Below, one piece after another: positions 1 through 64,000 of a DNA stretch of 64,000 nucleotides; within the stretch, counting starts at the first letter, position 1, and the number at the start of each line of letters is the position of its first letter. This DNA is from an uncultured virus (IMG/VR IMGVR_UViG_3300017721_001070). Taxonomy: Duplodnaviria > Heunggongvirae > Uroviricota > Caudoviricetes > Kyanoviridae. The notes under the pieces were generated by a model, which saw nothing but the letters and a program-made list of their open reading frames with translations, was not told where the DNA came from and did not search any database. A program made the translations under genes and the position numbers. Location: IMG/VR virus record IMGVR_UViG_3300017721_001070; one strand, given 5' to 3'.

Positions 1-63
1 ATCGTCAGTCCTCTCAGAAGAGAAGAAAGAGAAGCGAGTCATAAAGGACTGGAACGTTTTCAT
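1..63 (-). CDS. 5' end of a hypothetical protein running off the window (MKTFQSFMTRFSFFSSERTDD...)
   Basis: ATG at 63-61 with an open frame to the window edge, just downstream of a sigma70-like promoter. Confidence 0.5.
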   Translation of the reverse strand, partial: MKTFQSFMTRFSFFSSERTDD

Positions 64-69
64 ATTATT

Positions 70-129
70 ATTATAGCACCTACAGGAGTCGTTGCAAGTG
101 GGCTGTGGCCACTTTATTTATTGTCACAG
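70..129 (-). promoter_or_regulatory. Sigma70-like promoter (TTGCAA-N16-TATAAT) with upstream 21-bp dyad motif
   Basis: attata at 70-75, ttgcaa at 92-97; CCACTT-N5-A-N-TGTCACAG at 109-129. Confidence 0.65.
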
Positions 130-131
130 GG

Positions 132-854
132 TCAGAACTCAACCAATAATGCGTTACCAGGTGGTCTCTTGACAGTAACAATTCTTCTTCCCCTATCCCC
201 TCTAGTAGGAGATTTTCCAAGAATTAGAGGCATACCCTCACGATCTGTCTCGTTTGGAGAGAAGGGTTGATCAACTCTCCTCTTTCTAAGTCTCAAATAT
301 AGATCATTATCATTTGAATATTTTCTAGATTCAAAGAACTTTCCATTAACTCTAAGAATACCACCAGAAAATGTATATCTAACATCCATTGGACCAATAT
401 ACATGTAGTCAATCGGACCACCCATAGAAGCATTGCCAACAACAATCTGTTCTTTTAAACCATCACTAACTTTTCCATACATATCAGGCAAACCAGACAT
501 TCCTTCTTGAAATCCCATTGACAAATACTTCTGAAGTGCAGCACCTAAGAATCTACCAGTAAATCCAGGAACAGCCAACTCTAAACCTTTTAGTCCACCA
601 CCAGCAATACTTGGTGCAGATGTTCCTTTATTTGAAATATTAATATTTCCTCTTTGAGTACTAATAATTACATCAGTATATGGTTCGGTTCCAGCAACAG
701 ATCGTCCCTCATACTTTTGTGCCATTACACATCTAGTAATTCTATCACCAGATGTACCTTGAATAGTAAATGGTTTCCCATTATTGAGTCCGTATCCAGC
801 ATTAACCGCATCAATAAGTCCGCGTTCTTGCCTTTCTGCTGATTGACCTGCCAT
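132..854 (-). CDS. Hypothetical protein, putative PD-(D/E)xK-fold nuclease
   Basis: 240-aa ORF; ERQE...PYTDVII...NISNK resembles restriction-endonuclease motifs I-III (SxK variant). Confidence 0.5.
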   Translation of the reverse strand: MAGQSAERQERGLIDAVNAGYGLNNGKPFTIQGTSGDRITRCVMAQKYEGRSVAGTEPYTDVIISTQRGNINISNKGTSAPSIAGGGLKGLELAVPGFTGRFLGAALQKYLSMGFQEGMSGLPDMYGKVSDGLKEQIVVGNASMGGPIDYMYIGPMDVRYTFSGGILRVNGKFFESRKYSNDNDLYLRLRKRRVDQPFSPNETDREGMPLILGKSPTRGDRGRRIVTVKRPPGNALLVEF

Positions 855-881
855 AAAAAAAAGAGGCTTTGCCTCTATTTA
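855..881 (-). terminator. Hairpin plus U-run overlapping a late promoter core (TAAATA)
   Basis: Minus strand reads TAAATAGAGGCAAAGCCTCTTTTTTTTATG: stem AGAGGC/GCCTCT, then a T-run up to the ATG. Confidence 0.65.
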
Positions 882-1063
882 TTATGAATAGTGATGGATT
901 CATCAAGAGAGTGAATGAGTTTGCCTAGATTTTCTTTCCAAACGTCATCATCTGGAACTAGTGATTCAAATCTTTTTAGAAACAAATGAAAATGTTCTGC
1001 ATCTTCAACTCCCATTCTCAGGGTTACATATTTGGGATCATCCATCTTTCTTATTAAAACCAA
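875..1063 (-). CDS. Hypothetical protein
   Basis: 62-aa ORF in operon; the true start may be MDDPKY. Confidence 0.6.
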   Translation of the reverse strand: MVLIRKMDDPKYVTLRMGVEDAEHFHLFLKRFESLVPDDDVWKENLGKLIHSLDESITIHNK

Positions 1064-1241
1064 AAGGACCTTCTTTATCTTCTTCTGTTCTTAGTTTTAA
1101 TGCAACGTTACCAACTGCTTCCATTACTTTGATAATGTCTTCGGTCTTAGCATCTCCACCAAGTTCTTTGGCAACATACCAATACTTAGGCCAGAATGTT
1201 TCTCCTGCTTTTTGATAGTCTTCTAGTGTGAGTAGTTTCAT
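1038..1241 (-). CDS. Conserved cyanophage hypothetical protein
   Basis: 67-aa ORF, GGAGG RBS, ATGA coupling. Confidence 0.8.
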   Translation of the reverse strand: MKLLTLEDYQKAGETFWPKYWYVAKELGGDAKTEDIIKVMEAVGNVALKLRTEEDKEGPFGFNKKDG

Positions 1242-1396
1242 TTTCCTCCTGTTTCGTAGTTTAGTTTGTCGTCTTGCTCTTTCAACTTACGCTGACGAAT
1301 TCCCTCATGAAGAGCAGCAATTGCTGCCTTAGTTTCAGGAGTTTCTTCCCACTCCCATTCCTGCTGATGCTTGTTCTTAAATGATTTTTTACTCAT
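1238..1396 (-). CDS. Small hypothetical protein (52 aa, MSKKSFKNKHQQEWEWEETPE...)
   Basis: Translated manually; ATGA overlaps at both ends; below the ORF-track cutoff. Confidence 0.75.
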   Translation of the reverse strand: MSKKSFKNKHQQEWEWEETPETKAAIAALHEGIRQRKLKEQDDKLNYETGGK

Positions 1397-1512
1397 CGTC
1401 CAAACCTCTTATCCATTTTTAGTTTGACATAATACATTCCTAAGATCCAAACGGAAAAGAAAAACCCCTCCACAGTGTCCATGGAGTTCCAAGCGTGTAC
1501 TGCACCATCCAT
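1393..1512 (-). CDS. Small membrane protein (39 aa, MDGAVHAWNSMDTVEGFFFSVWILGMYYVKLKMDKRFGR)
   Basis: Translated manually; TGATG coupling to mazG; one hydrophobic segment. Confidence 0.7.
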   Translation of the reverse strand: MDGAVHAWNSMDTVEGFFFSVWILGMYYVKLKMDKRFGR

Positions 1513-1922
1513 CAGAGATCACCTTCCACACGGTTCTCTGAATGATGAACATCAAACTCACCACCAGGATAACGGGTTACAAGTTTTTCAACATTCATCT
1601 CAATAATTTCATCAAGAGAAATATTAAGTCCCATACATGCCTGTGCAACATACCACATAATGTCACCAAGTTCACGCTTCATATGCCACATGTTTTCTTC
1701 AGTGACTGGCTTACCTTGAAAGACAATCTTCTTGACAATCTCGGTGAACTCACCTGCTTCGGCACACATACCAACAGAGGCAGTTAAGAGTCTATGAGTT
1801 TCAAAGCCCTCTCCGCGAAGTTCTTGAATGCGATACTCAAAGGCATCAGCATCTTTACTAGGTTGAGATGTGACGGCATTCACAAACTCAAGATAGGCAT
1901 CAGTGTTTACTTTATTAGTCAT
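1512..1922 (-). CDS. mazG: MazG nucleoside triphosphate pyrophosphohydrolase
   Basis: EAGEFTEIVKK...RELGDIMWY...NVEKL..RYP motifs; usual position after gp41. Confidence 0.95.
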   Translation of the reverse strand: MTNKVNTDAYLEFVNAVTSQPSKDADAFEYRIQELRGEGFETHRLLTASVGMCAEAGEFTEIVKKIVFQGKPVTEENMWHMKRELGDIMWYVAQACMGLNISLDEIIEMNVEKLVTRYPGGEFDVHHSENRVEGDL

Positions 1923-2202
1923 GAAAGTCAGGGATAAATGGTTCTTGGCAATTTTCGGGCAGTTCTTTATATTCTACTTCCTGCCAACTGCCTCCAACAC
2001 CACCATCCATATTGACGGCAATATCTTTGGTAGGAAGTTGATTTTGTGGAAATGGTTCCACATCTACGATTTGATAGATTGGTTTGAATTGATAGTAATG
2101 GCCATCCCATCTGTTGTTTCTAATACTGACAAGGTTGACAGCATCGCGATGAGCACCACAGTCAGCAATTTTTTGACCGCGTGGATTGAATACAGAATAC
2201 AT
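1915..2202 (-). CDS. Hypothetical protein
   Basis: 95-aa ORF coupled to its neighbours. Confidence 0.75.
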   Translation of the reverse strand: MYSVFNPRGQKIADCGAHRDAVNLVSIRNNRWDGHYYQFKPIYQIVDVEPFPQNQLPTKDIAVNMDGGVGGSWQEVEYKELPENCQEPFIPDFHD

Positions 2203-2837
2203 TAGTTATATGATTCAAAAAAGAGTGCTTGATTTAGTCTGAAGTTTTTTCCAAAATATTTTTTGTTTGATACTGTTTGGCCATGTAGATAACTATTTGC
2301 ATCGAACATAATACACGTATTATACCTTGGTTTAATGGATTTTACAAGTTCGTAATATTTCTTAGGTCTCCATGGTAAGTAGTGCTCATTGGTAGTTCTA
2401 CGAACGTCTTCTTCAGAGTCCTCTAAGCATTTATAAATGTTTGTACCATTCACTTCATCATCTTTATTCAGATACACAAGTGCAGTATACCCCTCGTCAA
2501 GATGAGGCCACCAGTAGTTTTCTTCATAGTTATTGAAGGTATGTGGGTTGAATCTAGAATAATTAGTTCTAACATTAGTCTGTATAGGAATTTGCCCACA
2601 GATTTTAGACAAGTATTCATAAACATGAGGAATTTCACAATCAAGATCGTGCCTCATATCCAAGAAGTAAACTCCATTATAACTAGGATGATCCTCTTCT
2701 TTATGAAGGTATGGAGGAGTCTGTAGAATATAATGAACGATCTCTTCAGGATTTTCATAGAAATCATCCATGTAATACATTGGAGAGTTTTCTATATATT
2801 CAGTACGTATCTTGATATTGGGGTTTATATCAAACAT
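2202..2837 (-). CDS. Putative 2OG-Fe(II) oxygenase (DUF6445-like)
   Basis: DDFYENPEE; PHLD (HxD); ALVYLN; distal H (LHG); RLNQ. Confidence 0.75.
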   Translation of the reverse strand: MFDINPNIKIRTEYIENSPMYYMDDFYENPEEIVHYILQTPPYLHKEEDHPSYNGVYFLDMRHDLDCEIPHVYEYLSKICGQIPIQTNVRTNYSRFNPHTFNNYEENYWWPHLDEGYTALVYLNKDDEVNGTNIYKCLEDSEEDVRRTTNEHYLPWRPKKYYELVKSIKPRYNTCIMFDANSYLHGQTVSNKKYFGKNFRLNQALFFESYN

Positions 2838-4204
2838 TAGAACTGAAATCCCTTGAATTTATTTTCAGATTCTCCACCATTATACTCTTCATCTTTTCCA
2901 CTGTCAACAATATTCTGCTCGCTCTGCTCAACATCATACAGACGCATCTTAGCACGATCGATACCAACGATGAATCGTTTATTCACATTTCCATCATTGT
3001 ATCTATTCTTCAACTGCTTTATCATTATCTGTCCAAGTTGTTCAAGTTCCTCAGTGCTAATAAGGGCAAACATAAGATCAGCAGTAGCAGGGAGACCAAA
3101 GGACTCACTAGTGTCAGTAAGGTCAATATCAGAGCTAGCAAAACCAGAACGAGTGGTCTGCGTGGCAGAAACGATAGGGACGTTTGCTTCAACAGCCAAT
3201 CCTCTAAGCTCTTCTGCAATAGACTTAATATATGAATATGAATTGACATTACTGTTTCCGCGATAACGGGAGGAAGAACATATATTAAGGTAATCAATGA
3301 AAATAATATCAGGTCTAAATGATTTCTTAAGTGCAAGTTCATTAAGAAGTGCTTTAAAATGTCCACTATGTGCGCTTGCAGTAGGGTATTCTTTGACAAT
3401 CAAATTACCTTGAGTTTTCTTAGCAAGGTTTGATACTTTATTTTCAAACATGGGACGTGGGAGATCAACAATCTCTTGAATATTTACATTCAAAAGGTTC
3501 GCATCAATTCTCTCAGCAATTTTTTCTTCTGCCATCTCCATAGTGATATACAATACATTATATCCCGCGACGAGAGAGGACGAAGCCATATGACACATAA
3601 AAAGAGACTTTCCGACGCCTGTGCCAGCAAGAGCGATATTAAGAGTCTTGTTTGGTAAACCACCTTTAGTAATCTTGTTAAGGTACTCAATATCAAACGG
3701 AATCCGATCTTCCTTACGATGATAAGATTCAAACCTTTCTTGAAAGTCTTGTAAGTAGTCATGTCCAATGTGATTGTCAAAAGAAACTGCTAAAGCATTA
3801 CTCAGAATACTAGGAATGGCATCACGGGTTTTCTTTTCATCATTGCCATCAGCAATATGAATTGATTCCATAAGTGCTAAGTAGATAGCACGATCACGAC
3901 ACCACTTCTCAGTAGAATCCGTCAACCATTTCTGATCAACTTCTTTTTCTTCTAGTTTATCAATACAATTTTTTGCCTCTTGAAGATCTTCTCCAGTGAG
4001 ATCGGAACGATTTGAGATCTCAATCTGTAGAGCTTCAAGAGAGATAAGACTATCATACTTGATAATGAACTCTGAAGCCTCAAGAAAGATTGTTTTCTGA
4101 ATGCGATCTTCAAAGTATTCTGGTTGTAAAAATGGTATAACCTTTCTAGCATAGTCTTCATTGTTGACCAAACTTCTCAGAATTGCGATTTCAATTTGTT
4201 CCAT
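2837..4204 (-). CDS. gp41: Replicative DNA helicase gp41
   Basis: AGTGVGKS Walker A, IFIDYLNI, SESFGLP, KQLKNRY. Confidence 0.97.
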   Translation of the reverse strand: MEQIEIAILRSLVNNEDYARKVIPFLQPEYFEDRIQKTIFLEASEFIIKYDSLISLEALQIEISNRSDLTGEDLQEAKNCIDKLEEKEVDQKWLTDSTEKWCRDRAIYLALMESIHIADGNDEKKTRDAIPSILSNALAVSFDNHIGHDYLQDFQERFESYHRKEDRIPFDIEYLNKITKGGLPNKTLNIALAGTGVGKSLFMCHMASSSLVAGYNVLYITMEMAEEKIAERIDANLLNVNIQEIVDLPRPMFENKVSNLAKKTQGNLIVKEYPTASAHSGHFKALLNELALKKSFRPDIIFIDYLNICSSSRYRGNSNVNSYSYIKSIAEELRGLAVEANVPIVSATQTTRSGFASSDIDLTDTSESFGLPATADLMFALISTEELEQLGQIMIKQLKNRYNDGNVNKRFIVGIDRAKMRLYDVEQSEQNIVDSGKDEEYNGGESENKFKGFQF

Positions 4205-5208
4205 TAATTACCGTAACTAAATTCTTCAAAAGCAATCTTGTCGAGTTTCTCCATAACCTCTGGAGTAAAGTATTGTTCTGGATCTTTTAGAATAGCCTTT
4301 GCATAGACTTTCTTACCATCAATTTCGTAACGACCTGCTACATTTTTCCAAAGTCCGCCAATCTCACCGAGTTCAAGAAGACCAAAATATCGATCAAGAC
4401 CACGCTCATCGTAATACAGACGCACCGTAACATCCTTGTTCTCCTTACTTAAACGAGACTTGTGAGTCTTTGCCTTGATAAGATTACCAATGACTTCTGT
4501 TCCATCCTTCTCTTTCTTTTTGCTGAGATAGATGATTGTACTCGCTGCATACTTGAGGCCGCTGCCTCCTCCCATTTCTTTAGTTGGAACATAAGAACCG
4601 ATGACATCATAAGTGTGATTAGTAACAATCATTGGAATGTTTGCTTGACCCAACTTGAGCGTGAGCATACGGAAAGCACCCTTGATAAGTTGGGATTTAG
4701 TCATGTCCCGAACTTGCTTTTCATTAAGAGCATCCGTAATCTCTTTCTCAGTGGATAGCATTCCTAAAGAGTCTAGCACAAACATGCAGGGTTTGCGATC
4801 TTCATCAGGTGTTTTGAGATACATGTCTACTGCCTTGAGTGCCTTGCTACGGAACTCTTCGACCGTTACCACATTCACTACGACAAGACGATTCAGATCG
4901 ATTCCACGACTCTCTAAGAGCGATTTATTGACAGCTGCCTCAGTATCAAAATACAAGCAGTATCCATCAGGATTAGAATCAAGAAAATTCTTAACCACTG
5001 CGAGAGAGAAGAAAGTTTTTCCAGTAGAACTTTCGCCAGCAATTGCAGTGATTTTGTTACCAGATACACCCCCACGGATAGACCCAGATACAAGAGCATT
5101 AAAGATGAACGAACCAGTGTCAACGTATGTTTCAGTTTCGTCAATGTCTGCTGCCAGTTTGGTGAAGTCATCTCCAATCTCTTTTACAATATCTTTCAAA
5201 AAATCCAT
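4204..5208 (-). CDS. uvsX: RecA-like recombinase UvsX
   Basis: GESSTGKT, FDTE, LDSLG, MGGGSGLKYAAS. Confidence 0.97.
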   Translation of the reverse strand: MDFLKDIVKEIGDDFTKLAADIDETETYVDTGSFIFNALVSGSIRGGVSGNKITAIAGESSTGKTFFSLAVVKNFLDSNPDGYCLYFDTEAAVNKSLLESRGIDLNRLVVVNVVTVEEFRSKALKAVDMYLKTPDEDRKPCMFVLDSLGMLSTEKEITDALNEKQVRDMTKSQLIKGAFRMLTLKLGQANIPMIVTNHTYDVIGSYVPTKEMGGGSGLKYAASTIIYLSKKKEKDGTEVIGNLIKAKTHKSRLSKENKDVTVRLYYDERGLDRYFGLLELGEIGGLWKNVAGRYEIDGKKVYAKAILKDPEQYFTPEVMEKLDKIAFEEFSYGN

Positions 5209-5211
5209 AAA

Positions 5212-5409
5212 TTAATTCCAACGTTTTGTTTTCAAATATTCTAGCACATCTCCACGAACATCCATAAGTTCATGGAAACATTTTTGGTTATGAGCACATT
5301 GCCTTAATGCGGGATCTGCTTTTAAGACAGACTCAATAAAAAGATCTAGCCCCCTATTCCACTTGTCATGTTTTCCTTCACCATCATCAATAGTATACTG
5401 ATCTTTCAT
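5212..5409 (-). CDS. Conserved hypothetical protein
   Basis: Start re-called at MKDQY (ATGA overlap with the gp43 stop). Confidence 0.75.
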   Translation of the reverse strand: MKDQYTIDDGEGKHDKWNRGLDLFIESVLKADPALRQCAHNQKCFHELMDVRGDVLEYLKTKRWN

Positions 5410-7901
5410 GAGAAAAAGTCCTCCAGACTTACAGTTTTTTCTACAGACCACCCAATTGCATCTAAGATTGCTTTCAGTGGATCAATAAATGATTTGCTAA
5501 ATTGAAGTTCATAATCTACGTACTTATTCAAGTGAAGTTCTTTTGGAAAATCTTGAATGAAAGAAAATACGTTTTCATGAATAGTGTTTGGAACTTTCAT
5601 ATAGCAAAACTTTATTTTCTCCCCATTCCGAATCAAAGAATATTTGTTAGTAAGTTTCTTGTCCTTTATGTAGTAATTGTACAGAAGAGCTCCTCTCACA
5701 TGGATAGGAGTGCCCTTCCTATAAATTGTACCACGATCATGAAACTTCTCAACGTCACTTACAGATCTCGGAAAAGAGATCTCTTCTGGAGGAAGTTTCT
5801 TAAACTCTATACGAGAATTTTCAATGAAGTCGATTACATCATCTTCTGTCCCAGTCATAACAAGTTTGAGAGCATCTTTAATATACTGACGACAAGATGC
5901 AGGTGTTGAAGATTTTACTGCTTCAATACCCATAATCTTTAGTTTGGGTTCTTCATATCGAACCCCTTCACTATCCCAGACGTTGAGAATATATCTCTTC
6001 TTAGCAGTCCAGATACCCCTATCAGCAATATTCTCTCTTGCCATAACCATCTTCTGGTCATATGCCGATACATATGTAGCGAGATCTTGATAAGACTTTT
6101 CGATGAATGGCTCAAACTTATCTTGACATACCTTATCAAGTAAAGAAACAATTGCTGCTTTATCGTCAGACTTATTACCAAAAAATTTAGTAACAAGAGG
6201 TCCAAGATTAAGATAGATGGAATCAGTATCTGATGCGATAACATAATCGATACCATCCGTTTTTAACAGAGTGTTTAGATATCCATTCATCTTGTTCTCA
6301 ATCCAACGAATTGAGACCTGACCAGATAAAGTAATAGCTTCTGCGTTCTCTAGTTTGTAATACCTAAAGTATTGATTGCCGATAGCACCATAAGCAGAGT
6401 TAAGAGAAATCTTCTTTGCCATTTGAATGTTATTGCAACGAGAGATTTCTTTTTCAAGTGCTTTAGTTGGCGTCTTCTCATAATCCTTCTTAGCTTGAAT
6501 CATCTTCTTCTTGAAGACAACACGTTCTCCATACATTTTGTCCATGAGTTCTGGTAAAAACCCACGCTTATCTTTACGGAACATAGCACCGTTTGCACAG
6601 ACGGCATTGTCCCTGTACATCTCAAAATTTATTTCCTCATTAAGGATCTTATCAACAGTTGCTGTTGGATGTTTCTCATCGAGAAGGGTCTCTGGTGAGA
6701 TGTTGTACTGCATAATAAGATGAGGGTAGAGAGAGTTAAGGTCAAAAGACACAACCCAATCATACTTTCCTGGAATCGGTTCCTTAACGTATGCTCCTGC
6801 ATATTTGTCATCTTTTACGCTCCCCTTTTTAGGTGGAATAACAACATTTTGTTTCTTGAGATAGTTGTAGATAATACTATCCCACATTCGGACCTGATAG
6901 AAAACGTCATTATAATTTACCTTGGCATCATAAGCCATGGTCAATGCTAGTTCAATCAGTTTCATCTTGTCTTCCAAACGGTCAACAAGTTCCACGTCAA
7001 TTATATTATATTCTACAAACTTTTGCCAGTTTCCTTCATAGAAATCTTTGAAGGTATCAAACTCAGAGTGATCTAGTTTTTTCTGCCCAAGTTCTACAGA
7101 GGCAATATGATCTAGTCTATAAGACTCTTGACTTGTATACGTAAACTTCTTATACAGATTTAGATAATCTAGTTGAGTTACACCACCAACATCAATACTG
7201 AGTTGTTTACGACCTTGAATAAAAATCTCACGTTCTGTAACCAATCCCCATGGTGATAGACGCTTCATCAGTTTCTCACCCAAAACACGGTTGAGCCTCC
7301 TTGTGATGTATGGCATATCATACAACTCACAATTCCAACCAGTGATAATGTCTGGAGTGTTCTCCATCCACCAACTAATGAAATTAGATAGTAGATGATG
7401 CTCAGAATCACAAAGACGATACTCAACATTACTCTGAGAGTTATTAAAGGATTTTACTCCCCAAGTAATAATCTTTTTCGTAGTGTAGTGTTGAATTGAG
7501 ATAAGGAGAATCTCTTCTGCAGCCGACTCTACATCTGGGAATCCGTTCTCAGCAGCAACCTCAATATCAAGGGTGTATAGATTAATCTTTGAGATATCAA
7601 AACGAATCTCATCATCAGGATACTTTTCAGAAATATACTGATAGATGAAACGTTCATTACCATAGATATTAAAATCTTCTATTCCATCATATCTTTTAAT
7701 AAAGTCGCGACAATCACGTACTGACCCAGGTTGAATTGGTTCGACATAATTGCCTTCAAGAGTTTTGTATCGTGTCTGCTTATTAGAAGACACAAAAAGA
7801 GTCGGGTTGAATTTCTCCCGAGTCATGAAACTTTGACCGTTTTCATAACCTCGGACGAGAAATTGATCCCCGACCATTTGAACATTAGTGTAGAATCTCA
7901 T
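5406..7901 (-). CDS. gp43: Family B DNA polymerase gp43
   Basis: Exonuclease DIE motif, SFDLNSLYP, KISLNSAYG, SDTDS, KKRY; uninterrupted. Confidence 0.98.
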   Translation of the reverse strand: MRFYTNVQMVGDQFLVRGYENGQSFMTREKFNPTLFVSSNKQTRYKTLEGNYVEPIQPGSVRDCRDFIKRYDGIEDFNIYGNERFIYQYISEKYPDDEIRFDISKINLYTLDIEVAAENGFPDVESAAEEILLISIQHYTTKKIITWGVKSFNNSQSNVEYRLCDSEHHLLSNFISWWMENTPDIITGWNCELYDMPYITRRLNRVLGEKLMKRLSPWGLVTEREIFIQGRKQLSIDVGGVTQLDYLNLYKKFTYTSQESYRLDHIASVELGQKKLDHSEFDTFKDFYEGNWQKFVEYNIIDVELVDRLEDKMKLIELALTMAYDAKVNYNDVFYQVRMWDSIIYNYLKKQNVVIPPKKGSVKDDKYAGAYVKEPIPGKYDWVVSFDLNSLYPHLIMQYNISPETLLDEKHPTATVDKILNEEINFEMYRDNAVCANGAMFRKDKRGFLPELMDKMYGERVVFKKKMIQAKKDYEKTPTKALEKEISRCNNIQMAKKISLNSAYGAIGNQYFRYYKLENAEAITLSGQVSIRWIENKMNGYLNTLLKTDGIDYVIASDTDSIYLNLGPLVTKFFGNKSDDKAAIVSLLDKVCQDKFEPFIEKSYQDLATYVSAYDQKMVMARENIADRGIWTAKKRYILNVWDSEGVRYEEPKLKIMGIEAVKSSTPASCRQYIKDALKLVMTGTEDDVIDFIENSRIEFKKLPPEEISFPRSVSDVEKFHDRGTIYRKGTPIHVRGALLYNYYIKDKKLTNKYSLIRNGEKIKFCYMKVPNTIHENVFSFIQDFPKELHLNKYVDYELQFSKSFIDPLKAILDAIGWSVEKTVSLEDFFS

Positions 7902-8182
7902 TCCTTAATCAGAGTTTCGTATGCCTTGAGTAGTTCTTCTTGTGGCTCAACGATAGTCAGTATATCATCTGAATAGACTGACATTGTAGTAGATGTAGTA
8001 ATCTCACTATCTGGCCATTGAATTAATCTTTTGTTAAGATCTGCTTCTTCATCCTTACAAAGAATACGAACTGGGTTGACTAGTTGCCAATCTGGTTGCC
8101 CAGATAGTTGATCAACATCCTGTGGTATTACTTTGGAGATTAGAACAAGATCATTCTTGAATAGTAGAACCTGAATCTGCAT
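7898..8182 (-). CDS. Hypothetical protein (possible Sm-like fold)
   Basis: 94-aa ORF coupled to gp43. Confidence 0.75.
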   Translation of the reverse strand: MQIQVLLFKNDLVLISKVIPQDVDQLSGQPDWQLVNPVRILCKDEEADLNKRLIQWPDSEITTSTTMSVYSDDILTIVEPQEELLKAYETLIKE

Positions 8183-8540
8183 CAGTATCTTCTCCAGTGG
8201 TGTTTACTTGTTCTGCTCTGTCTACTTCCATCCTTTTCTCATAGACATTTATAACATCTTGTGAAGGATTTGCAAATGTTACTACCCAATCAAGAGGAAC
8301 AACTTGTTCATTGTCATCTGTAAAAACAATCCACTTTCGTAGTACAAGTCTTGCAACAATCGCATCTTCAGTACCGTCTTCATTTAAAAGTTCGGGCTGT
8401 GATTCTTGCTCAACTCCTAAAATACATGCGTCTTTTAACATATAAGCAAGAGGACGATCGTCTCCCTTTTGCTTGAATACTTCTTTTACATCAGCGACCA
8501 ATTCTTCGCCAGATTTCAATTTAACAAATTTTACTGCCAT
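8151..8540 (-). CDS. Hypothetical protein (possible Sm-like fold)
   Basis: VKLKSGEELVADV N-terminus; 129 aa. Confidence 0.8.
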   Translation of the reverse strand: MAVKFVKLKSGEELVADVKEVFKQKGDDRPLAYMLKDACILGVEQESQPELLNEDGTEDAIVARLVLRKWIVFTDDNEQVVPLDWVVTFANPSQDVINVYEKRMEVDRAEQVNTTGEDTDADSGSTIQE

Positions 8541-8563
8541 TTTTCTTAGTGGGGTATCTTGAT

Positions 8564-8601
8564 ATTATAAGACCTCGCTTGGTCTTTGTCAAGCGAGGTC
8601 T
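8564..8601 (-). promoter_or_regulatory. Perfect sigma70 promoter TTGACA-N17-TATAAT overlapped by a 12-bp inverted repeat
   Basis: tgtcaa at 8587-8592, attata at 8564-8569; arms agacctcgcttg (8570-8581) and caagcgaggtct (8590-8601). Confidence 0.85.
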
Positions 8602-8631
8602 GCGACGATATTGGGTATTGCCCTTAATTAT

Positions 8632-9066
8632 TTAGAACCAAACTTTTTTTTGGTGATGTTCAGGGACAATCCTACCAAGAACAATAGTTAGTAACCCATC
8701 CTCAAATTCAACTGATCTAACTTCCGTGTCCTCTGCCAGTGTCCAAGATCTGGTGAAAGATCGTTGAGCCATTCCTCTGTGGACATAGGTGGTTTCTGAT
8801 TCGGTATCCTCTTTTTGTCCTTCGACAAAGAGTTTACCGTCTTGTGTGTAGACATTTACTTCTTTCTTTTTAAATCCTGCAAGTGCAAGTTCTAGTCTTG
8901 ATTCTACTGTGCTGACCGTGACTAGATTAAATGGAGGATAATTCTTCGTTGTTTCGTGGAGATTAAACAATCTGTCGAAGTATTCGTCCATTCCTATGCT
9001 ATTCCTATTTATGCGTTCCATCAACGCAGGTAGGTCCGCAGCAGTGTACCGTGCAAGGTTTCCCAT
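8632..9066 (-). CDS. hsp20: Small heat shock protein (Hsp20/IbpA-like)
   Basis: NYPPFN, LELALAGF, HRGMAQRSFTR, DGLL; start at MGNL after AAGGAG. Confidence 0.95.
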   Translation of the reverse strand: MGNLARYTAADLPALMERINRNSIGMDEYFDRLFNLHETTKNYPPFNLVTVSTVESRLELALAGFKKKEVNVYTQDGKLFVEGQKEDTESETTYVHRGMAQRSFTRSWTLAEDTEVRSVEFEDGLLTIVLGRIVPEHHQKKVWF

Positions 9067-9124
9067 GATTGTAGCTCCTTTAAAAGCGAGTTTGTTTTGT
9101 GTGGACCCCGAAGGCATCCGTCAT

Positions 9125-9132
9125 TATTTATA
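9125..9132 (-). promoter_or_regulatory. T4-type late promoter TATAAATA (hsp20)
   Basis: Exact gp55 consensus. Confidence 0.8.
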
Positions 9133-9142
9133 CCACACTAAT

Positions 9143-9176
9143 AAAAAAAGAGGAACGGTAATAACCGAACCTCTTT
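9143..9176 (-). terminator. Intrinsic terminator downstream of regA
   Basis: AAGAGG-TT-CGGT-TATT-ACCG-TT-CCTCTT followed by a T-run. Confidence 0.75.
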
Positions 9177-9226
9177 ATAGGGTGTTCCGATTGTAGAGTG
9201 TGCCGCACGAAAAGACACACAAGTAT

Positions 9227-9664
9227 TTATTCAGATTCTTCTACCTTCCTTTTCTTTCCAATGTTATATTTGGTCTCTAGAACCCAATCACCCTTCTCTT
9301 TATATGCAAGAACTTTGATTTGATTCAGTGGTGCAATATTCTGAATCATATCAGCCTGACAGACTCCAATCAAACCCCAATCAGCTAAAAGTTGTACAAT
9401 ACGGTTACGTCTTTGTAAATCATTAACAGTGAAATTTGCTTTCTTGCCGTCAAGAGCAAAGAGTTCTTTAAAATGTACAATGAAATATTTACCTTGCTTA
9501 TGTAAAATATGGCAGGATTGATATAATTTCTTTTCTTTTCGTGATGCTACACCAATACGGGTTAGAGTTTCACGAACCTTAAGGAAATCATCTGGTTCAT
9601 TCAAATTGACCTCGATCATTTGATCGGGTGCCCACATTACTTCAGGTTCATTAACGATGCTCAT
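9227..9664 (-). CDS. regA: Translational repressor RegA
   Basis: DDFLKVRETLTRIGVAS, LYQSCHILHKQGKYFIVHFKELF. Confidence 0.97.
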   Translation of the reverse strand: MSIVNEPEVMWAPDQMIEVNLNEPDDFLKVRETLTRIGVASRKEKKLYQSCHILHKQGKYFIVHFKELFALDGKKANFTVNDLQRRNRIVQLLADWGLIGVCQADMIQNIAPLNQIKVLAYKEKGDWVLETKYNIGKKRKVEESE

Positions 9665-10047
9665 TTTGTTCCTCCAGTCTCAAGTTTAGATTTTATAAAG
9701 TCGATTTGAGTTTTCGTTAGAATTTTCAAAGCCTGGAGTGCTTTTTCATTACTATAACCATAGTAAGACTTCACACATTCAAGATCTTTGATTGCTTCTT
9801 TACGAAGCCACGGAGAGAATCTCTTCCGTTTCCTGACACTATTTAGAAGAAAGTCATACTGTAACTTTTTGTCAAGAGATGGATTCAAATTCATCTCATT
9901 TACATACATTAAACAATCAAGTTCTCCAGATAGACAACGATTGATTACATATGGAGTATAGTGTCTTTTTAAATCTTGATCTTCATCAATAAGATTAATC
10001 TTTGTAAGGTTGATTGTGTTCAACCAATCTTTTAATTCAGGTTTCAT
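9661..10047 (-). CDS. gp62: Clamp loader small subunit gp62
   Basis: YTPYVINRCLS, RKRKRFSPW, YYGYSNEKA; adjacent to regA. Confidence 0.93.
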   Translation of the reverse strand: MKPELKDWLNTINLTKINLIDEDQDLKRHYTPYVINRCLSGELDCLMYVNEMNLNPSLDKKLQYDFLLNSVRKRKRFSPWLRKEAIKDLECVKSYYGYSNEKALQALKILTKTQIDFIKSKLETGGTK

Positions 10048-10049
10048 AA

Positions 10050-10643
10050 TTAATAACTTGCACTCTTTTGAAATAAAAAACTAGTAATAACGTATTTACT
10101 ATTACTATAAGGTATAGCACCTCGGTGGAGGAATTGCCAACTAGCTGGAAAGAATAAGATTGATCCCGCCTTTGGTTTCACTTTATTCCCAGAAAGAAAC
10201 TCAGTACATCCACCAACTTCAACATCATTTAGATATATTATGATTGCAACTGTTCTAAATCCATCAATACCTTCTGTGCAAAGATCATGATGCCAATGAA
10301 ACCACCCATCACCTTTTTCATATTTTTTGATTAAATATCCAGTATCCGAATAGTCATTTGATAATGTTAGTACTGAATCACAATGTTGATTTATTTGATT
10401 TACATATTTTGTAGAGTATTCACTGACATATCCAAATATAGATTTGTCAATATCTTCAAATTCTAAACATTCACCAACAAGTATTTCTGTACTCCTCTTT
10501 GATTCGTTTTCTACTTGGCCGTCTACTGTTGCAGCGAGACCCTTGGATTTGCATGAACTATTCTCAAACTTTTCAATGATATGATGGCATAATTGTTTAG
10601 GTATTGCTTCATCATATATGACTATGTAATCTTCATACTTCAT
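10050..10643 (-). CDS. 2OG-Fe(II) oxygenase (prolyl-4-hydroxylase-like)
   Basis: WHHD, IIYLNDVEVGGCTEF, FFPASWQFLHRG, KY. Confidence 0.9.
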   Translation of the reverse strand: MKYEDYIVIYDEAIPKQLCHHIIEKFENSSCKSKGLAATVDGQVENESKRSTEILVGECLEFEDIDKSIFGYVSEYSTKYVNQINQHCDSVLTLSNDYSDTGYLIKKYEKGDGWFHWHHDLCTEGIDGFRTVAIIIYLNDVEVGGCTEFLSGNKVKPKAGSILFFPASWQFLHRGAIPYSNSKYVITSFLFQKSASY

Positions 10644-10783
10644 TTGAAAACCGCAGTAACACTAACAACTGTTGCACCAGGGTTACGGGCAATAGCAACC
10701 TTACGTGCATCTTGATAATCAACAGCAATCACTTCTTCTTTGAATACAGTGCCTGCTTTGAACAAAGTAACTTCACACTTCAT
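10640..10783 (-). CDS. Small conserved hypothetical protein (47 aa, MKCEVTLFKAGTVFKEEVIAVDYQDARKVAIARNPGATVVSVTAVFK)
   Basis: Translated manually; ATGA overlap with the downstream gene. Confidence 0.75.
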   Translation of the reverse strand: MKCEVTLFKAGTVFKEEVIAVDYQDARKVAIARNPGATVVSVTAVFK

Positions 10784-11438
10784 CTTTACCTTTCACAGAG
10801 AAATAAACATTTCCAGAGATAGAAACTCTGAACTCATCACTTGTATAGAATGGATAAACTTGATGCATCATTTGTGATGGAAAAAACATCATATTCCATT
10901 CATAAGACTTATCAACTTTTATCTTTTCATTATTTAGCCTACCAAACGCATCAATTGTAGTAAATTCAAATAATGAAGTTGCATTTTCATTATCATTTAC
11001 ACTATCAGAATAGACTTTAAATTCATCATCTAGGTTATATGGAATTTTCACCCAAATAACAAAACTAAAGACTCCAGTATGATTGTGAATTGGATTGAAA
11101 TTATATTTTTTTGAATAATTTACCCAGACTCTAGAAAGATTAAAATCATAATCTTGATCACAATTGTCAAGGTCAAAAACATCAAATAAATTTATTCCAA
11201 AAACTTTCCCATATTCCTCAGACAAAGACTCAGTAAGATACTTTAAATTTGGTGTTATTGGAAGCTTATATTCCTTTTCATTATGCCCAACTAAAAACAT
11301 ACAAAAAGGATCTTTATCACTCTTGAGGTTATCAAGAGTTTGTGACAGTTCTTGTCTTACTATTTCAGGAACTTTGCATGTCAAGTATCCAGGACTTGAA
11401 ATCCAAGTTGAATTATACTCAAAGTTAAAACTAGTCAT
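10773..11438 (-). CDS. Putative 2OG-Fe(II) oxygenase (TIGR02466-like, HxH type)
   Basis: WVNY...FNPIHNH..FSFVIW, FFPSQMMHQVYPF, RVSISGN. Confidence 0.8.
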   Translation of the reverse strand: MTSFNFEYNSTWISSPGYLTCKVPEIVRQELSQTLDNLKSDKDPFCMFLVGHNEKEYKLPITPNLKYLTESLSEEYGKVFGINLFDVFDLDNCDQDYDFNLSRVWVNYSKKYNFNPIHNHTGVFSFVIWVKIPYNLDDEFKVYSDSVNDNENATSLFEFTTIDAFGRLNNEKIKVDKSYEWNMMFFPSQMMHQVYPFYTSDEFRVSISGNVYFSVKGKDEV

Positions 11439-12547
11439 CGAATAATTTGAATGTCATCAGTTTCAGTCCAGAGTTCGATCACATTACGAAATCTACCTTC
11501 AGACTTGAGTTTCTCATAACGCTTACCTGCTTTCTTTTTCCACCACTTGATAATATTATCAAGATCATGTTTCTCCCAATTCTGACCATGACGAAGAGTT
11601 TTCTCTTCGCCAGATAGAACCTCCCGAACATTCTCGTAACCAAAAGATGAAGTGTAGAACCTTTTCTTCTCAGTAAGTGAGAATGCTTTTGCAATCACAT
11701 TATTAAACTGAGTCAGTTTCTCTACATCATCAAGAGATTTTTTGATGATAGAAATCATTTTGGTTTGCCTTTTCATCTTCTTAGAAGATGCCTTGTTATC
11801 CGTGAGAGGTTCACCGCCATTTAAGTAAGTGAACCGATCATGTAGAAGATGGAACTGTTCATCATGAAGCAGTGGAGTAAATTTACTCTCAGTCAAACCA
11901 CGATACCTAATGAAAGGTTTTAAGCCATCATATTGAGATGCTGATGTGGTCGAACCATAAAGAGATGTAGTTTCAAATAGGGCAATATCTTTCTCAAATT
12001 TCTCACTGATAAACTCCCTAGCAAAGTGAGAGCAACACATAAGTGAAAGCAACTTACCACCCAAAAAGTTATATCCAAAAGGTTGAGTCGGAACAATCAC
12101 AAAACCCATACAGGCATGACGATTGAACAGACTAAGATCTGGTGCCTTACCAAGCCATAGATTCCTAGGTTTGGAATTAATTGTTGGTGATCCAAGACGG
12201 ATGAATCCAACAATAGTATTAGTCGTGGTCTCTTTTACAATCCACTTGTGTTCTCTTCCAGGAATATTAGATTCGTTATTATGAGAAGAGACAGATGCAA
12301 GTAAACTCTTGTAATACTTTTGATCAAGTCCACCCTTACCAACAGGAATCATAGAAAATTCCATGTCTTCTGGATGAATATCAAAATTAAAAATATCCTC
12401 AGAAAACGATGATACAGAAGACATCCCATCAAGAACTTCTTTCTTCACATAGCGAAGATAGTCCTCAATACCATTGAGGTTTTCAAAGTATGAGATGAAT
12501 TCATCTGCAGCCCAAAGTGCATCATCGTGGGATATCGTATTGATCAT
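11435..12547 (-). CDS. DUF4338 / DruA-like protein
   Basis: GFIRLGSP..NSKPRN, VPTQPFGYNFLGGKLL, FETTSLYG..SQY, GLT motifs. Confidence 0.7.
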   Translation of the reverse strand: MINTISHDDALWAADEFISYFENLNGIEDYLRYVKKEVLDGMSSVSSFSEDIFNFDIHPEDMEFSMIPVGKGGLDQKYYKSLLASVSSHNNESNIPGREHKWIVKETTTNTIVGFIRLGSPTINSKPRNLWLGKAPDLSLFNRHACMGFVIVPTQPFGYNFLGGKLLSLMCCSHFAREFISEKFEKDIALFETTSLYGSTTSASQYDGLKPFIRYRGLTESKFTPLLHDEQFHLLHDRFTYLNGGEPLTDNKASSKKMKRQTKMISIIKKSLDDVEKLTQFNNVIAKAFSLTEKKRFYTSSFGYENVREVLSGEEKTLRHGQNWEKHDLDNIIKWWKKKAGKRYEKLKSEGRFRNVIELWTETDDIQIIR

Positions 12548-13485
12548 TTAAAATTACACTCCACCATAATTTCTGTCAGTGCTGCCATCAGGTTGATCTC
12601 CTGATCAGCAACAAAAGCGATTTGATATTGATATTTAGCTATGATGAGTACTGCTGCTGCCACAGAAGGTCCCTCAAGGCGATCGTAGAGGGCATCATAG
12701 ACATTCCTAAGGATTGTACTAGGATCGTTATCCAAGTTGTTCACGACCCATTTACGGACCTCTTTGAAGTTCTTGGCCTGTAGGGATCGCATTAGACCAT
12801 CAATATTGACATCTGAGAATGTAGCAAGAATCCCAGAATCAATCTTACCTCCAACAGCGTAACGCTGACACTCATTAAGAACACGTCGCCAATCAGGGAA
12901 GTGCTTATTGATTAATTCTACCAGGACCTTGTTATCATATTCAATACCTTCTGCATCCAAGATTTCTTGGATACGCTTGAAGAACTTGGATGCAATTTGT
13001 GGTTTGTCCTTTTTAGTCGTGGAGAATTCAACAACTGCACATCTTGAGTGAAGTGGTTCGATGATTCTGTTTTTGTAGTTGCAGGTGAAGATGAATCTAC
13101 AGTTGTTATGAAACGCCTCAATATTCGCCCGTAAGAGGAGTTGTACATCATGGGTTGTGTTGTCAGCTTCATCAATAATGATGACTTTTGGTTTACCCAC
13201 TCCTTGAAGTGATACGGTCGAAGCAAAGTTCTTTGCTTGGTTTCTAACTGTGTCCAGAAATCGTCCTTCATCGGATCCATTGATGACATAACAATCTACT
13301 CCCAACTCTTTGCATAGTGCTTTAGCTACCGTAGTTTTACCACATCCTGCAGGTCCTGCAAGAAGCATATTAGGTATCTCACCTTTGTCTAGGAAGTCTT
13401 GAAAAGTCTTCTTGATATCTTCAGGGAGAATACATTCGTCAATAGTCTGAGGGCGATACTTTTCCACCCAGAGAAAGTCATTCAT
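12544..13485 (-). CDS. gp44: Clamp loader large subunit gp44
   Basis: LWVEKYRP, GPAGCGKTT, IIIDEAD, LHSRC. Confidence 0.97.
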   Translation of the reverse strand: MNDFLWVEKYRPQTIDECILPEDIKKTFQDFLDKGEIPNMLLAGPAGCGKTTVAKALCKELGVDCYVINGSDEGRFLDTVRNQAKNFASTVSLQGVGKPKVIIIDEADNTTHDVQLLLRANIEAFHNNCRFIFTCNYKNRIIEPLHSRCAVVEFSTTKKDKPQIASKFFKRIQEILDAEGIEYDNKVLVELINKHFPDWRRVLNECQRYAVGGKIDSGILATFSDVNIDGLMRSLQAKNFKEVRKWVVNNLDNDPSTILRNVYDALYDRLEGPSVAAAVLIIAKYQYQIAFVADQEINLMAALTEIMVECNFK

Positions 13486-13633
13486 GATAATCAATAATAA
13501 ATTTATCTTTCAAGTGCCAGTGAATGTCATCATGCACTTGTTGCATTGCATTGTGTTTGATTGCCCAATAATCATCATCATCGTCGATGAGGACATTGAC
13601 TTGGGTTTTCACATCAACTCGGATTGCTTTCAT
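13478..13633 (-). CDS. Small hypothetical protein (51 aa, MKAIRVDVKTQVNVLIDDDDDYWAIKH...)
   Basis: Translated manually; fills the gap with TGATG coupling. Confidence 0.7.
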   Translation of the reverse strand: MKAIRVDVKTQVNVLIDDDDDYWAIKHNAMQQVHDDIHWHLKDKFIIDYHE

Positions 13634-14160
13634 CACACCCACTCAGGTTTACGATCAGGAATACGAAGATAATTATCGCATACCCATGGTTTAGATGCAA
13701 TATACATCTTGTAAGCAGTAAATGTATCTATCGACTCATCATACTTCCACTCATCAGGCATAGCCCTAGCAAAGGGTGTAGGATGCTTCCCAGAGCGTCC
13801 TTGAGGATCAGAGGTAGGCAGTATATCCTTCGCTGCTAGAAGGGTCTTGTGGCAGGTGTGGACCTTACCATATCGAGCAGTGTACTCGTCGCACATAGCT
13901 AGTCCATGGGCAAGCAACCACTGCCAGTTGGTTACGAACTCATTCGCCCACTTAGTACATGGGTGGTTACGAAAAGCACCCTTCTCAGTAGCATAGGGAT
14001 TACCGTCTGCTTTGGGAAGGGTGCCAAAACCATGCCCCCATTTGTCAGAGCATACAATAGCAAGCATCTGACAGGTCTCTAGGGGCATCTTGACGATGTG
14101 CTTGTCAGGAAGAACCTGTGCGGATCTCCATGGACTGGGGTCTGTTGCGAAGATGTTCAT
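13633..14160 (-). CDS. Pyrimidine-dimer DNA glycosylase / endonuclease V-like protein
   Basis: MNIF...DKHIVKMPLETCQML, NHPCTKW, EYTARYGKVH, FARAMP. Confidence 0.75.
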   Translation of the reverse strand: MNIFATDPSPWRSAQVLPDKHIVKMPLETCQMLAIVCSDKWGHGFGTLPKADGNPYATEKGAFRNHPCTKWANEFVTNWQWLLAHGLAMCDEYTARYGKVHTCHKTLLAAKDILPTSDPQGRSGKHPTPFARAMPDEWKYDESIDTFTAYKMYIASKPWVCDNYLRIPDRKPEWV

Positions 14161-14329
14161 TGTCGTTCCAATGGCGGATTACTCCGCTAATAATAAAACA
14201 GTTAGTGACAAGATAAGAGAGGACAATGATAGACCGTATACCAGCTACGTAATTGTCGTAAGGTTTGGTTTTGTCATCAGAAAAACTCCCTAAGGAGTAT
14301 TTCCAAATACGTGCCACTCTCTTCATCAT
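14105..14329 (-). CDS. Conserved small membrane protein
   Basis: WKYSLGSFSDDKT..YDN, hydrophobic segment, GVIRHW. Confidence 0.75.
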   Translation of the reverse strand: MMKRVARIWKYSLGSFSDDKTKPYDNYVAGIRSIIVLSYLVTNCFIISGVIRHWNDNEHLRNRPQSMEIRTGSS

Positions 14330-15000
14330 CCATTATAGACCGAATCCGGCTCGAGTGCAATGAAATAGGTTAGGGTTTCACTCTCAGACTGATTGGTGAA
14401 TTCCGCAAGGCACTTCTTAGAAATAGTTACGTTGTAATTGCCAGGAAGAATTTTGATGTTCTCAACTTTAAAGTTGAAAGTAAACTCATCTTCAGTATCA
14501 CCAACAATAATAGAATGGTCATTTGAAGTATCATTCTTTTTATCGCGAACAGCCAAACGAATGACACCTGCACCACCAATCACAGATAGATCAGGAAGAT
14601 CTAGAGTATTTGCTGCCTGAAGAAGTTGACTCAAATGACTTGGAGTAATTGCAAATGAAACATCTTCACTGGGAAGAGTCAATTCTTTTTCTGGAGGAGA
14701 TACAATGACATTAGGATCAGCAAAGAAATAGCGAGAGCGATTACGTCCTTCTCGAACAGTTACATAACTATCATCAGTAAAATCTAGGTCAGGATCTTGA
14801 TATAATCGAATCACCTTCAGAAACTGTGGTAGATCATAGATTGCAAATGATTTTGCAAACTCTTCTTCAACTTGACACTCTGCAAGAATGTTCTTCATTA
14901 CAGAAATAGTGCGAATCTTTTTGCCAGCTTGAATATAGATTGACTGATTAATATCAGAGAAGTTGTTCAGAATAGCAAGAGTTTGCTTAGAAAGTTTCAT
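14326..15000 (-). CDS. gp45: Sliding clamp gp45
   Basis: MKLSKQTLAILNNFSDINQSI, FAIYDL, YFIALEPDS. Confidence 0.97.
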   Translation of the reverse strand: MKLSKQTLAILNNFSDINQSIYIQAGKKIRTISVMKNILAECQVEEEFAKSFAIYDLPQFLKVIRLYQDPDLDFTDDSYVTVREGRNRSRYFFADPNVIVSPPEKELTLPSEDVSFAITPSHLSQLLQAANTLDLPDLSVIGGAGVIRLAVRDKKNDTSNDHSIIVGDTEDEFTFNFKVENIKILPGNYNVTISKKCLAEFTNQSESETLTYFIALEPDSVYNG

Positions 15001-15583
15001 AATTATCAGAAGGAGGGGTATGGAGACCAGAGAAGTGGTAGAGAAGGATACAGTAGTGGATTGCCTTCAGAATGTCAAGCTTTGACTTGCCATTCTTCTT
15101 TCCAAAGCGGGAAAGATATTTTATTGCATTAGATCGACAGAAAGGTTCAGCATCACCGATACTTTCAATCAAATCGAGAGTCTGGGTTTTAGACTCTTGA
15201 GAAGTATAGTGAGATTTATAAGTTCCAGAAAGATATTCACGGACATCTTTAAGAGTTTTATCTTCTTCATACTGCCAGAATTTATTTTTTTCAGTGGAGT
15301 CTAGATTCAATTCAATTCTATCAACTCTCGAACCAAGTGCTTCCATATCACTATGCCCCCAGGGTGGCATATGATCATTACTATTCATCATTTCTTCCTT
15401 AAGTTTTGCGGTCAATACGTCATCGTTTGGGGAGCCTAGTGTAATAGAACCATTCGTATCAGTTTCTGGAACGTTGGAAATGTATTTCTCATAAGCATCA
15501 GTTGCAAATGAATCTAGTGGATCGTCATTCATAATGTTGTTGTTGTTCATTTCGTCGTAAAGCAAACTCCAGGAGTTAGTCAC
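14987..15583 (-). CDS. DUF3310-like protein
   Basis: C-terminal SHY...FCRSNAIKYLSRFGKKNG..DILKAIHY. Confidence 0.75.
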   Translation of the reverse strand: MTNSWSLLYDEMNNNNIMNDDPLDSFATDAYEKYISNVPETDTNGSITLGSPNDDVLTAKLKEEMMNSNDHMPPWGHSDMEALGSRVDRIELNLDSTEKNKFWQYEEDKTLKDVREYLSGTYKSHYTSQESKTQTLDLIESIGDAEPFCRSNAIKYLSRFGKKNGKSKLDILKAIHYCILLYHFSGLHTPPSDNYETF

Positions 15584-15586
15584 ATT

Positions 15587-16174
15587 CTACACCTCTTCAA
15601 ACATAAATGCAAGTGAAGTTCTACAATCCATACAAAATCTGTTGGGAGCTCCTCCTCGGTGTTCTAATCGAGCATTGAATAAACATCCTGTATTTGGAAC
15701 TGGATTTACATTGATATATTCTCCACCTTTTGTAGTCACAACAAACTGCCCATCCCAGGTGTAATCCCATTCTTCATTGATATAGATGACAAATGACCAA
15801 GCAGGATTAAATCCGTCTGCGTCTGTATAGTCAACATGCCAATCAGATTCCATACCAAAGAATTGAAAGTTAGTGTTGATTCTACACAACCGCAGATCCC
15901 GTTTTAATATTTTTTGTGCAGCATGTTTGGCATAAATTGAAGCATCCATGAATTTGAAATTCCACCCTATACCATTGTTAAACACATGTTTAAGGTGCCC
16001 AGATTGATCAACATGTTCACCAAATCTGGGTTGGCCACGATTTTCTCGTTTGTTCCAAACAATATGATTGTAAACAAACATAAATTCATCGTAGATCCCA
16101 TCGGCATAATCATCAGAAAAAATTTCTGATACCTGAAATACCTCACCGTCTTCAGATAGTTGTTTCCACTTCAT
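15587..16174 (-). CDS. 2OG-Fe(II) oxygenase
   Basis: WHVD, VIYINEEW..WDG, LFNARLEHRG, RTSLAF. Confidence 0.88.
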   Translation of the reverse strand: MKWKQLSEDGEVFQVSEIFSDDYADGIYDEFMFVYNHIVWNKRENRGQPRFGEHVDQSGHLKHVFNNGIGWNFKFMDASIYAKHAAQKILKRDLRLCRINTNFQFFGMESDWHVDYTDADGFNPAWSFVIYINEEWDYTWDGQFVVTTKGGEYINVNPVPNTGCLFNARLEHRGGAPNRFCMDCRTSLAFMFEEV

Positions 16175-17219
16175 TGTCTTCAAAATTTACGTCAACATCA
16201 ACTTTGTCATACAGTTCCATAAAGGACTGTTTAGTTTCATCATCAAAACGATTTAGGCACATTTGGATTGCTTTAGCTTTATCACTAAAGATTGAATATG
16301 CACGTATAATGTGAACTAAACGACGAGTACTGATTACTTCTTCTACACCACCATCATAGAATGTTTTACGGATAATATCCGCCCAATCAACCAGACGGTT
16401 AACAAATTGATTATCATCACAAATCTTACTGAGGATTCGTGATTCGATAGGAGGAGATGGATAAGATTGCTCAAAGGTTACAGGAAAACGCTCAAGAAAT
16501 GCTTCATTGAGAACGTTGGTACCAATGAAACGGCCGTCGTCAGAACCCTTACCCTTAGTGTTGGCAGTAGCGATGACGTTGAAACCAGCAGCAGGTTGTA
16601 CATAGCGACCAGTCTTCTTCAGAAAGACACCCTTACCTTCAAGGATAGATTGGAGACAGAGGATTTTGTTGCTAGCAAGATCAACCTCATCTAAAAGCAA
16701 CACAGTTCCCCTTTCCAGAGCCTCAACAACTGGTCCATTATGCCATACTGTTTCGCCATTAACAAGACGAAACCCCCCAATAAGATCATCCTCGTCAGTC
16801 TCAATAGTAATATTTACGCGAATCAATTCCCTATTTAGTTGGGCGCAAGCTTGCTCAACAGAGAACGTTTTACCATTTCCCGAAAGACCTGTAATGAACG
16901 TAGGATAGAAATAACGGGAGTGAATGATTTTACGAATATCTTTGAAGTTACCAAACTGGACGAAAGAATCATCTTTATGGGGGATGAGAGATTGTTCGAT
17001 AGCAGGCATAGCAGGAGGTGCCTGATAAGTTTTCTCAAGATTTTCTTGCACAGTCAAATTCCATTTACCGCGAGAAACTTTGTATTCATTGATTTTGTTG
17101 GTGACACTTTGATAATTATTACCATTCATGGCACACCATGCACGAATATCACCAGAAGATACCGTATCACCATAGAGGGACTTGAGAGAGGAAATAATGT
17201 AGTCTACTGATAGTGCCAT
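16152..17219 (-). CDS. cobS: CobS-like MoxR-type AAA+ ATPase
   Basis: GLSGNGKT, DDLIGG, LLLDEVD, ATANTKG, AFLERF, STRRL. Confidence 0.92.
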   Translation of the reverse strand: MALSVDYIISSLKSLYGDTVSSGDIRAWCAMNGNNYQSVTNKINEYKVSRGKWNLTVQENLEKTYQAPPAMPAIEQSLIPHKDDSFVQFGNFKDIRKIIHSRYFYPTFITGLSGNGKTFSVEQACAQLNRELIRVNITIETDEDDLIGGFRLVNGETVWHNGPVVEALERGTVLLLDEVDLASNKILCLQSILEGKGVFLKKTGRYVQPAAGFNVIATANTKGKGSDDGRFIGTNVLNEAFLERFPVTFEQSYPSPPIESRILSKICDDNQFVNRLVDWADIIRKTFYDGGVEEVISTRRLVHIIRAYSIFSDKAKAIQMCLNRFDDETKQSFMELYDKVDVDVNFEDNEVETTI

Positions 17220-17242
17220 GGGTGGGTTGTTTCAACAAAGTA

Positions 17243-17298
17243 ATTATACAAAAAAAGGGAGCACTTTGGAGTGCTCCCTGTGACACTTTAAAAAGTGG
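17243..17298 (-). promoter_or_regulatory. 21-bp dyad motif, terminator-like hairpin and -10 TATAAT upstream of cobS
   Basis: CCACTTTTTAAAGTGTCACAG (17298-17278); GGGAGCACT-CCAA-AGTGCTCCC-T7; TATAAT at 17248-17243. Confidence 0.7.
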
Positions 17299-17299
17299 A

Positions 17300-17449
17300 T
17301 CACTCCTCTTCAGATTCTTCTTCCTCCACTTCTTTCACTTCAGGTTTGGGTAGGGGCTGAGGTTTTGGAGCAGTGGGTCGGACGGGTTTTGCTGCAGGAA
17401 CTACCTGTGGTTCTTCATCCTTTAGAAAACGATCTGTAAATCTTCCCAT
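17300..17449 (-). CDS. Small Pro/Glu-rich protein (49 aa, MGRFTDRFLKDEEPQVVPAAKPVRPTAPKPQPLPKPEVKEVEEEESEEE)
   Basis: Translated manually; preceded by TAAATA cores and followed by a terminator. Confidence 0.7.
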   Translation of the reverse strand: MGRFTDRFLKDEEPQVVPAAKPVRPTAPKPQPLPKPEVKEVEEEESEEE

Positions 17450-17473
17450 ATTTATTATGCATTGCTGCATTAT

Positions 17474-19642
17474 TTATGCAACAAGACTCATAAATTCGGA
17501 AAGAATCTTCTTATTCATCTTCTTACTCTTCAAACTTTTGATGAAAGCACTCTTAATTTGGGATTTAGTTGCAGTGGTGTTGACATCAAACTCAGTATTT
17601 TGAGACAAAGCATTTGCAGACATACCAAAGTAAGTTGTATACCCAACGTTTTTCATAGAAAAACTACGATTCTTTTTCCAAATATACTCTGCCTTTTGAT
17701 ATTCATCATTAGTCAGATACATTTTCATAAACTTACTAGCTTCTCTTGTTGCCAGAATACGGATACCAATAAAGTTAGTATTTGAAAAACGATCACGAAG
17801 ATTGTTAAGTAGAACACTAGTAAACTCATGATATCCATAACCAAAAGAATAAGTTCTTCCAAGTTTTCGATCACGCAAGAAAGTGGAACCAGGGATAACT
17901 GAACGACATCCAATATATCCTTCAATATTATTACGATAATTAATCTTAACATGACGATGTAGTTGTGAGGCTTCACCATCTGTCAAGATAACACATTGCA
18001 CTTTTTGCAATTTATTTTCTTTCTGGAAGTTTGGAATAATTTGATGTAAACAAACTATTGCCTCGTTCAAAGGAGTTCCAGAAAGAGAAACTTGAGGGGG
18101 AATGGAATAATTTGAACAGTAAGTGTATTGATATGCAATTCTCCAAATATTCAAAACACAAGATTCAAACTTAGAATTCTTGATTTTACTGCTAAGAATA
18201 TTCATAAGATTAAAATCTTTCACAATCTTAAAAATGTCTTCTCTAGGTTCATAACTATATTCTGGAAAAACTGGTTTGTTAGTTTCGGTATAGGTCACAT
18301 GAGCCCAGTTATTTGTAAATGCATAAACCTCAAAGGGAATATTTACTTTTTTACAGAACCAGACAAGATTCATCAGTTGCTTAAAAGTATCAAGCATAAC
18401 ATTACCCATAGATCCACTCCAGTCCAAGATAAAAATCAAACCATGATTCTTACCATCAGCAAGAGTGGTTACTTTGCTGAAAAGATCTTCATTGTACTTG
18501 TAAGTATGAAGTTTGGAGCAATCAAGAACACCAGTGCGAGCAGTGGTAGCGCGAGCATATGAATCAGCAGCTTTCTTACATTCAAACTCCTTTACAAGAT
18601 AGTTGACTTCTTTCTGTCCTGATTTTTTAAATCTTCTAAACGCCAAATCTGCATTTTGGAAAACATTCTCATATGGGATATCATATTTGTTAGAACGCTC
18701 TATACTAATATTATTTTGTTCTACCCAATAAGATTCAACGTAAGAGTGATACTTATCATAATCAATAATTATATTATCAAGATTCAAGTTTGGAATCTCA
18801 ACATAAGTGTTTTCATTATATGGATTGTCATCTACAAGGTCTTGAAGGTTTTGCTCTAGAGCAGAATCAGTTTGAGATTTTGGCTCGTTATTCTCATCAC
18901 TATTGTAACTTGGAGTATCAAGATCTGCAGGATCTGGTGGTTCTTTATCTTCATTAGGATCTACAAAATCAGAAGTGGTATCAAGTTGACCATCTTCTTC
19001 AGAGTCGCTATCAGAAAAACATTCTCTCCCATCATTATCAACAGAACTCCCATCTTGAAGTGGAGATTCTGGTTGCATTTCCTGTTGATTTTGTTGGGAT
19101 TTGCAATATTTGTAAATTTTCTCTGATACATCAAGAACCTGATCAAAAGTTTCAGTATCAGCAACTAGTTTTACAATTTCACGTTCATCAAAATTATTAA
19201 AAGAAATATCTACAAAATTACCAATCTTAAAATAAAGGTTGATTCTATCGACAAGATTCATTGTATCAACATCTTCATTCTCAATGTCAAAGAAATCCTG
19301 ATTAGATAGTTCACAATATCCCTTATAGAAAGTTTTTAGGAGACCACCATACTTTCGTTTCATAAGTTTCTCAACGCGAACATCTTCAACGATGTTTACA
19401 AATGATGGAGGAATCTTTCTATCATTACTCCAATCAATATCAGGTGTAAACAGTGCATGACCCACCTCATGCCCCACCAGAAGATCGTATATGGCGTTAG
19501 ACGCCTTCTCCCACATAGGGAGAGTCAAAACCCTCGTATGGACGTTAAAGCAGGCAGTATGAACGTTTTTATGCTCTACAACCAGATCTTCAGTAGCAAG
19601 CAACTTGGCAAGTTGAGATTTGATTTCGTGAGAGACAGCCAT
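17474..19642 (-). CDS. Metallopeptidase-VWA domain protein (CobT-like partner of CobS)
   Basis: HEVGH, NIVEDVRVE, acidic linker, MIDAS LDWSGSM, GTPL, ILTDGE; start re-called at MAVSHEIK. Confidence 0.88.
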   Translation of the reverse strand: MAVSHEIKSQLAKLLATEDLVVEHKNVHTACFNVHTRVLTLPMWEKASNAIYDLLVGHEVGHALFTPDIDWSNDRKIPPSFVNIVEDVRVEKLMKRKYGGLLKTFYKGYCELSNQDFFDIENEDVDTMNLVDRINLYFKIGNFVDISFNNFDEREIVKLVADTETFDQVLDVSEKIYKYCKSQQNQQEMQPESPLQDGSSVDNDGRECFSDSDSEEDGQLDTTSDFVDPNEDKEPPDPADLDTPSYNSDENNEPKSQTDSALEQNLQDLVDDNPYNENTYVEIPNLNLDNIIIDYDKYHSYVESYWVEQNNISIERSNKYDIPYENVFQNADLAFRRFKKSGQKEVNYLVKEFECKKAADSYARATTARTGVLDCSKLHTYKYNEDLFSKVTTLADGKNHGLIFILDWSGSMGNVMLDTFKQLMNLVWFCKKVNIPFEVYAFTNNWAHVTYTETNKPVFPEYSYEPREDIFKIVKDFNLMNILSSKIKNSKFESCVLNIWRIAYQYTYCSNYSIPPQVSLSGTPLNEAIVCLHQIIPNFQKENKLQKVQCVILTDGEASQLHRHVKINYRNNIEGYIGCRSVIPGSTFLRDRKLGRTYSFGYGYHEFTSVLLNNLRDRFSNTNFIGIRILATREASKFMKMYLTNDEYQKAEYIWKKNRSFSMKNVGYTTYFGMSANALSQNTEFDVNTTATKSQIKSAFIKSLKSKKMNKKILSEFMSLVA

Positions 19643-19664
19643 TAGAAGTGTTGGATATGGAAGT

Positions 19665-19720
19665 ACTATACAAAAGAACCTCGCTTTTTGGGCGAGGTAC
19701 TGTGACAGTTTGAGAAGTGG
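19665..19720 (-). promoter_or_regulatory. 21-bp dyad motif, hairpin and -10 TATAGT upstream of the VWA-peptidase gene
   Basis: CCACTTCTCAAACTGTCACAG (19720-19700); ACCTCGC/GCGAGGT stem; TATAGT at 19670-19665. Confidence 0.65.
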
Positions 19721-19721
19721 C

Positions 19722-19988
19722 TCAAGGCAGTGATGTTGCCAATTGGGGACTTTCATTGAGTAAATGATTATCCTCTAGGAAGTGTAACACGTCTTTCAGA
19801 CCACCAAGATGCTTGGCACCAATAGCAACCTGAGGATATGTTGCCTCAGGTCCGAACTCTGATTCAAATGCCCTTTGAGAAAAGTGTTCGTTAAGTTTGT
19901 ATTCTAGGAATTCACCACCTAATGATTTAAGTAGTGAGGTCATACGCTCACACTCTTGACTACCGTTAGAATAAATTACTGCTTGCAT
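19722..19988 (-). CDS. Glutaredoxin-like protein (monothiol variant)
   Basis: VIYS..SQEC, TYPQV, HLGG. Confidence 0.8.
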   Translation of the reverse strand: MQAVIYSNGSQECERMTSLLKSLGGEFLEYKLNEHFSQRAFESEFGPEATYPQVAIGAKHLGGLKDVLHFLEDNHLLNESPQLATSLP

Positions 19989-20179
19989 GTGTCTTCTTTG
20001 TAAGTAATTGTGATTTGTTTGTATACTTCATCTCGATTGTCGCTGTTATAAACATTACATCGTTCGATCTTAGCATCTAATATATTCACTACATTATCTA
20101 GTTGGTGTTCAACTATAAACTTTTTAAACCCATCATCCATCCAAGATTTATTAGATCCTGGTGTGTTAAAATCATCCAT
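19976..20179 (-). CDS. Hypothetical protein
   Basis: 67-aa coupled ORF. Confidence 0.7.
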   Translation of the reverse strand: MDDFNTPGSNKSWMDDGFKKFIVEHQLDNVVNILDAKIERCNVYNSDNRDEVYKQITITYKEDTCKQ

Positions 20180-20454
20180 TATTCAATACCTTTAGGAAAG
20201 TCTTCAATCTCAGTCAGTTCATAATCCCAGTCTTCCATGACTGTATTAGCGTAGAAACGATCAGATAGCATTTTTAGTTCCTTCTCAGCATACTCTCGGC
20301 TCTCTGCTTCCAACCAAATATCAATCACCTTACCAAGTCTAAGTTTCTTGATATCCAACTCAGACAATCGTCTACTACCATCTCTCACAGCATTACCAGG
20401 AGAGTCATCCACTTGTGATCTTAATCGGATGAATACTAATGCTTTAAACTTCAT
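20179..20454 (-). CDS. purS: Phosphoribosylformylglycinamidine synthase subunit PurS
   Basis: F.A.V.I.LR..V.D..G.AV, LRLGKVIDI, ANTVMED(W). Confidence 0.85.
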   Translation of the reverse strand: MKFKALVFIRLRSQVDDSPGNAVRDGSRRLSELDIKKLRLGKVIDIWLEAESREYAEKELKMLSDRFYANTVMEDWDYELTEIEDFPKGIE

Positions 20455-20768
20455 GCTTTCTCCCTCTCGTCAAGTGCCTCATGAATAATTTGTTTCAGTT
20501 CAATACGTTCTTCTGGTGTAAAGATTGTACGAATTTTCACTGGCATGGGATCATAACTACTTGGTTTCTTTGATTTACCAGGAAGACTCATTCCTTGTGT
20601 GTCAATTTTGTCCATTATTCTTCTTCTGAAATTAAATGTTACCCAACAGGGCTTGCATAAAGAGTTTTCGTATTTGCCCTCGGTAGGGACATAGCATCCA
20701 AGTTGAGGACATTGATTCGCTGGAATCATGCTACCACACCTAGAGCATTTTGTCTCCCACATCTTCAT
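20451..20768 (-). CDS. Hypothetical protein with N-terminal CxxC...CxxC
   Basis: 105-aa ORF; possibly a fusion of two small ORFs. Confidence 0.65.
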   Translation of the reverse strand: MKMWETKCSRCGSMIPANQCPQLGCYVPTEGKYENSLCKPCWVTFNFRRRIMDKIDTQGMSLPGKSKKPSSYDPMPVKIRTIFTPEERIELKQIIHEALDEREKA

Positions 20769-21064
20769 AATGTTCTCTCTAACCTATTTGTTGCTTGATC
20801 TGGGAAGTCCCTAGGACGACTATCAGCAGCATTATCAGTCTTAGGAGAGCCTTCATTTGCCTTCATAGTATGCTGATAGTTTGCTCTCGGATATCTGATA
20901 CAGAATGGATCAGGCATCCAATAAGTAACTTGCCATTCTTGTTCAGGACACAATTCAAGATGTTTCTCTACTGTATGAGAGAAAATCCCAATTTGAATAT
21001 ACCCATCATGACTGACACATCTACCATTACCAATGTCAACCAGGAATAGCATCTTACTACTCAT
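20765..21064 (-). CDS. Conserved cyanophage hypothetical protein
   Basis: 99-aa ATGA-coupled ORF. Confidence 0.8.
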   Translation of the reverse strand: MSSKMLFLVDIGNGRCVSHDGYIQIGIFSHTVEKHLELCPEQEWQVTYWMPDPFCIRYPRANYQHTMKANEGSPKTDNAADSRPRDFPDQATNRLERTL

Positions 21065-21192
21065 AGCACTTTTTGCTCTGGGTTGAGGTTTTTTACGAAT
21101 TGCACAGGATCCTTTTCTGACTTATGAACCCAATGATAGCGCATCATCTCAAAAATAGGGTCCCATGTCGGGATACAGACATAATCAGTCAC
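21061..21192 (-). CDS. Small hypothetical protein
   Basis: GTG start re-called at the overlap with the upstream stop (MTDYVCIPTWDPIFEMMRYHW...). Confidence 0.65.
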   Translation of the reverse strand: MTDYVCIPTWDPIFEMMRYHWVHKSEKDPVQFVKNLNPEQKVL

Positions 21193-21499
21193 GTTGTCTC
21201 CAATCTTCACTGCGGTCCTGTCGAAACCAGTCTTTGATGTCATCAGCACTATCGAATCCCGTTTTATGATTGGATGGGTCGGGATCACCTAATCCCATCC
21301 TATTCAGAAAATCGTCAGTACTACCTTCCTCAATCTTATATGTGATTTGACGACGTGCCATTTTCAACATCTCATTAGCAGTGGTATTGGCCTTTGCTAA
21401 TTTATTTGCCCAGATCATGTCATCTAGTTTTACCTCTTCACCATTGGCAATACATTTACAGATAAATTCTAAGCGCAGTCTGTACTGTGTAGAAAGCAT
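21185..21499 (-). CDS. Conserved cyanophage hypothetical protein
   Basis: MLSTQYRLRLEFICKCIANG...GLGDPDPSNH...DWRQRD; TAAATA upstream at 21521-21526. Confidence 0.85.
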   Translation of the reverse strand: MLSTQYRLRLEFICKCIANGEEVKLDDMIWANKLAKANTTANEMLKMARRQITYKIEEGSTDDFLNRMGLGDPDPSNHKTGFDSADDIKDWFRQDRSEDWRQRD

Positions 21500-21523
21500 A
21501 AATCTAAGTCACATCTTAATTAT

Positions 21524-23233
21524 TTAGACTATTCTACTAAAACCTTTTACCTTGTCAAATCTAATGACTTGTTCAAATTTATCATACAAACCTTCTTTGT
21601 GAGAGATTACAAAAATGTTTGCATCCTTGATGACATATCGAATAATTTTTAGGAATTCTTCAGTACCAAATCCGTCTAGAGAACTATCAAATACTTCATC
21701 CATAATAAGGAGATTCGTATTTACAGAGTTTCTAGCTCTAGCAATTTCTCGCCAAGTGAAGAGAAGTGCAAGGTCAATACGCATCTTCTCACCTTCACTA
21801 AAAGAAGAGTAAGTAAACTTATCGTGGATTGGTGACTGTACCGTTTCATTAAACTCTTCATCAAGTTGGAAATTGATGTAGAAATCCATCATCCTCAAAT
21901 AACGATTTACTTGCTGATTAATAAGAGGCAAATACTTTTTTATAATCTGTCTCTTAACACCACCGTCTTTGAGAAGTGAAAACGCAAAGTCATAATAACT
22001 TAACGATTCTTTATGCTCACTAAGATCAATATAGAGATTATCTAAATCTGTTTGAAAAGAAACTAACTTGTCATTTTCAGTATTTCGGTTTTCAAACTGA
22101 TTGGTAATTGTTTGAATTTCACATTCAAGTTGGCTGACTTGTCTCTGAAATCCAGATATCGTTGAATTATTTGTAGATATCTCATTATTGAGGTTAATGA
22201 TCTCCTTACTAATTTTTTTAAATTGATGCTCTCGTTTTTCCTCTTCTTTGATTGCTTTCTCCAGTTCTTTGTAACCAGATTGCAATTCTTTTGCTTTGGA
22301 TTGAGCATCCTCAATTCTATTTAACCGAAACTCTTCTTCTATATCCTGTTCACAAGTTGGGCAAACCGTATGTTGAGTAAAGAATTTATGTTCTTTTGTA
22401 ATTGTAGATACCTTATTAGAAATTTTACCTTTAAGATTTCCCAACTTACGTAGTTTATCTGAAGCTCCATCAAACCCCGTAATTGCAGTTTGAAGACCAT
22501 TTGCATCATCAATTAGATCCAGATTCTTTTTAGTATATTGACCAACCTCTTCCATGATTGAATCAATACTTTCTTTCTTCTTACTAATATTTTCCTTTCC
22601 TCTATTTTCCAGTTCGTCAATAAAATCTTTTTGCATCTTGATCTTATCAATCATTGCATCTTTTTTGATTTCAAAAATTTTTGTCTTCTCCCTAAAGACT
22701 TTTATCTTCTCTTTAATAAGTCCATTCATTGCAGAGAAAATTTTAATATCTAGAAGATCTTCAATGACCTCTCTACGATGTCCACTAGACAACTGCATGA
22801 ATGGCACAAAAGTGCTACTTCCCAGGATTACAACCTGAGTGAATGATTTATGATTCAGTTTTAAAATATTATCTTCTAAAATTTTCTGGTTTGCTCTATC
22901 ATCTGCTTCTTTATGCAGAGTCTTACCATCAACTTCAATATCAAAGACATTTGGTTTCATTCCACGCCGAATGAAATATTCTTTTTTACCAACGCTAAAG
23001 CTTACCTCAACTAAACAATTCTTTTCATTGACAGTATTAACAAGTTGTGGTTTATTAATTTTCCTGAATGGTTTATTAAATAATGCAAAAGTTAAAGCAT
23101 CGAGAAGAGTTGACTTTCCAGAACCATTTGATCCAATAATTATCGTATTATTAGAATCCGTGAAGTCAATATTTGTCCATTGATCGCCAGTTGAGAGAAA
23201 ATTCTTCCAACGAATATTTTTAAAAAGAATCAT
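21524..23233 (-). CDS. gp46: Recombination endonuclease ATPase subunit gp46 (Rad50-like)
   Basis: GSNGSGKS, CPTC zinc hook, FSEGE signature, MDEVFD, ISH. Confidence 0.97.
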   Translation of the reverse strand: MILFKNIRWKNFLSTGDQWTNIDFTDSNNTIIIGSNGSGKSTLLDALTFALFNKPFRKINKPQLVNTVNEKNCLVEVSFSVGKKEYFIRRGMKPNVFDIEVDGKTLHKEADDRANQKILEDNILKLNHKSFTQVVILGSSTFVPFMQLSSGHRREVIEDLLDIKIFSAMNGLIKEKIKVFREKTKIFEIKKDAMIDKIKMQKDFIDELENRGKENISKKKESIDSIMEEVGQYTKKNLDLIDDANGLQTAITGFDGASDKLRKLGNLKGKISNKVSTITKEHKFFTQHTVCPTCEQDIEEEFRLNRIEDAQSKAKELQSGYKELEKAIKEEEKREHQFKKISKEIINLNNEISTNNSTISGFQRQVSQLECEIQTITNQFENRNTENDKLVSFQTDLDNLYIDLSEHKESLSYYDFAFSLLKDGGVKRQIIKKYLPLINQQVNRYLRMMDFYINFQLDEEFNETVQSPIHDKFTYSSFSEGEKMRIDLALLFTWREIARARNSVNTNLLIMDEVFDSSLDGFGTEEFLKIIRYVIKDANIFVISHKEGLYDKFEQVIRFDKVKGFSRIV

Positions 23234-23490
23234 TATGTTACGGGTGGGATTACGAAATCATCTGAACTAATAATAGTATAACCAATGTTGTTTGTTACAC
23301 AAGTTTTTATGGCTAGTTCTGGATCAATTTGTACAGTTTCTATGTGTTCGGCATCTTGATCATGCAGCATCATAGCATATCTTTCAGCATCATCTTCATC
23401 CTCAAACAGAAACAAAACCTTTTCTCTACGTTTATTGAAGACAGCATATGCTCCTTCTTTACCTTTGGTTTTTCTGAGGAGCATGTACAT
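23233..23490 (-). CDS. Conserved hypothetical protein
   Basis: EGAYAV...LFLFEDEDDAERYA; between gp47 and gp46. Confidence 0.8.
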   Translation of the reverse strand: MYMLLRKTKGKEGAYAVFNKRREKVLFLFEDEDDAERYAMMLHDQDAEHIETVQIDPELAIKTCVTNNIGYTIISSDDFVIPPVT

Positions 23491-24539
23491 TAATCAACCT
23501 CGCAAGCAGACGTATAGACTTTTTCTAAAATTGATTTTAGTTTTGACACATTTAGACTACATTCAGATTCATCAATATATCTATTCAAAATGGAAAGTGT
23601 GTTTTCCGTATCATCGTCTGTATAGTCTTCACTCTGATAGAACCCATTAAAATCGAAGTTTTCTACAATCTTAAGATCATTTACTCCAGAGTTATAAAGT
23701 TTATCAATAAACTGATCAAATTGTCTGTGGTTTGTTTTTTTGTTGACAATAACCTTTACAATTTTATCTTCATAGATGTCAGATTTAAATGTCTGATGAG
23801 GAGTATCTGAATATGGAATTATATAGAAAAGTCTATGTGGGTTATTGACTGGACTATGTTCTAGAGTTTCAGTATCAAAGATGTGAAATCCTCTAGTCTC
23901 CTCAACATCATGCCAATAGATTTCATATGGATTGCCAAGATAGTAAATATTATCTTGAAAGTTTCTGTGATGATAATGGCCAGAGAAGACTTTTTCAAAC
24001 TTTGAATATTTTATTTTATCTTCTCCATGATCACAAATATATGTTTTGTTAGCATAGAATCCTCTCATTTCAAGATGCCCAAAAGCAATCTTCGCATTTG
24101 TTCTATGCATGAGATCCATAGTTTGAGCACGATTCTCATCATTTATCCATGGGATAAAAAATGCTTTTAACTTGTCAAGTTTAATTTCCGTGGGACTTCC
24201 ATAAACAACAACGTTATCATACTCTCGTAATAGAAGATCAACAGAGTTAATGTCGTTAGTATCCTTGTAATACGCTGTATGATTTCCAACAATTGTATGT
24301 ACAGTGATCCCCATATCACGGAGACGATCATAATAGTTCGTTTTAGCCCAATCAAGAGACCAAAAATCAATCCCCTTACGAGTATCGAAAGTGTCACCCA
24401 TATCGATAACAGTATCGATTCCTTCTTTTTTGAGGGTTGGGAAGAAGATGTCATCGTAGAATTTTTTGAAGTAGTCATGAAGATTTTTGTTTCCCTTTCT
24501 AGCTCCAAAGTGCTGGTCAGTTATGATCGCAATTTTCAA
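23490..24539 (-). CDS. gp47: Recombination endonuclease nuclease subunit gp47 (Mre11-like)
   Basis: DQHFG, GDTFD, GNH, GHLE, SGHYH; TTG start. Confidence 0.97.
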   Translation of the reverse strand: MKIAIITDQHFGARKGNKNLHDYFKKFYDDIFFPTLKKEGIDTVIDMGDTFDTRKGIDFWSLDWAKTNYYDRLRDMGITVHTIVGNHTAYYKDTNDINSVDLLLREYDNVVVYGSPTEIKLDKLKAFFIPWINDENRAQTMDLMHRTNAKIAFGHLEMRGFYANKTYICDHGEDKIKYSKFEKVFSGHYHHRNFQDNIYYLGNPYEIYWHDVEETRGFHIFDTETLEHSPVNNPHRLFYIIPYSDTPHQTFKSDIYEDKIVKVIVNKKTNHRQFDQFIDKLYNSGVNDLKIVENFDFNGFYQSEDYTDDDTENTLSILNRYIDESECSLNVSKLKSILEKVYTSACEVD

Positions 24540-24796
24540 AGTTTAACTCCCATAACAGCAGAATTCACAACACGAACACTACCTTCTGGCCACCCTTCTT
24601 GCTCACACTTTAGGTGCCATCTTGTCATTATAATAACATTATCTTTATGCATACCTGTTAGCATCTTTCTGCCTTCTTTGGTTTCTGATGACCACATACC
24701 GTATCTGGTTTCCCATACACGAAAACAATCATCAATCCATTCGTAGTTGTTTTCTTCTCGACGTTGTGCTTCATCCAGCATTTCTTCGTGAGTCAT
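24536..24796 (-). CDS. Hypothetical protein
   Basis: 86-aa coupled ORF. Confidence 0.75.
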   Translation of the reverse strand: MTHEEMLDEAQRREENNYEWIDDCFRVWETRYGMWSSETKEGRKMLTGMHKDNVIIMTRWHLKCEQEGWPEGSVRVVNSAVMGVKL

Positions 24797-25299
24797 CGGT
24801 TCATTTTTGTCTGAATGTTTTCCTTAATCGTATTATAGTCTGAACTGTCCCTAGAAAGCAAGCTGTTGTCAACCGCCATTACTTCTGAGAATCCAGATTT
24901 TTCAATGATGCGATTCTTGATCTCTAGTTGCTTTTTCTCTTTTTGAATTTTCCGAAGAAATGCAAAGTGAATAATCTGAGTAAAATATGCAAATGGGTTT
25001 CTTGACTTTTCTGGATCAAAGTTTCTAACATATTGAACACAATTCTCAATACCATCAGAGATCATGTCCTCTTTAAACATATAGTTAACAAAGTTTGGTT
25101 TATGTGCCAGATGGTCACCAATCTTTTTAAAGCAAGTTCCAAGGTATTCATGAGTTTTCCTAAAGTCCCTTGATTCTATCAAGAGATCTTTTTTTGTTTT
25201 TCCTTGTTCCTCAGCCTGGGCGAGATATTCTCTGTACTTGATAATGTACTCAAGAAACTCTTTGTTATTCACATAGTGCTCAGATTTCTTACGTGGCAT
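24793..25299 (-). CDS. gp55: Late transcription sigma factor gp55
   Basis: HYVNNKEF, NFVNY, DMISDGIENC, NPFAYFTQI; start re-called at MPRKK. Confidence 0.96.
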   Translation of the reverse strand: MPRKKSEHYVNNKEFLEYIIKYREYLAQAEEQGKTKKDLLIESRDFRKTHEYLGTCFKKIGDHLAHKPNFVNYMFKEDMISDGIENCVQYVRNFDPEKSRNPFAYFTQIIHFAFLRKIQKEKKQLEIKNRIIEKSGFSEVMAVDNSLLSRDSSDYNTIKENIQTKMNR

Positions 25300-25323
25300 T
25301 ATTGTTACTCTTTTAATGTTTAA

Positions 25324-25352
25324 ATTATAACATAGAAACAAAGGCTTGACAA
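25324..25352 (-). promoter_or_regulatory. Sigma70-like promoter for gp55 (TTGTCA-N17-TATAAT)
   Basis: tgacaa at 25347-25352, attata at 25324-25329. Confidence 0.75.
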
Positions 25353-25374
25353 CTAGTGAAATATTCTGTAGACT
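25346..25374 (+). promoter_or_regulatory. Divergent/antisense sigma70-like promoter (TTGACA-N17-TAGACT)
   Basis: ttgaca at 25346-25351, tagact at 25369-25374. Confidence 0.55.
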
Positions 25375-25409
25375 CTGGCTTGTCAAGGGTAAAGAGAAAT
25401 AATATAGCT

Positions 25410-25850
25410 CTAAGAGTCTTTATTATCTAAATCTTTAGAGTCTATTTTATAGATCTTTTCTAAGTTTCTTTTTGTTTCTTGAACAGATCCTAAAAATCCC
25501 ATCTTTCTACTGACATCCTTAGTAGATTTGGTTTCATCTAGTTCGTCTTCATCTGTGTAGTCTTCTCTTGATTCAAGAAAATCCTTATAGAAAGAAATCA
25601 TTTCTTTATCAAAAAGTTCTGTCATTGTAATAACTTTTGATAGTCGTACAAAGTAAACACTTTCAGTAGAGGTTTTTAGCCAGGGTTCTACTCTTACATT
25701 TGTATGAATACCTTTTTGATCAAAAGAAACTGTAATTGGATCTTGTATGATTAAAAATGGATCATCTGGATTAGAGTCGTCAACCATCATTATACAGATA
25801 ATTTCCTCACCAGATACCAGTTTTATACTCGCATAAAATTCGTCTTCCAT
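25410..25850 (-). CDS. Conserved hypothetical protein downstream of uvsW (possible Sm-like fold)
   Basis: FYASIKLVSGEEI, EPWLK, KMGFLGSV. Confidence 0.85.
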   Translation of the reverse strand: MEDEFYASIKLVSGEEIICIMMVDDSNPDDPFLIIQDPITVSFDQKGIHTNVRVEPWLKTSTESVYFVRLSKVITMTELFDKEMISFYKDFLESREDYTDEDELDETKSTKDVSRKMGFLGSVQETKRNLEKIYKIDSKDLDNKDS

Positions 25851-27313
25851 TATTGGTTTAGTGCAACTTTAATAATTTCATAGTTAAAATTTTCTTCTCG
25901 ATAAATTTTCAGTCTTTCAACAAGATGATTCAAAGTATAATTACGTTTCTTGTTAAAGGTGATATCATCAGCAATATCAAAAAGTGTAGCTTTCAGTTTC
26001 TTCTCACTCTTTCTGAGGACTCGACCAATACTTTGGAGGTTTCTAACTCTTGATTTGGACGGTGAGGCAAAAATAACATTGTGAAGATTACGAATGTTGA
26101 TGCCAGTAGAAAAAGTTCCATAAGATGCGACGATGATAGCGTTTTCTTCTTTCTCAGTTATTTTTCTAACTTCCTCTCGGTCTCCAGTCTCTGTTCCCCC
26201 ATATACAAAGAATACTTTCCTATTACTCTTCACAGAATTATTTATCAGTTCATATAAAGGTTCTCCATGAGTTTCCACTCTTGTAAATAAAACCAATGTG
26301 TTTCCATTTTGAACTACAGTTAAATTCTTAATAAAATTATTCCTTTGTGGGTTCTCACATAGATAACGAATTTCCTCCTGATAGCTATCAAAAATTCTTG
26401 GTTTATGTTGTAAGGTGATCACCTTCACATCAAGATCTGTTAAGTGATTATTCTTGATCAGTTCTTTTGTTTTGATTGTTGAATATGAAGGGCCAAATAA
26501 TCCTTCAAGAATCCATTTGTGAGTTTGACTACCGTCAAGCGTACCTGTAAATCCAAACCTATATTTTGCATCAGCAAGTTTAGTCATGATGCTGACTAGA
26601 GATTTAGATTTAAACAGATGAGCTTCATCACCAACTACAACTTCAAATCTCTCAAAGTATTTTCTTTCCAATTTGTAGATAGATTGCCAAGTAGTAATAA
26701 TAACTTGGTTCTTAGTTTCTCTTTCTCTACCACCATAAATTTTATGGCAGTAAGAACCAACGTCCCATCCATAGTCCGCAAAGTCCTTGTACATCTGTTC
26801 TACAAGAGATGTGGTTGGGACAATGATTAATGTATCCTTACCTTGCTCAACATAATACCTGACCACAGAATAAATCATCAAAGATTTACCTGATCCTGTT
26901 GGCGATACTATGAGTCTTCGATTGCACTTCAATGCATCATAGACGGCTTGAGTTTGATAATCTCTGGGTTTGTGTACAGAGATCTTTGTCATGTAATCTT
27001 TTACACCCTCATATGAAATCATCTGATTTAAATCTATCGGATGACCATAATATTTGTTAGATTCAAACTTATACTTATACCCATGATCATCACAAAATCT
27101 CAACAGTTTATCCAAGAGACCAATATAAATCTCTCCTGTTTGGATATTAAATAATCTTATTTTGCCATCCCACCATTTACTTCTATATTGGGGCATATAC
27201 TTTGCCCCCTCAACATCAAAAGTAAATTGATCTGATAGTTCGTGTTTAATATATGTTTCTGTTTTTACTCTGAGATATACTTCATTCTTCTTTGAAATAA
27301 TCAATTCAGACAT
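25850..27313 (-). CDS. uvsW: SF2 helicase UvsW
   Basis: PRDYQ, SPTGSGKS, DEAH, TGT, QSIGRVLR. Confidence 0.97.
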   Translation of the reverse strand: MSELIISKKNEVYLRVKTETYIKHELSDQFTFDVEGAKYMPQYRSKWWDGKIRLFNIQTGEIYIGLLDKLLRFCDDHGYKYKFESNKYYGHPIDLNQMISYEGVKDYMTKISVHKPRDYQTQAVYDALKCNRRLIVSPTGSGKSLMIYSVVRYYVEQGKDTLIIVPTTSLVEQMYKDFADYGWDVGSYCHKIYGGRERETKNQVIITTWQSIYKLERKYFERFEVVVGDEAHLFKSKSLVSIMTKLADAKYRFGFTGTLDGSQTHKWILEGLFGPSYSTIKTKELIKNNHLTDLDVKVITLQHKPRIFDSYQEEIRYLCENPQRNNFIKNLTVVQNGNTLVLFTRVETHGEPLYELINNSVKSNRKVFFVYGGTETGDREEVRKITEKEENAIIVASYGTFSTGINIRNLHNVIFASPSKSRVRNLQSIGRVLRKSEKKLKATLFDIADDITFNKKRNYTLNHLVERLKIYREENFNYEIIKVALNQ

Positions 27314-27339
27314 ATAATTAAGTTATCACCTAAAAATAT

Positions 27340-27522
27340 TTAGTCTTCCAAATTGAACTGATCTTCTAAAATAATTCTATAAAAATTATCTCTCATAGTT
27401 ATCAAGTTTATTTGTTCTTCTGGATCTCCACCAGACCATTTTTGGACTGCTTGTCGAAGACCTTCATGAATAAGCCTAACTCCTCTGATGTTTAATTCTA
27501 TTTGATAGTATTCGTTATCCAT
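27340..27522 (-). CDS. Small hypothetical protein
   Basis: Start re-called at MDNEY (TAATG coupling to uvsY). Confidence 0.7.
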   Translation of the reverse strand: MDNEYYQIELNIRGVRLIHEGLRQAVQKWSGGDPEEQINLITMRDNFYRIILEDQFNLED

Positions 27523-27950
27523 TACATTCCTGCTTGAAATTTCATCCAATCAATTGCATTTTTGATGGCATAATTTCTATTAGATAAAGATTTGATAATT
27601 TCTTCCAAATAACGAAGCATTGTATCATAATAACGAATCTTTAAATCGGTTTTTGATACCTTCTCATCTGCATTCATATAACGATTTAAAGTTTCTTTTT
27701 CTCTGACTTTATATGGGAAGGGTTCCTTATCGTAAATTTCTGGATCAGCTTTACCTGTGTAGTAGTTGTATCTATCTAGGTACACTCTGTCATAGGTTTC
27801 TTTTGCTCTTTCTCGTAAAAGTAAAGTAGTATTATAAACTTCATAATATTTTGCATGAAGTTGTGAAGTCTTCAGAGATTCGCTAGCGAGATCATCACGA
27901 TCAATCTCCGAATCACGGGTCCACATTTTCTGAATGTCATCAAGATTCAT
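27522..27950 (-). CDS. uvsY: Recombination mediator UvsY
   Basis: LHAKY, YYTGKA, RNYAIKNAIDWMKFQAG. Confidence 0.95.
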   Translation of the reverse strand: MNLDDIQKMWTRDSEIDRDDLASESLKTSQLHAKYYEVYNTTLLLRERAKETYDRVYLDRYNYYTGKADPEIYDKEPFPYKVREKETLNRYMNADEKVSKTDLKIRYYDTMLRYLEEIIKSLSNRNYAIKNAIDWMKFQAGM

Positions 27951-28492
27951 AAAGCCTTGCCAAGGATACTGGTCACTTCATACACAGTATACTTGAAAAC
28001 CACCCTTGCTGTAAAGTACTCTTCCTGTTGGAGTTTGGTATCAAACTCTAGAGAAGTGAGACTTACGGGGAACATATCCTGAAATGTAATCTTAAAGTTT
28101 GGTTGGAAGTTACTGTTTAGAACAATTAGTGTTCCATCTGAGAATTGTTCTCTATAGTCTTCTAGACCATCAGAATCTGTTGTAAGTTTATCAAATTGTT
28201 CTGGTGATTTTGGGAATCCTAGCCCTGTTAACCAGTTGTGAACTGCCATATAGTTTTCAAAATTTTCATCCACAAGAAATGACATTTCAAAATCTGAATA
28301 CTGGAGTTTCTCTCCAGGAACTTCTATGTCCTTCAAATATGTAGGTTGGATTGCAGTACCAAGAGAAATCTCTGGTATACTAGCAGTTTGACAGAAAAAA
28401 TCAATCTTCCTATTCTTATCAATAACGAATTCAAAACCACTAGGAGTCAATAGATTCCTGTTCTGGATTTCGTTTCTTAATATGGAAGTCAT
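27947..28492 (-). CDS. gp3: Tail completion / tube terminator gp3
   Basis: FFCQTASIPEISLG, PGEKL, FLVDENFENY, FPVSL; position after gp23. Confidence 0.9.
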   Translation of the reverse strand: MTSILRNEIQNRNLLTPSGFEFVIDKNRKIDFFCQTASIPEISLGTAIQPTYLKDIEVPGEKLQYSDFEMSFLVDENFENYMAVHNWLTGLGFPKSPEQFDKLTTDSDGLEDYREQFSDGTLIVLNSNFQPNFKITFQDMFPVSLTSLEFDTKLQQEEYFTARVVFKYTVYEVTSILGKAL

Positions 28493-28510
28493 TTTTATTT
28501 TTATTTAGAT

Positions 28511-28535
28511 AAAAAAAGACCCCTTCAAGGGGTCT
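28511..28535 (-). terminator. Intrinsic terminator, followed by the late core CTAAATA for gp3
   Basis: AGACCCCTTGAAGGGGTCT (stem AGACCCC/GGGGTCT) followed by a T-run. Confidence 0.85.
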
Positions 28536-28545
28536 AGATTCTTAT

Positions 28546-28704
28546 CTACATAAGCACTTCTCTACAGATTCGTTTACATGATGCTTGATGTGTATCGGTA
28601 CATTCAATTAGACATTCGTAGTAATCGTTGATTTTTTCTAGTTCTGTGGAATCTTCAGATTGTGTCCATTCGTATAATTGATTTCTAGAGGCGAGATTGT
28701 TCAT
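28546..28704 (-). CDS. Small Cys-rich protein (52 aa, MNNLASRNQLYEW...DYYECLIECTDTHQASCKRICREVLM)
   Basis: Translated manually; CxxxC-x7-CxxxC; has its own terminator. Confidence 0.8.
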   Translation of the reverse strand: MNNLASRNQLYEWTQSEDSTELEKINDYYECLIECTDTHQASCKRICREVLM

Positions 28705-28840
28705 AGTTTTTACTTCTGTAAATGTGACTCATAATATAACTTGAGTTTGGGCTCATTGGGTCACCTCGTAATTCTAATACTATGTATACAAAAAGTGTTC
28801 GTTTCAACATAAAAATTTATGCCTACAAATATATACCCAT

Positions 28841-28863
28841 AAAAAAAGGACCCCGAAGGGTCC
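28841..28863 (-). terminator. gp23 intrinsic terminator with UUCG tetraloop
   Basis: GGACCC-TTCG-GGGTCC-T7. Confidence 0.92.
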
Positions 28864-28886
28864 AAGTAGTTGTGTATCCTGATGGA

Positions 28887-30305
28887 TCACATAAGGTTTT
28901 TGACGGAAACGCGACGGTAGTAGCGGTTGGTGCCAGACTTGATTGCACCAAGTGCGACATCAGTACCTTCAGCGAAGGGATTAGCGACCATGCCGTAGCG
29001 AGTCTTAAATCCGATCTTGGGCTGGAAGGTGTTCTCGCCAACTGCACGAACCATCTGAAGAGGAACGTATGGGCAGTAGAAGAGTCCTGCGTCATAAGGT
29101 GAAGAACCCTTATAACCAACAACGTAGTACTGAAGTGCAGCGTTGTTAGAGGCGAATGGGTCGATGAATACGCGATACTTACCGTTAATGGTACCAGCAA
29201 AGGTGTTGCCAGTGTCATCAACGTTGAGGTTAGCGTTAAGAGCAGGGGTGTAATCAAGTACACCAGCCATGGTTAGAGCAGAAGCAACATCAGCAGAAGT
29301 TAGGATGATGTTACCCTTTCCTCTACGAGTTCTTTGTGCGATCTGGTTGGCATCTCTTTCGATTTGGAAGAGGAGACCCTTGAACTTCTCAACACTCCAG
29401 CGACCGTTGGAGTCAACGTCTAGGTCAAACTGACCAGCCTGAGCGGTATTGAGTTGAGCACCAGCCTCAGCAGACTTATAGATGGTTCTGATGACTTCGC
29501 GGTTGATCTCGGAAAGAATCTCAGAAGAGAGAATGTTTGCAAGTTCAGCCTCGGCATTCAAACCATGAATTGCCTTAAGGTCTTGTGCAAGTTCCAAGGA
29601 GTACTCAGCCTTGAGTGCTCTGGATCTAGCGGTTACGGTGACCTTCTCGATTGAGAAAGCCATTTCGTTGAAGTCGTTTCCGCTTTCGCCTAGAGTCTCA
29701 GACTCGGTTACAGGGAAACCTTGTCCAACGCTATAGTCTCCAGGACCAGCGTTAGGATCAAGTACACCAGGGTTAGAACCACGCTGTAGGGTGGTACCGA
29801 AACCAACAGAACCAGCACTATCAGCGCCAGCAGTGTAGTCACCCTGACTGGAATCATAACCTTCGCGCTGGGCAGAGAATGCAGAATCGGGCTCATTGAA
29901 GAATGCCTCGGTTCCACCCATGTTCTCATAACGTGAGCGCATGGCGAAGATTAGACCAGTAGGTCCGTTCATGGGCTGCACACCAGCAAGGTCATAAGCG
30001 ACCAAGTTGGGCATGGAGCGACGGATTAGACTGATTAGAACGGGGTCGAAACCAGCAGTAGGAGTGCCGCTATCAGAAGCAGCAGTACCACTGAATCCGC
30101 CACCGCCACCAGTAGACATAGAAGTGGTGGGTGCTTCCTGTAGGTCGAAGCCGCCTTCAAAGGCACGCTGTTCGCCTAGGAAACGCTCTTGGTTCTCTAG
30201 AAGTTGAGCGGTTACTGCACGTCTGTGAGTATCCTTGATAGTGTCAACACCTTCATAGTCTAGAAGAGGTGCCCACTTCTCTAGGAGTTGGGGATTGTTG
30301 TACAT
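28887..30305 (-). CDS. gp23: Major capsid protein gp23
   Basis: EKWAPLL, GVQPMNGPTGLIFAMR, SRALKAEYSLELAQDLKAIHG, FYCPYVPL, FKTRYG. Confidence 0.99.
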   Translation of the reverse strand: MYNNPQLLEKWAPLLDYEGVDTIKDTHRRAVTAQLLENQERFLGEQRAFEGGFDLQEAPTTSMSTGGGGGFSGTAASDSGTPTAGFDPVLISLIRRSMPNLVAYDLAGVQPMNGPTGLIFAMRSRYENMGGTEAFFNEPDSAFSAQREGYDSSQGDYTAGADSAGSVGFGTTLQRGSNPGVLDPNAGPGDYSVGQGFPVTESETLGESGNDFNEMAFSIEKVTVTARSRALKAEYSLELAQDLKAIHGLNAEAELANILSSEILSEINREVIRTIYKSAEAGAQLNTAQAGQFDLDVDSNGRWSVEKFKGLLFQIERDANQIAQRTRRGKGNIILTSADVASALTMAGVLDYTPALNANLNVDDTGNTFAGTINGKYRVFIDPFASNNAALQYYVVGYKGSSPYDAGLFYCPYVPLQMVRAVGENTFQPKIGFKTRYGMVANPFAEGTDVALGAIKSGTNRYYRRVSVKNLM

Positions 30306-30352
30306 TTTTTTTCTTTGAGTTTAAGGTTTAATAAAAGATAATAGTGTTAACT

Positions 30353-31336
30353 TCACTTAATTCTAGAAAGTGTTTCTAGATAACGAGACATTGAATTGGT
30401 TACGTCGCGGCCGCTATCAACACCCTCAGAAAGAGTTTCAGAAGTCTCAGACTTCATCTCAGCGGGGAAATAGGACTCCCTTAGAGTCGTTAACTTTTCA
30501 CGGTAAGATTCTTCACCCTCAAACTCAACACCTTCTACTAGAGAAGCGAGCTTATCTTTCTGAGTAAGTGCTAGACCTTCAGAAACTTGGCCGAAGATAC
30601 CTTCAGCAGTGGTTTCTCCAAGTCTGCGATTCAGATTGATATTTCTTTCGATTTGCTCGTTGAGCTTGACCTCCATGTCATCAAGTTTATTTACCATATT
30701 TTCTACAACATCATACTTATCTTCAGGGATAGAAACATAATGATTTTCAAAAAGACCCTTCATACCTTGTAGGAAGGATTCTGTCATTTCAGTTTTCAGA
30801 CCATGTTCGATCTGAAGTGCGTTTTCTTCGATCCATTCTTGAGCAACGTACTCAAGATATGCATCAACACGCTCAGTAAGTGCAGACTTAAGTTCTTCTA
30901 GTTCTTCAACTAGAGATGCTTGTGCCTGCTCTTCGATCTGTGCTTTAGCTTCTGTAACTCTTGCGGTTACAGCAGCTTCAAAAACAGTCTTTGCTTTTTC
31001 TTGGAACTCTTCGGAGAGTTCTTCTCCAGCAAACAAAGCAGCAACATCTTCTTCGACATTGATTTCTGGTAGTTGATCTTCAGTAACAGGTGTTTCTGCT
31101 TCTGCAACCACTGGTTCTTCAACCTCAGTTTCTTCAGCTTTCGCCTTAGGTTGAGGTGCTTTTGCCATAATTGCTGCTGGATCTTTTAGTTTTGCGGAAT
31201 CGTCAGTTGAGCGATAGTTCTCGGGGGTAGGACCACCAAGATCATCTACTTTACCAGCAAGGGATGTGTCCATACCCTGACTAGCTGCAGCGCCCTTTTT
31301 CACGACGTTATCCATTTCTTGTAAATCTGAGGACAT
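30353..31336 (-). CDS. gp22: Prohead core scaffold protein gp22
   Basis: LSEEFQEKAKTVFEAAV, VDAYLEYV, KLTTLRESYF. Confidence 0.95.
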   Translation of the reverse strand: MSSDLQEMDNVVKKGAAASQGMDTSLAGKVDDLGGPTPENYRSTDDSAKLKDPAAIMAKAPQPKAKAEETEVEEPVVAEAETPVTEDQLPEINVEEDVAALFAGEELSEEFQEKAKTVFEAAVTARVTEAKAQIEEQAQASLVEELEELKSALTERVDAYLEYVAQEWIEENALQIEHGLKTEMTESFLQGMKGLFENHYVSIPEDKYDVVENMVNKLDDMEVKLNEQIERNINLNRRLGETTAEGIFGQVSEGLALTQKDKLASLVEGVEFEGEESYREKLTTLRESYFPAEMKSETSETLSEGVDSGRDVTNSMSRYLETLSRIK

Positions 31337-31380
31337 TTTTTGAACTCTCCGAATAAGATATTAAGTGGAAAATCTATACT

Positions 31381-31388
31381 TATTTATA
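31381..31388 (-). promoter_or_regulatory. Late promoter TATAAATA (gp22-gp23)
   Basis: Exact consensus. Confidence 0.85.
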
Positions 31389-31390
31389 AA

Positions 31391-32041
31391 TTATAGATTT
31401 GATAGGAAGTTTGAGAATAAGTTTAACTTATTTTCTTCTAGTTTTTTCTGATCAACCAGAGTATTAATTTGCTTATATGTTTTTTCTGCAAATCTTTCGC
31501 GGAGAATTCCTCCATCCCAGACCCAATCTTTACCTTCCATAATACCATCCACAAAAGCATCAGGTGCTGAAGGATCGGCAACAATATCGGCAGCAGTAGC
31601 TAGATTGAAATCATCATTTACCATGTTGTAACCCTCTCTTGTAGGAGATAAGGTTCCGACTCCACGAGAAGAAACTCCAAGTTTGACACCATCGTTTAGA
31701 AGAGATTCGGCAATTTTTCCCATTGGGGTGGAAAGGATTTTTGCCTTTCCGATAAAATTATCACCTTCTCTATGAAGTGATACGATTTTATGAGAAACTC
31801 TATCTAGGTTAATGGAAGGTCCATCAGGGTGTCCCAACTCACCTAGAGCACGACCTTTAGCAACAAAATTTTCATTATAACGCTTCACTTCTCTCTCAAG
31901 AAGATTGCCGCTATAATATCTTCTGTTTCTATTGGGCATATTACTCTGAAGGAAAACTCCTTCAATATAGAGATGCTTTTTACCGTTGCGTTGCTCAACG
32001 ATAATCTCTACTTGTTCGATTTCTTCTCTAATCAGTTTCAT
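31391..32041 (-). CDS. gp21: Prohead protease gp21
   Basis: ALGELGHP, GVSSRGVG, DIVADPSAPDA. Confidence 0.97.
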   Translation of the reverse strand: MKLIREEIEQVEIIVEQRNGKKHLYIEGVFLQSNMPNRNRRYYSGNLLEREVKRYNENFVAKGRALGELGHPDGPSINLDRVSHKIVSLHREGDNFIGKAKILSTPMGKIAESLLNDGVKLGVSSRGVGTLSPTREGYNMVNDDFNLATAADIVADPSAPDAFVDGIMEGKDWVWDGGILRERFAEKTYKQINTLVDQKKLEENKLNLFSNFLSNL

Positions 32042-32046
32042 TTTTT

Positions 32047-32313
32047 TTACGCGGTAAATCCTACTTTGGTTACTTTTACATCAGCAGATCCAGCTAAGAT
32101 CATATCTTTATGCTTTTTCTCAACATATTCTACAGTTCCAGTTGGCATAGTCATAGAACCAATGCCTTGATAATTTTCATCAAGAATGGTAATTAACTGG
32201 GCACCTGCATTACTGTTATATAAACGTACCACGGTAGCAGATTCAATACTAGAAGCAGCTCCAACACTAGTGGGGCAATTTTCCTGTGGTCCAAGGACAA
32301 GTGATCTTGCCAT
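32047..32313 (-). CDS. Small beta-rich virion-associated hypothetical protein
   Basis: 88-aa ORF in the head operon. Confidence 0.8.
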   Translation of the reverse strand: MARSLVLGPQENCPTSVGAASSIESATVVRLYNSNAGAQLITILDENYQGIGSMTMPTGTVEYVEKKHKDMILAGSADVKVTKVGFTA

Positions 32314-32489
32314 TATTCTTCTCCAGAATCTTCAATGGGTGCAGTTTCATTACCAAATAGTGATGCTGCAGCCACTGGACGAAGGGAGTCAATTTTTTCT
32401 GCAGATTTGCCGTAAAGAGCATCTTTGATAGCATCACTTACTTGTGAACTACCAGAGTCATTAAAAATCAAGTCAATAATATCTTCCAT
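32313..32489 (-). CDS. Small acidic protein, gp67-like prohead core position (58 aa, MEDIIDLIFNDSGSSQVSDAIKDALYGKSAEKID...)
   Basis: Translated manually; follows TAAATA at 32518-32523; TAATG coupling. Confidence 0.75.
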   Translation of the reverse strand: MEDIIDLIFNDSGSSQVSDAIKDALYGKSAEKIDSLRPVAAASLFGNETAPIEDSGEE

Positions 32490-32528
32490 GTTAAATTGTA
32501 AACGACTAACTAGAAACTATTTATTACT

Positions 32529-34166
32529 TTACTTTTCTGGTGCTTCTGTGGCAGACCCATCAATTTCTGGATCTTGTATAGCAGCTGATGCTATATTTTT
32601 TGGAGAATCTAATGGAATTCCAGATGCTGGATCAATTGGTGCATTTGGATCTGGAAGAATGCCTTTACTAATTTCATCGTCAATTTGACTATCAATATCA
32701 ATAATTTCTTCATCGGTTTGACGAAGTACCTTTCTACGTAAATATTCTACAGAATAATATTTGCCAAGATAAGGTTCTGCTTGAGCGCATATAGCAAGTC
32801 TGCCCTCCAACAATTCTTTTTCTTTTAGCTCTGCAAAATGATTATCGTAGATATAGTCAAACTGAATATGCTCTGCAAGTTTTGTCCAGTCTTCTGGTGT
32901 GCAAATATTTTTTAGAAGACATTGAGTTTTCAACATGTCAATAAACATGTTACCAAAACGCTTTCTTAAACGACCAACAAACTTTGAAAACTTAAGTTCA
33001 TCTCTAAGAATTTCACTGGAGCGACCTAGATTGAAACCACCTTCAGCAGCAATTCTAGACTCGGGAACAGATAATGATCTGTATAGTTTTTTCTGAAAAT
33101 ATGCAACATCACTTAGTTCTCCAAGGTTTTGTCCACCAGGAAGTGTTGTAATTTCTGTACCGCGGCCGCCTTCACGTCTAGGAAGCCAGAAATCTTCAAG
33201 CATACTCATATGCTTACGATCGTCTCTAACTTCGCCAGTAGATGCATCATAAACAAGTTTATTGCGATAGCGATTCATCACATCGCGAAGATATTGTTCC
33301 GCTTTTATTTTAGGAAGATTGCCAACATCAATATAAAAAATACGACGCTCAGGAGCTCTTGATAATCTATAGATTACGAGGGAATCTTCAATCATTCTAA
33401 GTTGATTGAGAGACTTAATTGCTTTGTGTAGATATGATAGAACTACACCTTTATTTCTATCTACAAGACCAGAAGTACAATATGTAATAGAATCTTTTGA
33501 AAACTTAACTCCTTTAGATCCAGAATATTTGTGACTTCCACCACCAGCATAAGTTGGTTTGGGAATATACATAAAATATTCTTCAATCTCAGGGAAGACT
33601 GCTCTCTCTTGTGCCCTACTGTTTAATTCTAGAACCTGAGCTGCTTTGTCTTTCTTTTTTTCTTCCCTGACAAAACGCATTTTGAGGGGATCAATATATC
33701 TTAGTTCCTTAATCCCCTCATGAGGATTTTTAACGTCAATTACTTTATGATAATAAAGTCTTCCATCAACATACCAATTTCTAAAAATTTCATGTGATTT
33801 TGCATCAAAGTTTAAAAGATCTTTGATGTTTTTAAATTCTTCCCTAATCCTCGTTTTAATGCCAGGACTAGCTGGCAAATTATCAAGATTGATAGTAACG
33901 GGGGTATCATTTAAATCACTAACAATTGCTTCATTTACAACATCTTCAATAGCACCATCCGCCTCTGGATGGAGTGCCATTTCACGATATCTTTTTACTA
34001 ATTCAAATTCTGATTTATATACACCTTCTAGATCTAAATATTGCCCATAAAAATTACTGGCAATATAATGATCAACCCCGTCCTCATTATTTTGAGGAAC
34101 GGGGGATACTATACCTTTAGATTTTTTCTCGTTATCATCAATAGAGAATCCAAAAAGTCTCGCCAT
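32529..34166 (-). CDS. gp20: Portal protein gp20
   Basis: WYVDGR, YRLSRAPERRIFYIDVGN, EDFWLPRREGGRGTEI. Confidence 0.99.
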   Translation of the reverse strand: MARLFGFSIDDNEKKSKGIVSPVPQNNEDGVDHYIASNFYGQYLDLEGVYKSEFELVKRYREMALHPEADGAIEDVVNEAIVSDLNDTPVTINLDNLPASPGIKTRIREEFKNIKDLLNFDAKSHEIFRNWYVDGRLYYHKVIDVKNPHEGIKELRYIDPLKMRFVREEKKKDKAAQVLELNSRAQERAVFPEIEEYFMYIPKPTYAGGGSHKYSGSKGVKFSKDSITYCTSGLVDRNKGVVLSYLHKAIKSLNQLRMIEDSLVIYRLSRAPERRIFYIDVGNLPKIKAEQYLRDVMNRYRNKLVYDASTGEVRDDRKHMSMLEDFWLPRREGGRGTEITTLPGGQNLGELSDVAYFQKKLYRSLSVPESRIAAEGGFNLGRSSEILRDELKFSKFVGRLRKRFGNMFIDMLKTQCLLKNICTPEDWTKLAEHIQFDYIYDNHFAELKEKELLEGRLAICAQAEPYLGKYYSVEYLRRKVLRQTDEEIIDIDSQIDDEISKGILPDPNAPIDPASGIPLDSPKNIASAAIQDPEIDGSATEAPEK

Positions 34167-34199
34167 GTTATAAAGAAACTACTGTAGTAACCTTATTTA

Positions 34200-34775
34200 T
34201 CAAACAACGTCACCACCATTTCCTTGAGCTTCCCAATATTGAACTTGTAGTTCAACAGTAAACTCTTCCAAAGTATCGGAAGAATCGTAAGAAAGATCAA
34301 TCTGAGAAATGTTAGTTGGGAAAACATCGAAGAAACGATACTTTCTTAGAACTTCACCTTCTCTATTCAATTGATAGACATATGCCTCAGCCTGATAGTC
34401 AGCAGGATTAGTTGCACCAGTTGCATTTGCAACATTGTTCATACTATTCATCCACTGCTCAAAGGCACCTCTTAGTGCAAAGTCGGTGTCATTTATAATT
34501 GTGATTGTCCAGGTGTCAAACGTTCTGTCACCAGCAATCTTTAAAAGACGACCACGGAAAGCAATATCAATTGGTGCAATGTTTGATGCTGGCAGCGCAG
34601 CTGCCTTTACCATAAATCTTGATTTTTCTAGAGTCGTAGAAGACGCTGGTGATGAAGTTGGGAATGCAAGGACGACTTCAAATAGATTAGGTCTTGCGCC
34701 ACCTCCCGCAAGTTTATTTTTGAAGTCTGATATAGTCCTTAAAGCGGGAGGATTTACTTGATTTGTTGATGCCAT
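34200..34775 (-). CDS. gp19: Tail tube protein gp19
   Basis: GGARPNLFEV, GDRTFDTWTITIINDTDF, FPTNIS. Confidence 0.97.
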   Translation of the reverse strand: MASTNQVNPPALRTISDFKNKLAGGGARPNLFEVVLAFPTSSPASSTTLEKSRFMVKAAALPASNIAPIDIAFRGRLLKIAGDRTFDTWTITIINDTDFALRGAFEQWMNSMNNVANATGATNPADYQAEAYVYQLNREGEVLRKYRFFDVFPTNISQIDLSYDSSDTLEEFTVELQVQYWEAQGNGGDVV

Positions 34776-34794
34776 TTTGGGTTAGACTCCTAAA

Positions 34795-36975
34795 TTAAAC
34801 GTTTCCGATGATTTCTTCAAAGGAAACACCCGTGCGGGTAGCGACAAAGGTGAGACCGACAAAGTTAATAGAGCGAGCAGGTTTGACAAAGATATCAGCA
34901 ACAAACTCATTACGATCAATAACAGCAGCTGTGTTATTGGTCTCATCACAACGAACTACAAACTCTTCAACGCCACGATTAGACTGAACTTCACGTAGGA
35001 AAGGTTCAACCGCATTTACAAAGTTGCTTCTAGTGATCTCGTCGTTGAATTCAAAGAGTTGATCTCTAGCAACTGAGGAGATTGCTTTCTCTAGATAGAG
35101 GAACAATCTACGAACATTGATTCTGTCGAATGCAGAAGCCTTAGCAAGACCAGTCTTGTCACCGTATAGAATAATACCAGAACCAGGGATAAAGGTTACA
35201 GGGTTGATTCTATTGCTATATAGACGATCTCTCTGTGACTTAGATGGATTGTAAGGTAACTTGATTGCATTTAGAATTGCACCTCTTGTAGTTCCAGCAG
35301 GAGAGAACCAAGGGAATGCGTTAATATCAGTTCTAGCGCAAGTACCAGCAACGTCACCATTTAGGGGAACATATCGGAACTTATCAGAGAAGCGATCATA
35401 AGTGTACTTATAACCACTATCGAAGACTGCGAAAGAACTTGATGTGATTGAAGAAAAGTGACCAATTACATTATCTGTAATTGTCTCTGCGGATCTTACC
35501 ACTGACTCAGTAGCATTGTCAGTGAAGATTGCACCCCTATAAGGTGAGATGAATGCAATAGAATCCTTTCTTCTTGATGCAATATCAATTGCTTTTAGAG
35601 CGACAGCCTGGGCAGCCTCTTTGGTATAGTTTCCAGATCCTTGTAGAATAAAGTCAATGGTGTATTCATCAGGATTTTCTAGAGTCTCATAACCAGCACT
35701 TAGGTTAGATACTGACGCAGATAAAGCACCAGTCGAATCAATACTGTCTTTACTATTATAATCCTTACCATCTGCTAAGGTGTAAGTACTGTTTCCATTT
35801 GCGGCAAATGCAATTCCTTTAGCAGCCTGGTCCCAGTCAACATCACTTTGCTTGACAAATCCGTTTCCTACTGCGCTACCAGTCTTGAAGTCGGTAACTA
35901 CAGATCCATCAGGTTCTCCACCAGCAAAGATATATCCAGAACTTGACTTGATATATTCTCTCCAATAAGAGATGGATCCATTTGCAAACGCTGCATCTGT
36001 TGCCTTAGAAAGGTTTAGATGCTTCTCTATAATTGATCCAGGATTTCCAGTGATGTCACCATCGTCATCGATAACAACAACGTGAACTTCATCAAATCTT
36101 GAGTCTCTTCCTTCTGCATATGCAGAAGTTCCAGGACGTGGTGCAAGTGAGTTCCAATTGATATTGTCGCCAGTTAGGACGATTTCCTGAGAATCAAACC
36201 AATCAGTAGGAGTGAGGCCTGTTGTTACAGTTAGAATACCAACACCACTATTGTTGATGATTTGAGTATTAACTGCATCCGTTGCACCAAATCTGTAGAT
36301 TCCGTTTTCCTGATAATCTTTCTGAGTGATTACTCCAGCAGCAGAAACATGCTGTACAAACTTGACACTAATCTCACTGGATCCTACAGAGGTTACAACA
36401 CCTTTGAAATATCCATCTAGAACTGAAGTGGATCCAGCTCCAGCGACTATTGTTCCATCAGCTACAGTTTGAGTAATACCAAATCCAACTGAAATTGCAG
36501 CGGTGGCAAGACCAGTAATTACTTGATCGGCATATCCATCAATAACTGCAACTTTGATTCCGTTGCCCCAAGTACCTGGGTTTCTTGCTGCTATGGTAAC
36601 ATTTTGAATGGTATTTTCATCATAACCTAGTTGGTTATAATGATCCAAACTCTTAATTTTTGGTGCTGTCGATCCAAGTCCAACGTATGCGTTTTTGAGT
36701 GAAGAATTATCTGCTCTAACTACGCGGAGTGAACCACCGTAAGATAGGAAAGATGATGCAACCATCCAGTGCTCATAATGCCTATCTGTGCTATATGACT
36801 TACCAAAATTTGCCAGTAGATCTGATTCATTCTCAACCAATGTTGGAACTTCTACTGGACCCTGGCTAAATGGTGCTACAACAGCAGCCACTTTATCGGA
36901 GGTAGGGTCAACTCTACCTAAAGTGAGGTCAACCTCCCTTACAACAATACCAGGAGATGCTAAATTGAGCGGCAT
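34795..36975 (-). CDS. gp18: Tail sheath protein gp18
   Basis: SPGIVVREVDLT, PWFSPAG, FDRINVRRLF, KPARSINF. Confidence 0.98.
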   Translation of the reverse strand: MPLNLASPGIVVREVDLTLGRVDPTSDKVAAVVAPFSQGPVEVPTLVENESDLLANFGKSYSTDRHYEHWMVASSFLSYGGSLRVVRADNSSLKNAYVGLGSTAPKIKSLDHYNQLGYDENTIQNVTIAARNPGTWGNGIKVAVIDGYADQVITGLATAAISVGFGITQTVADGTIVAGAGSTSVLDGYFKGVVTSVGSSEISVKFVQHVSAAGVITQKDYQENGIYRFGATDAVNTQIINNSGVGILTVTTGLTPTDWFDSQEIVLTGDNINWNSLAPRPGTSAYAEGRDSRFDEVHVVVIDDDGDITGNPGSIIEKHLNLSKATDAAFANGSISYWREYIKSSSGYIFAGGEPDGSVVTDFKTGSAVGNGFVKQSDVDWDQAAKGIAFAANGNSTYTLADGKDYNSKDSIDSTGALSASVSNLSAGYETLENPDEYTIDFILQGSGNYTKEAAQAVALKAIDIASRRKDSIAFISPYRGAIFTDNATESVVRSAETITDNVIGHFSSITSSSFAVFDSGYKYTYDRFSDKFRYVPLNGDVAGTCARTDINAFPWFSPAGTTRGAILNAIKLPYNPSKSQRDRLYSNRINPVTFIPGSGIILYGDKTGLAKASAFDRINVRRLFLYLEKAISSVARDQLFEFNDEITRSNFVNAVEPFLREVQSNRGVEEFVVRCDETNNTAAVIDRNEFVADIFVKPARSINFVGLTFVATRTGVSFEEIIGNV

Positions 36976-37011
36976 CTTTCTCTCCTACGGGGTACAAAAT
37001 TAATCTAAAGT

Positions 37012-37017
37012 TATTTA
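37012..37017 (-). promoter_or_regulatory. Late promoter core TAAATA (gp18)
   Basis: AATAAATA 37 nt upstream of gp18; similar cores at 34194, 32518, 28502, 27337, 21521 and 44595. Confidence 0.7.
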
Positions 37018-37057
37018 TTGTTTAGAGTGTTTTGACTGGGGAAACACTAAGTGAACA

Positions 37058-37285
37058 CTACCAATCTGGATATTTCCAGTGGTTACTAGTAGTTTTACGT
37101 CTTGATTTCGTTATTCTTCCTATTGTACAATCTTTACATTCATATGAATATGATGAAGGAATTTCCCCTCTATCTCTTCTTGTCAAATAAAACCCATCAA
37201 TAAGATCTTTGGTTTTTCCACATATTCTACATTTTCTCTCTTTAAAAAGTAGGTGCTCTAAAGATACCTGCTCATCAAAGTCCAT
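37058..37285 (-). CDS. Small zinc-finger-like hypothetical protein
   Basis: CRIC...FY...YECKDC. Confidence 0.8.
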   Translation of the reverse strand: MDFDEQVSLEHLLFKERKCRICGKTKDLIDGFYLTRRDRGEIPSSYSYECKDCTIGRITKSRRKTTSNHWKYPDW

Positions 37286-38931
37286 TATCTATAATCCCAC
37301 ATGTATGATTGATCACCATACTCATCTGTATGCCATCTATCACCATTACCATCTACAAAACTTTCACTATCAAGTCCATCTGAAATAAATCCAAATGGGG
37401 CCATGTCTTGCTCAATTTGATTTTTTTGTTCTTCATATATTCTCTTACGAACATCATTATCCGTCATTTCTTTAAAGTAATCTTGTGCAACTAACCAAGA
37501 AAAAATTACCAGGCACATTGCCAAGTCGTCATTACAACCTTCTTCAGCTTCAAATGATTGCCTCTTTTGCACAAAAGTCGTAAGTTCTGATATGATTTCA
37601 TAATCACTAGTGACTAACTTATCATCTTCTATAAGTGTTTTCAAATTAGAGCAACCTAATTTTTTAACTGCGGATGTCATCCTGACACCAAGTTGAGATT
37701 TTTTCCCCGAAAATCCAGAACCAACAACCTGTCCAGCCCTACCTCTCATAGCACACATGAGCATATTCTCATACTCAAGATCAAAATATAAAATAGATCC
37801 CACCTGATCTCCAATATCATTAACCTCAATTAATACCCAGGTATTATTATATCCATCAGCAACTTGTTTAATAATGCTTGGGAAAAGCATTGGTTTTATC
37901 TCATTGTTTCTATATTTTGCTACTACTCTGTACGGAAACTCTGTAATATCAAAAACAATGAATGCTGAATAGTCATGCTCAATTCCTCTGGCAACGTCAA
38001 CCGTCATCATATAATTATGATCCTTTATCGGATTTTCGTATATATCTAATCCTTTATTTCTTTTTATTGGATCATCATATACTAAATTTCTTAGTTTAGA
38101 TACATCAATAAGAGTATCAACAGAGCCTAGAAATTCACACTCAAACTCAACCTTAAACTGGGATTCCGATGTGTTTGCGATAGTTTGAGATTTCCACTTA
38201 GAATTCCTTCCAGGAACCTCAGACCAATGAACTGCAGTTGGAATATATTCATTCTTCTTTCTTTCTGCATCATGCCACATACGGTAAAAATGATTCATAC
38301 CGTGTGGGGTGGAGACGATAATTACTTTTGTATTTTTACCAGATGAGATAGTAGGATAAACAGAGGCAAAGAACGCATCAGCAATATGATTTGGGATGAA
38401 AGCGAACTCGTCAAGAAAGATGATATTATAGGACCCGCCACGGACAGCAGATGCAGATGTAGATGCGGCGATAATTTTAGATCCATTCTCCAACTCTAAT
38501 GATTGTTTGTTCCAAGAAACAATACCCTGTTGCATCCACTTGGGTAAATTTTCATATGCAAGTTGCAATCTTCCAAGAAGATCTTTCGCAGTAGCTGCTT
38601 TGTTTGCTAGGATAGCAATATTGACATTATCATTAAAGACTGCATAATGTAATAGATACGAAACCACAGTAGTAGACTTACCAGTCTGACGTGGCATCTT
38701 ACAGATGTTGAATCTATTCTTATGAAAGTTTTTTACAAGTTTCTCTTGAAACTTATACATTTTAAATGGTACAAGACCTTCATCTAGAGATACAATTTGA
38801 ATATAATTTTTAGCAAAATATACGGGGTCTTCTTTGCACTTCAAAAATTCACGAATATCATCTTCACTAAATTCTATTTTCGTATTGGCTTTCTTTAGAT
38901 TTGGATTACCAAGATAAATGCTTTCACTCAT
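37285..38931 (-). CDS. gp17: Terminase large subunit gp17
   Basis: PRQTGKST, IFLDEFAF, STPHG, DVARG..DYS, DDLAM. Confidence 0.98.
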   Translation of the reverse strand: MSESIYLGNPNLKKANTKIEFSEDDIREFLKCKEDPVYFAKNYIQIVSLDEGLVPFKMYKFQEKLVKNFHKNRFNICKMPRQTGKSTTVVSYLLHYAVFNDNVNIAILANKAATAKDLLGRLQLAYENLPKWMQQGIVSWNKQSLELENGSKIIAASTSASAVRGGSYNIIFLDEFAFIPNHIADAFFASVYPTISSGKNTKVIIVSTPHGMNHFYRMWHDAERKKNEYIPTAVHWSEVPGRNSKWKSQTIANTSESQFKVEFECEFLGSVDTLIDVSKLRNLVYDDPIKRNKGLDIYENPIKDHNYMMTVDVARGIEHDYSAFIVFDITEFPYRVVAKYRNNEIKPMLFPSIIKQVADGYNNTWVLIEVNDIGDQVGSILYFDLEYENMLMCAMRGRAGQVVGSGFSGKKSQLGVRMTSAVKKLGCSNLKTLIEDDKLVTSDYEIISELTTFVQKRQSFEAEEGCNDDLAMCLVIFSWLVAQDYFKEMTDNDVRKRIYEEQKNQIEQDMAPFGFISDGLDSESFVDGNGDRWHTDEYGDQSYMWDYR

Positions 38932-38943
38932 AATTAAAAAAAA

Positions 38944-39228
38944 TTAGCCTTGATATACTACCGATGTTGCGTATACATCTGATGCAGAAGAATAGATCAA
39001 ATCCGTCCTACTTTTATGTATGATAATTGGGTCATTACTAGACATATGCATACTTCCATATGTGACACCAGCACCTGTTCTTACTTCAACCATACGATCC
39101 GATGAATGACTGTGCTGGATCATTGCATATTCTGCACCAACACTACCGTATGTAGCTGATGCTGGAACTGTACTTCCAGAACCAGCATTTACTTGTACAG
39201 ATTCTCCTAAAAGTTTTACTACTAACAT
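38944..39228 (-). CDS. Small beta-rich hypothetical protein (paralog-like to 32047..32313)
   Basis: 94-aa ORF sharing the LG...GSM.M...K..D.I.....DV..T.V pattern. Confidence 0.75.
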   Translation of the reverse strand: MLVVKLLGESVQVNAGSGSTVPASATYGSVGAEYAMIQHSHSSDRMVEVRTGAGVTYGSMHMSSNDPIIIHKSRTDLIYSSASDVYATSVVYQG

Positions 39229-39229
39229 A

Positions 39230-40528
39230 TCAGCAATTCCAAGCTCTTAGGGACTTATTGATTCTGCTATCGGGATCTCTAGCAGTTTTGGCAGAAGTGA
39301 GTTTAGACTTCATACCTTTCATTCTTGCACAGAATGATGCTCTTCTCTTATTACCTTTCTTTTTAGAAGGTGCTTTCAAATCAGAACCAGGATTCTCTGC
39401 TTCATAAGACTTACGTCCTTTTTCATTGAGACCACCTTCTTTGTTCTTACCAGACTTCCTAGTCCATGCAGCAGACTTCTCTTCAATAGTCTCACCTTCA
39501 GGATCGAAAGATTCTCCCCGTGCTTTCTTTCGTGCTTTCTCTAATGCAGCATTTCTATTTCGGAATCCAGATGCTACACCCTGAAGAGTTGGTTTACCAA
39601 CAGCTTTATCACTATGATTTTCTTTACTTGTAGCTTTCTTTGCTCTACTCATGATAGAAGCAACACCACCAACTAATGCAGCACCTGCTAATGCACCAGT
39701 AACAAGACCCTCTTCTACATCGGATTTGTCCTCACCTATTTTGAATGTCATTGGAGGATTACCAGCATAAGTGATTTTACCTTTTGTTTTAGTGTTATGA
39801 ACATTAGGTGCTTGGAACTTTCTAGGTTCAAAATTACGCTGCCCCTGAGTTCTTACTTCATCCGCAGTTTGACCTTTTTGGTCCATTGCAGCATATCCAC
39901 CACCAGCTCTAAATTCTTTATTTGATTTTCTATCAGCAAATCTCCTTTTAATATCAGATTTAGTTTCAGCAGAAACTTCTGCAATGAAGTTACCAAAAGA
40001 TTTAGCACCTTCTACATGAACAACTGGTTTATCTTCTTCTCTTTCTCTTTCAAAATAGTTGATTAGTACAGATTCGGGGAAAATTTTATTGAGTTGTGTT
40101 TTCACATCTTGTCTAGATGGTCTCTTTGCTGTTGGAAAGAAAAAGTCTAGAGACTTATATTGTCCCCTAAAAGTAAAAAATACTTTGTAGTTTTTACCTA
40201 AACGTTGAAATCTTTCATATGCTTCTTCCATTTTCTGATCCTGTTTAGTTGATTTAGTGATTTTATTGGAAACCATTTTAGGTTTACCACCTTTACCTTC
40301 TCTATCTGCTACTGGATCTTTGTCCCTCTTTCTTCTCACCGCTGCAGCGATCTTCTCCTTACCCATTTTTGATGCCTTTTCTTTTGAAAGGCATTTGGGT
40401 TTAGGTTCTCCAGGTTCACGGGCACACTTACCAATACGTTCGCCTTTAGTGTTATAACGGTCCCAACCGCCACCTTCAGCTCCACCTTTTTTGCCTTTAC
40501 CAAACCAGTCTCGAAGATCCTCGTTCAT
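39230..40528 (-). CDS. Basic modular protein (DUF5872-like N-terminus, DUF6321-like C-terminus), probable internal head protein
   Basis: LRDWF..GWDR..KPKCL; RRASFCARM..SRINKSLRAWNC; xxE linkers. Confidence 0.75.
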   Translation of the reverse strand: MNEDLRDWFGKGKKGGAEGGGWDRYNTKGERIGKCAREPGEPKPKCLSKEKASKMGKEKIAAAVRRKRDKDPVADREGKGGKPKMVSNKITKSTKQDQKMEEAYERFQRLGKNYKVFFTFRGQYKSLDFFFPTAKRPSRQDVKTQLNKIFPESVLINYFEREREEDKPVVHVEGAKSFGNFIAEVSAETKSDIKRRFADRKSNKEFRAGGGYAAMDQKGQTADEVRTQGQRNFEPRKFQAPNVHNTKTKGKITYAGNPPMTFKIGEDKSDVEEGLVTGALAGAALVGGVASIMSRAKKATSKENHSDKAVGKPTLQGVASGFRNRNAALEKARKKARGESFDPEGETIEEKSAAWTRKSGKNKEGGLNEKGRKSYEAENPGSDLKAPSKKKGNKRRASFCARMKGMKSKLTSAKTARDPDSRINKSLRAWNC

Positions 40529-40932
40529 TTTTGTTTCTTTAAAAATTTAGATAAATCTGCAGTAGAACCAACAAAAAGTGCATTATTAGTAACAGACTTT
40601 GGTCCCTCTTCATCCTTATTTAGTTCCTTCATTTTTTTCTGAAGATCTATCAATTTATCTGTGGCATCAGAAACGTTTTTAATTAATTGTCCCGCAACTT
40701 CATAAGCTCTTGGCGAATCGGATTGTTGAGCAAGTTCCATGATTCCATCAAGACTTTCCTGACCCTTTTCAATAACTGAATACAAGTTTCCTCTTGTATA
40801 CTCATAGTCCTTTTTAATCTGATCATCAGAATCTGTTCTGACTGGTTTTTCCACGACAGATTCTGATGGCGTGACATTAATGATATCAGTCTCTGTATTC
40901 AGAGCCTCGCTAATTTCATCGAATTTTTTCAT
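40525..40932 (-). CDS. gp16: Terminase small subunit gp16
   Basis: DYEYTRGNL, PRAYEVAGQLIK, NNALFVGSTADL. Confidence 0.95.
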   Translation of the reverse strand: MKKFDEISEALNTETDIINVTPSESVVEKPVRTDSDDQIKKDYEYTRGNLYSVIEKGQESLDGIMELAQQSDSPRAYEVAGQLIKNVSDATDKLIDLQKKMKELNKDEEGPKSVTNNALFVGSTADLSKFLKKQK

Positions 40933-40939
40933 GGGTTAA

Positions 40940-41770
40940 TTAGGTGTCAGTTCCCTTAGTTGGATTGTATGATTTGGAGTCTGAGAAAAACTCTGTTGTC
41001 TCAGTAAAACCAAAATCATCTCCAGGTTCAGCTGTGATTGGATCTGGAACCGCAGTATATCTAACTTCTCTTTTAGCACTCTCCCTTTCGGTCCCATTAT
41101 GATAATCAACTTGAACCTTACGGATTAGACCGTCACTACTATCAGAAATAGGACCAAACAGATACGTATGTGCTGTAAAGTTTAATGTATAAAGTAAAAC
41201 TCTTCTTTGCTCAAAATTACCCTCATATTCATCTTGCATCTGAATATTATTAAGAGTAATTGGAATATCTCTTTTTTCTCCAATAGATTTAACCAAATCC
41301 ACTGTTACTTTAAAAGTTGGTTGAAAGTATGGTAGAATTTGTTCGATAATTTGTAATGCATCATCATTTAATTTTGTCATGATAGACAACTGAAACTCTA
41401 CATTATATGGTACTGGATAAAATACTTTTTTTATATTATCCCCATCAACTGCTTTAAATGTTTTTGTAATTCCAGACTTTCTTGAAGAATCATATGATAC
41501 CCCTGTCATCTCAAATGACATTCTTGGCAATGTCATTGCAATAGCTCTGTCAGGATCGTTACCCAACTGCTCAAGTCTAGCTAAAAACTTTTGTTGTGGT
41601 CCATATGCTAAAGGAACTTTAATATCACTAATTACATTTTCATCTACAACTCCAGTATTGGTCCCCACTGCTTCAATTCCAGCATGTTTAATATGAATAT
41701 CATTAAACAATGTGCCGAAAGATATAATAGTCTTTCTCAGTATTTCATGATAGTAATAAGTTCCTAACAT
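40940..41770 (-). CDS. gp15: Tail sheath stabilizer / terminator gp15
   Basis: FGTLFNDI, VPLAYGP..KF, LPRMSFE, QIIEQILPYFQP. Confidence 0.95.
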   Translation of the reverse strand: MLGTYYYHEILRKTIISFGTLFNDIHIKHAGIEAVGTNTGVVDENVISDIKVPLAYGPQQKFLARLEQLGNDPDRAIAMTLPRMSFEMTGVSYDSSRKSGITKTFKAVDGDNIKKVFYPVPYNVEFQLSIMTKLNDDALQIIEQILPYFQPTFKVTVDLVKSIGEKRDIPITLNNIQMQDEYEGNFEQRRVLLYTLNFTAHTYLFGPISDSSDGLIRKVQVDYHNGTERESAKREVRYTAVPDPITAEPGDDFGFTETTEFFSDSKSYNPTKGTDT

Positions 41771-43173
41771 CAGTATCCTCCAAAGGGATTATATTCTGTA
41801 AAATCCAATATGCTGTCTGCTTCTAGTTCAATTTCTTCATTTTGCGAATAGGCAATTTCATTACTGGGTTCTACATCATGAGAACTTATTGTCCATGATG
41901 CACCAGACTCGTCACCAGTGATGCTCTCACCAGGCGTGAAGCTTCCACTATTTATGTAAACATTTAAGAATAGATCATCTTTATCAAAGTTCTTAACTCT
42001 TGCAGTAGATCCAGATAGGGATCCTGTAATAGTTTCTCCTGCAATAAATGTTCCAATACCAATAGAGGTTGGCGGTTGAACTGTCACACTTGGGAGTGAT
42101 ACATATCCCTCACCAGCTTCACTCATTCTATAATTAGTTGTAGATCCACCAGCACCGACAGATGCTGTTGCTACAGCGGTTGTTCCTGAAACAGGACCAC
42201 TTATAGTAATTATTGGAACAGAACTGTAACCATATCCAACAAGTGCTGGAATAAAACTAGTGTCTAAACCAACACTACGAACAACACCATCACCAATTAT
42301 TGCCGTTGCTGCAGCTCCTACTCCACCACCACCTGTTATGGTTATAGTGGGAGATTGAGTGTATCCTGAACCAGCGTTGGTAATAAAAATTTCTTTAATT
42401 GCTTGTGCATCACCAACAGAAGTTGTAATTGCAACAGCAGTTGCATTTTTGCCACCACTTGGGGATGTGGAAATAGATACTACTGGTGTTGAACTGTAAT
42501 CATATCCTTGATTTATTAGATCAATACTTCTAACACCACCATCTACAATTTCACTAGCACTTGCTATAGCAGTAGCACCAACTCCAGTTAAAATTAGTTG
42601 TGTGATATAACCTTCATTAATAACTGTATTATCAATCTCATTAACAGAGGTATTGATAATTTCATCTTCGAGTTGAAAGAGTTCGCATGACAACTCAAAT
42701 ACGTAATTCTTACCTAACTGAAAAAATGGTTTTTCGTGCTCTACGAATTTAATCTCAAAAAATCTTTGACCTAATGGGAAGTAAATTAAATCACCCTCTC
42801 TTGGTCTTTGTGTTACTTCAATCTCAGAGTCCTTGAAAGTATTGAGATCTTCTAAAAATGGTTCAATGAATAACTCAAATCTTTCTTGTGAAATAATTAA
42901 ATTTACCTCATTCTTCATCTGAATGCCAAATTTTGACATAATTTCGGAGTCTTTTCCATAACCCTCAAAATTATTCAAGTAAGCTTCAATGACAAAGTTA
43001 TCATCAAATTTGGATAAGATGACTTCTCTAGAAAGTTTCTCTCTACCTAAAATTTTTCTGGGCAAGTAATAAACATCTATCCCATACATTTTTAGATGTT
43101 CGTTAATAAGATCCTGCAGCAAGTATTGCTCGTGCTGTGAACCCTGCAAAAAGAATGGATTGAGAGGTGCCAT
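41770..43173 (-). CDS. gp14: Neck protein gp14 with an inserted repeat region
   Basis: YGIDVYYLPR, SKFGI, RPREGDLIYFP, DFTEYNPFG. Confidence 0.93.
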   Translation of the reverse strand: MAPLNPFFLQGSQHEQYLLQDLINEHLKMYGIDVYYLPRKILGREKLSREVILSKFDDNFVIEAYLNNFEGYGKDSEIMSKFGIQMKNEVNLIISQERFELFIEPFLEDLNTFKDSEIEVTQRPREGDLIYFPLGQRFFEIKFVEHEKPFFQLGKNYVFELSCELFQLEDEIINTSVNEIDNTVINEGYITQLILTGVGATAIASASEIVDGGVRSIDLINQGYDYSSTPVVSISTSPSGGKNATAVAITTSVGDAQAIKEIFITNAGSGYTQSPTITITGGGGVGAAATAIIGDGVVRSVGLDTSFIPALVGYGYSSVPIITISGPVSGTTAVATASVGAGGSTTNYRMSEAGEGYVSLPSVTVQPPTSIGIGTFIAGETITGSLSGSTARVKNFDKDDLFLNVYINSGSFTPGESITGDESGASWTISSHDVEPSNEIAYSQNEEIELEADSILDFTEYNPFGGY

Positions 43174-43174
43174 A

Positions 43175-44014
43175 TTATCCTATTTGATCCATTGGTGGCA
43201 ATTCATAAGTTGATTGCATCGCTTGCTCAATTTGAGCCATCTCTGAAGCACCATCTTCATAATACTGTCTACCGTTCAGTTCAATTCCTCCAGGTAGTTT
43301 AGCACCTTGGAATTTCATCATGTTAGCTCCCCACTGTCTCTTGATCATTGAAGTAAGGTATCTTTTCAACCAACTATCATTATACATTTTGGGGAAATCG
43401 TTAGGATTTAAAGCACGTTCACAATCGATGACAATATAGTTATCTTTGTTTTGAGCTGCCCAATCCAAATCGAGATATAATCTCCCCTGCCTTTGATTAA
43501 ATCTTAGTTGCTTATCTGTTGTTAAAAGCATGTCGATATCTTCAAGATATCTTTTAGTCATTGAATAATGGAGAAGATCTACACTACTAAAATAATATAG
43601 ATCATTTAAAAATAATTGATATTTGATACTGAACATGCCACCAGATATGGCATTACTATCAAACTTAAATACTTTATTGATTGCCAAGACATGATCTGGC
43701 AACTTTATATAATTACCATTCTCTTCAAACTGGAATTCTGTTGTATTACCTACAGATTCAGATACTGTAGTTGTTGTGATACCAGTAGAACCTCCATTTC
43801 CAGGGCCCTTTCCCCTATTAATATCATCTTCAGTAATTTTGTACTTGAGGTACATCCTTTCAGAACCATCATAGTGACGTTCTTGAAAATATTGAATAGC
43901 ATCATCTACAAGATCAGAAACCTGATCATCATCAACGTTAATTTCTAGTACTGGGGCACCTAATCTTCTAAAGCAATGATCAATAAGTCCTTGCCTGGTT
44001 GTTGGTGATGCCAT
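43175..44014 (-). CDS. gp13: Neck protein gp13
   Basis: RRLGAPVLEINV, KRQWGANM.KF...LPGGIELNG. Confidence 0.95.
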   Translation of the reverse strand: MASPTTRQGLIDHCFRRLGAPVLEINVDDDQVSDLVDDAIQYFQERHYDGSERMYLKYKITEDDINRGKGPGNGGSTGITTTTVSESVGNTTEFQFEENGNYIKLPDHVLAINKVFKFDSNAISGGMFSIKYQLFLNDLYYFSSVDLLHYSMTKRYLEDIDMLLTTDKQLRFNQRQGRLYLDLDWAAQNKDNYIVIDCERALNPNDFPKMYNDSWLKRYLTSMIKRQWGANMMKFQGAKLPGGIELNGRQYYEDGASEMAQIEQAMQSTYELPPMDQIG

Positions 44015-44232
44015 TAGAATGAACCTCCATCAATTGTCAATCCAGCTTCAAGTAAGTTGTTTTTAGCTGTCCACTTTTGGGTAACTTCTTCATAAACTAA
44101 AAGACCACCGTCATGTTGACCATTTGCTAATAGGTCAACATCATCCAACCTCGCAAAAGAATTTACACGGTCTGACTGTGTAATTCTGATTGCATTTGAT
44201 TGACCAACTCTAACTCTTACTGCGTCAGACAT
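44014..44232 (-). CDS. Small virion-associated hypothetical protein
   Basis: LDDVD..GGLLVY...KW, C-terminal IDGGSF, typical of fibre-associated proteins. Confidence 0.75.
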   Translation of the reverse strand: MSDAVRVRVGQSNAIRITQSDRVNSFARLDDVDLLANGQHDGGLLVYEEVTQKWTAKNNLLEAGLTIDGGSF

Positions 44233-44567
44233 TACCTTGTTACTCCTGCTCTTACTAGTGCGGAACCTTCAACCAACCTAACGGTTTCTGATGGATCAGT
44301 CACTGTAACATCATAAACATATCTTCCAGGTTTGATATTTGAAGTTTCTGAAGGTTCTAGACTCAACCTTACTTCACCAAAAAGTCCATTTGAAACAGTT
44401 GCAGCAAATGAAACTGCAGTTGAACTGCTATGAGTTTTTCTCAGTTGTGCAGATGCTGCATATCCAACCAAATTTAATGCATCACCAGTAGCTGCTGATT
44501 CAATATCAAACTTAACATTAAAGTCCGATCCCTGATTAATAATAACATTGTGTACGTATACTGCCAT
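44232..44567 (-). CDS. Small Ig-like virion hypothetical protein
   Basis: INQGSDF, AQLRK, GRYVYDV, RLVEG. Confidence 0.8.
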   Translation of the reverse strand: MAVYVHNVIINQGSDFNVKFDIESAATGDALNLVGYAASAQLRKTHSSSTAVSFAATVSNGLFGEVRLSLEPSETSNIKPGRYVYDVTVTDPSETVRLVEGSALVRAGVTR

Positions 44568-44586
44568 CTACCAGACTCTATACGGC

Positions 44587-44790
44587 TTATGACTTATTTA
44601 TGAGAATATTAAGTAAAGACTTGATTTCTACTATCTCGTCCTTAAGATTTTGAATCTCATTCTTAGATGATTCCCTATTTTTCTTCGCTTTGATATAATT
44701 TTCATATGCTGCATTATTTGTATTAATGACAGCATTAGAATCAGAATCCCGACATAAATCGGGATCACCATCAATCTTTATATTTTTCAT
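44587..44790 (-). CDS. Small coiled-coil hypothetical protein
   Basis: L.RD..SNAVIN, IVEIKSLL. Confidence 0.8.
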   Translation of the reverse strand: MKNIKIDGDPDLCRDSDSNAVINTNNAAYENYIKAKKNRESSKNEIQNLKDEIVEIKSLLNILINKS

Positions 44791-47700
44791 TATGCTAGTG
44801 CGATTGCCCTAATATCATTTAGTCGAGGAGCAAAAGATTCATTTGTTCCACTGAATACGATCTTGATTTGATATCCAGTGAAAGCTGGAAGATCTTTAGA
44901 TGTAAATTGATATTCTTTGAATTGATCAAATGCACTAGGTGAAACAAATGCGTCGGATTTGCCACTGTTTTTGGCAGGGTTGATGATACTATCACCAAAT
45001 CCATCGTCATCGGTATCATTCATATTATCGAAACCAGGGAATAGTTCATACGTTGGTTCAACATCTGCAGAATCTGGTAGGAATAATCTATAAAGAACTC
45101 TCATATCTGCAGTAGAGTCAATATATGCAGAAGTTAGAACTTTCAATGATGTTGATGCATTTTGAAGGTTCACTCTCTGAGAAACATAAATCGAAGAATG
45201 TGGATCTTGATTAGTGCTGTTCACTCTTCCATCAGTAGTATAATCATCGACGGGTTTGTTTAGACGACTTCTATCAATATCGATAGAGCAGTTGTCTAGA
45301 TAGATGAATGGTGAATAATTTGGATCCTCGGAGACAAGATCTACTTCAATAGTAAGAGACTTGTTTCTTGGTAGATCATCTAAGTTTTTAGTTTCATTGA
45401 CTTTAGATGCGACAAGTCTTGGTGTTGGATATAGCAATGTAGAATTTAATTCGGATGTTGTGAATCCTAGATCTTCAAATGAAGTTTCAGTTCCACCTGC
45501 ACTTCTACCACTTATAGTTCTGATACGTGCTTGTGTGCTCGTATCATTCGGTGTAACAATATCAAAACGAGGGGTTATTCTATCAAACTGTAGGTTTCTA
45601 GAAACCCAGACATTTTTTCCACCAGCGACTCTTTCATCAGTGAAGTTGACTTGATTTTCTCCAGTTTGTCTGTCACGTCTATCAATCTCCAAATAATACG
45701 TATCAATTCCCTTATTAGCTTGTAGGGTTGTATCTGATGGCATATCAATCTGATTATTAATACTAACAAGACTCATGCCATTAAATTCATATGGGCGAAT
45801 CTCAGTGCCATTAGTATGACGTGCTGATGAAGATCCTTCAGCACCTCTAGTAGAAATTCCTAGAGTTCCACTTCCAATGCTGTTATAGTAAACAACTTCA
45901 TTTCCAATAAGTGCAAATCCAGCATCTGTTGAAACACCCAAAGATGTGGCAAAGACTGAAGTATTTGCTATAGAAATTGTATTATCTGTGGCAGTAATAT
46001 CAGCTGATAGTGTTGTTGGCGAAGTCGTTGGGAAAATATTCTTAATATCAATGGTATTAGTAATACCATGCATTCCATGAGATGGATGTAGAACTTCAAT
46101 AATATTACCAGAATAGATTTGACTTGTTAAAGTAGAGCTACGAATAACGGTATCTCCAACAGAAACTTTTGTCGCTCCATCATAGTAAACTAGAGGATCA
46201 TCTTGAGAGAAGTTCTCTCCTTGAACGTTTGTTGTGTATAGAGTATCAAAACCAGTAATATTAGTAACAGTAAAATTGGCTCCAATACCTTTGGTAACAT
46301 CACTGGTTTGAATACCAAGCGTCTCACCCACCAGGAAACCCTCTCCAGGCGTTGTAATTGACACTGCACTTAAACCACTACTGGAAATCGTTACAACGCC
46401 CACAGCGCCGCTTCCAGACCCCGTTAAGGAGAAGAAATTAACATTGTTGTATGTTCCATTTGAATATCCAGTTCCAACCAGACTTACTGCAAGATTTGCA
46501 ACGGGTCCACCAACATTCTCAATGAATGCAGTTAGAGCAGCTTCACTACCAGTTTCACCGTAACCAACTTTTCTACCAGGAGTTAAGATCTCCTGCATAT
46601 CAGTTGTTTCTACAGTGGTAATTCCTACCTTTAATTTTCTTGGTAGAGATTTGATTGGATTATTTGGTAGCAGTGGTAGAATATCGGAATCAAATGATAG
46701 ATCAGGGTTAAAGAATGTTGCTGTTCCAGTTCTATGTGCAAACTCACACTTATTGACAGTGAACTTTAAGTCCTCAAACTGAGTTGGAGTCCATGTGGAA
46801 CCATTCTGTGACTTGAATAGAGAACCAGCACCATATTGTTGGGTATAAAGAACAGACTCTGGACCAGGAAGTTCTGCAGTATTCACAGTTCTTTCTCCCA
46901 GCCTTGCAATCCACGCAGTGTAATTATCACTAGTTGGTGATAGAAGTACAATTGCATATTCTGTTTCTGGTAGAAGTGGAACTGGTGATTTGAAAGTCAC
47001 TCTAGTTGCTACACTTCCATCATCAGAAACATTTACTTGACTTGGTGGTAGAACAATTTGTGATTCTTCAGACGCTAAGAACAAAGTTGGTGTTCCAAGT
47101 TCAACAGTACGAATTTCTACAGTTAATGGTGTTCTTTCATCCTTTGTAAACATAAAAATGTCAACAGAAGTCAAGAAGTATCCTTTATTGTCAGTCAAGA
47201 AAGTCTGAGCTAGAGGGTCTCTCCTCTCCACACGTCTAACAATAGTGTTATTGCGTACAATAGTTCTATTTCTAACAATAGTTCTAGTTCTGTCAATAGT
47301 TCTCCTGATGATAACTGGTGGTGGAGGTGGTGCAAATCTAAATTGTAGATTATTTGTAATAGTTGTAGTAGTATCCCTCCTTGTAGTCGTCATCGCAGTT
47401 TGCTGGAGGTTCAAAGTTGTTCTTCTAGTAATACCAGTTCCAGTAAACGCTGCTTCAGCATCACTATTAGTCAAATCTCCAACAATAGATATTGCATCAG
47501 TAGGACTGGTTGTTAACTTGAATGTTCTAGTTCCAGTTCTAAATCTTGGGGATCCTTCAGGATCTCTGAAGAAGAAGGATCCATACACACTCCCAAAACT
47601 ATCACTTACAAGTCTTACGAAATTTAAATCAGCTTGAGCATTACTAGTCTGACCAATAAAGGTCATATCTGCTACAAGTCTTCCAAAGAAACTTCCCTGC

Positions 47701-50700
47701 TGGGCAATTGCAAGTGATTCAGTATCAATGTTTAAGTATGTTGATGATGCGTTATATGACTCAGAATTTAAAAGAGAAAGTTCTCTATCATATGGATTTA
47801 CATCAAACGTTGTTATCGGTGCATCAAATGGACCATTCTTGTGATTTGGAGTACAAATTCTAAATGTAATAACTCTTATGCCATTGCTATTGAAACCATC
47901 TACGGTTTCACCAACTTGGAAAGATCCATTTACATTATTAACTTCTAATAGTTTTGGAATTACATCCAGTCTATTAGAACCGTCCATAAATGCATAATAT
48001 CTTGTAAATGGTTTTAGACCTTCACTTTTGAACTCAACGTTTCTAGATCTCATGAAAGGATCTTGAGTTTCATTAATATCAATACTGGCATCAATATTTG
48101 TTAGAGCCCTAGTCTGCCAAGTATTAGTTTGCGATGATGATGATTGTGTTCTAGTAATACCAGCAACTCTTCCTCCAGCAGGTCCACCATTACCAATACT
48201 AACGTCACCAACAGTACGAATTGTTCTTCCACTATTAATAGTTTGGAACCTTTCAACTGTGTTTTTGTTGGTATTTGTTAAGTTAGTAGTCCAAGAATCT
48301 CTTGCAGGTTCCAGTGTAATACTTCCGACCCATTCGATAATATTAAATGGGTTTACATTTTCAGTTCTGGTTGCAAATGGTTGTTGTGTTGCAAGAATCT
48401 CTTCATAATCTATACTTACAACGTTTCCAGTTTTTCTAAGATTGCCATCAAGAAGAGTGTAATCTGATCCAAAATTAAATGACTTAGCCTGTGGAACTAC
48501 ATCTGGTGCAAGTTGCGGTGTAAATGTTATTCTATCTGTCGGTGTGGACAAATGATCAATTCCAAGATCAACCTGACATGTTGTTTGTGCAAGATCTAAG
48601 AAATTGCTGCTAGTGAAATCATCTACAAAGAAACCTGTTTTAAATCTATCTAAACCATCCTTGTCAGTAATTTGTAGAGATCTTGTCTCTAACTCAAGTA
48701 GTGATAGTGAAGAAACTTCTTCCAAGTTTTGGACCCTATCTTCGATAATACCAATATCTCTCATGGTATATCTTCTATTATCAACTTGAATGATTCTTAC
48801 ATCACTCACATCATAGAGATACGCTGGGTACACGATGGTACCTAAAGTCATTGAAGGTTCAACAATAAATGGTACAGATGGTTTATCTGCAGATGTTCCT
48901 TGTATTACTTTAAATACTCCTTCTTTAGTAAGGATCAATCTATCCATTCTAGGTAGATAATAATCATATGAAATTAGAGTACTCTCATCTGGTTTTGGTA
49001 TAACAGTAGTTGTACTACCAGTAGTAGAGAAATCTCTTGAATCATAATCAAAAGGTGATGATGTTGTTGACGTGAAATTTGAAACTCTAGGTCTAAAGTC
49101 AATAGTATCAGTAACTCTTACTTCTAGACCAGATCTAGAATCTCCACTTGGTAGTTGTAATGATGGAACATCCTTTGTAAATCTATCGCCACTATATGAC
49201 AATACCGTAAATGCATCACCTTCATCAGTATCTGCAATTGTATAGTGATCATAGATTACTGTGAGGCGTTTTGCTGGCTCTGCAGAACCTCTATTCCTTA
49301 CAATTCTAGAATAATCATAGATATCTGGTCTTTGACCTTTATCCATAGTAAATTCATCTGTTCTATCAATATATAAACCACCAGTAATTCCTTGTAATCC
49401 AGCAACGATACCAGATTCTTCAAATGTAATTTGTTCTCCAGGAGCAAATCTATCTTCATTTAGATATACAACTTCAACTTCTGTACTAGAAAGTCTAGTA
49501 ACAATTTGGGCAAGAGCCCTGTTGTTAGGACCACTAATTTTTTCACCTAAAACGGAATTTGTATTTAATGTTATACCACTCTCAAAGGTGAGTTTATCTA
49601 AGACTGGATCCGCTGAATTTGTAGATTCAAATACACCCAAGACTTTGACAACATCTGGTCTGTTTAGTGAAATCTCTTCATCTTCTACTCTTAAACCATA
49701 GAATGAATTAAAATCAAGTCCATTTGAAGTATTGGACGAAATACCAGCCGTTCTAAATTTTGACTTATCTATAGTTACTTTTGTACTTCTAGTATAAATT
49801 TTTACCTTAGATCTTAAACCTTGCTTTTTGATTGTTGTAATTAGTGTTACATTACTTTGATTTGCAGTTAGACCTTCAATTGTAATAGAATTTCCATCAG
49901 AACCTATAGTAAATTGATCTCCAGTAAGATTTTCAATTGACCCATCAGAATAATGAAGTGAATATCTTTCAGAATCAAATGTTTCAAATACAGAACTAGT
50001 AATTCCTGATATTGCATCTACAGTTGTCGTCAACTTACCAAAAGCATCTGTGGAAAGGCTATCAATCTGCTTATAGATTGGTAAATTAGCCTTACTAAGA
50101 TTTACTGATGCAATATTTCTATTTGATAGTGGAACAACTAAAGATCCTTGGGTATCTCCAAAAATAAATTCTGCAGAAGTTGCTCTAAAATCAACTTCAA
50201 TGGTTGAACCAGGAAGAGATCCTTTATTAACACTACTAATATTGGGAACAGACACAACAGTCATAGTGTTGCCATCTGAAGAAACTTCAGTTACTCTATT
50301 ATATGAAACATCAGTATGTGCTGGATTTTGATATTGAATAATGGTATTAGTAGCAATTCCAGTAAATTTACGACCTGCAGATGTTACTGATCCACCAGAA
50401 GTAATTTGTATCTTATCTGTAATACCAAACCCATTTGCAACTCTAGTTATTAATGAAACATCAGCAACAAAATCTGATGCTAAACCTAAAGTTGATGCGT
50501 CTTGATATACAGATTTTACATCGTTTAGAGAATATGTTTTAATATCTCTAATGGATCTATTATATTCTGTGATTCCATCAATTGAAATTTGCTCGCCTTC
50601 TTGGAACTTGCCAGCAACTTGATGTAAGGTTACTGTAGTTCCACTAGAATATGCTTCAGCAGCATATCCAATAGCTCCACTACTTAGACCTTTAAAGTAA

Positions 50701-52148
50701 GTTCCCTTAGAGAAAGAATATTGCTGATTTAATGTGAACTGAGTATAAGTCTGAATATCAAATAGTCTTAGATCCCAAAGGGTTGCGTCACCTTTGTATG
50801 AATCGTCAGTGACACCAAAAGAATATACTCTTGCTTCTCCAATTTTTTCCCCAGTTCCTGCAGTATTGCTATTAGTTCTTTGATCATATAATTCCACTAC
50901 GTGAGTAGAATCTTTGTTTAAACCAATTACTGGAGTACCAAAAACATTATTGACCCTTAAAACATTTCCCATTGAGAAGGGAACTAAAGATGTAGGGACA
51001 TTATTAGTATCTCTTGGTTTGGGCAAATCAATAATTCTTGTCCCTGTTACCTGAACATCATATCCTTTAACATATGCCTTTCCTGGACCAATCTGCAAAC
51101 ATGCAATATCTTCAGATGGAATAGCACCATCTCTAGTTATTTGATCACTACCAAAAATACCATTATTGTTTTGCTCATCGTTTAAACTCTCTTCAACGTT
51201 AAAGTTAAATGGAGTTACTACATAATCTCCAGATTCCTCAAAAGTTCTTTTCGCAAAATAATCTCTTAGATGATCATATTCGTTTTTTCGTTGAAGTTTT
51301 ACAATCTCGCCGTCAATGATACGAAGTAATTCTACAAAAGTTTTATCGTCAATATCATCAATATCTTTCTTTACTAATTTTAATTCAAACTTAAATCTAT
51401 CGGCACCAGGAGCTGAGAAATTATTAAATCCCCTTGCATTGTCATATAGACTAGTGTCTTCACTAGAATTTACACTGGTCTCAATAATGTTTAGACCAAC
51501 TCTATATGTTGGGGTATTTGAATATTGATCTAGAAGAATACTCTGCTTTTCAACTCGTGCAAAGTATCCTCTGACAAAATAAATACCATCATCAATATTA
51601 ATAGCAGATCCAATTGCTGTAGCATTCTGAGGAATTACCTGAGAAAAAGAAGATCCTGCATCGATGGTGGTGTTTCCATAAATGACAGTTTCATCTGCAA
51701 TTAAAAGTTCACCATCTTCAAATGCAGTAAATTCTTGGTTAATTGCAGAATTTAAATACTTAACATAGATGGTAAGATCTCCTGTTTCGGAGTCATTTGC
51801 GGATAGAATTTTTGAAACTGTTGCAGTAACTTGTGAATTTTGACCCCTAATTCTTTTCCCTACAAACTGGTCAATGTAAGTAGATACCGATAGTCCTAAG
51901 AAATTTGCATTTATTTTGACTGCATAATAATCTTCATCATAAGTAATTCCACCAGGAATTACTACTGCACCATCTTTAAAAAAGTGATCGGCAAAACTTT
52001 CAATCTGCCCCTGCAGCATAGTCTGGAGACTATTTAATTCCCTGGCTTGTATTGGGAATCCAGGTTTAAATAAAACCTTGTAATAATCACTATCAGAATT
52101 AAAATCGTCAAAATATGGTGAGACGTTTAAATTAGTCTTTTGGGGCAT
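44790..52148 (-). CDS. Large virion structural protein (VrlC / DUF4815-like)
   Basis: NLNVSPYFDDF, QAREL, APGADR, RYTMRDIG, FFVDDF, NVNPF, DPLAQTF, EDLKF. Confidence 0.9.
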   Translation of the reverse strand: MPQKTNLNVSPYFDDFNSDSDYYKVLFKPGFPIQARELNSLQTMLQGQIESFADHFFKDGAVVIPGGITYDEDYYAVKINANFLGLSVSTYIDQFVGKRIRGQNSQVTATVSKILSANDSETGDLTIYVKYLNSAINQEFTAFEDGELLIADETVIYGNTTIDAGSSFSQVIPQNATAIGSAINIDDGIYFVRGYFARVEKQSILLDQYSNTPTYRVGLNIIETSVNSSEDTSLYDNARGFNNFSAPGADRFKFELKLVKKDIDDIDDKTFVELLRIIDGEIVKLQRKNEYDHLRDYFAKRTFEESGDYVVTPFNFNVEESLNDEQNNNGIFGSDQITRDGAIPSEDIACLQIGPGKAYVKGYDVQVTGTRIIDLPKPRDTNNVPTSLVPFSMGNVLRVNNVFGTPVIGLNKDSTHVVELYDQRTNSNTAGTGEKIGEARVYSFGVTDDSYKGDATLWDLRLFDIQTYTQFTLNQQYSFSKGTYFKGLSSGAIGYAAEAYSSGTTVTLHQVAGKFQEGEQISIDGITEYNRSIRDIKTYSLNDVKSVYQDASTLGLASDFVADVSLITRVANGFGITDKIQITSGGSVTSAGRKFTGIATNTIIQYQNPAHTDVSYNRVTEVSSDGNTMTVVSVPNISSVNKGSLPGSTIEVDFRATSAEFIFGDTQGSLVVPLSNRNIASVNLSKANLPIYKQIDSLSTDAFGKLTTTVDAISGITSSVFETFDSERYSLHYSDGSIENLTGDQFTIGSDGNSITIEGLTANQSNVTLITTIKKQGLRSKVKIYTRSTKVTIDKSKFRTAGISSNTSNGLDFNSFYGLRVEDEEISLNRPDVVKVLGVFESTNSADPVLDKLTFESGITLNTNSVLGEKISGPNNRALAQIVTRLSSTEVEVVYLNEDRFAPGEQITFEESGIVAGLQGITGGLYIDRTDEFTMDKGQRPDIYDYSRIVRNRGSAEPAKRLTVIYDHYTIADTDEGDAFTVLSYSGDRFTKDVPSLQLPSGDSRSGLEVRVTDTIDFRPRVSNFTSTTSSPFDYDSRDFSTTGSTTTVIPKPDESTLISYDYYLPRMDRLILTKEGVFKVIQGTSADKPSVPFIVEPSMTLGTIVYPAYLYDVSDVRIIQVDNRRYTMRDIGIIEDRVQNLEEVSSLSLLELETRSLQITDKDGLDRFKTGFFVDDFTSSNFLDLAQTTCQVDLGIDHLSTPTDRITFTPQLAPDVVPQAKSFNFGSDYTLLDGNLRKTGNVVSIDYEEILATQQPFATRTENVNPFNIIEWVGSITLEPARDSWTTNLTNTNKNTVERFQTINSGRTIRTVGDVSIGNGGPAGGRVAGITRTQSSSSQTNTWQTRALTNIDASIDINETQDPFMRSRNVEFKSEGLKPFTRYYAFMDGSNRLDVIPKLLEVNNVNGSFQVGETVDGFNSNGIRVITFRICTPNHKNGPFDAPITTFDVNPYDRELSLLNSESYNASSTYLNIDTESLAIAQQGSFFGRLVADMTFIGQTSNAQADLNFVRLVSDSFGSVYGSFFFRDPEGSPRFRTGTRTFKLTTSPTDAISIVGDLTNSDAEAAFTGTGITRRTTLNLQQTAMTTTRRDTTTTITNNLQFRFAPPPPPVIIRRTIDRTRTIVRNRTIVRNNTIVRRVERRDPLAQTFLTDNKGYFLTSVDIFMFTKDERTPLTVEIRTVELGTPTLFLASEESQIVLPPSQVNVSDDGSVATRVTFKSPVPLLPETEYAIVLLSPTSDNYTAWIARLGERTVNTAELPGPESVLYTQQYGAGSLFKSQNGSTWTPTQFEDLKFTVNKCEFAHRTGTATFFNPDLSFDSDILPLLPNNPIKSLPRKLKVGITTVETTDMQEILTPGRKVGYGETGSEAALTAFIENVGGPVANLAVSLVGTGYSNGTYNNVNFFSLTGSGSGAVGVVTISSSGLSAVSITTPGEGFLVGETLGIQTSDVTKGIGANFTVTNITGFDTLYTTNVQGENFSQDDPLVYYDGATKVSVGDTVIRSSTLTSQIYSGNIIEVLHPSHGMHGITNTIDIKNIFPTTSPTTLSADITATDNTISIANTSVFATSLGVSTDAGFALIGNEVVYYNSIGSGTLGISTRGAEGSSSARHTNGTEIRPYEFNGMSLVSINNQIDMPSDTTLQANKGIDTYYLEIDRRDRQTGENQVNFTDERVAGGKNVWVSRNLQFDRITPRFDIVTPNDTSTQARIRTISGRSAGGTETSFEDLGFTTSELNSTLLYPTPRLVASKVNETKNLDDLPRNKSLTIEVDLVSEDPNYSPFIYLDNCSIDIDRSRLNKPVDDYTTDGRVNSTNQDPHSSIYVSQRVNLQNASTSLKVLTSAYIDSTADMRVLYRLFLPDSADVEPTYELFPGFDNMNDTDDDGFGDSIINPAKNSGKSDAFVSPSAFDQFKEYQFTSKDLPAFTGYQIKIVFSGTNESFAPRLNDIRAIALA

Positions 52149-52152
52149 TTTC

Positions 52153-53715
52153 TTAGAATTCCAGTACTACTTTGATATCTTCTTTTTGGCGAGCATTTCT
52201 CGCTACAGTTGGGCGATTATCAAGATAAATTATTTCACCTGACCTCTTATTTATCTGAGGTTGAGCGACTCCATCTGCGAAGTTTACACCTAGATTTATT
52301 GTAGTATCAGCAATGACTGTAGTGATTCCACTAAATGTAGAATCGACAGATGCCGAGAAACCACCAGTAGAATTTACATTTTCAGATGACGACTCAAATT
52401 TCACAACTCTTGCTTCAGAAGAAACTCCAACATAGTCCCTCTGATCACCCGATGTTTTATTGAAATATAGTGATCTATCTTGAGTGTACTTAACTACATT
52501 AGTTTGTTCGTCAAATGAAACCACATAACCAGTGGCTGTAGTTGTTCCTACCACTTGCTTAATCTGATCTCCAACAGTCAAGCTTCCAGTAACATTTACC
52601 AATTTGAGAGCATCAACTAATGAAAAGTTATTATCTTTATAGACACTAGTTGATCCCAAAGAAGTTGGATTTTTTACAATACCAATTTGTGCGAATTGTG
52701 TATCTGTTGGGAAGTTTGCCGTACTATCATCAAATCTTGTGTATAGGAGAACTTTTTCTGCTCCTAATTCCTTATACAAATCATACCCATGACCCTTTGA
52801 GGGTGGAATGATTGGAATTAGTGTAGCAAGTTCCGAAATACTACCAGACTGAATTGGTCCTAAATCAACAATACCATAACTATAACCTTTTCCACCAGAA
52901 GAGACTTGAGCGGTTACAATCCTACCACTACTATCTGTAGAAATAATAGCCTTTCCACCCTCACCATCTCCTAAAATATCAACCTCAATATCAAGACCTA
53001 GACCATATCCAAATCCAGACCTCTCAATGCTAATATGCTTTAATTGGTTTTCATTGATATCCGAATTTCCAGCAGATCTAACAGCTTGAATCTGAGAATC
53101 TGTAGAACCTAACCAATTTGATGGTAGAGTGATATATTCAGTAGAATCAAATTTGATAATATCTGCTGGGTTAACAGTAAATAGATATTTCCAAATATAA
53201 CCATCTCCACTCTCACCAGCTCTAGTTGGTTCTAAATCTGTGAATCCTGGTTCGTCCTGAGAGGCATTACCAATCAAGTTTGAATATGTAGATCCATTAT
53301 CAATACAAATATAAACTCTATATTCAGCGTTCATTACAAAATATCTAGCATCATATAAACGTGTAGATCCAGTTACTGGAGAAACGTTATTAATGCTATA
53401 GTCATGTCTGTATTTTTCATAAATTGTTCCTTGAGTCCAGTCAACTCGTTTTACAATTCTTCTAACATTTGAGTTGGTAACTTTCCTACCAAACATTGTA
53501 GTATCATAAACATGATTTGAATAATTGTTATTATCAATCGGACTGGGAGCACCAGCTGCATTAGTATTCCAATCTGCAGTTCTACCAAATCCAACCGATA
53601 ATGAAGGATTTGGTAGGGACGTAAAGATATAGTAAGAGTTATTGGAATTCTCTACAGACTCAATAAAGTTATTGACATTCAATATTCTAAATTGGTCCGT
53701 TACAATAGAAGCCAT
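52153..53715 (-). CDS. gp8: Baseplate wedge subunit gp8
   Basis: VTDQFRI, VYICIDN, DGYIWKYLFT, SGEIIYLDNR, EDIKVVLEF. Confidence 0.92.
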   Translation of the reverse strand: MASIVTDQFRILNVNNFIESVENSNNSYYIFTSLPNPSLSVGFGRTADWNTNAAGAPSPIDNNNYSNHVYDTTMFGRKVTNSNVRRIVKRVDWTQGTIYEKYRHDYSINNVSPVTGSTRLYDARYFVMNAEYRVYICIDNGSTYSNLIGNASQDEPGFTDLEPTRAGESGDGYIWKYLFTVNPADIIKFDSTEYITLPSNWLGSTDSQIQAVRSAGNSDINENQLKHISIERSGFGYGLGLDIEVDILGDGEGGKAIISTDSSGRIVTAQVSSGGKGYSYGIVDLGPIQSGSISELATLIPIIPPSKGHGYDLYKELGAEKVLLYTRFDDSTANFPTDTQFAQIGIVKNPTSLGSTSVYKDNNFSLVDALKLVNVTGSLTVGDQIKQVVGTTTATGYVVSFDEQTNVVKYTQDRSLYFNKTSGDQRDYVGVSSEARVVKFESSSENVNSTGGFSASVDSTFSGITTVIADTTINLGVNFADGVAQPQINKRSGEIIYLDNRPTVARNARQKEDIKVVLEF

Positions 53716-53742
53716 TATTGGTACTTACTCTAGGGTTTTTTT

Positions 53743-53750
53743 TATTTATA
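53743..53750 (-). promoter_or_regulatory. Late promoter TATAAATA (gp8)
   Basis: Exact consensus 28 nt upstream of the ATG. Confidence 0.85.
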
Positions 53751-53754
53751 TTGT

Positions 53755-56700
53755 TTAGATGAATACCTTCTTGGATATATTTCCAGTATTCCGTAATCCA
53801 AAACCTTTTCTGGTTACAGTTGGGTACGTACTCAGACCAACGTCATATGTATTTCCGTTGGGTTCAAATGATAATGCACCCTCAACTCTATTGAAGCTGC
53901 TCAGTTTGCCCCAAGAGAATTCACCAACATAATCTCCGTTTGAAGAAATGCCAGATGTAATAGTATCAGACTTGATATTGGATGTTATGACACCAACATT
54001 ACCATTAAATGAAATGCTACTTACATAATAGATGTTATCAACAATTGTGCTGATGCCCACAATTTCAGAGTCAGAACTGTCAACTGATGTGATTCCTGTT
54101 CCAACAACAGTGGTATTTTGAACCACGATTGGATACCCAACTAATAAAGTTTGTAGTAGAGCTGGACTACCAGATTTGGATAGATCCAATTCAAACTTCA
54201 TTGCGAGAGGGTGTCCAGAAATTCCAGTGGTTGTTCCAATACCTGTGATAATACCAGAATAACCTAGGATAACTTCTGCTTCTTTAATTGTATCTTTGAT
54301 TGGTTTTGCAAGTTCAACAATTACTTGTGGAACATTTGTATGTGTGTAACCAAATCCAGGTTCATCGATTGTAACACTGGTCAATTGACCACCAGAAGCA
54401 GTTCCAGTCAATTCTGCGGTACCACCAATACCAATGATGTTGAATAGTGAATTATCAACCTTTTTAGGTGCTTGAATCTTAATTTCAATTGCACCATCAG
54501 GATAACCAGAACCACCATTAACAATTGTAATTTCACTAATTGTTCCAGCAGCAGAAACGGTAGCAGTAGCAGCTGCTGCAACTACATTTTGATATCCAAT
54601 AATGTCTGCATCACAAACAACTTCTGCTAGATTTGCTCCAGGTGCATTTTCTTCATACTGGAAGAAGTCTGCATTGTCAAGGAATATTTCAGTATCGCTA
54701 GAACTAAAGTTTTTAATTACCTTAGCAACTGGCATAATCTGCGCTTCAAGCGAATCGCGAATTTTAGTAATCTTCTCTTCAAAGATAACCAAATCTCTCT
54801 TTTGCTTAGTTACATCAATTGGTCTGAATATATTTTCATTAATGCCCTGATTTCTATAGATGTTTGTTTCTACTTTTTCGGATTCAACAATAGCACTTAG
54901 AACTCTATCATTTTGTTCAAAAATTGAGCTAGGACGATCACCTTTCAGTCTTAATATGTCACCAGCTTTTAGTGATTCAAAGACAGTAACAATCTTACTA
55001 TCAACATCCTTAGTTCCTCTATAGAAATAGATGGCAATATTATCAGATTTGAGTGGTGCAGCCGTAAAGTTGAAATTGAAACTTGTACCACCAGAGAAGA
55101 AGTAATCTTTCCCAGGAGTTTGTATCACGCCGTTCACAAATACTAGAAGAACAGCATCAAGATCAATTAGTGCTGATTGTGGATTTTGCTCATCCTTCTG
55201 GAAACTGAGACTAGCTCCATTCAAATTTAGAGGGAATCTAGTTCTCACACCATTTTGCAGAGAACTAATTGAGTCAATATAGTCAACTTGTCCGAAGTTC
55301 CAAGAAGAGAATGTATCATTTGAAATTTCAGTAACTTCAAAGATCATGTCAGTAAAGATAGTTCCCACTCCAGTAGCAGTAACTAAACCGACTGGTTTGA
55401 ACTTATCACCACGTCTAAATCCAAATCCAGTATCAGCAAGTCTAAATCCACTAGCTTCAAACACTGTCGAACCAATACCTGTTGTTGTAGAAGCAGAAAC
55501 AATAACATTAAGTTTCGCAGCGAATCCAGAATCAGTTGTTTCGCCAACAGCAACACGAGATACACCCACTACAGGCATTTCAGAGTAATTTGGATCTTCA
55601 ATATTAATTGTTGGAGATGTATAACCTGTTCCAGCGTTAGTAATTGAGAAGATCGCTGTTCCACCTAAACCTGCAGTAGCAGTGATTGATGCATTAGTTC
55701 CTTCATGACCAACTTCTTCAATATCTACGTTAATTGCACCAAAATAACCAGATCCAAACGTTAGACCAGAATAATATTCGGCCGCTTCTCCACTAGGAAC
55801 ACCTCTTCTTCTGCTAGGAACATATGTATGTGCAAAACCAACTTTCAATACATCAACTTCAAATTTATTATCATCTATAATTGTTCTGATGGAATATGGG
55901 TTGGCATACTTAACACCAAATACAACACCATGATCATCATAGATATGGTCAATTGTGGAAACTCCTACATTAGTGATAATTTGATTAGGAGCAGGAAGAC
56001 CAAAGATCTTGAATTCAGATCCTTGAGTTCCATCTGGGAAAATTGAAGTTGTGATGCCAATTCTAACCTTACCAGTTCCAGAAACATAATCGTGAGCAAT
56101 TGTAGAAATACCTACGTTTGTAACGATTGATGTTCCAGAACTTCCAGCATTAACATTAAAGTAGAAACCTTGAGTTCCATCTGGGAATATAGTTGTTGTC
56201 ACGCCTGCATGAGGAGCTGCACATGAGAATTCAATATCGCGAAGCATTACCAAATCACCATCACTTAAACCATGATTATCTGCTGTTAGGATTGTACTAA
56301 CGCCAGTTGATGCAGTGTAATCAAAGTCATAGATAGCAATCTCATTACCATATGCAAGACAAGTCATTGCAATTCCAGAGAGATTAATTACATCTCCAAT
56401 GGCAAGACCACTGTAATTTTTCTTAGTAGTAATAGTTGAGAAACCAGTTGTCTTATCATATTCAAAATTAGAGATTGCGAAAGGAATACCTCTATTGTCT
56501 GGGAATCTAGTGGTCGTGAATCCAGTCTCAACAACACCTCCACTATGAGCAACATAAGTGTGTGCAAATCCAACTGGTAGAGCATTTACTGAGAAGTTCT
56601 TAGAGTCGATTACTTTTCCAACTTTATAACCACCAACAAATTTGACACCTTGGGCAACACCATTAGCTGAATAAGTATGTGCAATTGTGGAAGGACCAAC

Positions 56701-59700
56701 GTTAATCTTAATCTCAGTTCCAGAAGGAACATCTAGAACTTCAAACTCATCAATAATTGTGTCTGGGAAGATGGTTGTAGTTACTCCAGAGTGCTCTGAG
56801 GAACATGTAAATTCAATATCCTTAAGTCTTACAAACTCACCAGTAGTAATATTGTGAGTCTTTCTGGTTGCGATTGTGCTAACACCAGTTGCTTCAGTAT
56901 AATCGAATCCAGAAATTGCCCATTCAATTCCAAGATCACTTGGGAATACGTTAGTCGTAATACCAGTTTCAACGTTTCCACCACTATAAGCAATGTATGT
57001 GTGAGCAAATCCAACAGTTGGAATCTGAGCTTCAAACTCAGTAGTGGAGTTGACCTTGGTTACATTGAATCCTTCATCATATTGAACTTCAGATAGGATA
57101 CCATGTGCGGAATATGTATGGGCGATAGTTGAGATGCCAACGTTGACATTGATTGTAGAAGCGCCAACACCAGTTACCTTAAAGGTATCTCCTTGGGTAC
57201 CATCAGGGAAGATAGTTGTTGTTACACCAGCATGTTCTGAAGAACATATAAATTCAATATCTTCTAGTTTGATATCTGTACCAACTGAAATTTCATGATT
57301 TCCAGATAGTGTGATTATGCTTGATCCACTGTTCTCAGTATATTCAAAGTTGACAATTGCAAACTGCTTACCTTCAGAACTTGGGAAGACATTAGTAGTA
57401 ACACCAGACTGAACAAGACCACCACTTACATATGTGTGAGCAAATCCAACAGTGTCTATCTGAGCCGTAAACTCTGTACCAGATCCTACATTTGTGACTG
57501 TGTATCCCTCAAGATACTTAACACCAGAGACAAAACCACCACTATCATAAGTATGTGCAATGGTAGAAATACCAACGTTGACTTTTAGTTCAGTTGCAGA
57601 GGGAACTGATAGAACTTCATATTCAAATCCTTGAGTGCCATCAGGGAATGTTGTTGTAGTAACGCCAGCGTGCTCTACATCACATGTAAACTCAATGTTT
57701 CTAATATCAACTGTTTCTCCAATAGTTATGTTGTGGTTTCTGTTGACGGTAATTGTACCAACACCAGTAGACTCGGTATAATCAAATCCAGTAATTCCAT
57801 ATTGAATTCCAGCTTTGCTTGGGAACTTAGTTGTTGTGATTCCAGTTTCAACTGTTCCACCACCAATTGGAATATGTGGAATAGTCGTTATACCGACCTG
57901 AGTAGTGAACTGAGTGGCGCTTAGAGTAGACTCTACGGTATTGAAGATTCTACCATTTGTGCCATCGGGGAAAATAGTTGTAGTGACACCAGCATGTTCT
58001 TCTGTACATGCAAATTCAAGATCAGCCAATCTCAAGGACATTCCTTTATTGAGAAGATGATTGGTGCTTGTAGTGACAGTTAGGATACCAGAAACATGAT
58101 CATACTCAGTACTGGAGATTCCCAATTGGGTGTCAAATCCCTTCTGACACTCCATTTCAAGATCATAGAACTTGACCTTCATATTTCTGTTTAGTTCGTG
58201 ATCACCGATTGTGGAAACAGTGATAATACCAGAAACATTATCATAATCTGCTGTGTAGATTCCAACCGTAGGTAAGAATTCTTTAGTACATTCAAACTTC
58301 AGGTCATGGAACTTGACCTTCATATTTCTATTCAGGTCATGTGCAGAACTTGTAGTTACAGTAATGATTCCAGAGAGATGATCGTAACTAGCAGTAGAAA
58401 CTCCAAGTAGATTGTCAAATCCTTTAGTACACTCAAACTTGAGATCTCTGAACTTAACTTCCATATCTTTGTTCAGGAAGTGATCTGTCTTCGTCGTGAC
58501 AGTCATAATGCCTGATACATTATCATAATCTAGTGCAGAAACACCGACCAGACTGTCATATCCACTTGTACAATCAAATTCAATATCTCTCATAGAAACA
58601 AAGTCGCCAATCTTGAAACCATGTGCATTTTCAGTTGTTACTGTTCCAATACCAGAAGATTGGGTATAGTCGAAGTTTGTGATTGTGCTGTAAGTTCCTA
58701 CAGTTTCAACACCAACAACGGTTGTAATGGATCCAGAGGCATCTACATCTACAATAACCTTAGCACCAACCAAAGGTGCTATTCCTGTACCACCAGTGTA
58801 TGCCAGAGAAACAATAATACCACCCTTAGGAAGCTGGTTTGCGTTAACATCATCAAATGATAGATATGGATCACCAGTAATTAACTTTGTACCACTAAAT
58901 TGTAGATTTACACCCTCAGAATCTGTTTCTAGAGAATACACATTAAGTGGGTTGTTATCAGTAGTTTGTCCTTGATGAATACCATTGATGAATACCACAC
59001 CACTTCCAGATGCAGTTTCTAATCCAACTGGCCTATTTCCTCCAGAAGTTAATCTAAATGTCTGTGCAATTCCAGTAAATTGTGTGGATACATCATCATA
59101 GATTTCATTTAGACTATAATCTTGCTTTAGATAAACTCTTCCGCTGAAAGAAGATCTTGTATAGAATAGATTTCTATCATCGGTTAAGAAGTCAGCACCA
59201 GCACCTTTTGGCGGATCAGTAAAGTGAATTGTTGATTGGATAATATTATAAGCACCTCTAAACAACTCAACATCTGCACCATGTGAATACAAATCAACAA
59301 CTTTCGTTCCTAGAGCAGCTCTATCCACATTAACAACATTAAATGTCCCAACACCAGAGATTGGACCTACATTAGATGAAGCCGCACCAATGTTGCGAAC
59401 TTTCATAAATTCATCATCAATTTTTAACAAATCTCCAGGAACAATAGTAGAAATTCCAGAAATTGCAAAGAATGTTCTGGAAGATCCAACTTCTTCTTTC
59501 GTCTGATAAACAATGTTTGTACTTGAAACAGGATCCTGAATAATACCATCAATAGTAATAAACGTTTTGGATAGTTTCTTAGTAGTCTCAATTGTGTGAG
59601 CATTTCCACCACCAGTAGCAGTAATTGCCGCACCAATTTTTCTAGCAGCAAAATCTTTCTTAGTTGCAAACTTAATAGTGTTTGGATCAACAACAATTGC

Positions 59701-62700
59701 AAAGAGTTGACTTGGTAGAATATTTGTACTAATTCCAGTTGTATAATTCTGTCCTACGGTACTTGCAAGAGCCACTTGAGACATTGAAACTGCAATTCCA
59801 AGACGCTCAGAATAATATGTACTTCCAACGCCAACAGGCAAATTATTGTCTACAGTAATAGAATTAATACCAATTGATGTGATTGTTCCAAAACCAGTTT
59901 CAGTATCAAGTTCTCTAATAGTATCTCCAATTGCCAAGACAGATGTATTTGCTACTCCACTAATAATCTTGCCACCATCAGTATCCCCAAAGAAGAATCT
60001 GAAAGAAGATCCAATACTAACAATAGTAGTTCCTGTAGAAACAGTAACACCAATAATTTCATCTCCAACATTTATATTTAAATCTGTGCTTGCAGCAGAA
60101 ACTATCTTAGAGTTAATTACAGAGTCGCCAATGAATTCTGATCCACCAGCAAGTGTATTTGCAATACCAATAGATTCAGAATTGACACCAATAATTGATG
60201 ATGCTGCAGTGTAAATAATTTCCTGTGTATTGAACAGGAAGTGGTTGGGAATATTAAGTTCTCCAGTTGATAGATCTAAAATTGAACTATTAGTTGGATT
60301 GAAAGATCTAGCAAAAATTAGATCACCATTGTGCTTGAGATCAAAATCTAACTTATCATTTGGAGTATATACAGCTTGTGCAAGATCGTTAATTGATACT
60401 CCATATGGGAAATCTGGAATAGCAGCAATATTTGTATCTTGTTCTTTATAGATAATTTCACTATATTGAGAAATCTTAATGTTTTCTCCATTGTACTTAC
60501 TATCGGGAATGAATAGTAAGTTTGCAAAAGGACCATTAAATTCACCACTAAAAGTACCAAGACCAATTGGTGTATTGACTCCAGTCTGTGCATATTCAAG
60601 AATCATTGTATCTACAAGACCATTATCCTGAGAGAATAGGACTTGACTCATAGAAATAGTTTCTCCAATTGCAACTCTAACAACAGATTTAGCGTATCTA
60701 TCAATTAGTGTTGATAATCCGACAACAGTAATACCATAACCAGCAGATGTTTCTTCAATTTTGTTGGACTCAACTCTTGCAGTTCTTTCAGATCCATCAT
60801 CCTGACCAGCAAGTTTGATGTGATAAGAAGAAAGACCAACATTTGAATTCTGCAATCCAACAACATTGAATTTAATTTGTGTTGTTTGTGCAGTATTATT
60901 ATGGAAATCAATCGCTAAAGTATCATTAGCAACTACATCAGTTTTTAGATATGCTCCAAAAGTACCGATAGCTCCAAATGATAATCTCTCCCTGTCATCA
61001 GAACTGAATCCATATTCAGACATATGAACATTTGTTCCATCGTTAATAACAGTTAGCTCAGAATAACTCAGTTCATTTGTAGTTGTATTTTTAATTTCAG
61101 CATATACCATTAAGGCATCATATTCAGAAGAACCTACTCCAATAATTGTAGTAGTTATGCCCGTAAGAACTGGTTTTGTAATTCCAAATAGTTCAGTATC
61201 ACCAACACTAAATGATCCAATTCCACTTGTTCTAGAGTCAAACAGTTGTCTGAAAACTTTAATGTTATATGTTTTGGTTGGATTTGATGGTGTAAATCTA
61301 ACTTTTAAATCAATAGATATACTATCATAAATTGATGTAATCTCACCGATAGTTTCTTCCTCTTCAGGAATGAGTGGTAATACTCCAGAGGACTTAATCC
61401 TAGACTTTTCTAAGATGAATGAATTTTCATTACCATCATTAGTTACAATAACTTCATGAATTTCATAATGTGTTGGATCTAGTACATCAGTAACTAAAAT
61501 ATAAAGTTTAGATGTTCCCGCAATTGGTGGAAATACCAAAATATCTTTAAATGAACCTTGAAGGTTTTCACTATCAACGAATTCAGTACTAATATCATCA
61601 ATTGTTAGAACTCTATTTGTAATACACTCAATATAAGAAGATAGTTTTTTAGAACCAAATTTGATTGAACTTGTGGTACCTTCAGCTACATCGGTATCAA
61701 CAGCAAAGTCAAAATTTCTCAGTGTAGTAGTATTTGTTTCACTAATATAATCAAGGATAATATTTTGGGTTGTCGTATCTTTATAATCAGGAATAACTCC
61801 TACAGACTCAATCAACGTATTGGCAAAATTCTTTGTACCTGCAATATGAGTTAGTCTGTTTACAGGACCACTAAACTCAGTAAACTCTAAAGGACTACTA
61901 ATAGAATAAGATAACTTTTGATAGTAATCATTGTCAGGTATTACCTGATAATCAGTGTTAAGGAATCCAATCTCATCATCCCATCCAAAGTTTTGATTAA
62001 TGCCATAATCAACGTCATAAGAACCTTCAAATCTATTAATATTTTTAATATTTGCCCTTGTACCAGAAACTGAACCAAAGATCCTATCACCAGACTCTAA
62101 TACATAATCGCCAAAAGTTTTTAAAACATTTCCTTCAGATTTTGTTACAATTAGATCAGTGTCTACAAAATTTGCAGATAGTGGAGTCTTTACTTGCAGT
62201 CTCTCATTGATGGTAAAATTATCTGGTTCGATCGAAACTTCAAATGTTGGATAGTTTTCAAATTTAGAAACATTTCCAAAAATAACGTCAGTTACAGCGA
62301 TACCAGCATTAGTTGTAAAGTCTTGAAGACTATATGTTAGAGTTGATGGATTAATACCGCCATTAAAACTCTGCACCTCAAAGAATGTGAATCCATAATC
62401 TTTAGAGTTGAATCCATCACCAACACTTCCAAATGTCTGAAGACCATCAATAAAGATTTTGTCTCCAGCCTTAAATGGTGACGTTGTGAATCCAAGAACA
62501 GGAGTTCTCAATGTTACAGTTACAATACCCGTATTAACACTGTCAACCTCAGTGATAGAAATTCCATTACTATTTGAAATACTATAAACACTATGTCCAA
62601 CACCAGCTAGTCCAGAAGGTGTGCTTACAATTTCTACAGTCTCAATGGATCCAGAACTTAATTTTGCGATAATTTCTGCATCTTCAACTTCTGTTTTAGT

Positions 62701-63999
62701 TACTGAATTTACTAGTACTAAATCTGGAGGAGTAATAAAGTTTTGACCGCCATATACAGTCTTAATTTCTTTTACTTTATTGGAATTGCTAACATCATAA
62801 TATGTTGGAATATCTGCAACAGGTTTTAGTGTTTTATCTTGAGAGAAATCAAATCCTGGTTTTTCAATAACAACAGACTGTAAAGCTCCAATAGTCTTAG
62901 ACTCCGCAAATACCTCAGCGTTTACTCCTTCTTCACTTCTAATTGAAGTGATACCAGGTATTCTCTTATAAGAATCTCCTGCAGAAAGAATTCTAACATT
63001 TGAAATGCCACCGTTAGATGTTTTAGATCTAGTAGTATAGGATAGCACTTCACACTCAGTTTTTGCATAAGAAACCCTTTCTGGAGTTTGCTGTAGAGAA
63101 ACTGTAAATGATGTTGTAGAAGCTGCTGCACCAATAACCTTTGTTTTAATATTATAGTTACTATCAATAAATGAAATCTTAGAATAGTTCTTTGATGCAA
63201 AATCTGGTTCAATAAGATCGCCTTTCTTAATATTGTAGAAGAGTTCGTTGGGTAGATCTTCAGTAAATTGTACGGTAAATGTGGCAGTAGTTCCTAATCC
63301 AACAGTTCCATTTCTGGTAACCTGGAATATATCGGTATTACCTGTACCAATAAATTCAGTTCTAAATGACTGATCTAGATATAGATCAAAATCATAGTTA
63401 AACAAAGATTGATGTGACAAATCAAATTTTATATTGTTATTCCTAACAATTCTCAAGTTTGGATTTATCTTGGCAATCGTATGTGAAGTTCCTCCAATTG
63501 AAGTGAAGGATACGGTTTTAATAGTTTTACCTTCTAGATCTTTCTTGGTTTCAACTAAGGAGAAATTATTTTTGTCAATTGAGTATACAAAGTACTTTCC
63601 AGTTGAAAATCCAGCTGGTAGTTCAGAGGAATTGTAGTAGACCAGATCTCCAGTCTCAAAACCATGATTATTAATGGTGAATTTTGAGCTAGAAATTCCA
63701 ACTGAAGAAGAAGTGAATCCTACTGGATCAATAATGATGTTCTGAATATCTTCTTGGAATTGAACCCTAATTTCAGTTGATGTTCCAATACCAACTGTTA
63801 GGTTTGGTTTTACTTGGAGAGTGACATCATCACCAAGGGATAATCCATGACGTGATGCTCCATTAATTGTTGCAGAAAGTCTAGAAACATCTCCCCTAAC
63901 TTGTAGAGGTTGTGTTGTGAGTTTATATTGATAATTATCACTTCCAAAGTTGTGGAACGCTAATTCTTCGCCGTTAATTTCTGTTTTAATACCAATTAA
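53755..63999 (-). CDS. gp7: Giant baseplate wedge initiator gp7-like protein (5'-partial, over 3400 aa in window)
   Basis: DNDYYQKLSYSI..HIAGTKNF motif; directly upstream of gp8; the frame is open from 63999 (checked manually), so the TTG at 63456 is not the start. Confidence 0.85.
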   Translation of the reverse strand, partial: LIGIKTEINGEELAFHNFGSDNYQYKLTTQPLQVRGDVSRLSATINGASRHGLSLGDDVTLQVKPNLTVGIGTSTEIRVQFQEDIQNIIIDPVGFTSSSVGISSSKFTINNHGFETGDLVYYNSSELPAGFSTGKYFVYSIDKNNFSLVETKKDLEGKTIKTVSFTSIGGTSHTIAKINPNLRIVRNNNIKFDLSHQSLFNYDFDLYLDQSFRTEFIGTGNTDIFQVTRNGTVGLGTTATFTVQFTEDLPNELFYNIKKGDLIEPDFASKNYSKISFIDSNYNIKTKVIGAAASTTSFTVSLQQTPERVSYAKTECEVLSYTTRSKTSNGGISNVRILSAGDSYKRIPGITSIRSEEGVNAEVFAESKTIGALQSVVIEKPGFDFSQDKTLKPVADIPTYYDVSNSNKVKEIKTVYGGQNFITPPDLVLVNSVTKTEVEDAEIIAKLSSGSIETVEIVSTPSGLAGVGHSVYSISNSNGISITEVDSVNTGIVTVTLRTPVLGFTTSPFKAGDKIFIDGLQTFGSVGDGFNSKDYGFTFFEVQSFNGGINPSTLTYSLQDFTTNAGIAVTDVIFGNVSKFENYPTFEVSIEPDNFTINERLQVKTPLSANFVDTDLIVTKSEGNVLKTFGDYVLESGDRIFGSVSGTRANIKNINRFEGSYDVDYGINQNFGWDDEIGFLNTDYQVIPDNDYYQKLSYSISSPLEFTEFSGPVNRLTHIAGTKNFANTLIESVGVIPDYKDTTTQNIILDYISETNTTTLRNFDFAVDTDVAEGTTSSIKFGSKKLSSYIECITNRVLTIDDISTEFVDSENLQGSFKDILVFPPIAGTSKLYILVTDVLDPTHYEIHEVIVTNDGNENSFILEKSRIKSSGVLPLIPEEEETIGEITSIYDSISIDLKVRFTPSNPTKTYNIKVFRQLFDSRTSGIGSFSVGDTELFGITKPVLTGITTTIIGVGSSEYDALMVYAEIKNTTTNELSYSELTVINDGTNVHMSEYGFSSDDRERLSFGAIGTFGAYLKTDVVANDTLAIDFHNNTAQTTQIKFNVVGLQNSNVGLSSYHIKLAGQDDGSERTARVESNKIEETSAGYGITVVGLSTLIDRYAKSVVRVAIGETISMSQVLFSQDNGLVDTMILEYAQTGVNTPIGLGTFSGEFNGPFANLLFIPDSKYNGENIKISQYSEIIYKEQDTNIAAIPDFPYGVSINDLAQAVYTPNDKLDFDLKHNGDLIFARSFNPTNSSILDLSTGELNIPNHFLFNTQEIIYTAASSIIGVNSESIGIANTLAGGSEFIGDSVINSKIVSAASTDLNINVGDEIIGVTVSTGTTIVSIGSSFRFFFGDTDGGKIISGVANTSVLAIGDTIRELDTETGFGTITSIGINSITVDNNLPVGVGSTYYSERLGIAVSMSQVALASTVGQNYTTGISTNILPSQLFAIVVDPNTIKFATKKDFAARKIGAAITATGGGNAHTIETTKKLSKTFITIDGIIQDPVSSTNIVYQTKEEVGSSRTFFAISGISTIVPGDLLKIDDEFMKVRNIGAASSNVGPISGVGTFNVVNVDRAALGTKVVDLYSHGADVELFRGAYNIIQSTIHFTDPPKGAGADFLTDDRNLFYTRSSFSGRVYLKQDYSLNEIYDDVSTQFTGIAQTFRLTSGGNRPVGLETASGSGVVFINGIHQGQTTDNNPLNVYSLETDSEGVNLQFSGTKLITGDPYLSFDDVNANQLPKGGIIVSLAYTGGTGIAPLVGAKVIVDVDASGSITTVVGVETVGTYSTITNFDYTQSSGIGTVTTENAHGFKIGDFVSMRDIEFDCTSGYDSLVGVSALDYDNVSGIMTVTTKTDHFLNKDMEVKFRDLKFECTKGFDNLLGVSTASYDHLSGIITVTTSSAHDLNRNMKVKFHDLKFECTKEFLPTVGIYTADYDNVSGIITVSTIGDHELNRNMKVKFYDLEMECQKGFDTQLGISSTEYDHVSGILTVTTSTNHLLNKGMSLRLADLEFACTEEHAGVTTTIFPDGTNGRIFNTVESTLSATQFTTQVGITTIPHIPIGGGTVETGITTTKFPSKAGIQYGITGFDYTESTGVGTITVNRNHNITIGETVDIRNIEFTCDVEHAGVTTTTFPDGTQGFEYEVLSVPSATELKVNVGISTIAHTYDSGGFVSGVKYLEGYTVTNVGSGTEFTAQIDTVGFAHTYVSGGLVQSGVTTNVFPSSEGKQFAIVNFEYTENSGSSIITLSGNHEISVGTDIKLEDIEFICSSEHAGVTTTIFPDGTQGDTFKVTGVGASTINVNVGISTIAHTYSAHGILSEVQYDEGFNVTKVNSTTEFEAQIPTVGFAHTYIAYSGGNVETGITTNVFPSDLGIEWAISGFDYTEATGVSTIATRKTHNITTGEFVRLKDIEFTCSSEHSGVTTTIFPDTIIDEFEVLDVPSGTEIKINVGPSTIAHTYSANGVAQGVKFVGGYKVGKVIDSKNFSVNALPVGFAHTYVAHSGGVVETGFTTTRFPDNRGIPFAISNFEYDKTTGFSTITTKKNYSGLAIGDVINLSGIAMTCLAYGNEIAIYDFDYTASTGVSTILTADNHGLSDGDLVMLRDIEFSCAAPHAGVTTTIFPDGTQGFYFNVNAGSSGTSIVTNVGISTIAHDYVSGTGKVRIGITTSIFPDGTQGSEFKIFGLPAPNQIITNVGVSTIDHIYDDHGVVFGVKYANPYSIRTIIDDNKFEVDVLKVGFAHTYVPSRRRGVPSGEAAEYYSGLTFGSGYFGAINVDIEEVGHEGTNASITATAGLGGTAIFSITNAGTGYTSPTINIEDPNYSEMPVVGVSRVAVGETTDSGFAAKLNVIVSASTTTGIGSTVFEASGFRLADTGFGFRRGDKFKPVGLVTATGVGTIFTDMIFEVTEISNDTFSSWNFGQVDYIDSISSLQNGVRTRFPLNLNGASLSFQKDEQNPQSALIDLDAVLLVFVNGVIQTPGKDYFFSGGTSFNFNFTAAPLKSDNIAIYFYRGTKDVDSKIVTVFESLKAGDILRLKGDRPSSIFEQNDRVLSAIVESEKVETNIYRNQGINENIFRPIDVTKQKRDLVIFEEKITKIRDSLEAQIMPVAKVIKNFSSSDTEIFLDNADFFQYEENAPGANLAEVVCDADIIGYQNVVAAAATATVSAAGTISEITIVNGGSGYPDGAIEIKIQAPKKVDNSLFNIIGIGGTAELTGTASGGQLTSVTIDEPGFGYTHTNVPQVIVELAKPIKDTIKEAEVILGYSGIITGIGTTTGISGHPLAMKFELDLSKSGSPALLQTLLVGYPIVVQNTTVVGTGITSVDSSDSEIVGISTIVDNIYYVSSISFNGNVGVITSNIKSDTITSGISSNGDYVGEFSWGKLSSFNRVEGALSFEPNGNTYDVGLSTYPTVTRKGFGLRNTGNISKKVFI
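55810..58690 (-). repeat. Array of 10 N-half and 10 C-half protein repeats within gp7
   Basis: N-half Y..-.G..T.TT...H....G..V....(I/L).F.C x10; C-half F.V.......F...(VG.STI/VGF)AH.Y..G x10. Confidence 0.9.
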
Positions 64000-64000
64000 G

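Follow-up and report, generated by a model that had tools for sequence, protein, structure and literature searches.

Recursive self-insertion of a protein domain is already described for Si3 of the cyanobacterial RNA polymerase β′ subunit (rpoC2), in which HABAS domains lie within HABAS domains (PMC11515920). Eight Si3 domains are reported to nest recursively over 6 levels, described as the most extreme architecture found when 2.7 million domains were classified; that paper mentions neither phage, virus, baseplate nor FCCH (PMC13114784). On phage particles, FCCH-type decoration domains have been described on the siphophage tail-tube proteins gp39/gp13 (PMC13576161). Here we describe a baseplate protein of an uncultured marine cyanobacterial virus of the Kyanoviridae (IMG/VR IMGVR_UViG_3300017721_001070; the 64,000 nucleotides analysed are hereafter the window) with an array of ten related units, for which a nested topology and an FCCH/endosialidase-type barrel fold are, in our judgement, highly probable.

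The array lies in a gp7-like giant baseplate wedge protein, encoded at 53755–63999 on the minus strand, the strand of all features given below. This open reading frame is 5′-open at the window end (>3414 aa, P0001), and its full-length form (P0002, 5136 aa) is 100% identical to the windowed protein. It matches PHROG 2885, ‘baseplate wedge subunit’, with E = 0, and the S-T4 and Sf-CH5 orthologs carry the same annotation. Directly downstream lies a gp8 homolog (52153–53715; Pfam Phage-Gp8, E 1.2e-15; PHROG 438), followed in order by neck, sheath, tube, portal and capsid genes. By family profile and by its position beside gp8 in a T4-like structural module, the protein is a T4-type gp7. With gp7 of T4 it shares the PHROG annotation and the gp7-gp8 gene order, as in annotated cyanophage records, but it is about five times longer and no counterpart of the nested array was found in T4. 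When all PDB chains, including the T4 gp7 chain, were searched by phmmer with the 3414-aa protein, nothing reached E <= 0.01.

The array covers aa 1776–2734 (window 55798–58674; given in the preliminary description as 55810–58690, or aa 1770–2730) and consists of 10 A, 10 M and 10 B elements, called by regular expressions and direct reading of the protein. A halves start at aa 1776, 1823, 1870, 1917, 1964, 2072, 2218, 2365, 2512 and 2559, and the VG..H.Y cores of the B halves lie at 2035, 2142, 2184, 2287, 2329, 2434, 2476, 2629, 2678 and 2720. The third element, M (G[VIF]TT..FP, 10 copies), had previously been counted within the leaf. The A/B order first reported, AAAAABABBABBABBAABBB, was recovered exactly, as was a distinct subtype among the closing halves: B3, B5, B7 and B10 all contain VGFAHTY, preceded by GVKY, EVQY, GVKF and GVKY, respectively. 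With M included, the order reads AAAAAMBMAMBBMAMBBMAMBBMAAMBMBB, and the full string parses under the rule U -> A [U] M [U] B, in which every A and its B enclose exactly one M of equal depth. HMMs built from the ten copies found no match elsewhere in the 3414 aa or in other window ORFs of at least 300 aa.

Parsed in this way, the outermost unit would be U1 = A1 [U2] M8 [U9] B10, opened by A1 (58570–58674, aa 1776–1810), with M8 (56494–56526, aa 2492–2502) in the middle, and closed by B10 (55798–55914, aa 2696–2734), after which the conserved flank ..FGSGY follows. Its first loop would hold U2 = A2 [U3] M6 [U8] B7, formed by A2 (58429–58533, aa 1823–1857), M6 (56935–56967, aa 2345–2355) and B7 (56527–56646, aa 2452–2491), with the contiguous leaf U8 (A8-M7-B6; 56647–56907, aa 2365–2451) in loop 2. 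One level further in, U3 = A3 [U4] M4 [U7] B5 would consist of A3 (58288–58392, aa 1870–1904), M4 (57376–57408, aa 2198–2208) and B5 (56968–57087, aa 2305–2344), the last assigned as partner by elimination and non-crossing order, with leaf U7 (A7-M5-B4; 57088–57348, aa 2218–2304) in loop 2. The innermost interrupted unit, U4 = A4 [U5] M2 [U6] B3, would be built from A4 (58147–58251, aa 1917–1951), M2 (57814–57846, aa 2052–2062) and B3 (57409–57522, aa 2160–2197), with the predicted stalk tip, leaf U5 (A5-M1-B1; 57847–58110, aa 1964–2051), in loop 1 and leaf U6 (A6-M3-B2; 57523–57786, aa 2072–2159) in loop 2. A side branch in loop 2 of U1, U9 = A9 [U10] M10 B9, would comprise A9 (56359–56466, aa 2512–2547), M10 (56029–56061, aa 2647–2657) and B9 (55915–56022, aa 2660–2695), and carry in loop 1 the last contiguous leaf, U10 (A10-M9-B8; 56062–56325, aa 2559–2646).

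Relatives have 1, 2, 3, 4, 5, 6, 7, 10 or 12 units at the array site, and their A and B counts co-vary. Among 42 gp7-type homologs, hand-picked from a homolog search and scanned with HMMs from the window copies only, nA = nB in 37, and all 37 of these strings are balanced; the set holds more than ten different balanced shapes, with 3, 4, 5, 6, 7, 10 or 12 units, and a second protein family reaches 30–33 units and depth 8 by token counts. Scanning homologs with separate half HMMs thus turned up the other tree shapes that the preliminary description had anticipated. It had also held that routinely unequal counts would speak against nesting, and counts are indeed unequal in part of the family: 5 of the 42 close homologs are unbalanced, and with iterated HMMs 51 of 120 homologs have unequal counts (nA = nB in 69, |nA-nB| <= 1 in 103, Pearson r 0.994). 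Of 144 family representatives, only 59 are balanced, and some family members have more A than B. Three proteins have A-only or nearly A-only strings (A/B 19/0 in P0146, 7/0 in P0255 and 12/1 in P0176); because their A elements are spaced 75–88 aa apart, we attribute these to putative whole divergent domains whose B half was missed by the HMM.

Two indels show which elements come and go together. In a MAFFT alignment, six 6- and 5-unit relatives have two separate gaps, one removing A3 + A4 and the other M2-U6-B3-M4-U7-B5, so that the six-unit relatives are short of two A arms and, at a separate place, of two [M-leaf-B] blocks; in relatives a layer comes or goes as a pair, an A arm with its [M-leaf-B] block. 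In 5-unit relatives, which lack U10, the unit U9 that is split by U10 in the window is one contiguous 91-aa domain, to which window A9...B9 is 88% and 87% identical in two relatives (L022 and L026, respectively), and the extra ~97 aa in the window is one unit, U10. Across 41 homologs, an A9-like arm is closed by a B9-like half in 20 of 22 units (11 split, 9 contiguous) and an A1-like arm by a B10-like half in 27 of 39. Of 51 units with a stalk-type arm, 26 are closed by a half of the B3/B5/B7 type and only 10 by the half of the very layer predicted; for layers 2–4, sequence does not single out the exact partners. Distant gp7 proteins have one contiguous unit (P0202, P0203, P0215 and P0238) or two (P0151), at a site between the same flanks as the array. 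A leaf profile finds 211 family representatives at E <= 1e-10. Cys is conserved in 96% and His in 73% of A halves (n = 1447), and His in 97% of B halves (n = 1407); the suggested His/Cys metal site is putative.

An AlphaFold2 (AF2) model of the U4 block from A4 to B3 (290 aa, monomer, 10-sequence alignment; pLDDT 75, pTM 0.64) is all-beta and contains three barrels. The outer barrel spans model residues 1–290, that is, the first A (A4) and the last B (B3), and encloses two inner barrels, U5 at residues 47–147 and U6 at 156–255. In VIA, whose output gives the first and last aligned residue only and no residue map, the span 1–290 matches 4p22_B (E1 FCCH; Z 9.4, rmsd 2.1, 76 aligned), 3gvj_A (endosialidase NF; Z 8.6, rmsd 2.2, 78 aligned) and 4hiz_A (Z 8.6). 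For the two leaves these templates score Z 9–10, and across all three barrels the matches to the E1 FCCH barrel and to barrels of phage endosialidases lie at Z 8.6–10.0, best 6dc6_A (Z 10.0, rmsd 2.0, 78 aligned). Nearly all of the 53 chains at Z >= 8 are E1 FCCH domains or endosialidase barrels, and no hybrid-motif or RNA polymerase chains are among the VIA matches listed (FCCH, endosialidase, reductase/EF-Tu-type barrels). The predicted unit would thus be a closed barrel of six strands that superposes on FCCH domains of known structure. As A4 and B3 are the sole unpaired halves in the construct, the model shows that closure is possible, rather than which partners are true in the full chain, and only this one level was modelled in 3D because the whole-array model is of unusably low confidence (pLDDT 41, pTM 0.21).

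Pfam E1_FCCH (PF16190) scores 31.5 bits (cut-off 29.5; E 1.9e-7) against the 973-aa array, the best stretch covering only positions 3–28 of 70 in the profile, equivalent to a single A half. A stretch of 101 aa that runs over unit borders (window 57703–58005) matched no Pfam family at E <= 1, and Foldseek against the PDB gave no match at E <= 0.001. The nearest named ESM-Atlas cluster, ‘E1 FCCH domain-containing protein’ from viruses (score 0.90), is a lead only.

Balanced orders make up 1 in 11 arrangements for nA = nB = 10 (our own arithmetic), so that balance by itself is weak evidence of nesting, and one might ask whether the order arose by chance or from motif calling in a low-complexity, Thr/Gly/Val-rich structural protein. 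This is refuted, with a negligible probability left to it: all 30 elements are confined to a single stretch of 959 aa, the rest of the 3414 aa having none, residues are near-invariant across the 1447 A and 1407 B halves, the leaf profile reaches its 211 representatives, and the U4 model has a pLDDT of 75. What makes the evidence for nesting strong is the three-symbol grammar together with the relatives. The locus could instead be two independent tandem arrays whose A and B halves do not pair across the chain: the A arms, with a period of 47 aa, would fold autonomously into a beta-hairpin or solenoid stalk, and the M-leaf-B blocks (about 147-aa period) would be separate, the extra B being a small add-on to the leaf. 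The A2–A4 arms are 57–64% identical in protein sequence and the three M-leaf-B blocks 54–59% among themselves, so either could have expanded by tandem duplication, and the members in which A outnumbers B point the same way. The earlier statement that this order is beyond the reach of simple tandem duplication was too strong, because two coordinated tandem expansions, of the A arm and of the M-leaf-B block, would give it; no DNA-level tandem repeats are detectable in the array, and the copies are therefore old. We nevertheless regard two unpaired arrays as very improbable, given that A and B counts co-vary from 3 to 12 units and up to 30–33 in the second family, that U9 is contiguous in orthologs, that the AF2 barrel closes from the two ends of U4, and that an A arm corresponds to half an FCCH domain.

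It is also unlikely that the halves pair but do so other than last-in-first-out, as crossed or strand-swapped halves like those in parts of Si3, or outside one chain, with A arms completed by the closers of a neighbouring gp7 copy. Recursively inserted HABAS domains of Si3 do sometimes swap secondary-structure elements (PMC11515920), the exact partner in layers 2–4 is found at the low rate given above, and the whole-array model is uninformative on this point. Against such pairing, the A1/B10 and A9/B9 pairs are consistent across homologs, the concerted indel takes out exactly the arms and closers paired by nesting, the U4 model closes as a monomer, and a crossed order would need chains threaded through one another.

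Nested insertion, a domain interrupted over several levels by complete domains of its own family, is thus what the five-level grammar, the presence or absence of U10 in U9, the concerted indel and the one modelled level indicate, with levels 2–3 placed by non-crossing order and elimination. The array would comprise ten copies of one six-stranded beta-barrel of ~90 aa, of the E1-FCCH/endosialidase-barrel type, joined by recursive domain insertion and not head to tail. Each unit would have an A half of three strands, the last ending in the almost invariant Cys, a loop M (G-V/I-T-T-x-x-F-P) and a B half of three strands with the almost invariant His, and either of its two insertion loops, A-M and M-B, could hold a whole unit. 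Such permissive loops, after the Cys and after TT.FP, with copies inserted into copies, had been proposed at the outset, and the proposal fits every test run. The chain would run outward through four half-barrels to the tip domain and return by adding one side domain and one barrel closure per level, giving a stalk of five barrels with five more at its sides, presumably at the periphery of the baseplate wedge. The original picture, a stalk five deep whose side branches sit at four nodes and include one branch of two units, is backed by the grammar, the relatives and the U4 model, with the complete ten-domain tree in 3D extrapolated from these; of the partners it named, A1 and B10 recur together across homologs, and those within layers 2–4 are predicted from the nesting. 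Folding would proceed from the inside out, and phages may tune stalk length and valency by gain or loss of whole layers or leaves. More tentatively, at somewhat less than even likelihood, the array may act in adhesion or spacing, as a module that is multivalent and probably directed at glycans; glycans are suggested by the sialic-acid binding site of the endoNF barrel. The array would be an unusually deep natural case of protein growth by domains inserted into domains.

Among known folds, the E1 FCCH domain (PF16190; 4p22, 6dc6, 7sol), itself an inserted domain in E1, shares with the modelled phage units the six-stranded closed barrel (VIA against each modelled barrel: Z 9.2–10.0, rmsd 2.0–2.1, 76–79 aligned) and a weak Pfam match. 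Sequence identity is just 13–22%, only the phage family has the M loop G-V-T-T-T-x-F-P-D-G and the Cys/His pattern, and the array has no link to ubiquitin chemistry. The endosialidase barrels (phi92 4hiz 256–340; K1F endoNF 1v0e/3gvj/3ju4 424–510) have the same fold (Z 8.3–9.4) and likewise are inserted domains in a phage host-recognition protein, but there one barrel interrupts a propeller, and barrels do not nest in one another; neither the protein nor the leaf profile gave a match when PDB sequences were searched. Like the predicted units of the array, the gp39/gp13 domains are FCCH-like barrels that decorate a phage tail facing outward, but with one terminal copy per subunit and no insertion architecture (PMC13576161). 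The array works like Si3: in both, small beta domains interrupt other members of their own family at level after level, with bifurcating nodes bearing more than one insertion per host domain. The array is not a member of the Si3 system, since its host is a phage baseplate wedge protein in the virion and not the trigger loop of an enzyme, RNA polymerase β′. The unit, too, would differ, being HABAS, a sandwich-barrel hybrid motif, in Si3 and a predicted FCCH/endosialidase-type closed barrel in the phage. As opposed to Si3, the phage array follows a fixed grammar of three parts in which insertions go to two defined loops, and has a unit number that varies widely among close relatives, from 1 to 12, and a sister family that extends it, by token counts, to 30–33 units at depth 8.

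The window's gp7-like ORF, P0001, occupies 53755..63999 on the minus strand, encodes more than 3414 amino acids and runs past the window end (PHROG 2885 'baseplate wedge subunit', E = 0); its full-length version in the protein collection, P0002, has 5136 amino acids. All within aa 1776-2734, reading of the translation and a pattern scan identify 10 A, 10 M and 10 B elements: the opening half, middle element (G-V/I/F-T-T-x-x-F-P) and closing half of one small barrel unit. The elements run AAAAAMBMAMBBMAMBBMAMBBMAAMBMBB; once the M elements are dropped, the A/B order of the preliminary description is recovered exactly, and the four closers that it singled out carry VGFAHTY preceded by GVKY, EVQY, GVKF and GVKY, as it had described. 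Parsed as nested units, the string reads U1=A1[U2]M8[U9]B10, U2=A2[U3]M6[U8]B7, U3=A3[U4]M4[U7]B5, U4=A4[U5]M2[U6]B3 and U9=A9[U10]M10 B9, with U5, U6, U7, U8 and U10 as contiguous leaves. HMMs built from the ten window copies find no further matches in the gp7-like protein or in the window's other long ORFs, and a Pfam scan of the whole 3414 amino acids returns no family at E <= 0.01.

The ORF is followed by a gp8 homologue (Pfam Phage-Gp8, E 1.2e-15) and, directly downstream of gp8, by a DUF4815 protein of 2452 amino acids (44790-52148, minus strand; PHROG 358), whose orthologues in S-T4 and Sf-CH5 carry the annotation 'virulence-associated VriC protein'. These Synechococcus phages are the closest phage-database relatives, and their orthologues of the gp7-like protein are annotated 'baseplate wedge subunit'. 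The remaining window is a T4-like cyanomyovirus module, with neck proteins, terminase, sheath, tube, portal, protease, scaffold, capsid, helicase and DNA polymerase. The gp14-like neck protein (41770-43173, minus strand; PHROG 460, head closure Hc2) contains additional sequence at aa ~196-365 with matches to baseplate wedge and tail-fibre profiles, including PHROG 2885 positions 1030-1134, and a decoration domain seems to be common to the neck protein and gp7.

Balance by itself is weak evidence for nesting, as 1/11 of the arrangements of 10 + 10 symbols are balanced. The full string satisfies a more demanding rule, U -> A [U] M [U] B, with a single M and a single B for each A at the same depth. 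Chance was rejected as the source of the pattern. Tandem Repeats Finder detects no tandem repeat in the DNA and protein identity between layers is only 54-64%, so the copies are old. When the window array is aligned with eight viral-contig loci, two separate gaps appear in the 5- and 6-unit forms, one corresponding to A3 + A4 and the other, 180 residues further on, to M2-U6-B3-M4-U7-B5. As aligned, the two gaps remove exactly the arms and closers paired by the nested parse, and the indels fit the prediction of nesting. The clearest case for nesting is U9: in the window the complete unit U10 separates A9 from B9, and in 5-unit relatives U9 is contiguous and 91 aa long, sharing 88% (locus L022) or 87% (locus L026) identity with the two halves in the window.

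Arm-closer pairing was surveyed in 41 gp7-type homologues, which hold 213 non-redundant units altogether. Of 22 A9-like arms, 20 have a B9-like half as their closer, 11 of these units being split and 9 contiguous, and of 39 A1-like arms, 27 have a B10-like one. For the 51 units with a stalk-type arm, the closer is of the B3/B5/B7 type in 26 and belongs to the exact predicted layer in 10, the middle three layers (U2-U4) being too similar for exact partner assignment by sequence; for the second-layer closer of the 6-unit forms, two scoring schemes disagree on whether B7 or B3 is nearer. The A3-B5 pairing rests on elimination and the non-crossing order. We also considered a duplication history from layer identities, in which the closest pairs are A2-A4 among the arms and the layer-4 and layer-2 blocks among the closers; the arm and closer pairs are concordant, but this is expected 1 in 3 times by chance, and the history was dropped as evidence.

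A search with aa 1770-2740 gave 263 proteins, the best 120 of which were analysed. Across these 120, iterated HMMs find equal numbers of A and B halves in 69, a difference of at most 1 in 103 and a Pearson r of 0.994. From the same 120 we picked 42 gp7-type proteins that carry the array in the corresponding position, in most cases alongside a PF14240 domain, a set that leaves out the 4000-aa ACG-2014f-type proteins and more divergent ones. The preliminary description had suggested that scanning gp7 homologues with A and B HMMs could reveal other balanced trees, and several were found: with HMMs from the window copies only, A and B counts are equal in 37 of the 42, all 37 balanced. The shapes among the picks include AAMBMAMBB (3 units), AAMBMAAMBMBB (4), AAAMBMAMBBMAMBB (5), AAAMBMAMBBMAAMBMBB (6) and the 10-unit form of the window, as well as one with 12 units, where two-unit branches have taken the place of three side leaves. 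Between matching flanks at the array site, with ..FGSGY.. downstream, the distant gp7 protein P0151 has two units, A M [AMB] B, and four others (P0202, P0203, P0215 and P0238) have a single contiguous unit; long-gap global alignment of the one-unit homologues to the window hops among paralogous units, and only their flanks are informative. Close relatives differ by whole layers or leaves and form a natural series in which the number of units at a single gp7 site ranges from 1 to 12.

The fold was modelled on the U4 block, A4 [U5] M2 [U6] B3, 290 aa, in which A4 and B3 are the only orphan halves. From ten aligned orthologous blocks, AlphaFold2 builds an all-beta model with a mean pLDDT of 75 and a pTM of 0.64. 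Against 48,161 PDB representatives, the top three matches in the structure-comparison search VIA, which outputs range ends only, are the E1 FCCH barrel domain 4p22_B (Z 9.4, rmsd 2.1, 76 aligned) and the phi92 endosialidase 4hiz_A (Z 8.6), both over residues 1..290, and the UBA1 FCCH domain over 49..147. Among Foldseek's top 1000 chains, 53 reach Z >= 8, nearly all of them from E1 FCCH domains or endosialidase barrels; they map to residues 47-147, 156-255 and (3gvj_A) 1..290. The model accordingly comprises three barrels that resemble one another, the third built from the two ends of the block. In this model, then, separated halves can close a barrel, the A4-B3 partnership in the full chain being beyond its reach. 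Foldseek with the same model finds nothing in the PDB at E <= 0.001, with FCCH chains at E about 0.01 and probability 1.00, and PDB sequence searches with the gp7-like protein and with a leaf profile return no match. An ESM-Atlas lead agrees with the FCCH direction. Pfam FCCH scores 31.5 bits on the array against a cut-off of 29.5, through the first 28 profile positions only, which are the A half; linear domain annotation misreads nested proteins, and Pfam shows only half-domains in the gp7 array.

The structure prediction put forward in the preliminary description gives an outer barrel closed by A4 and B3 in the isolated U4 block and fails for the whole segment of ~960 aa: the whole-array AlphaFold2 model (973 aa, 9-sequence alignment) has a pLDDT of 41 and a pTM of 0.21 and is unusable. 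VIA on this model finds only leaf U10 (residues 781-883, Z <= 7.8) and a few weak rows over 722..918 (Z 5.3-5.8), which we do not rely on. Complex prediction of the A1 arm with M8-U9-B10, run without controls, yields values of 0.11 and 0.23, where the mark is 0.32, and counts neither for nor against the pairing.

The three M loops (HAGVTTTxFPDGT; window 57406-58275, minus strand; model residues 95-110, 147-155 and 203-215) are invariant among orthologues and are the only long stretches of the U4 model below pLDDT 50. Invariant stretches of low pLDDT are often where a model misses a ligand, metal or partner. Near-invariance extends to a Cys in 96% of 1447 A halves and a His in 97% of 1407 B halves; by their conservation, the Cys, the His and the M loop mark a functional or structural site, with metal binding putative.

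Routine inequality of A and B counts, which the preliminary description held to speak against nesting, is not a feature of the 42 close proteins. A wider search, from which the best 150 of 353 representatives at E <= 0.001 were taken (144 of them new), gives balanced strings in only 59 of the 144, 33 nested and 26 flat; many of the unbalanced strings come from fragments. An A-only solenoid, with A halves standing without B partners, was also rejected. Three proteins do have strings consisting almost wholly of A halves (A/B counts of 19/0 in P0146, 7/0 in P0255 and 12/1 in P0176); because their A halves are spaced at 75-88 aa, the pattern points to complete domains of a divergent subtype whose middle reads 'H.YPR' and whose B half the HMM would miss. 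In P0146 (4764 aa, ~residues 835-1170), as in the other two, C..D.....H.YPR replaces G.TT..FP, and triplets of A halves at this spacing precede series of 'HTFVSA'-like strands, a pattern that could represent a third insertion point just ahead of the last strand. S-SSM7 (L007, NC_015287) has two ORFs of ~3000 aa (673-9696 and 10762-19767), both labelled gp7 and flanking a gp9-like connector gene; the second reads ABBAAAAAAAAABB with the window-only HMMs, an imbalance probably due to divergent subtypes.

The unit is also found outside gp7. A second family (P0006-P0030) consists almost wholly of A-M-B units, with 30-33 A and 30-33 B halves, mostly balanced, one 31/31 string being common to ten proteins and the nesting, by token counting, reaching up to 8 deep. 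Its ~4000-aa members in ACG-2014f (YP_009134476, L003:7702-19605) and S-CAM7 (YP_009323182, L005:7837-20343), annotated 'hypothetical protein', are encoded just upstream of the baseplate wedge gene. Tail-fibre-like proteins (P0103, P0116, P0117, P0121 and P0089), which have an Mtd_N domain at the N terminus and a Peptidase_S74 chaperone domain at the C terminus, carry the units in flat tandem (AMBAMBAMB) or with one nesting; A-M-B is therefore one autonomous domain, used un-nested elsewhere.

What the data show, namely the three-part grammar, A and B counts that vary together, a domain that occurs both split and contiguous, and the fold of a single three-unit block, fits the nested reading with two permissive loops first offered in the preliminary description. 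The ends of a barrel would lie close together, so that a whole unit could fit either of two surface loops of another. The chain would pass through four half-barrels on its way out to the tip, U5, and on its return make one side barrel and close one barrel per level, with a two-barrel branch, U9 with U10, formed before U1 closes; folding could proceed from the contiguous leaves outward. The product would be a branched stalk with rigid joints, ten barrels for each copy of gp7, standing on the baseplate exterior. The likeness to endosialidase barrels and the rapid variation in unit number invite the guess, a little short of an even chance, that the stalk binds host surface glycans multivalently. 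The joint reading is more doubtful: marine cyanomyoviruses would possess a 'grammar-built' virion protein family, in which recursive reuse of one FCCH-like barrel with two insertion loops yields branched, tree-shaped appendages of tunable size, from gp7 to the neighbouring 4000-aa family, growing by whole-layer intercalation, folding inside out and acting as multivalent glycan-binding baseplate antennae that help to set host range.

The series of gp7 forms makes a tractable system for the folding of discontinuous domains, for how nested architectures evolve without orphan half-domains and for how phages tune the reach and valency of a baseplate appendage. Synechococcus phage S-T4, whose array is a 6-unit form, is cultured (host WH7803), and baseplate imaging is therefore feasible. 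A literature search, with subscription-only papers outside its scope, returned no account of cyanophage gp7 carrying nested arrays. As a rule, domain insertion goes no deeper than one level.

FCCH-like barrels are known as decorations on siphophage tail tubes (PMC13576161); those are single, whereas the gp7 barrels are nested. The closest parallel is Si3 of cyanobacterial RNA polymerase, a domain recursively inserted into its own kind according to two reports (PMC13114784, PMC11515920). The former, a 2026 survey of 2.7 million classified domains, presents the six-level case of Si3 as the extreme and makes no mention of phage, virus, baseplate or FCCH; if its 8-deep nesting is true, the second family goes beyond that case. 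The gp7 array works like Si3 yet is not a member of its class: the fold and host protein differ and the three-part grammar is stricter. HABAS membership was also set aside, no hybrid-motif chain appearing among the VIA matches listed. The gp7 array is a second, independent and more regular example of recursive insertion, built from another fold and belonging to a virion protein.
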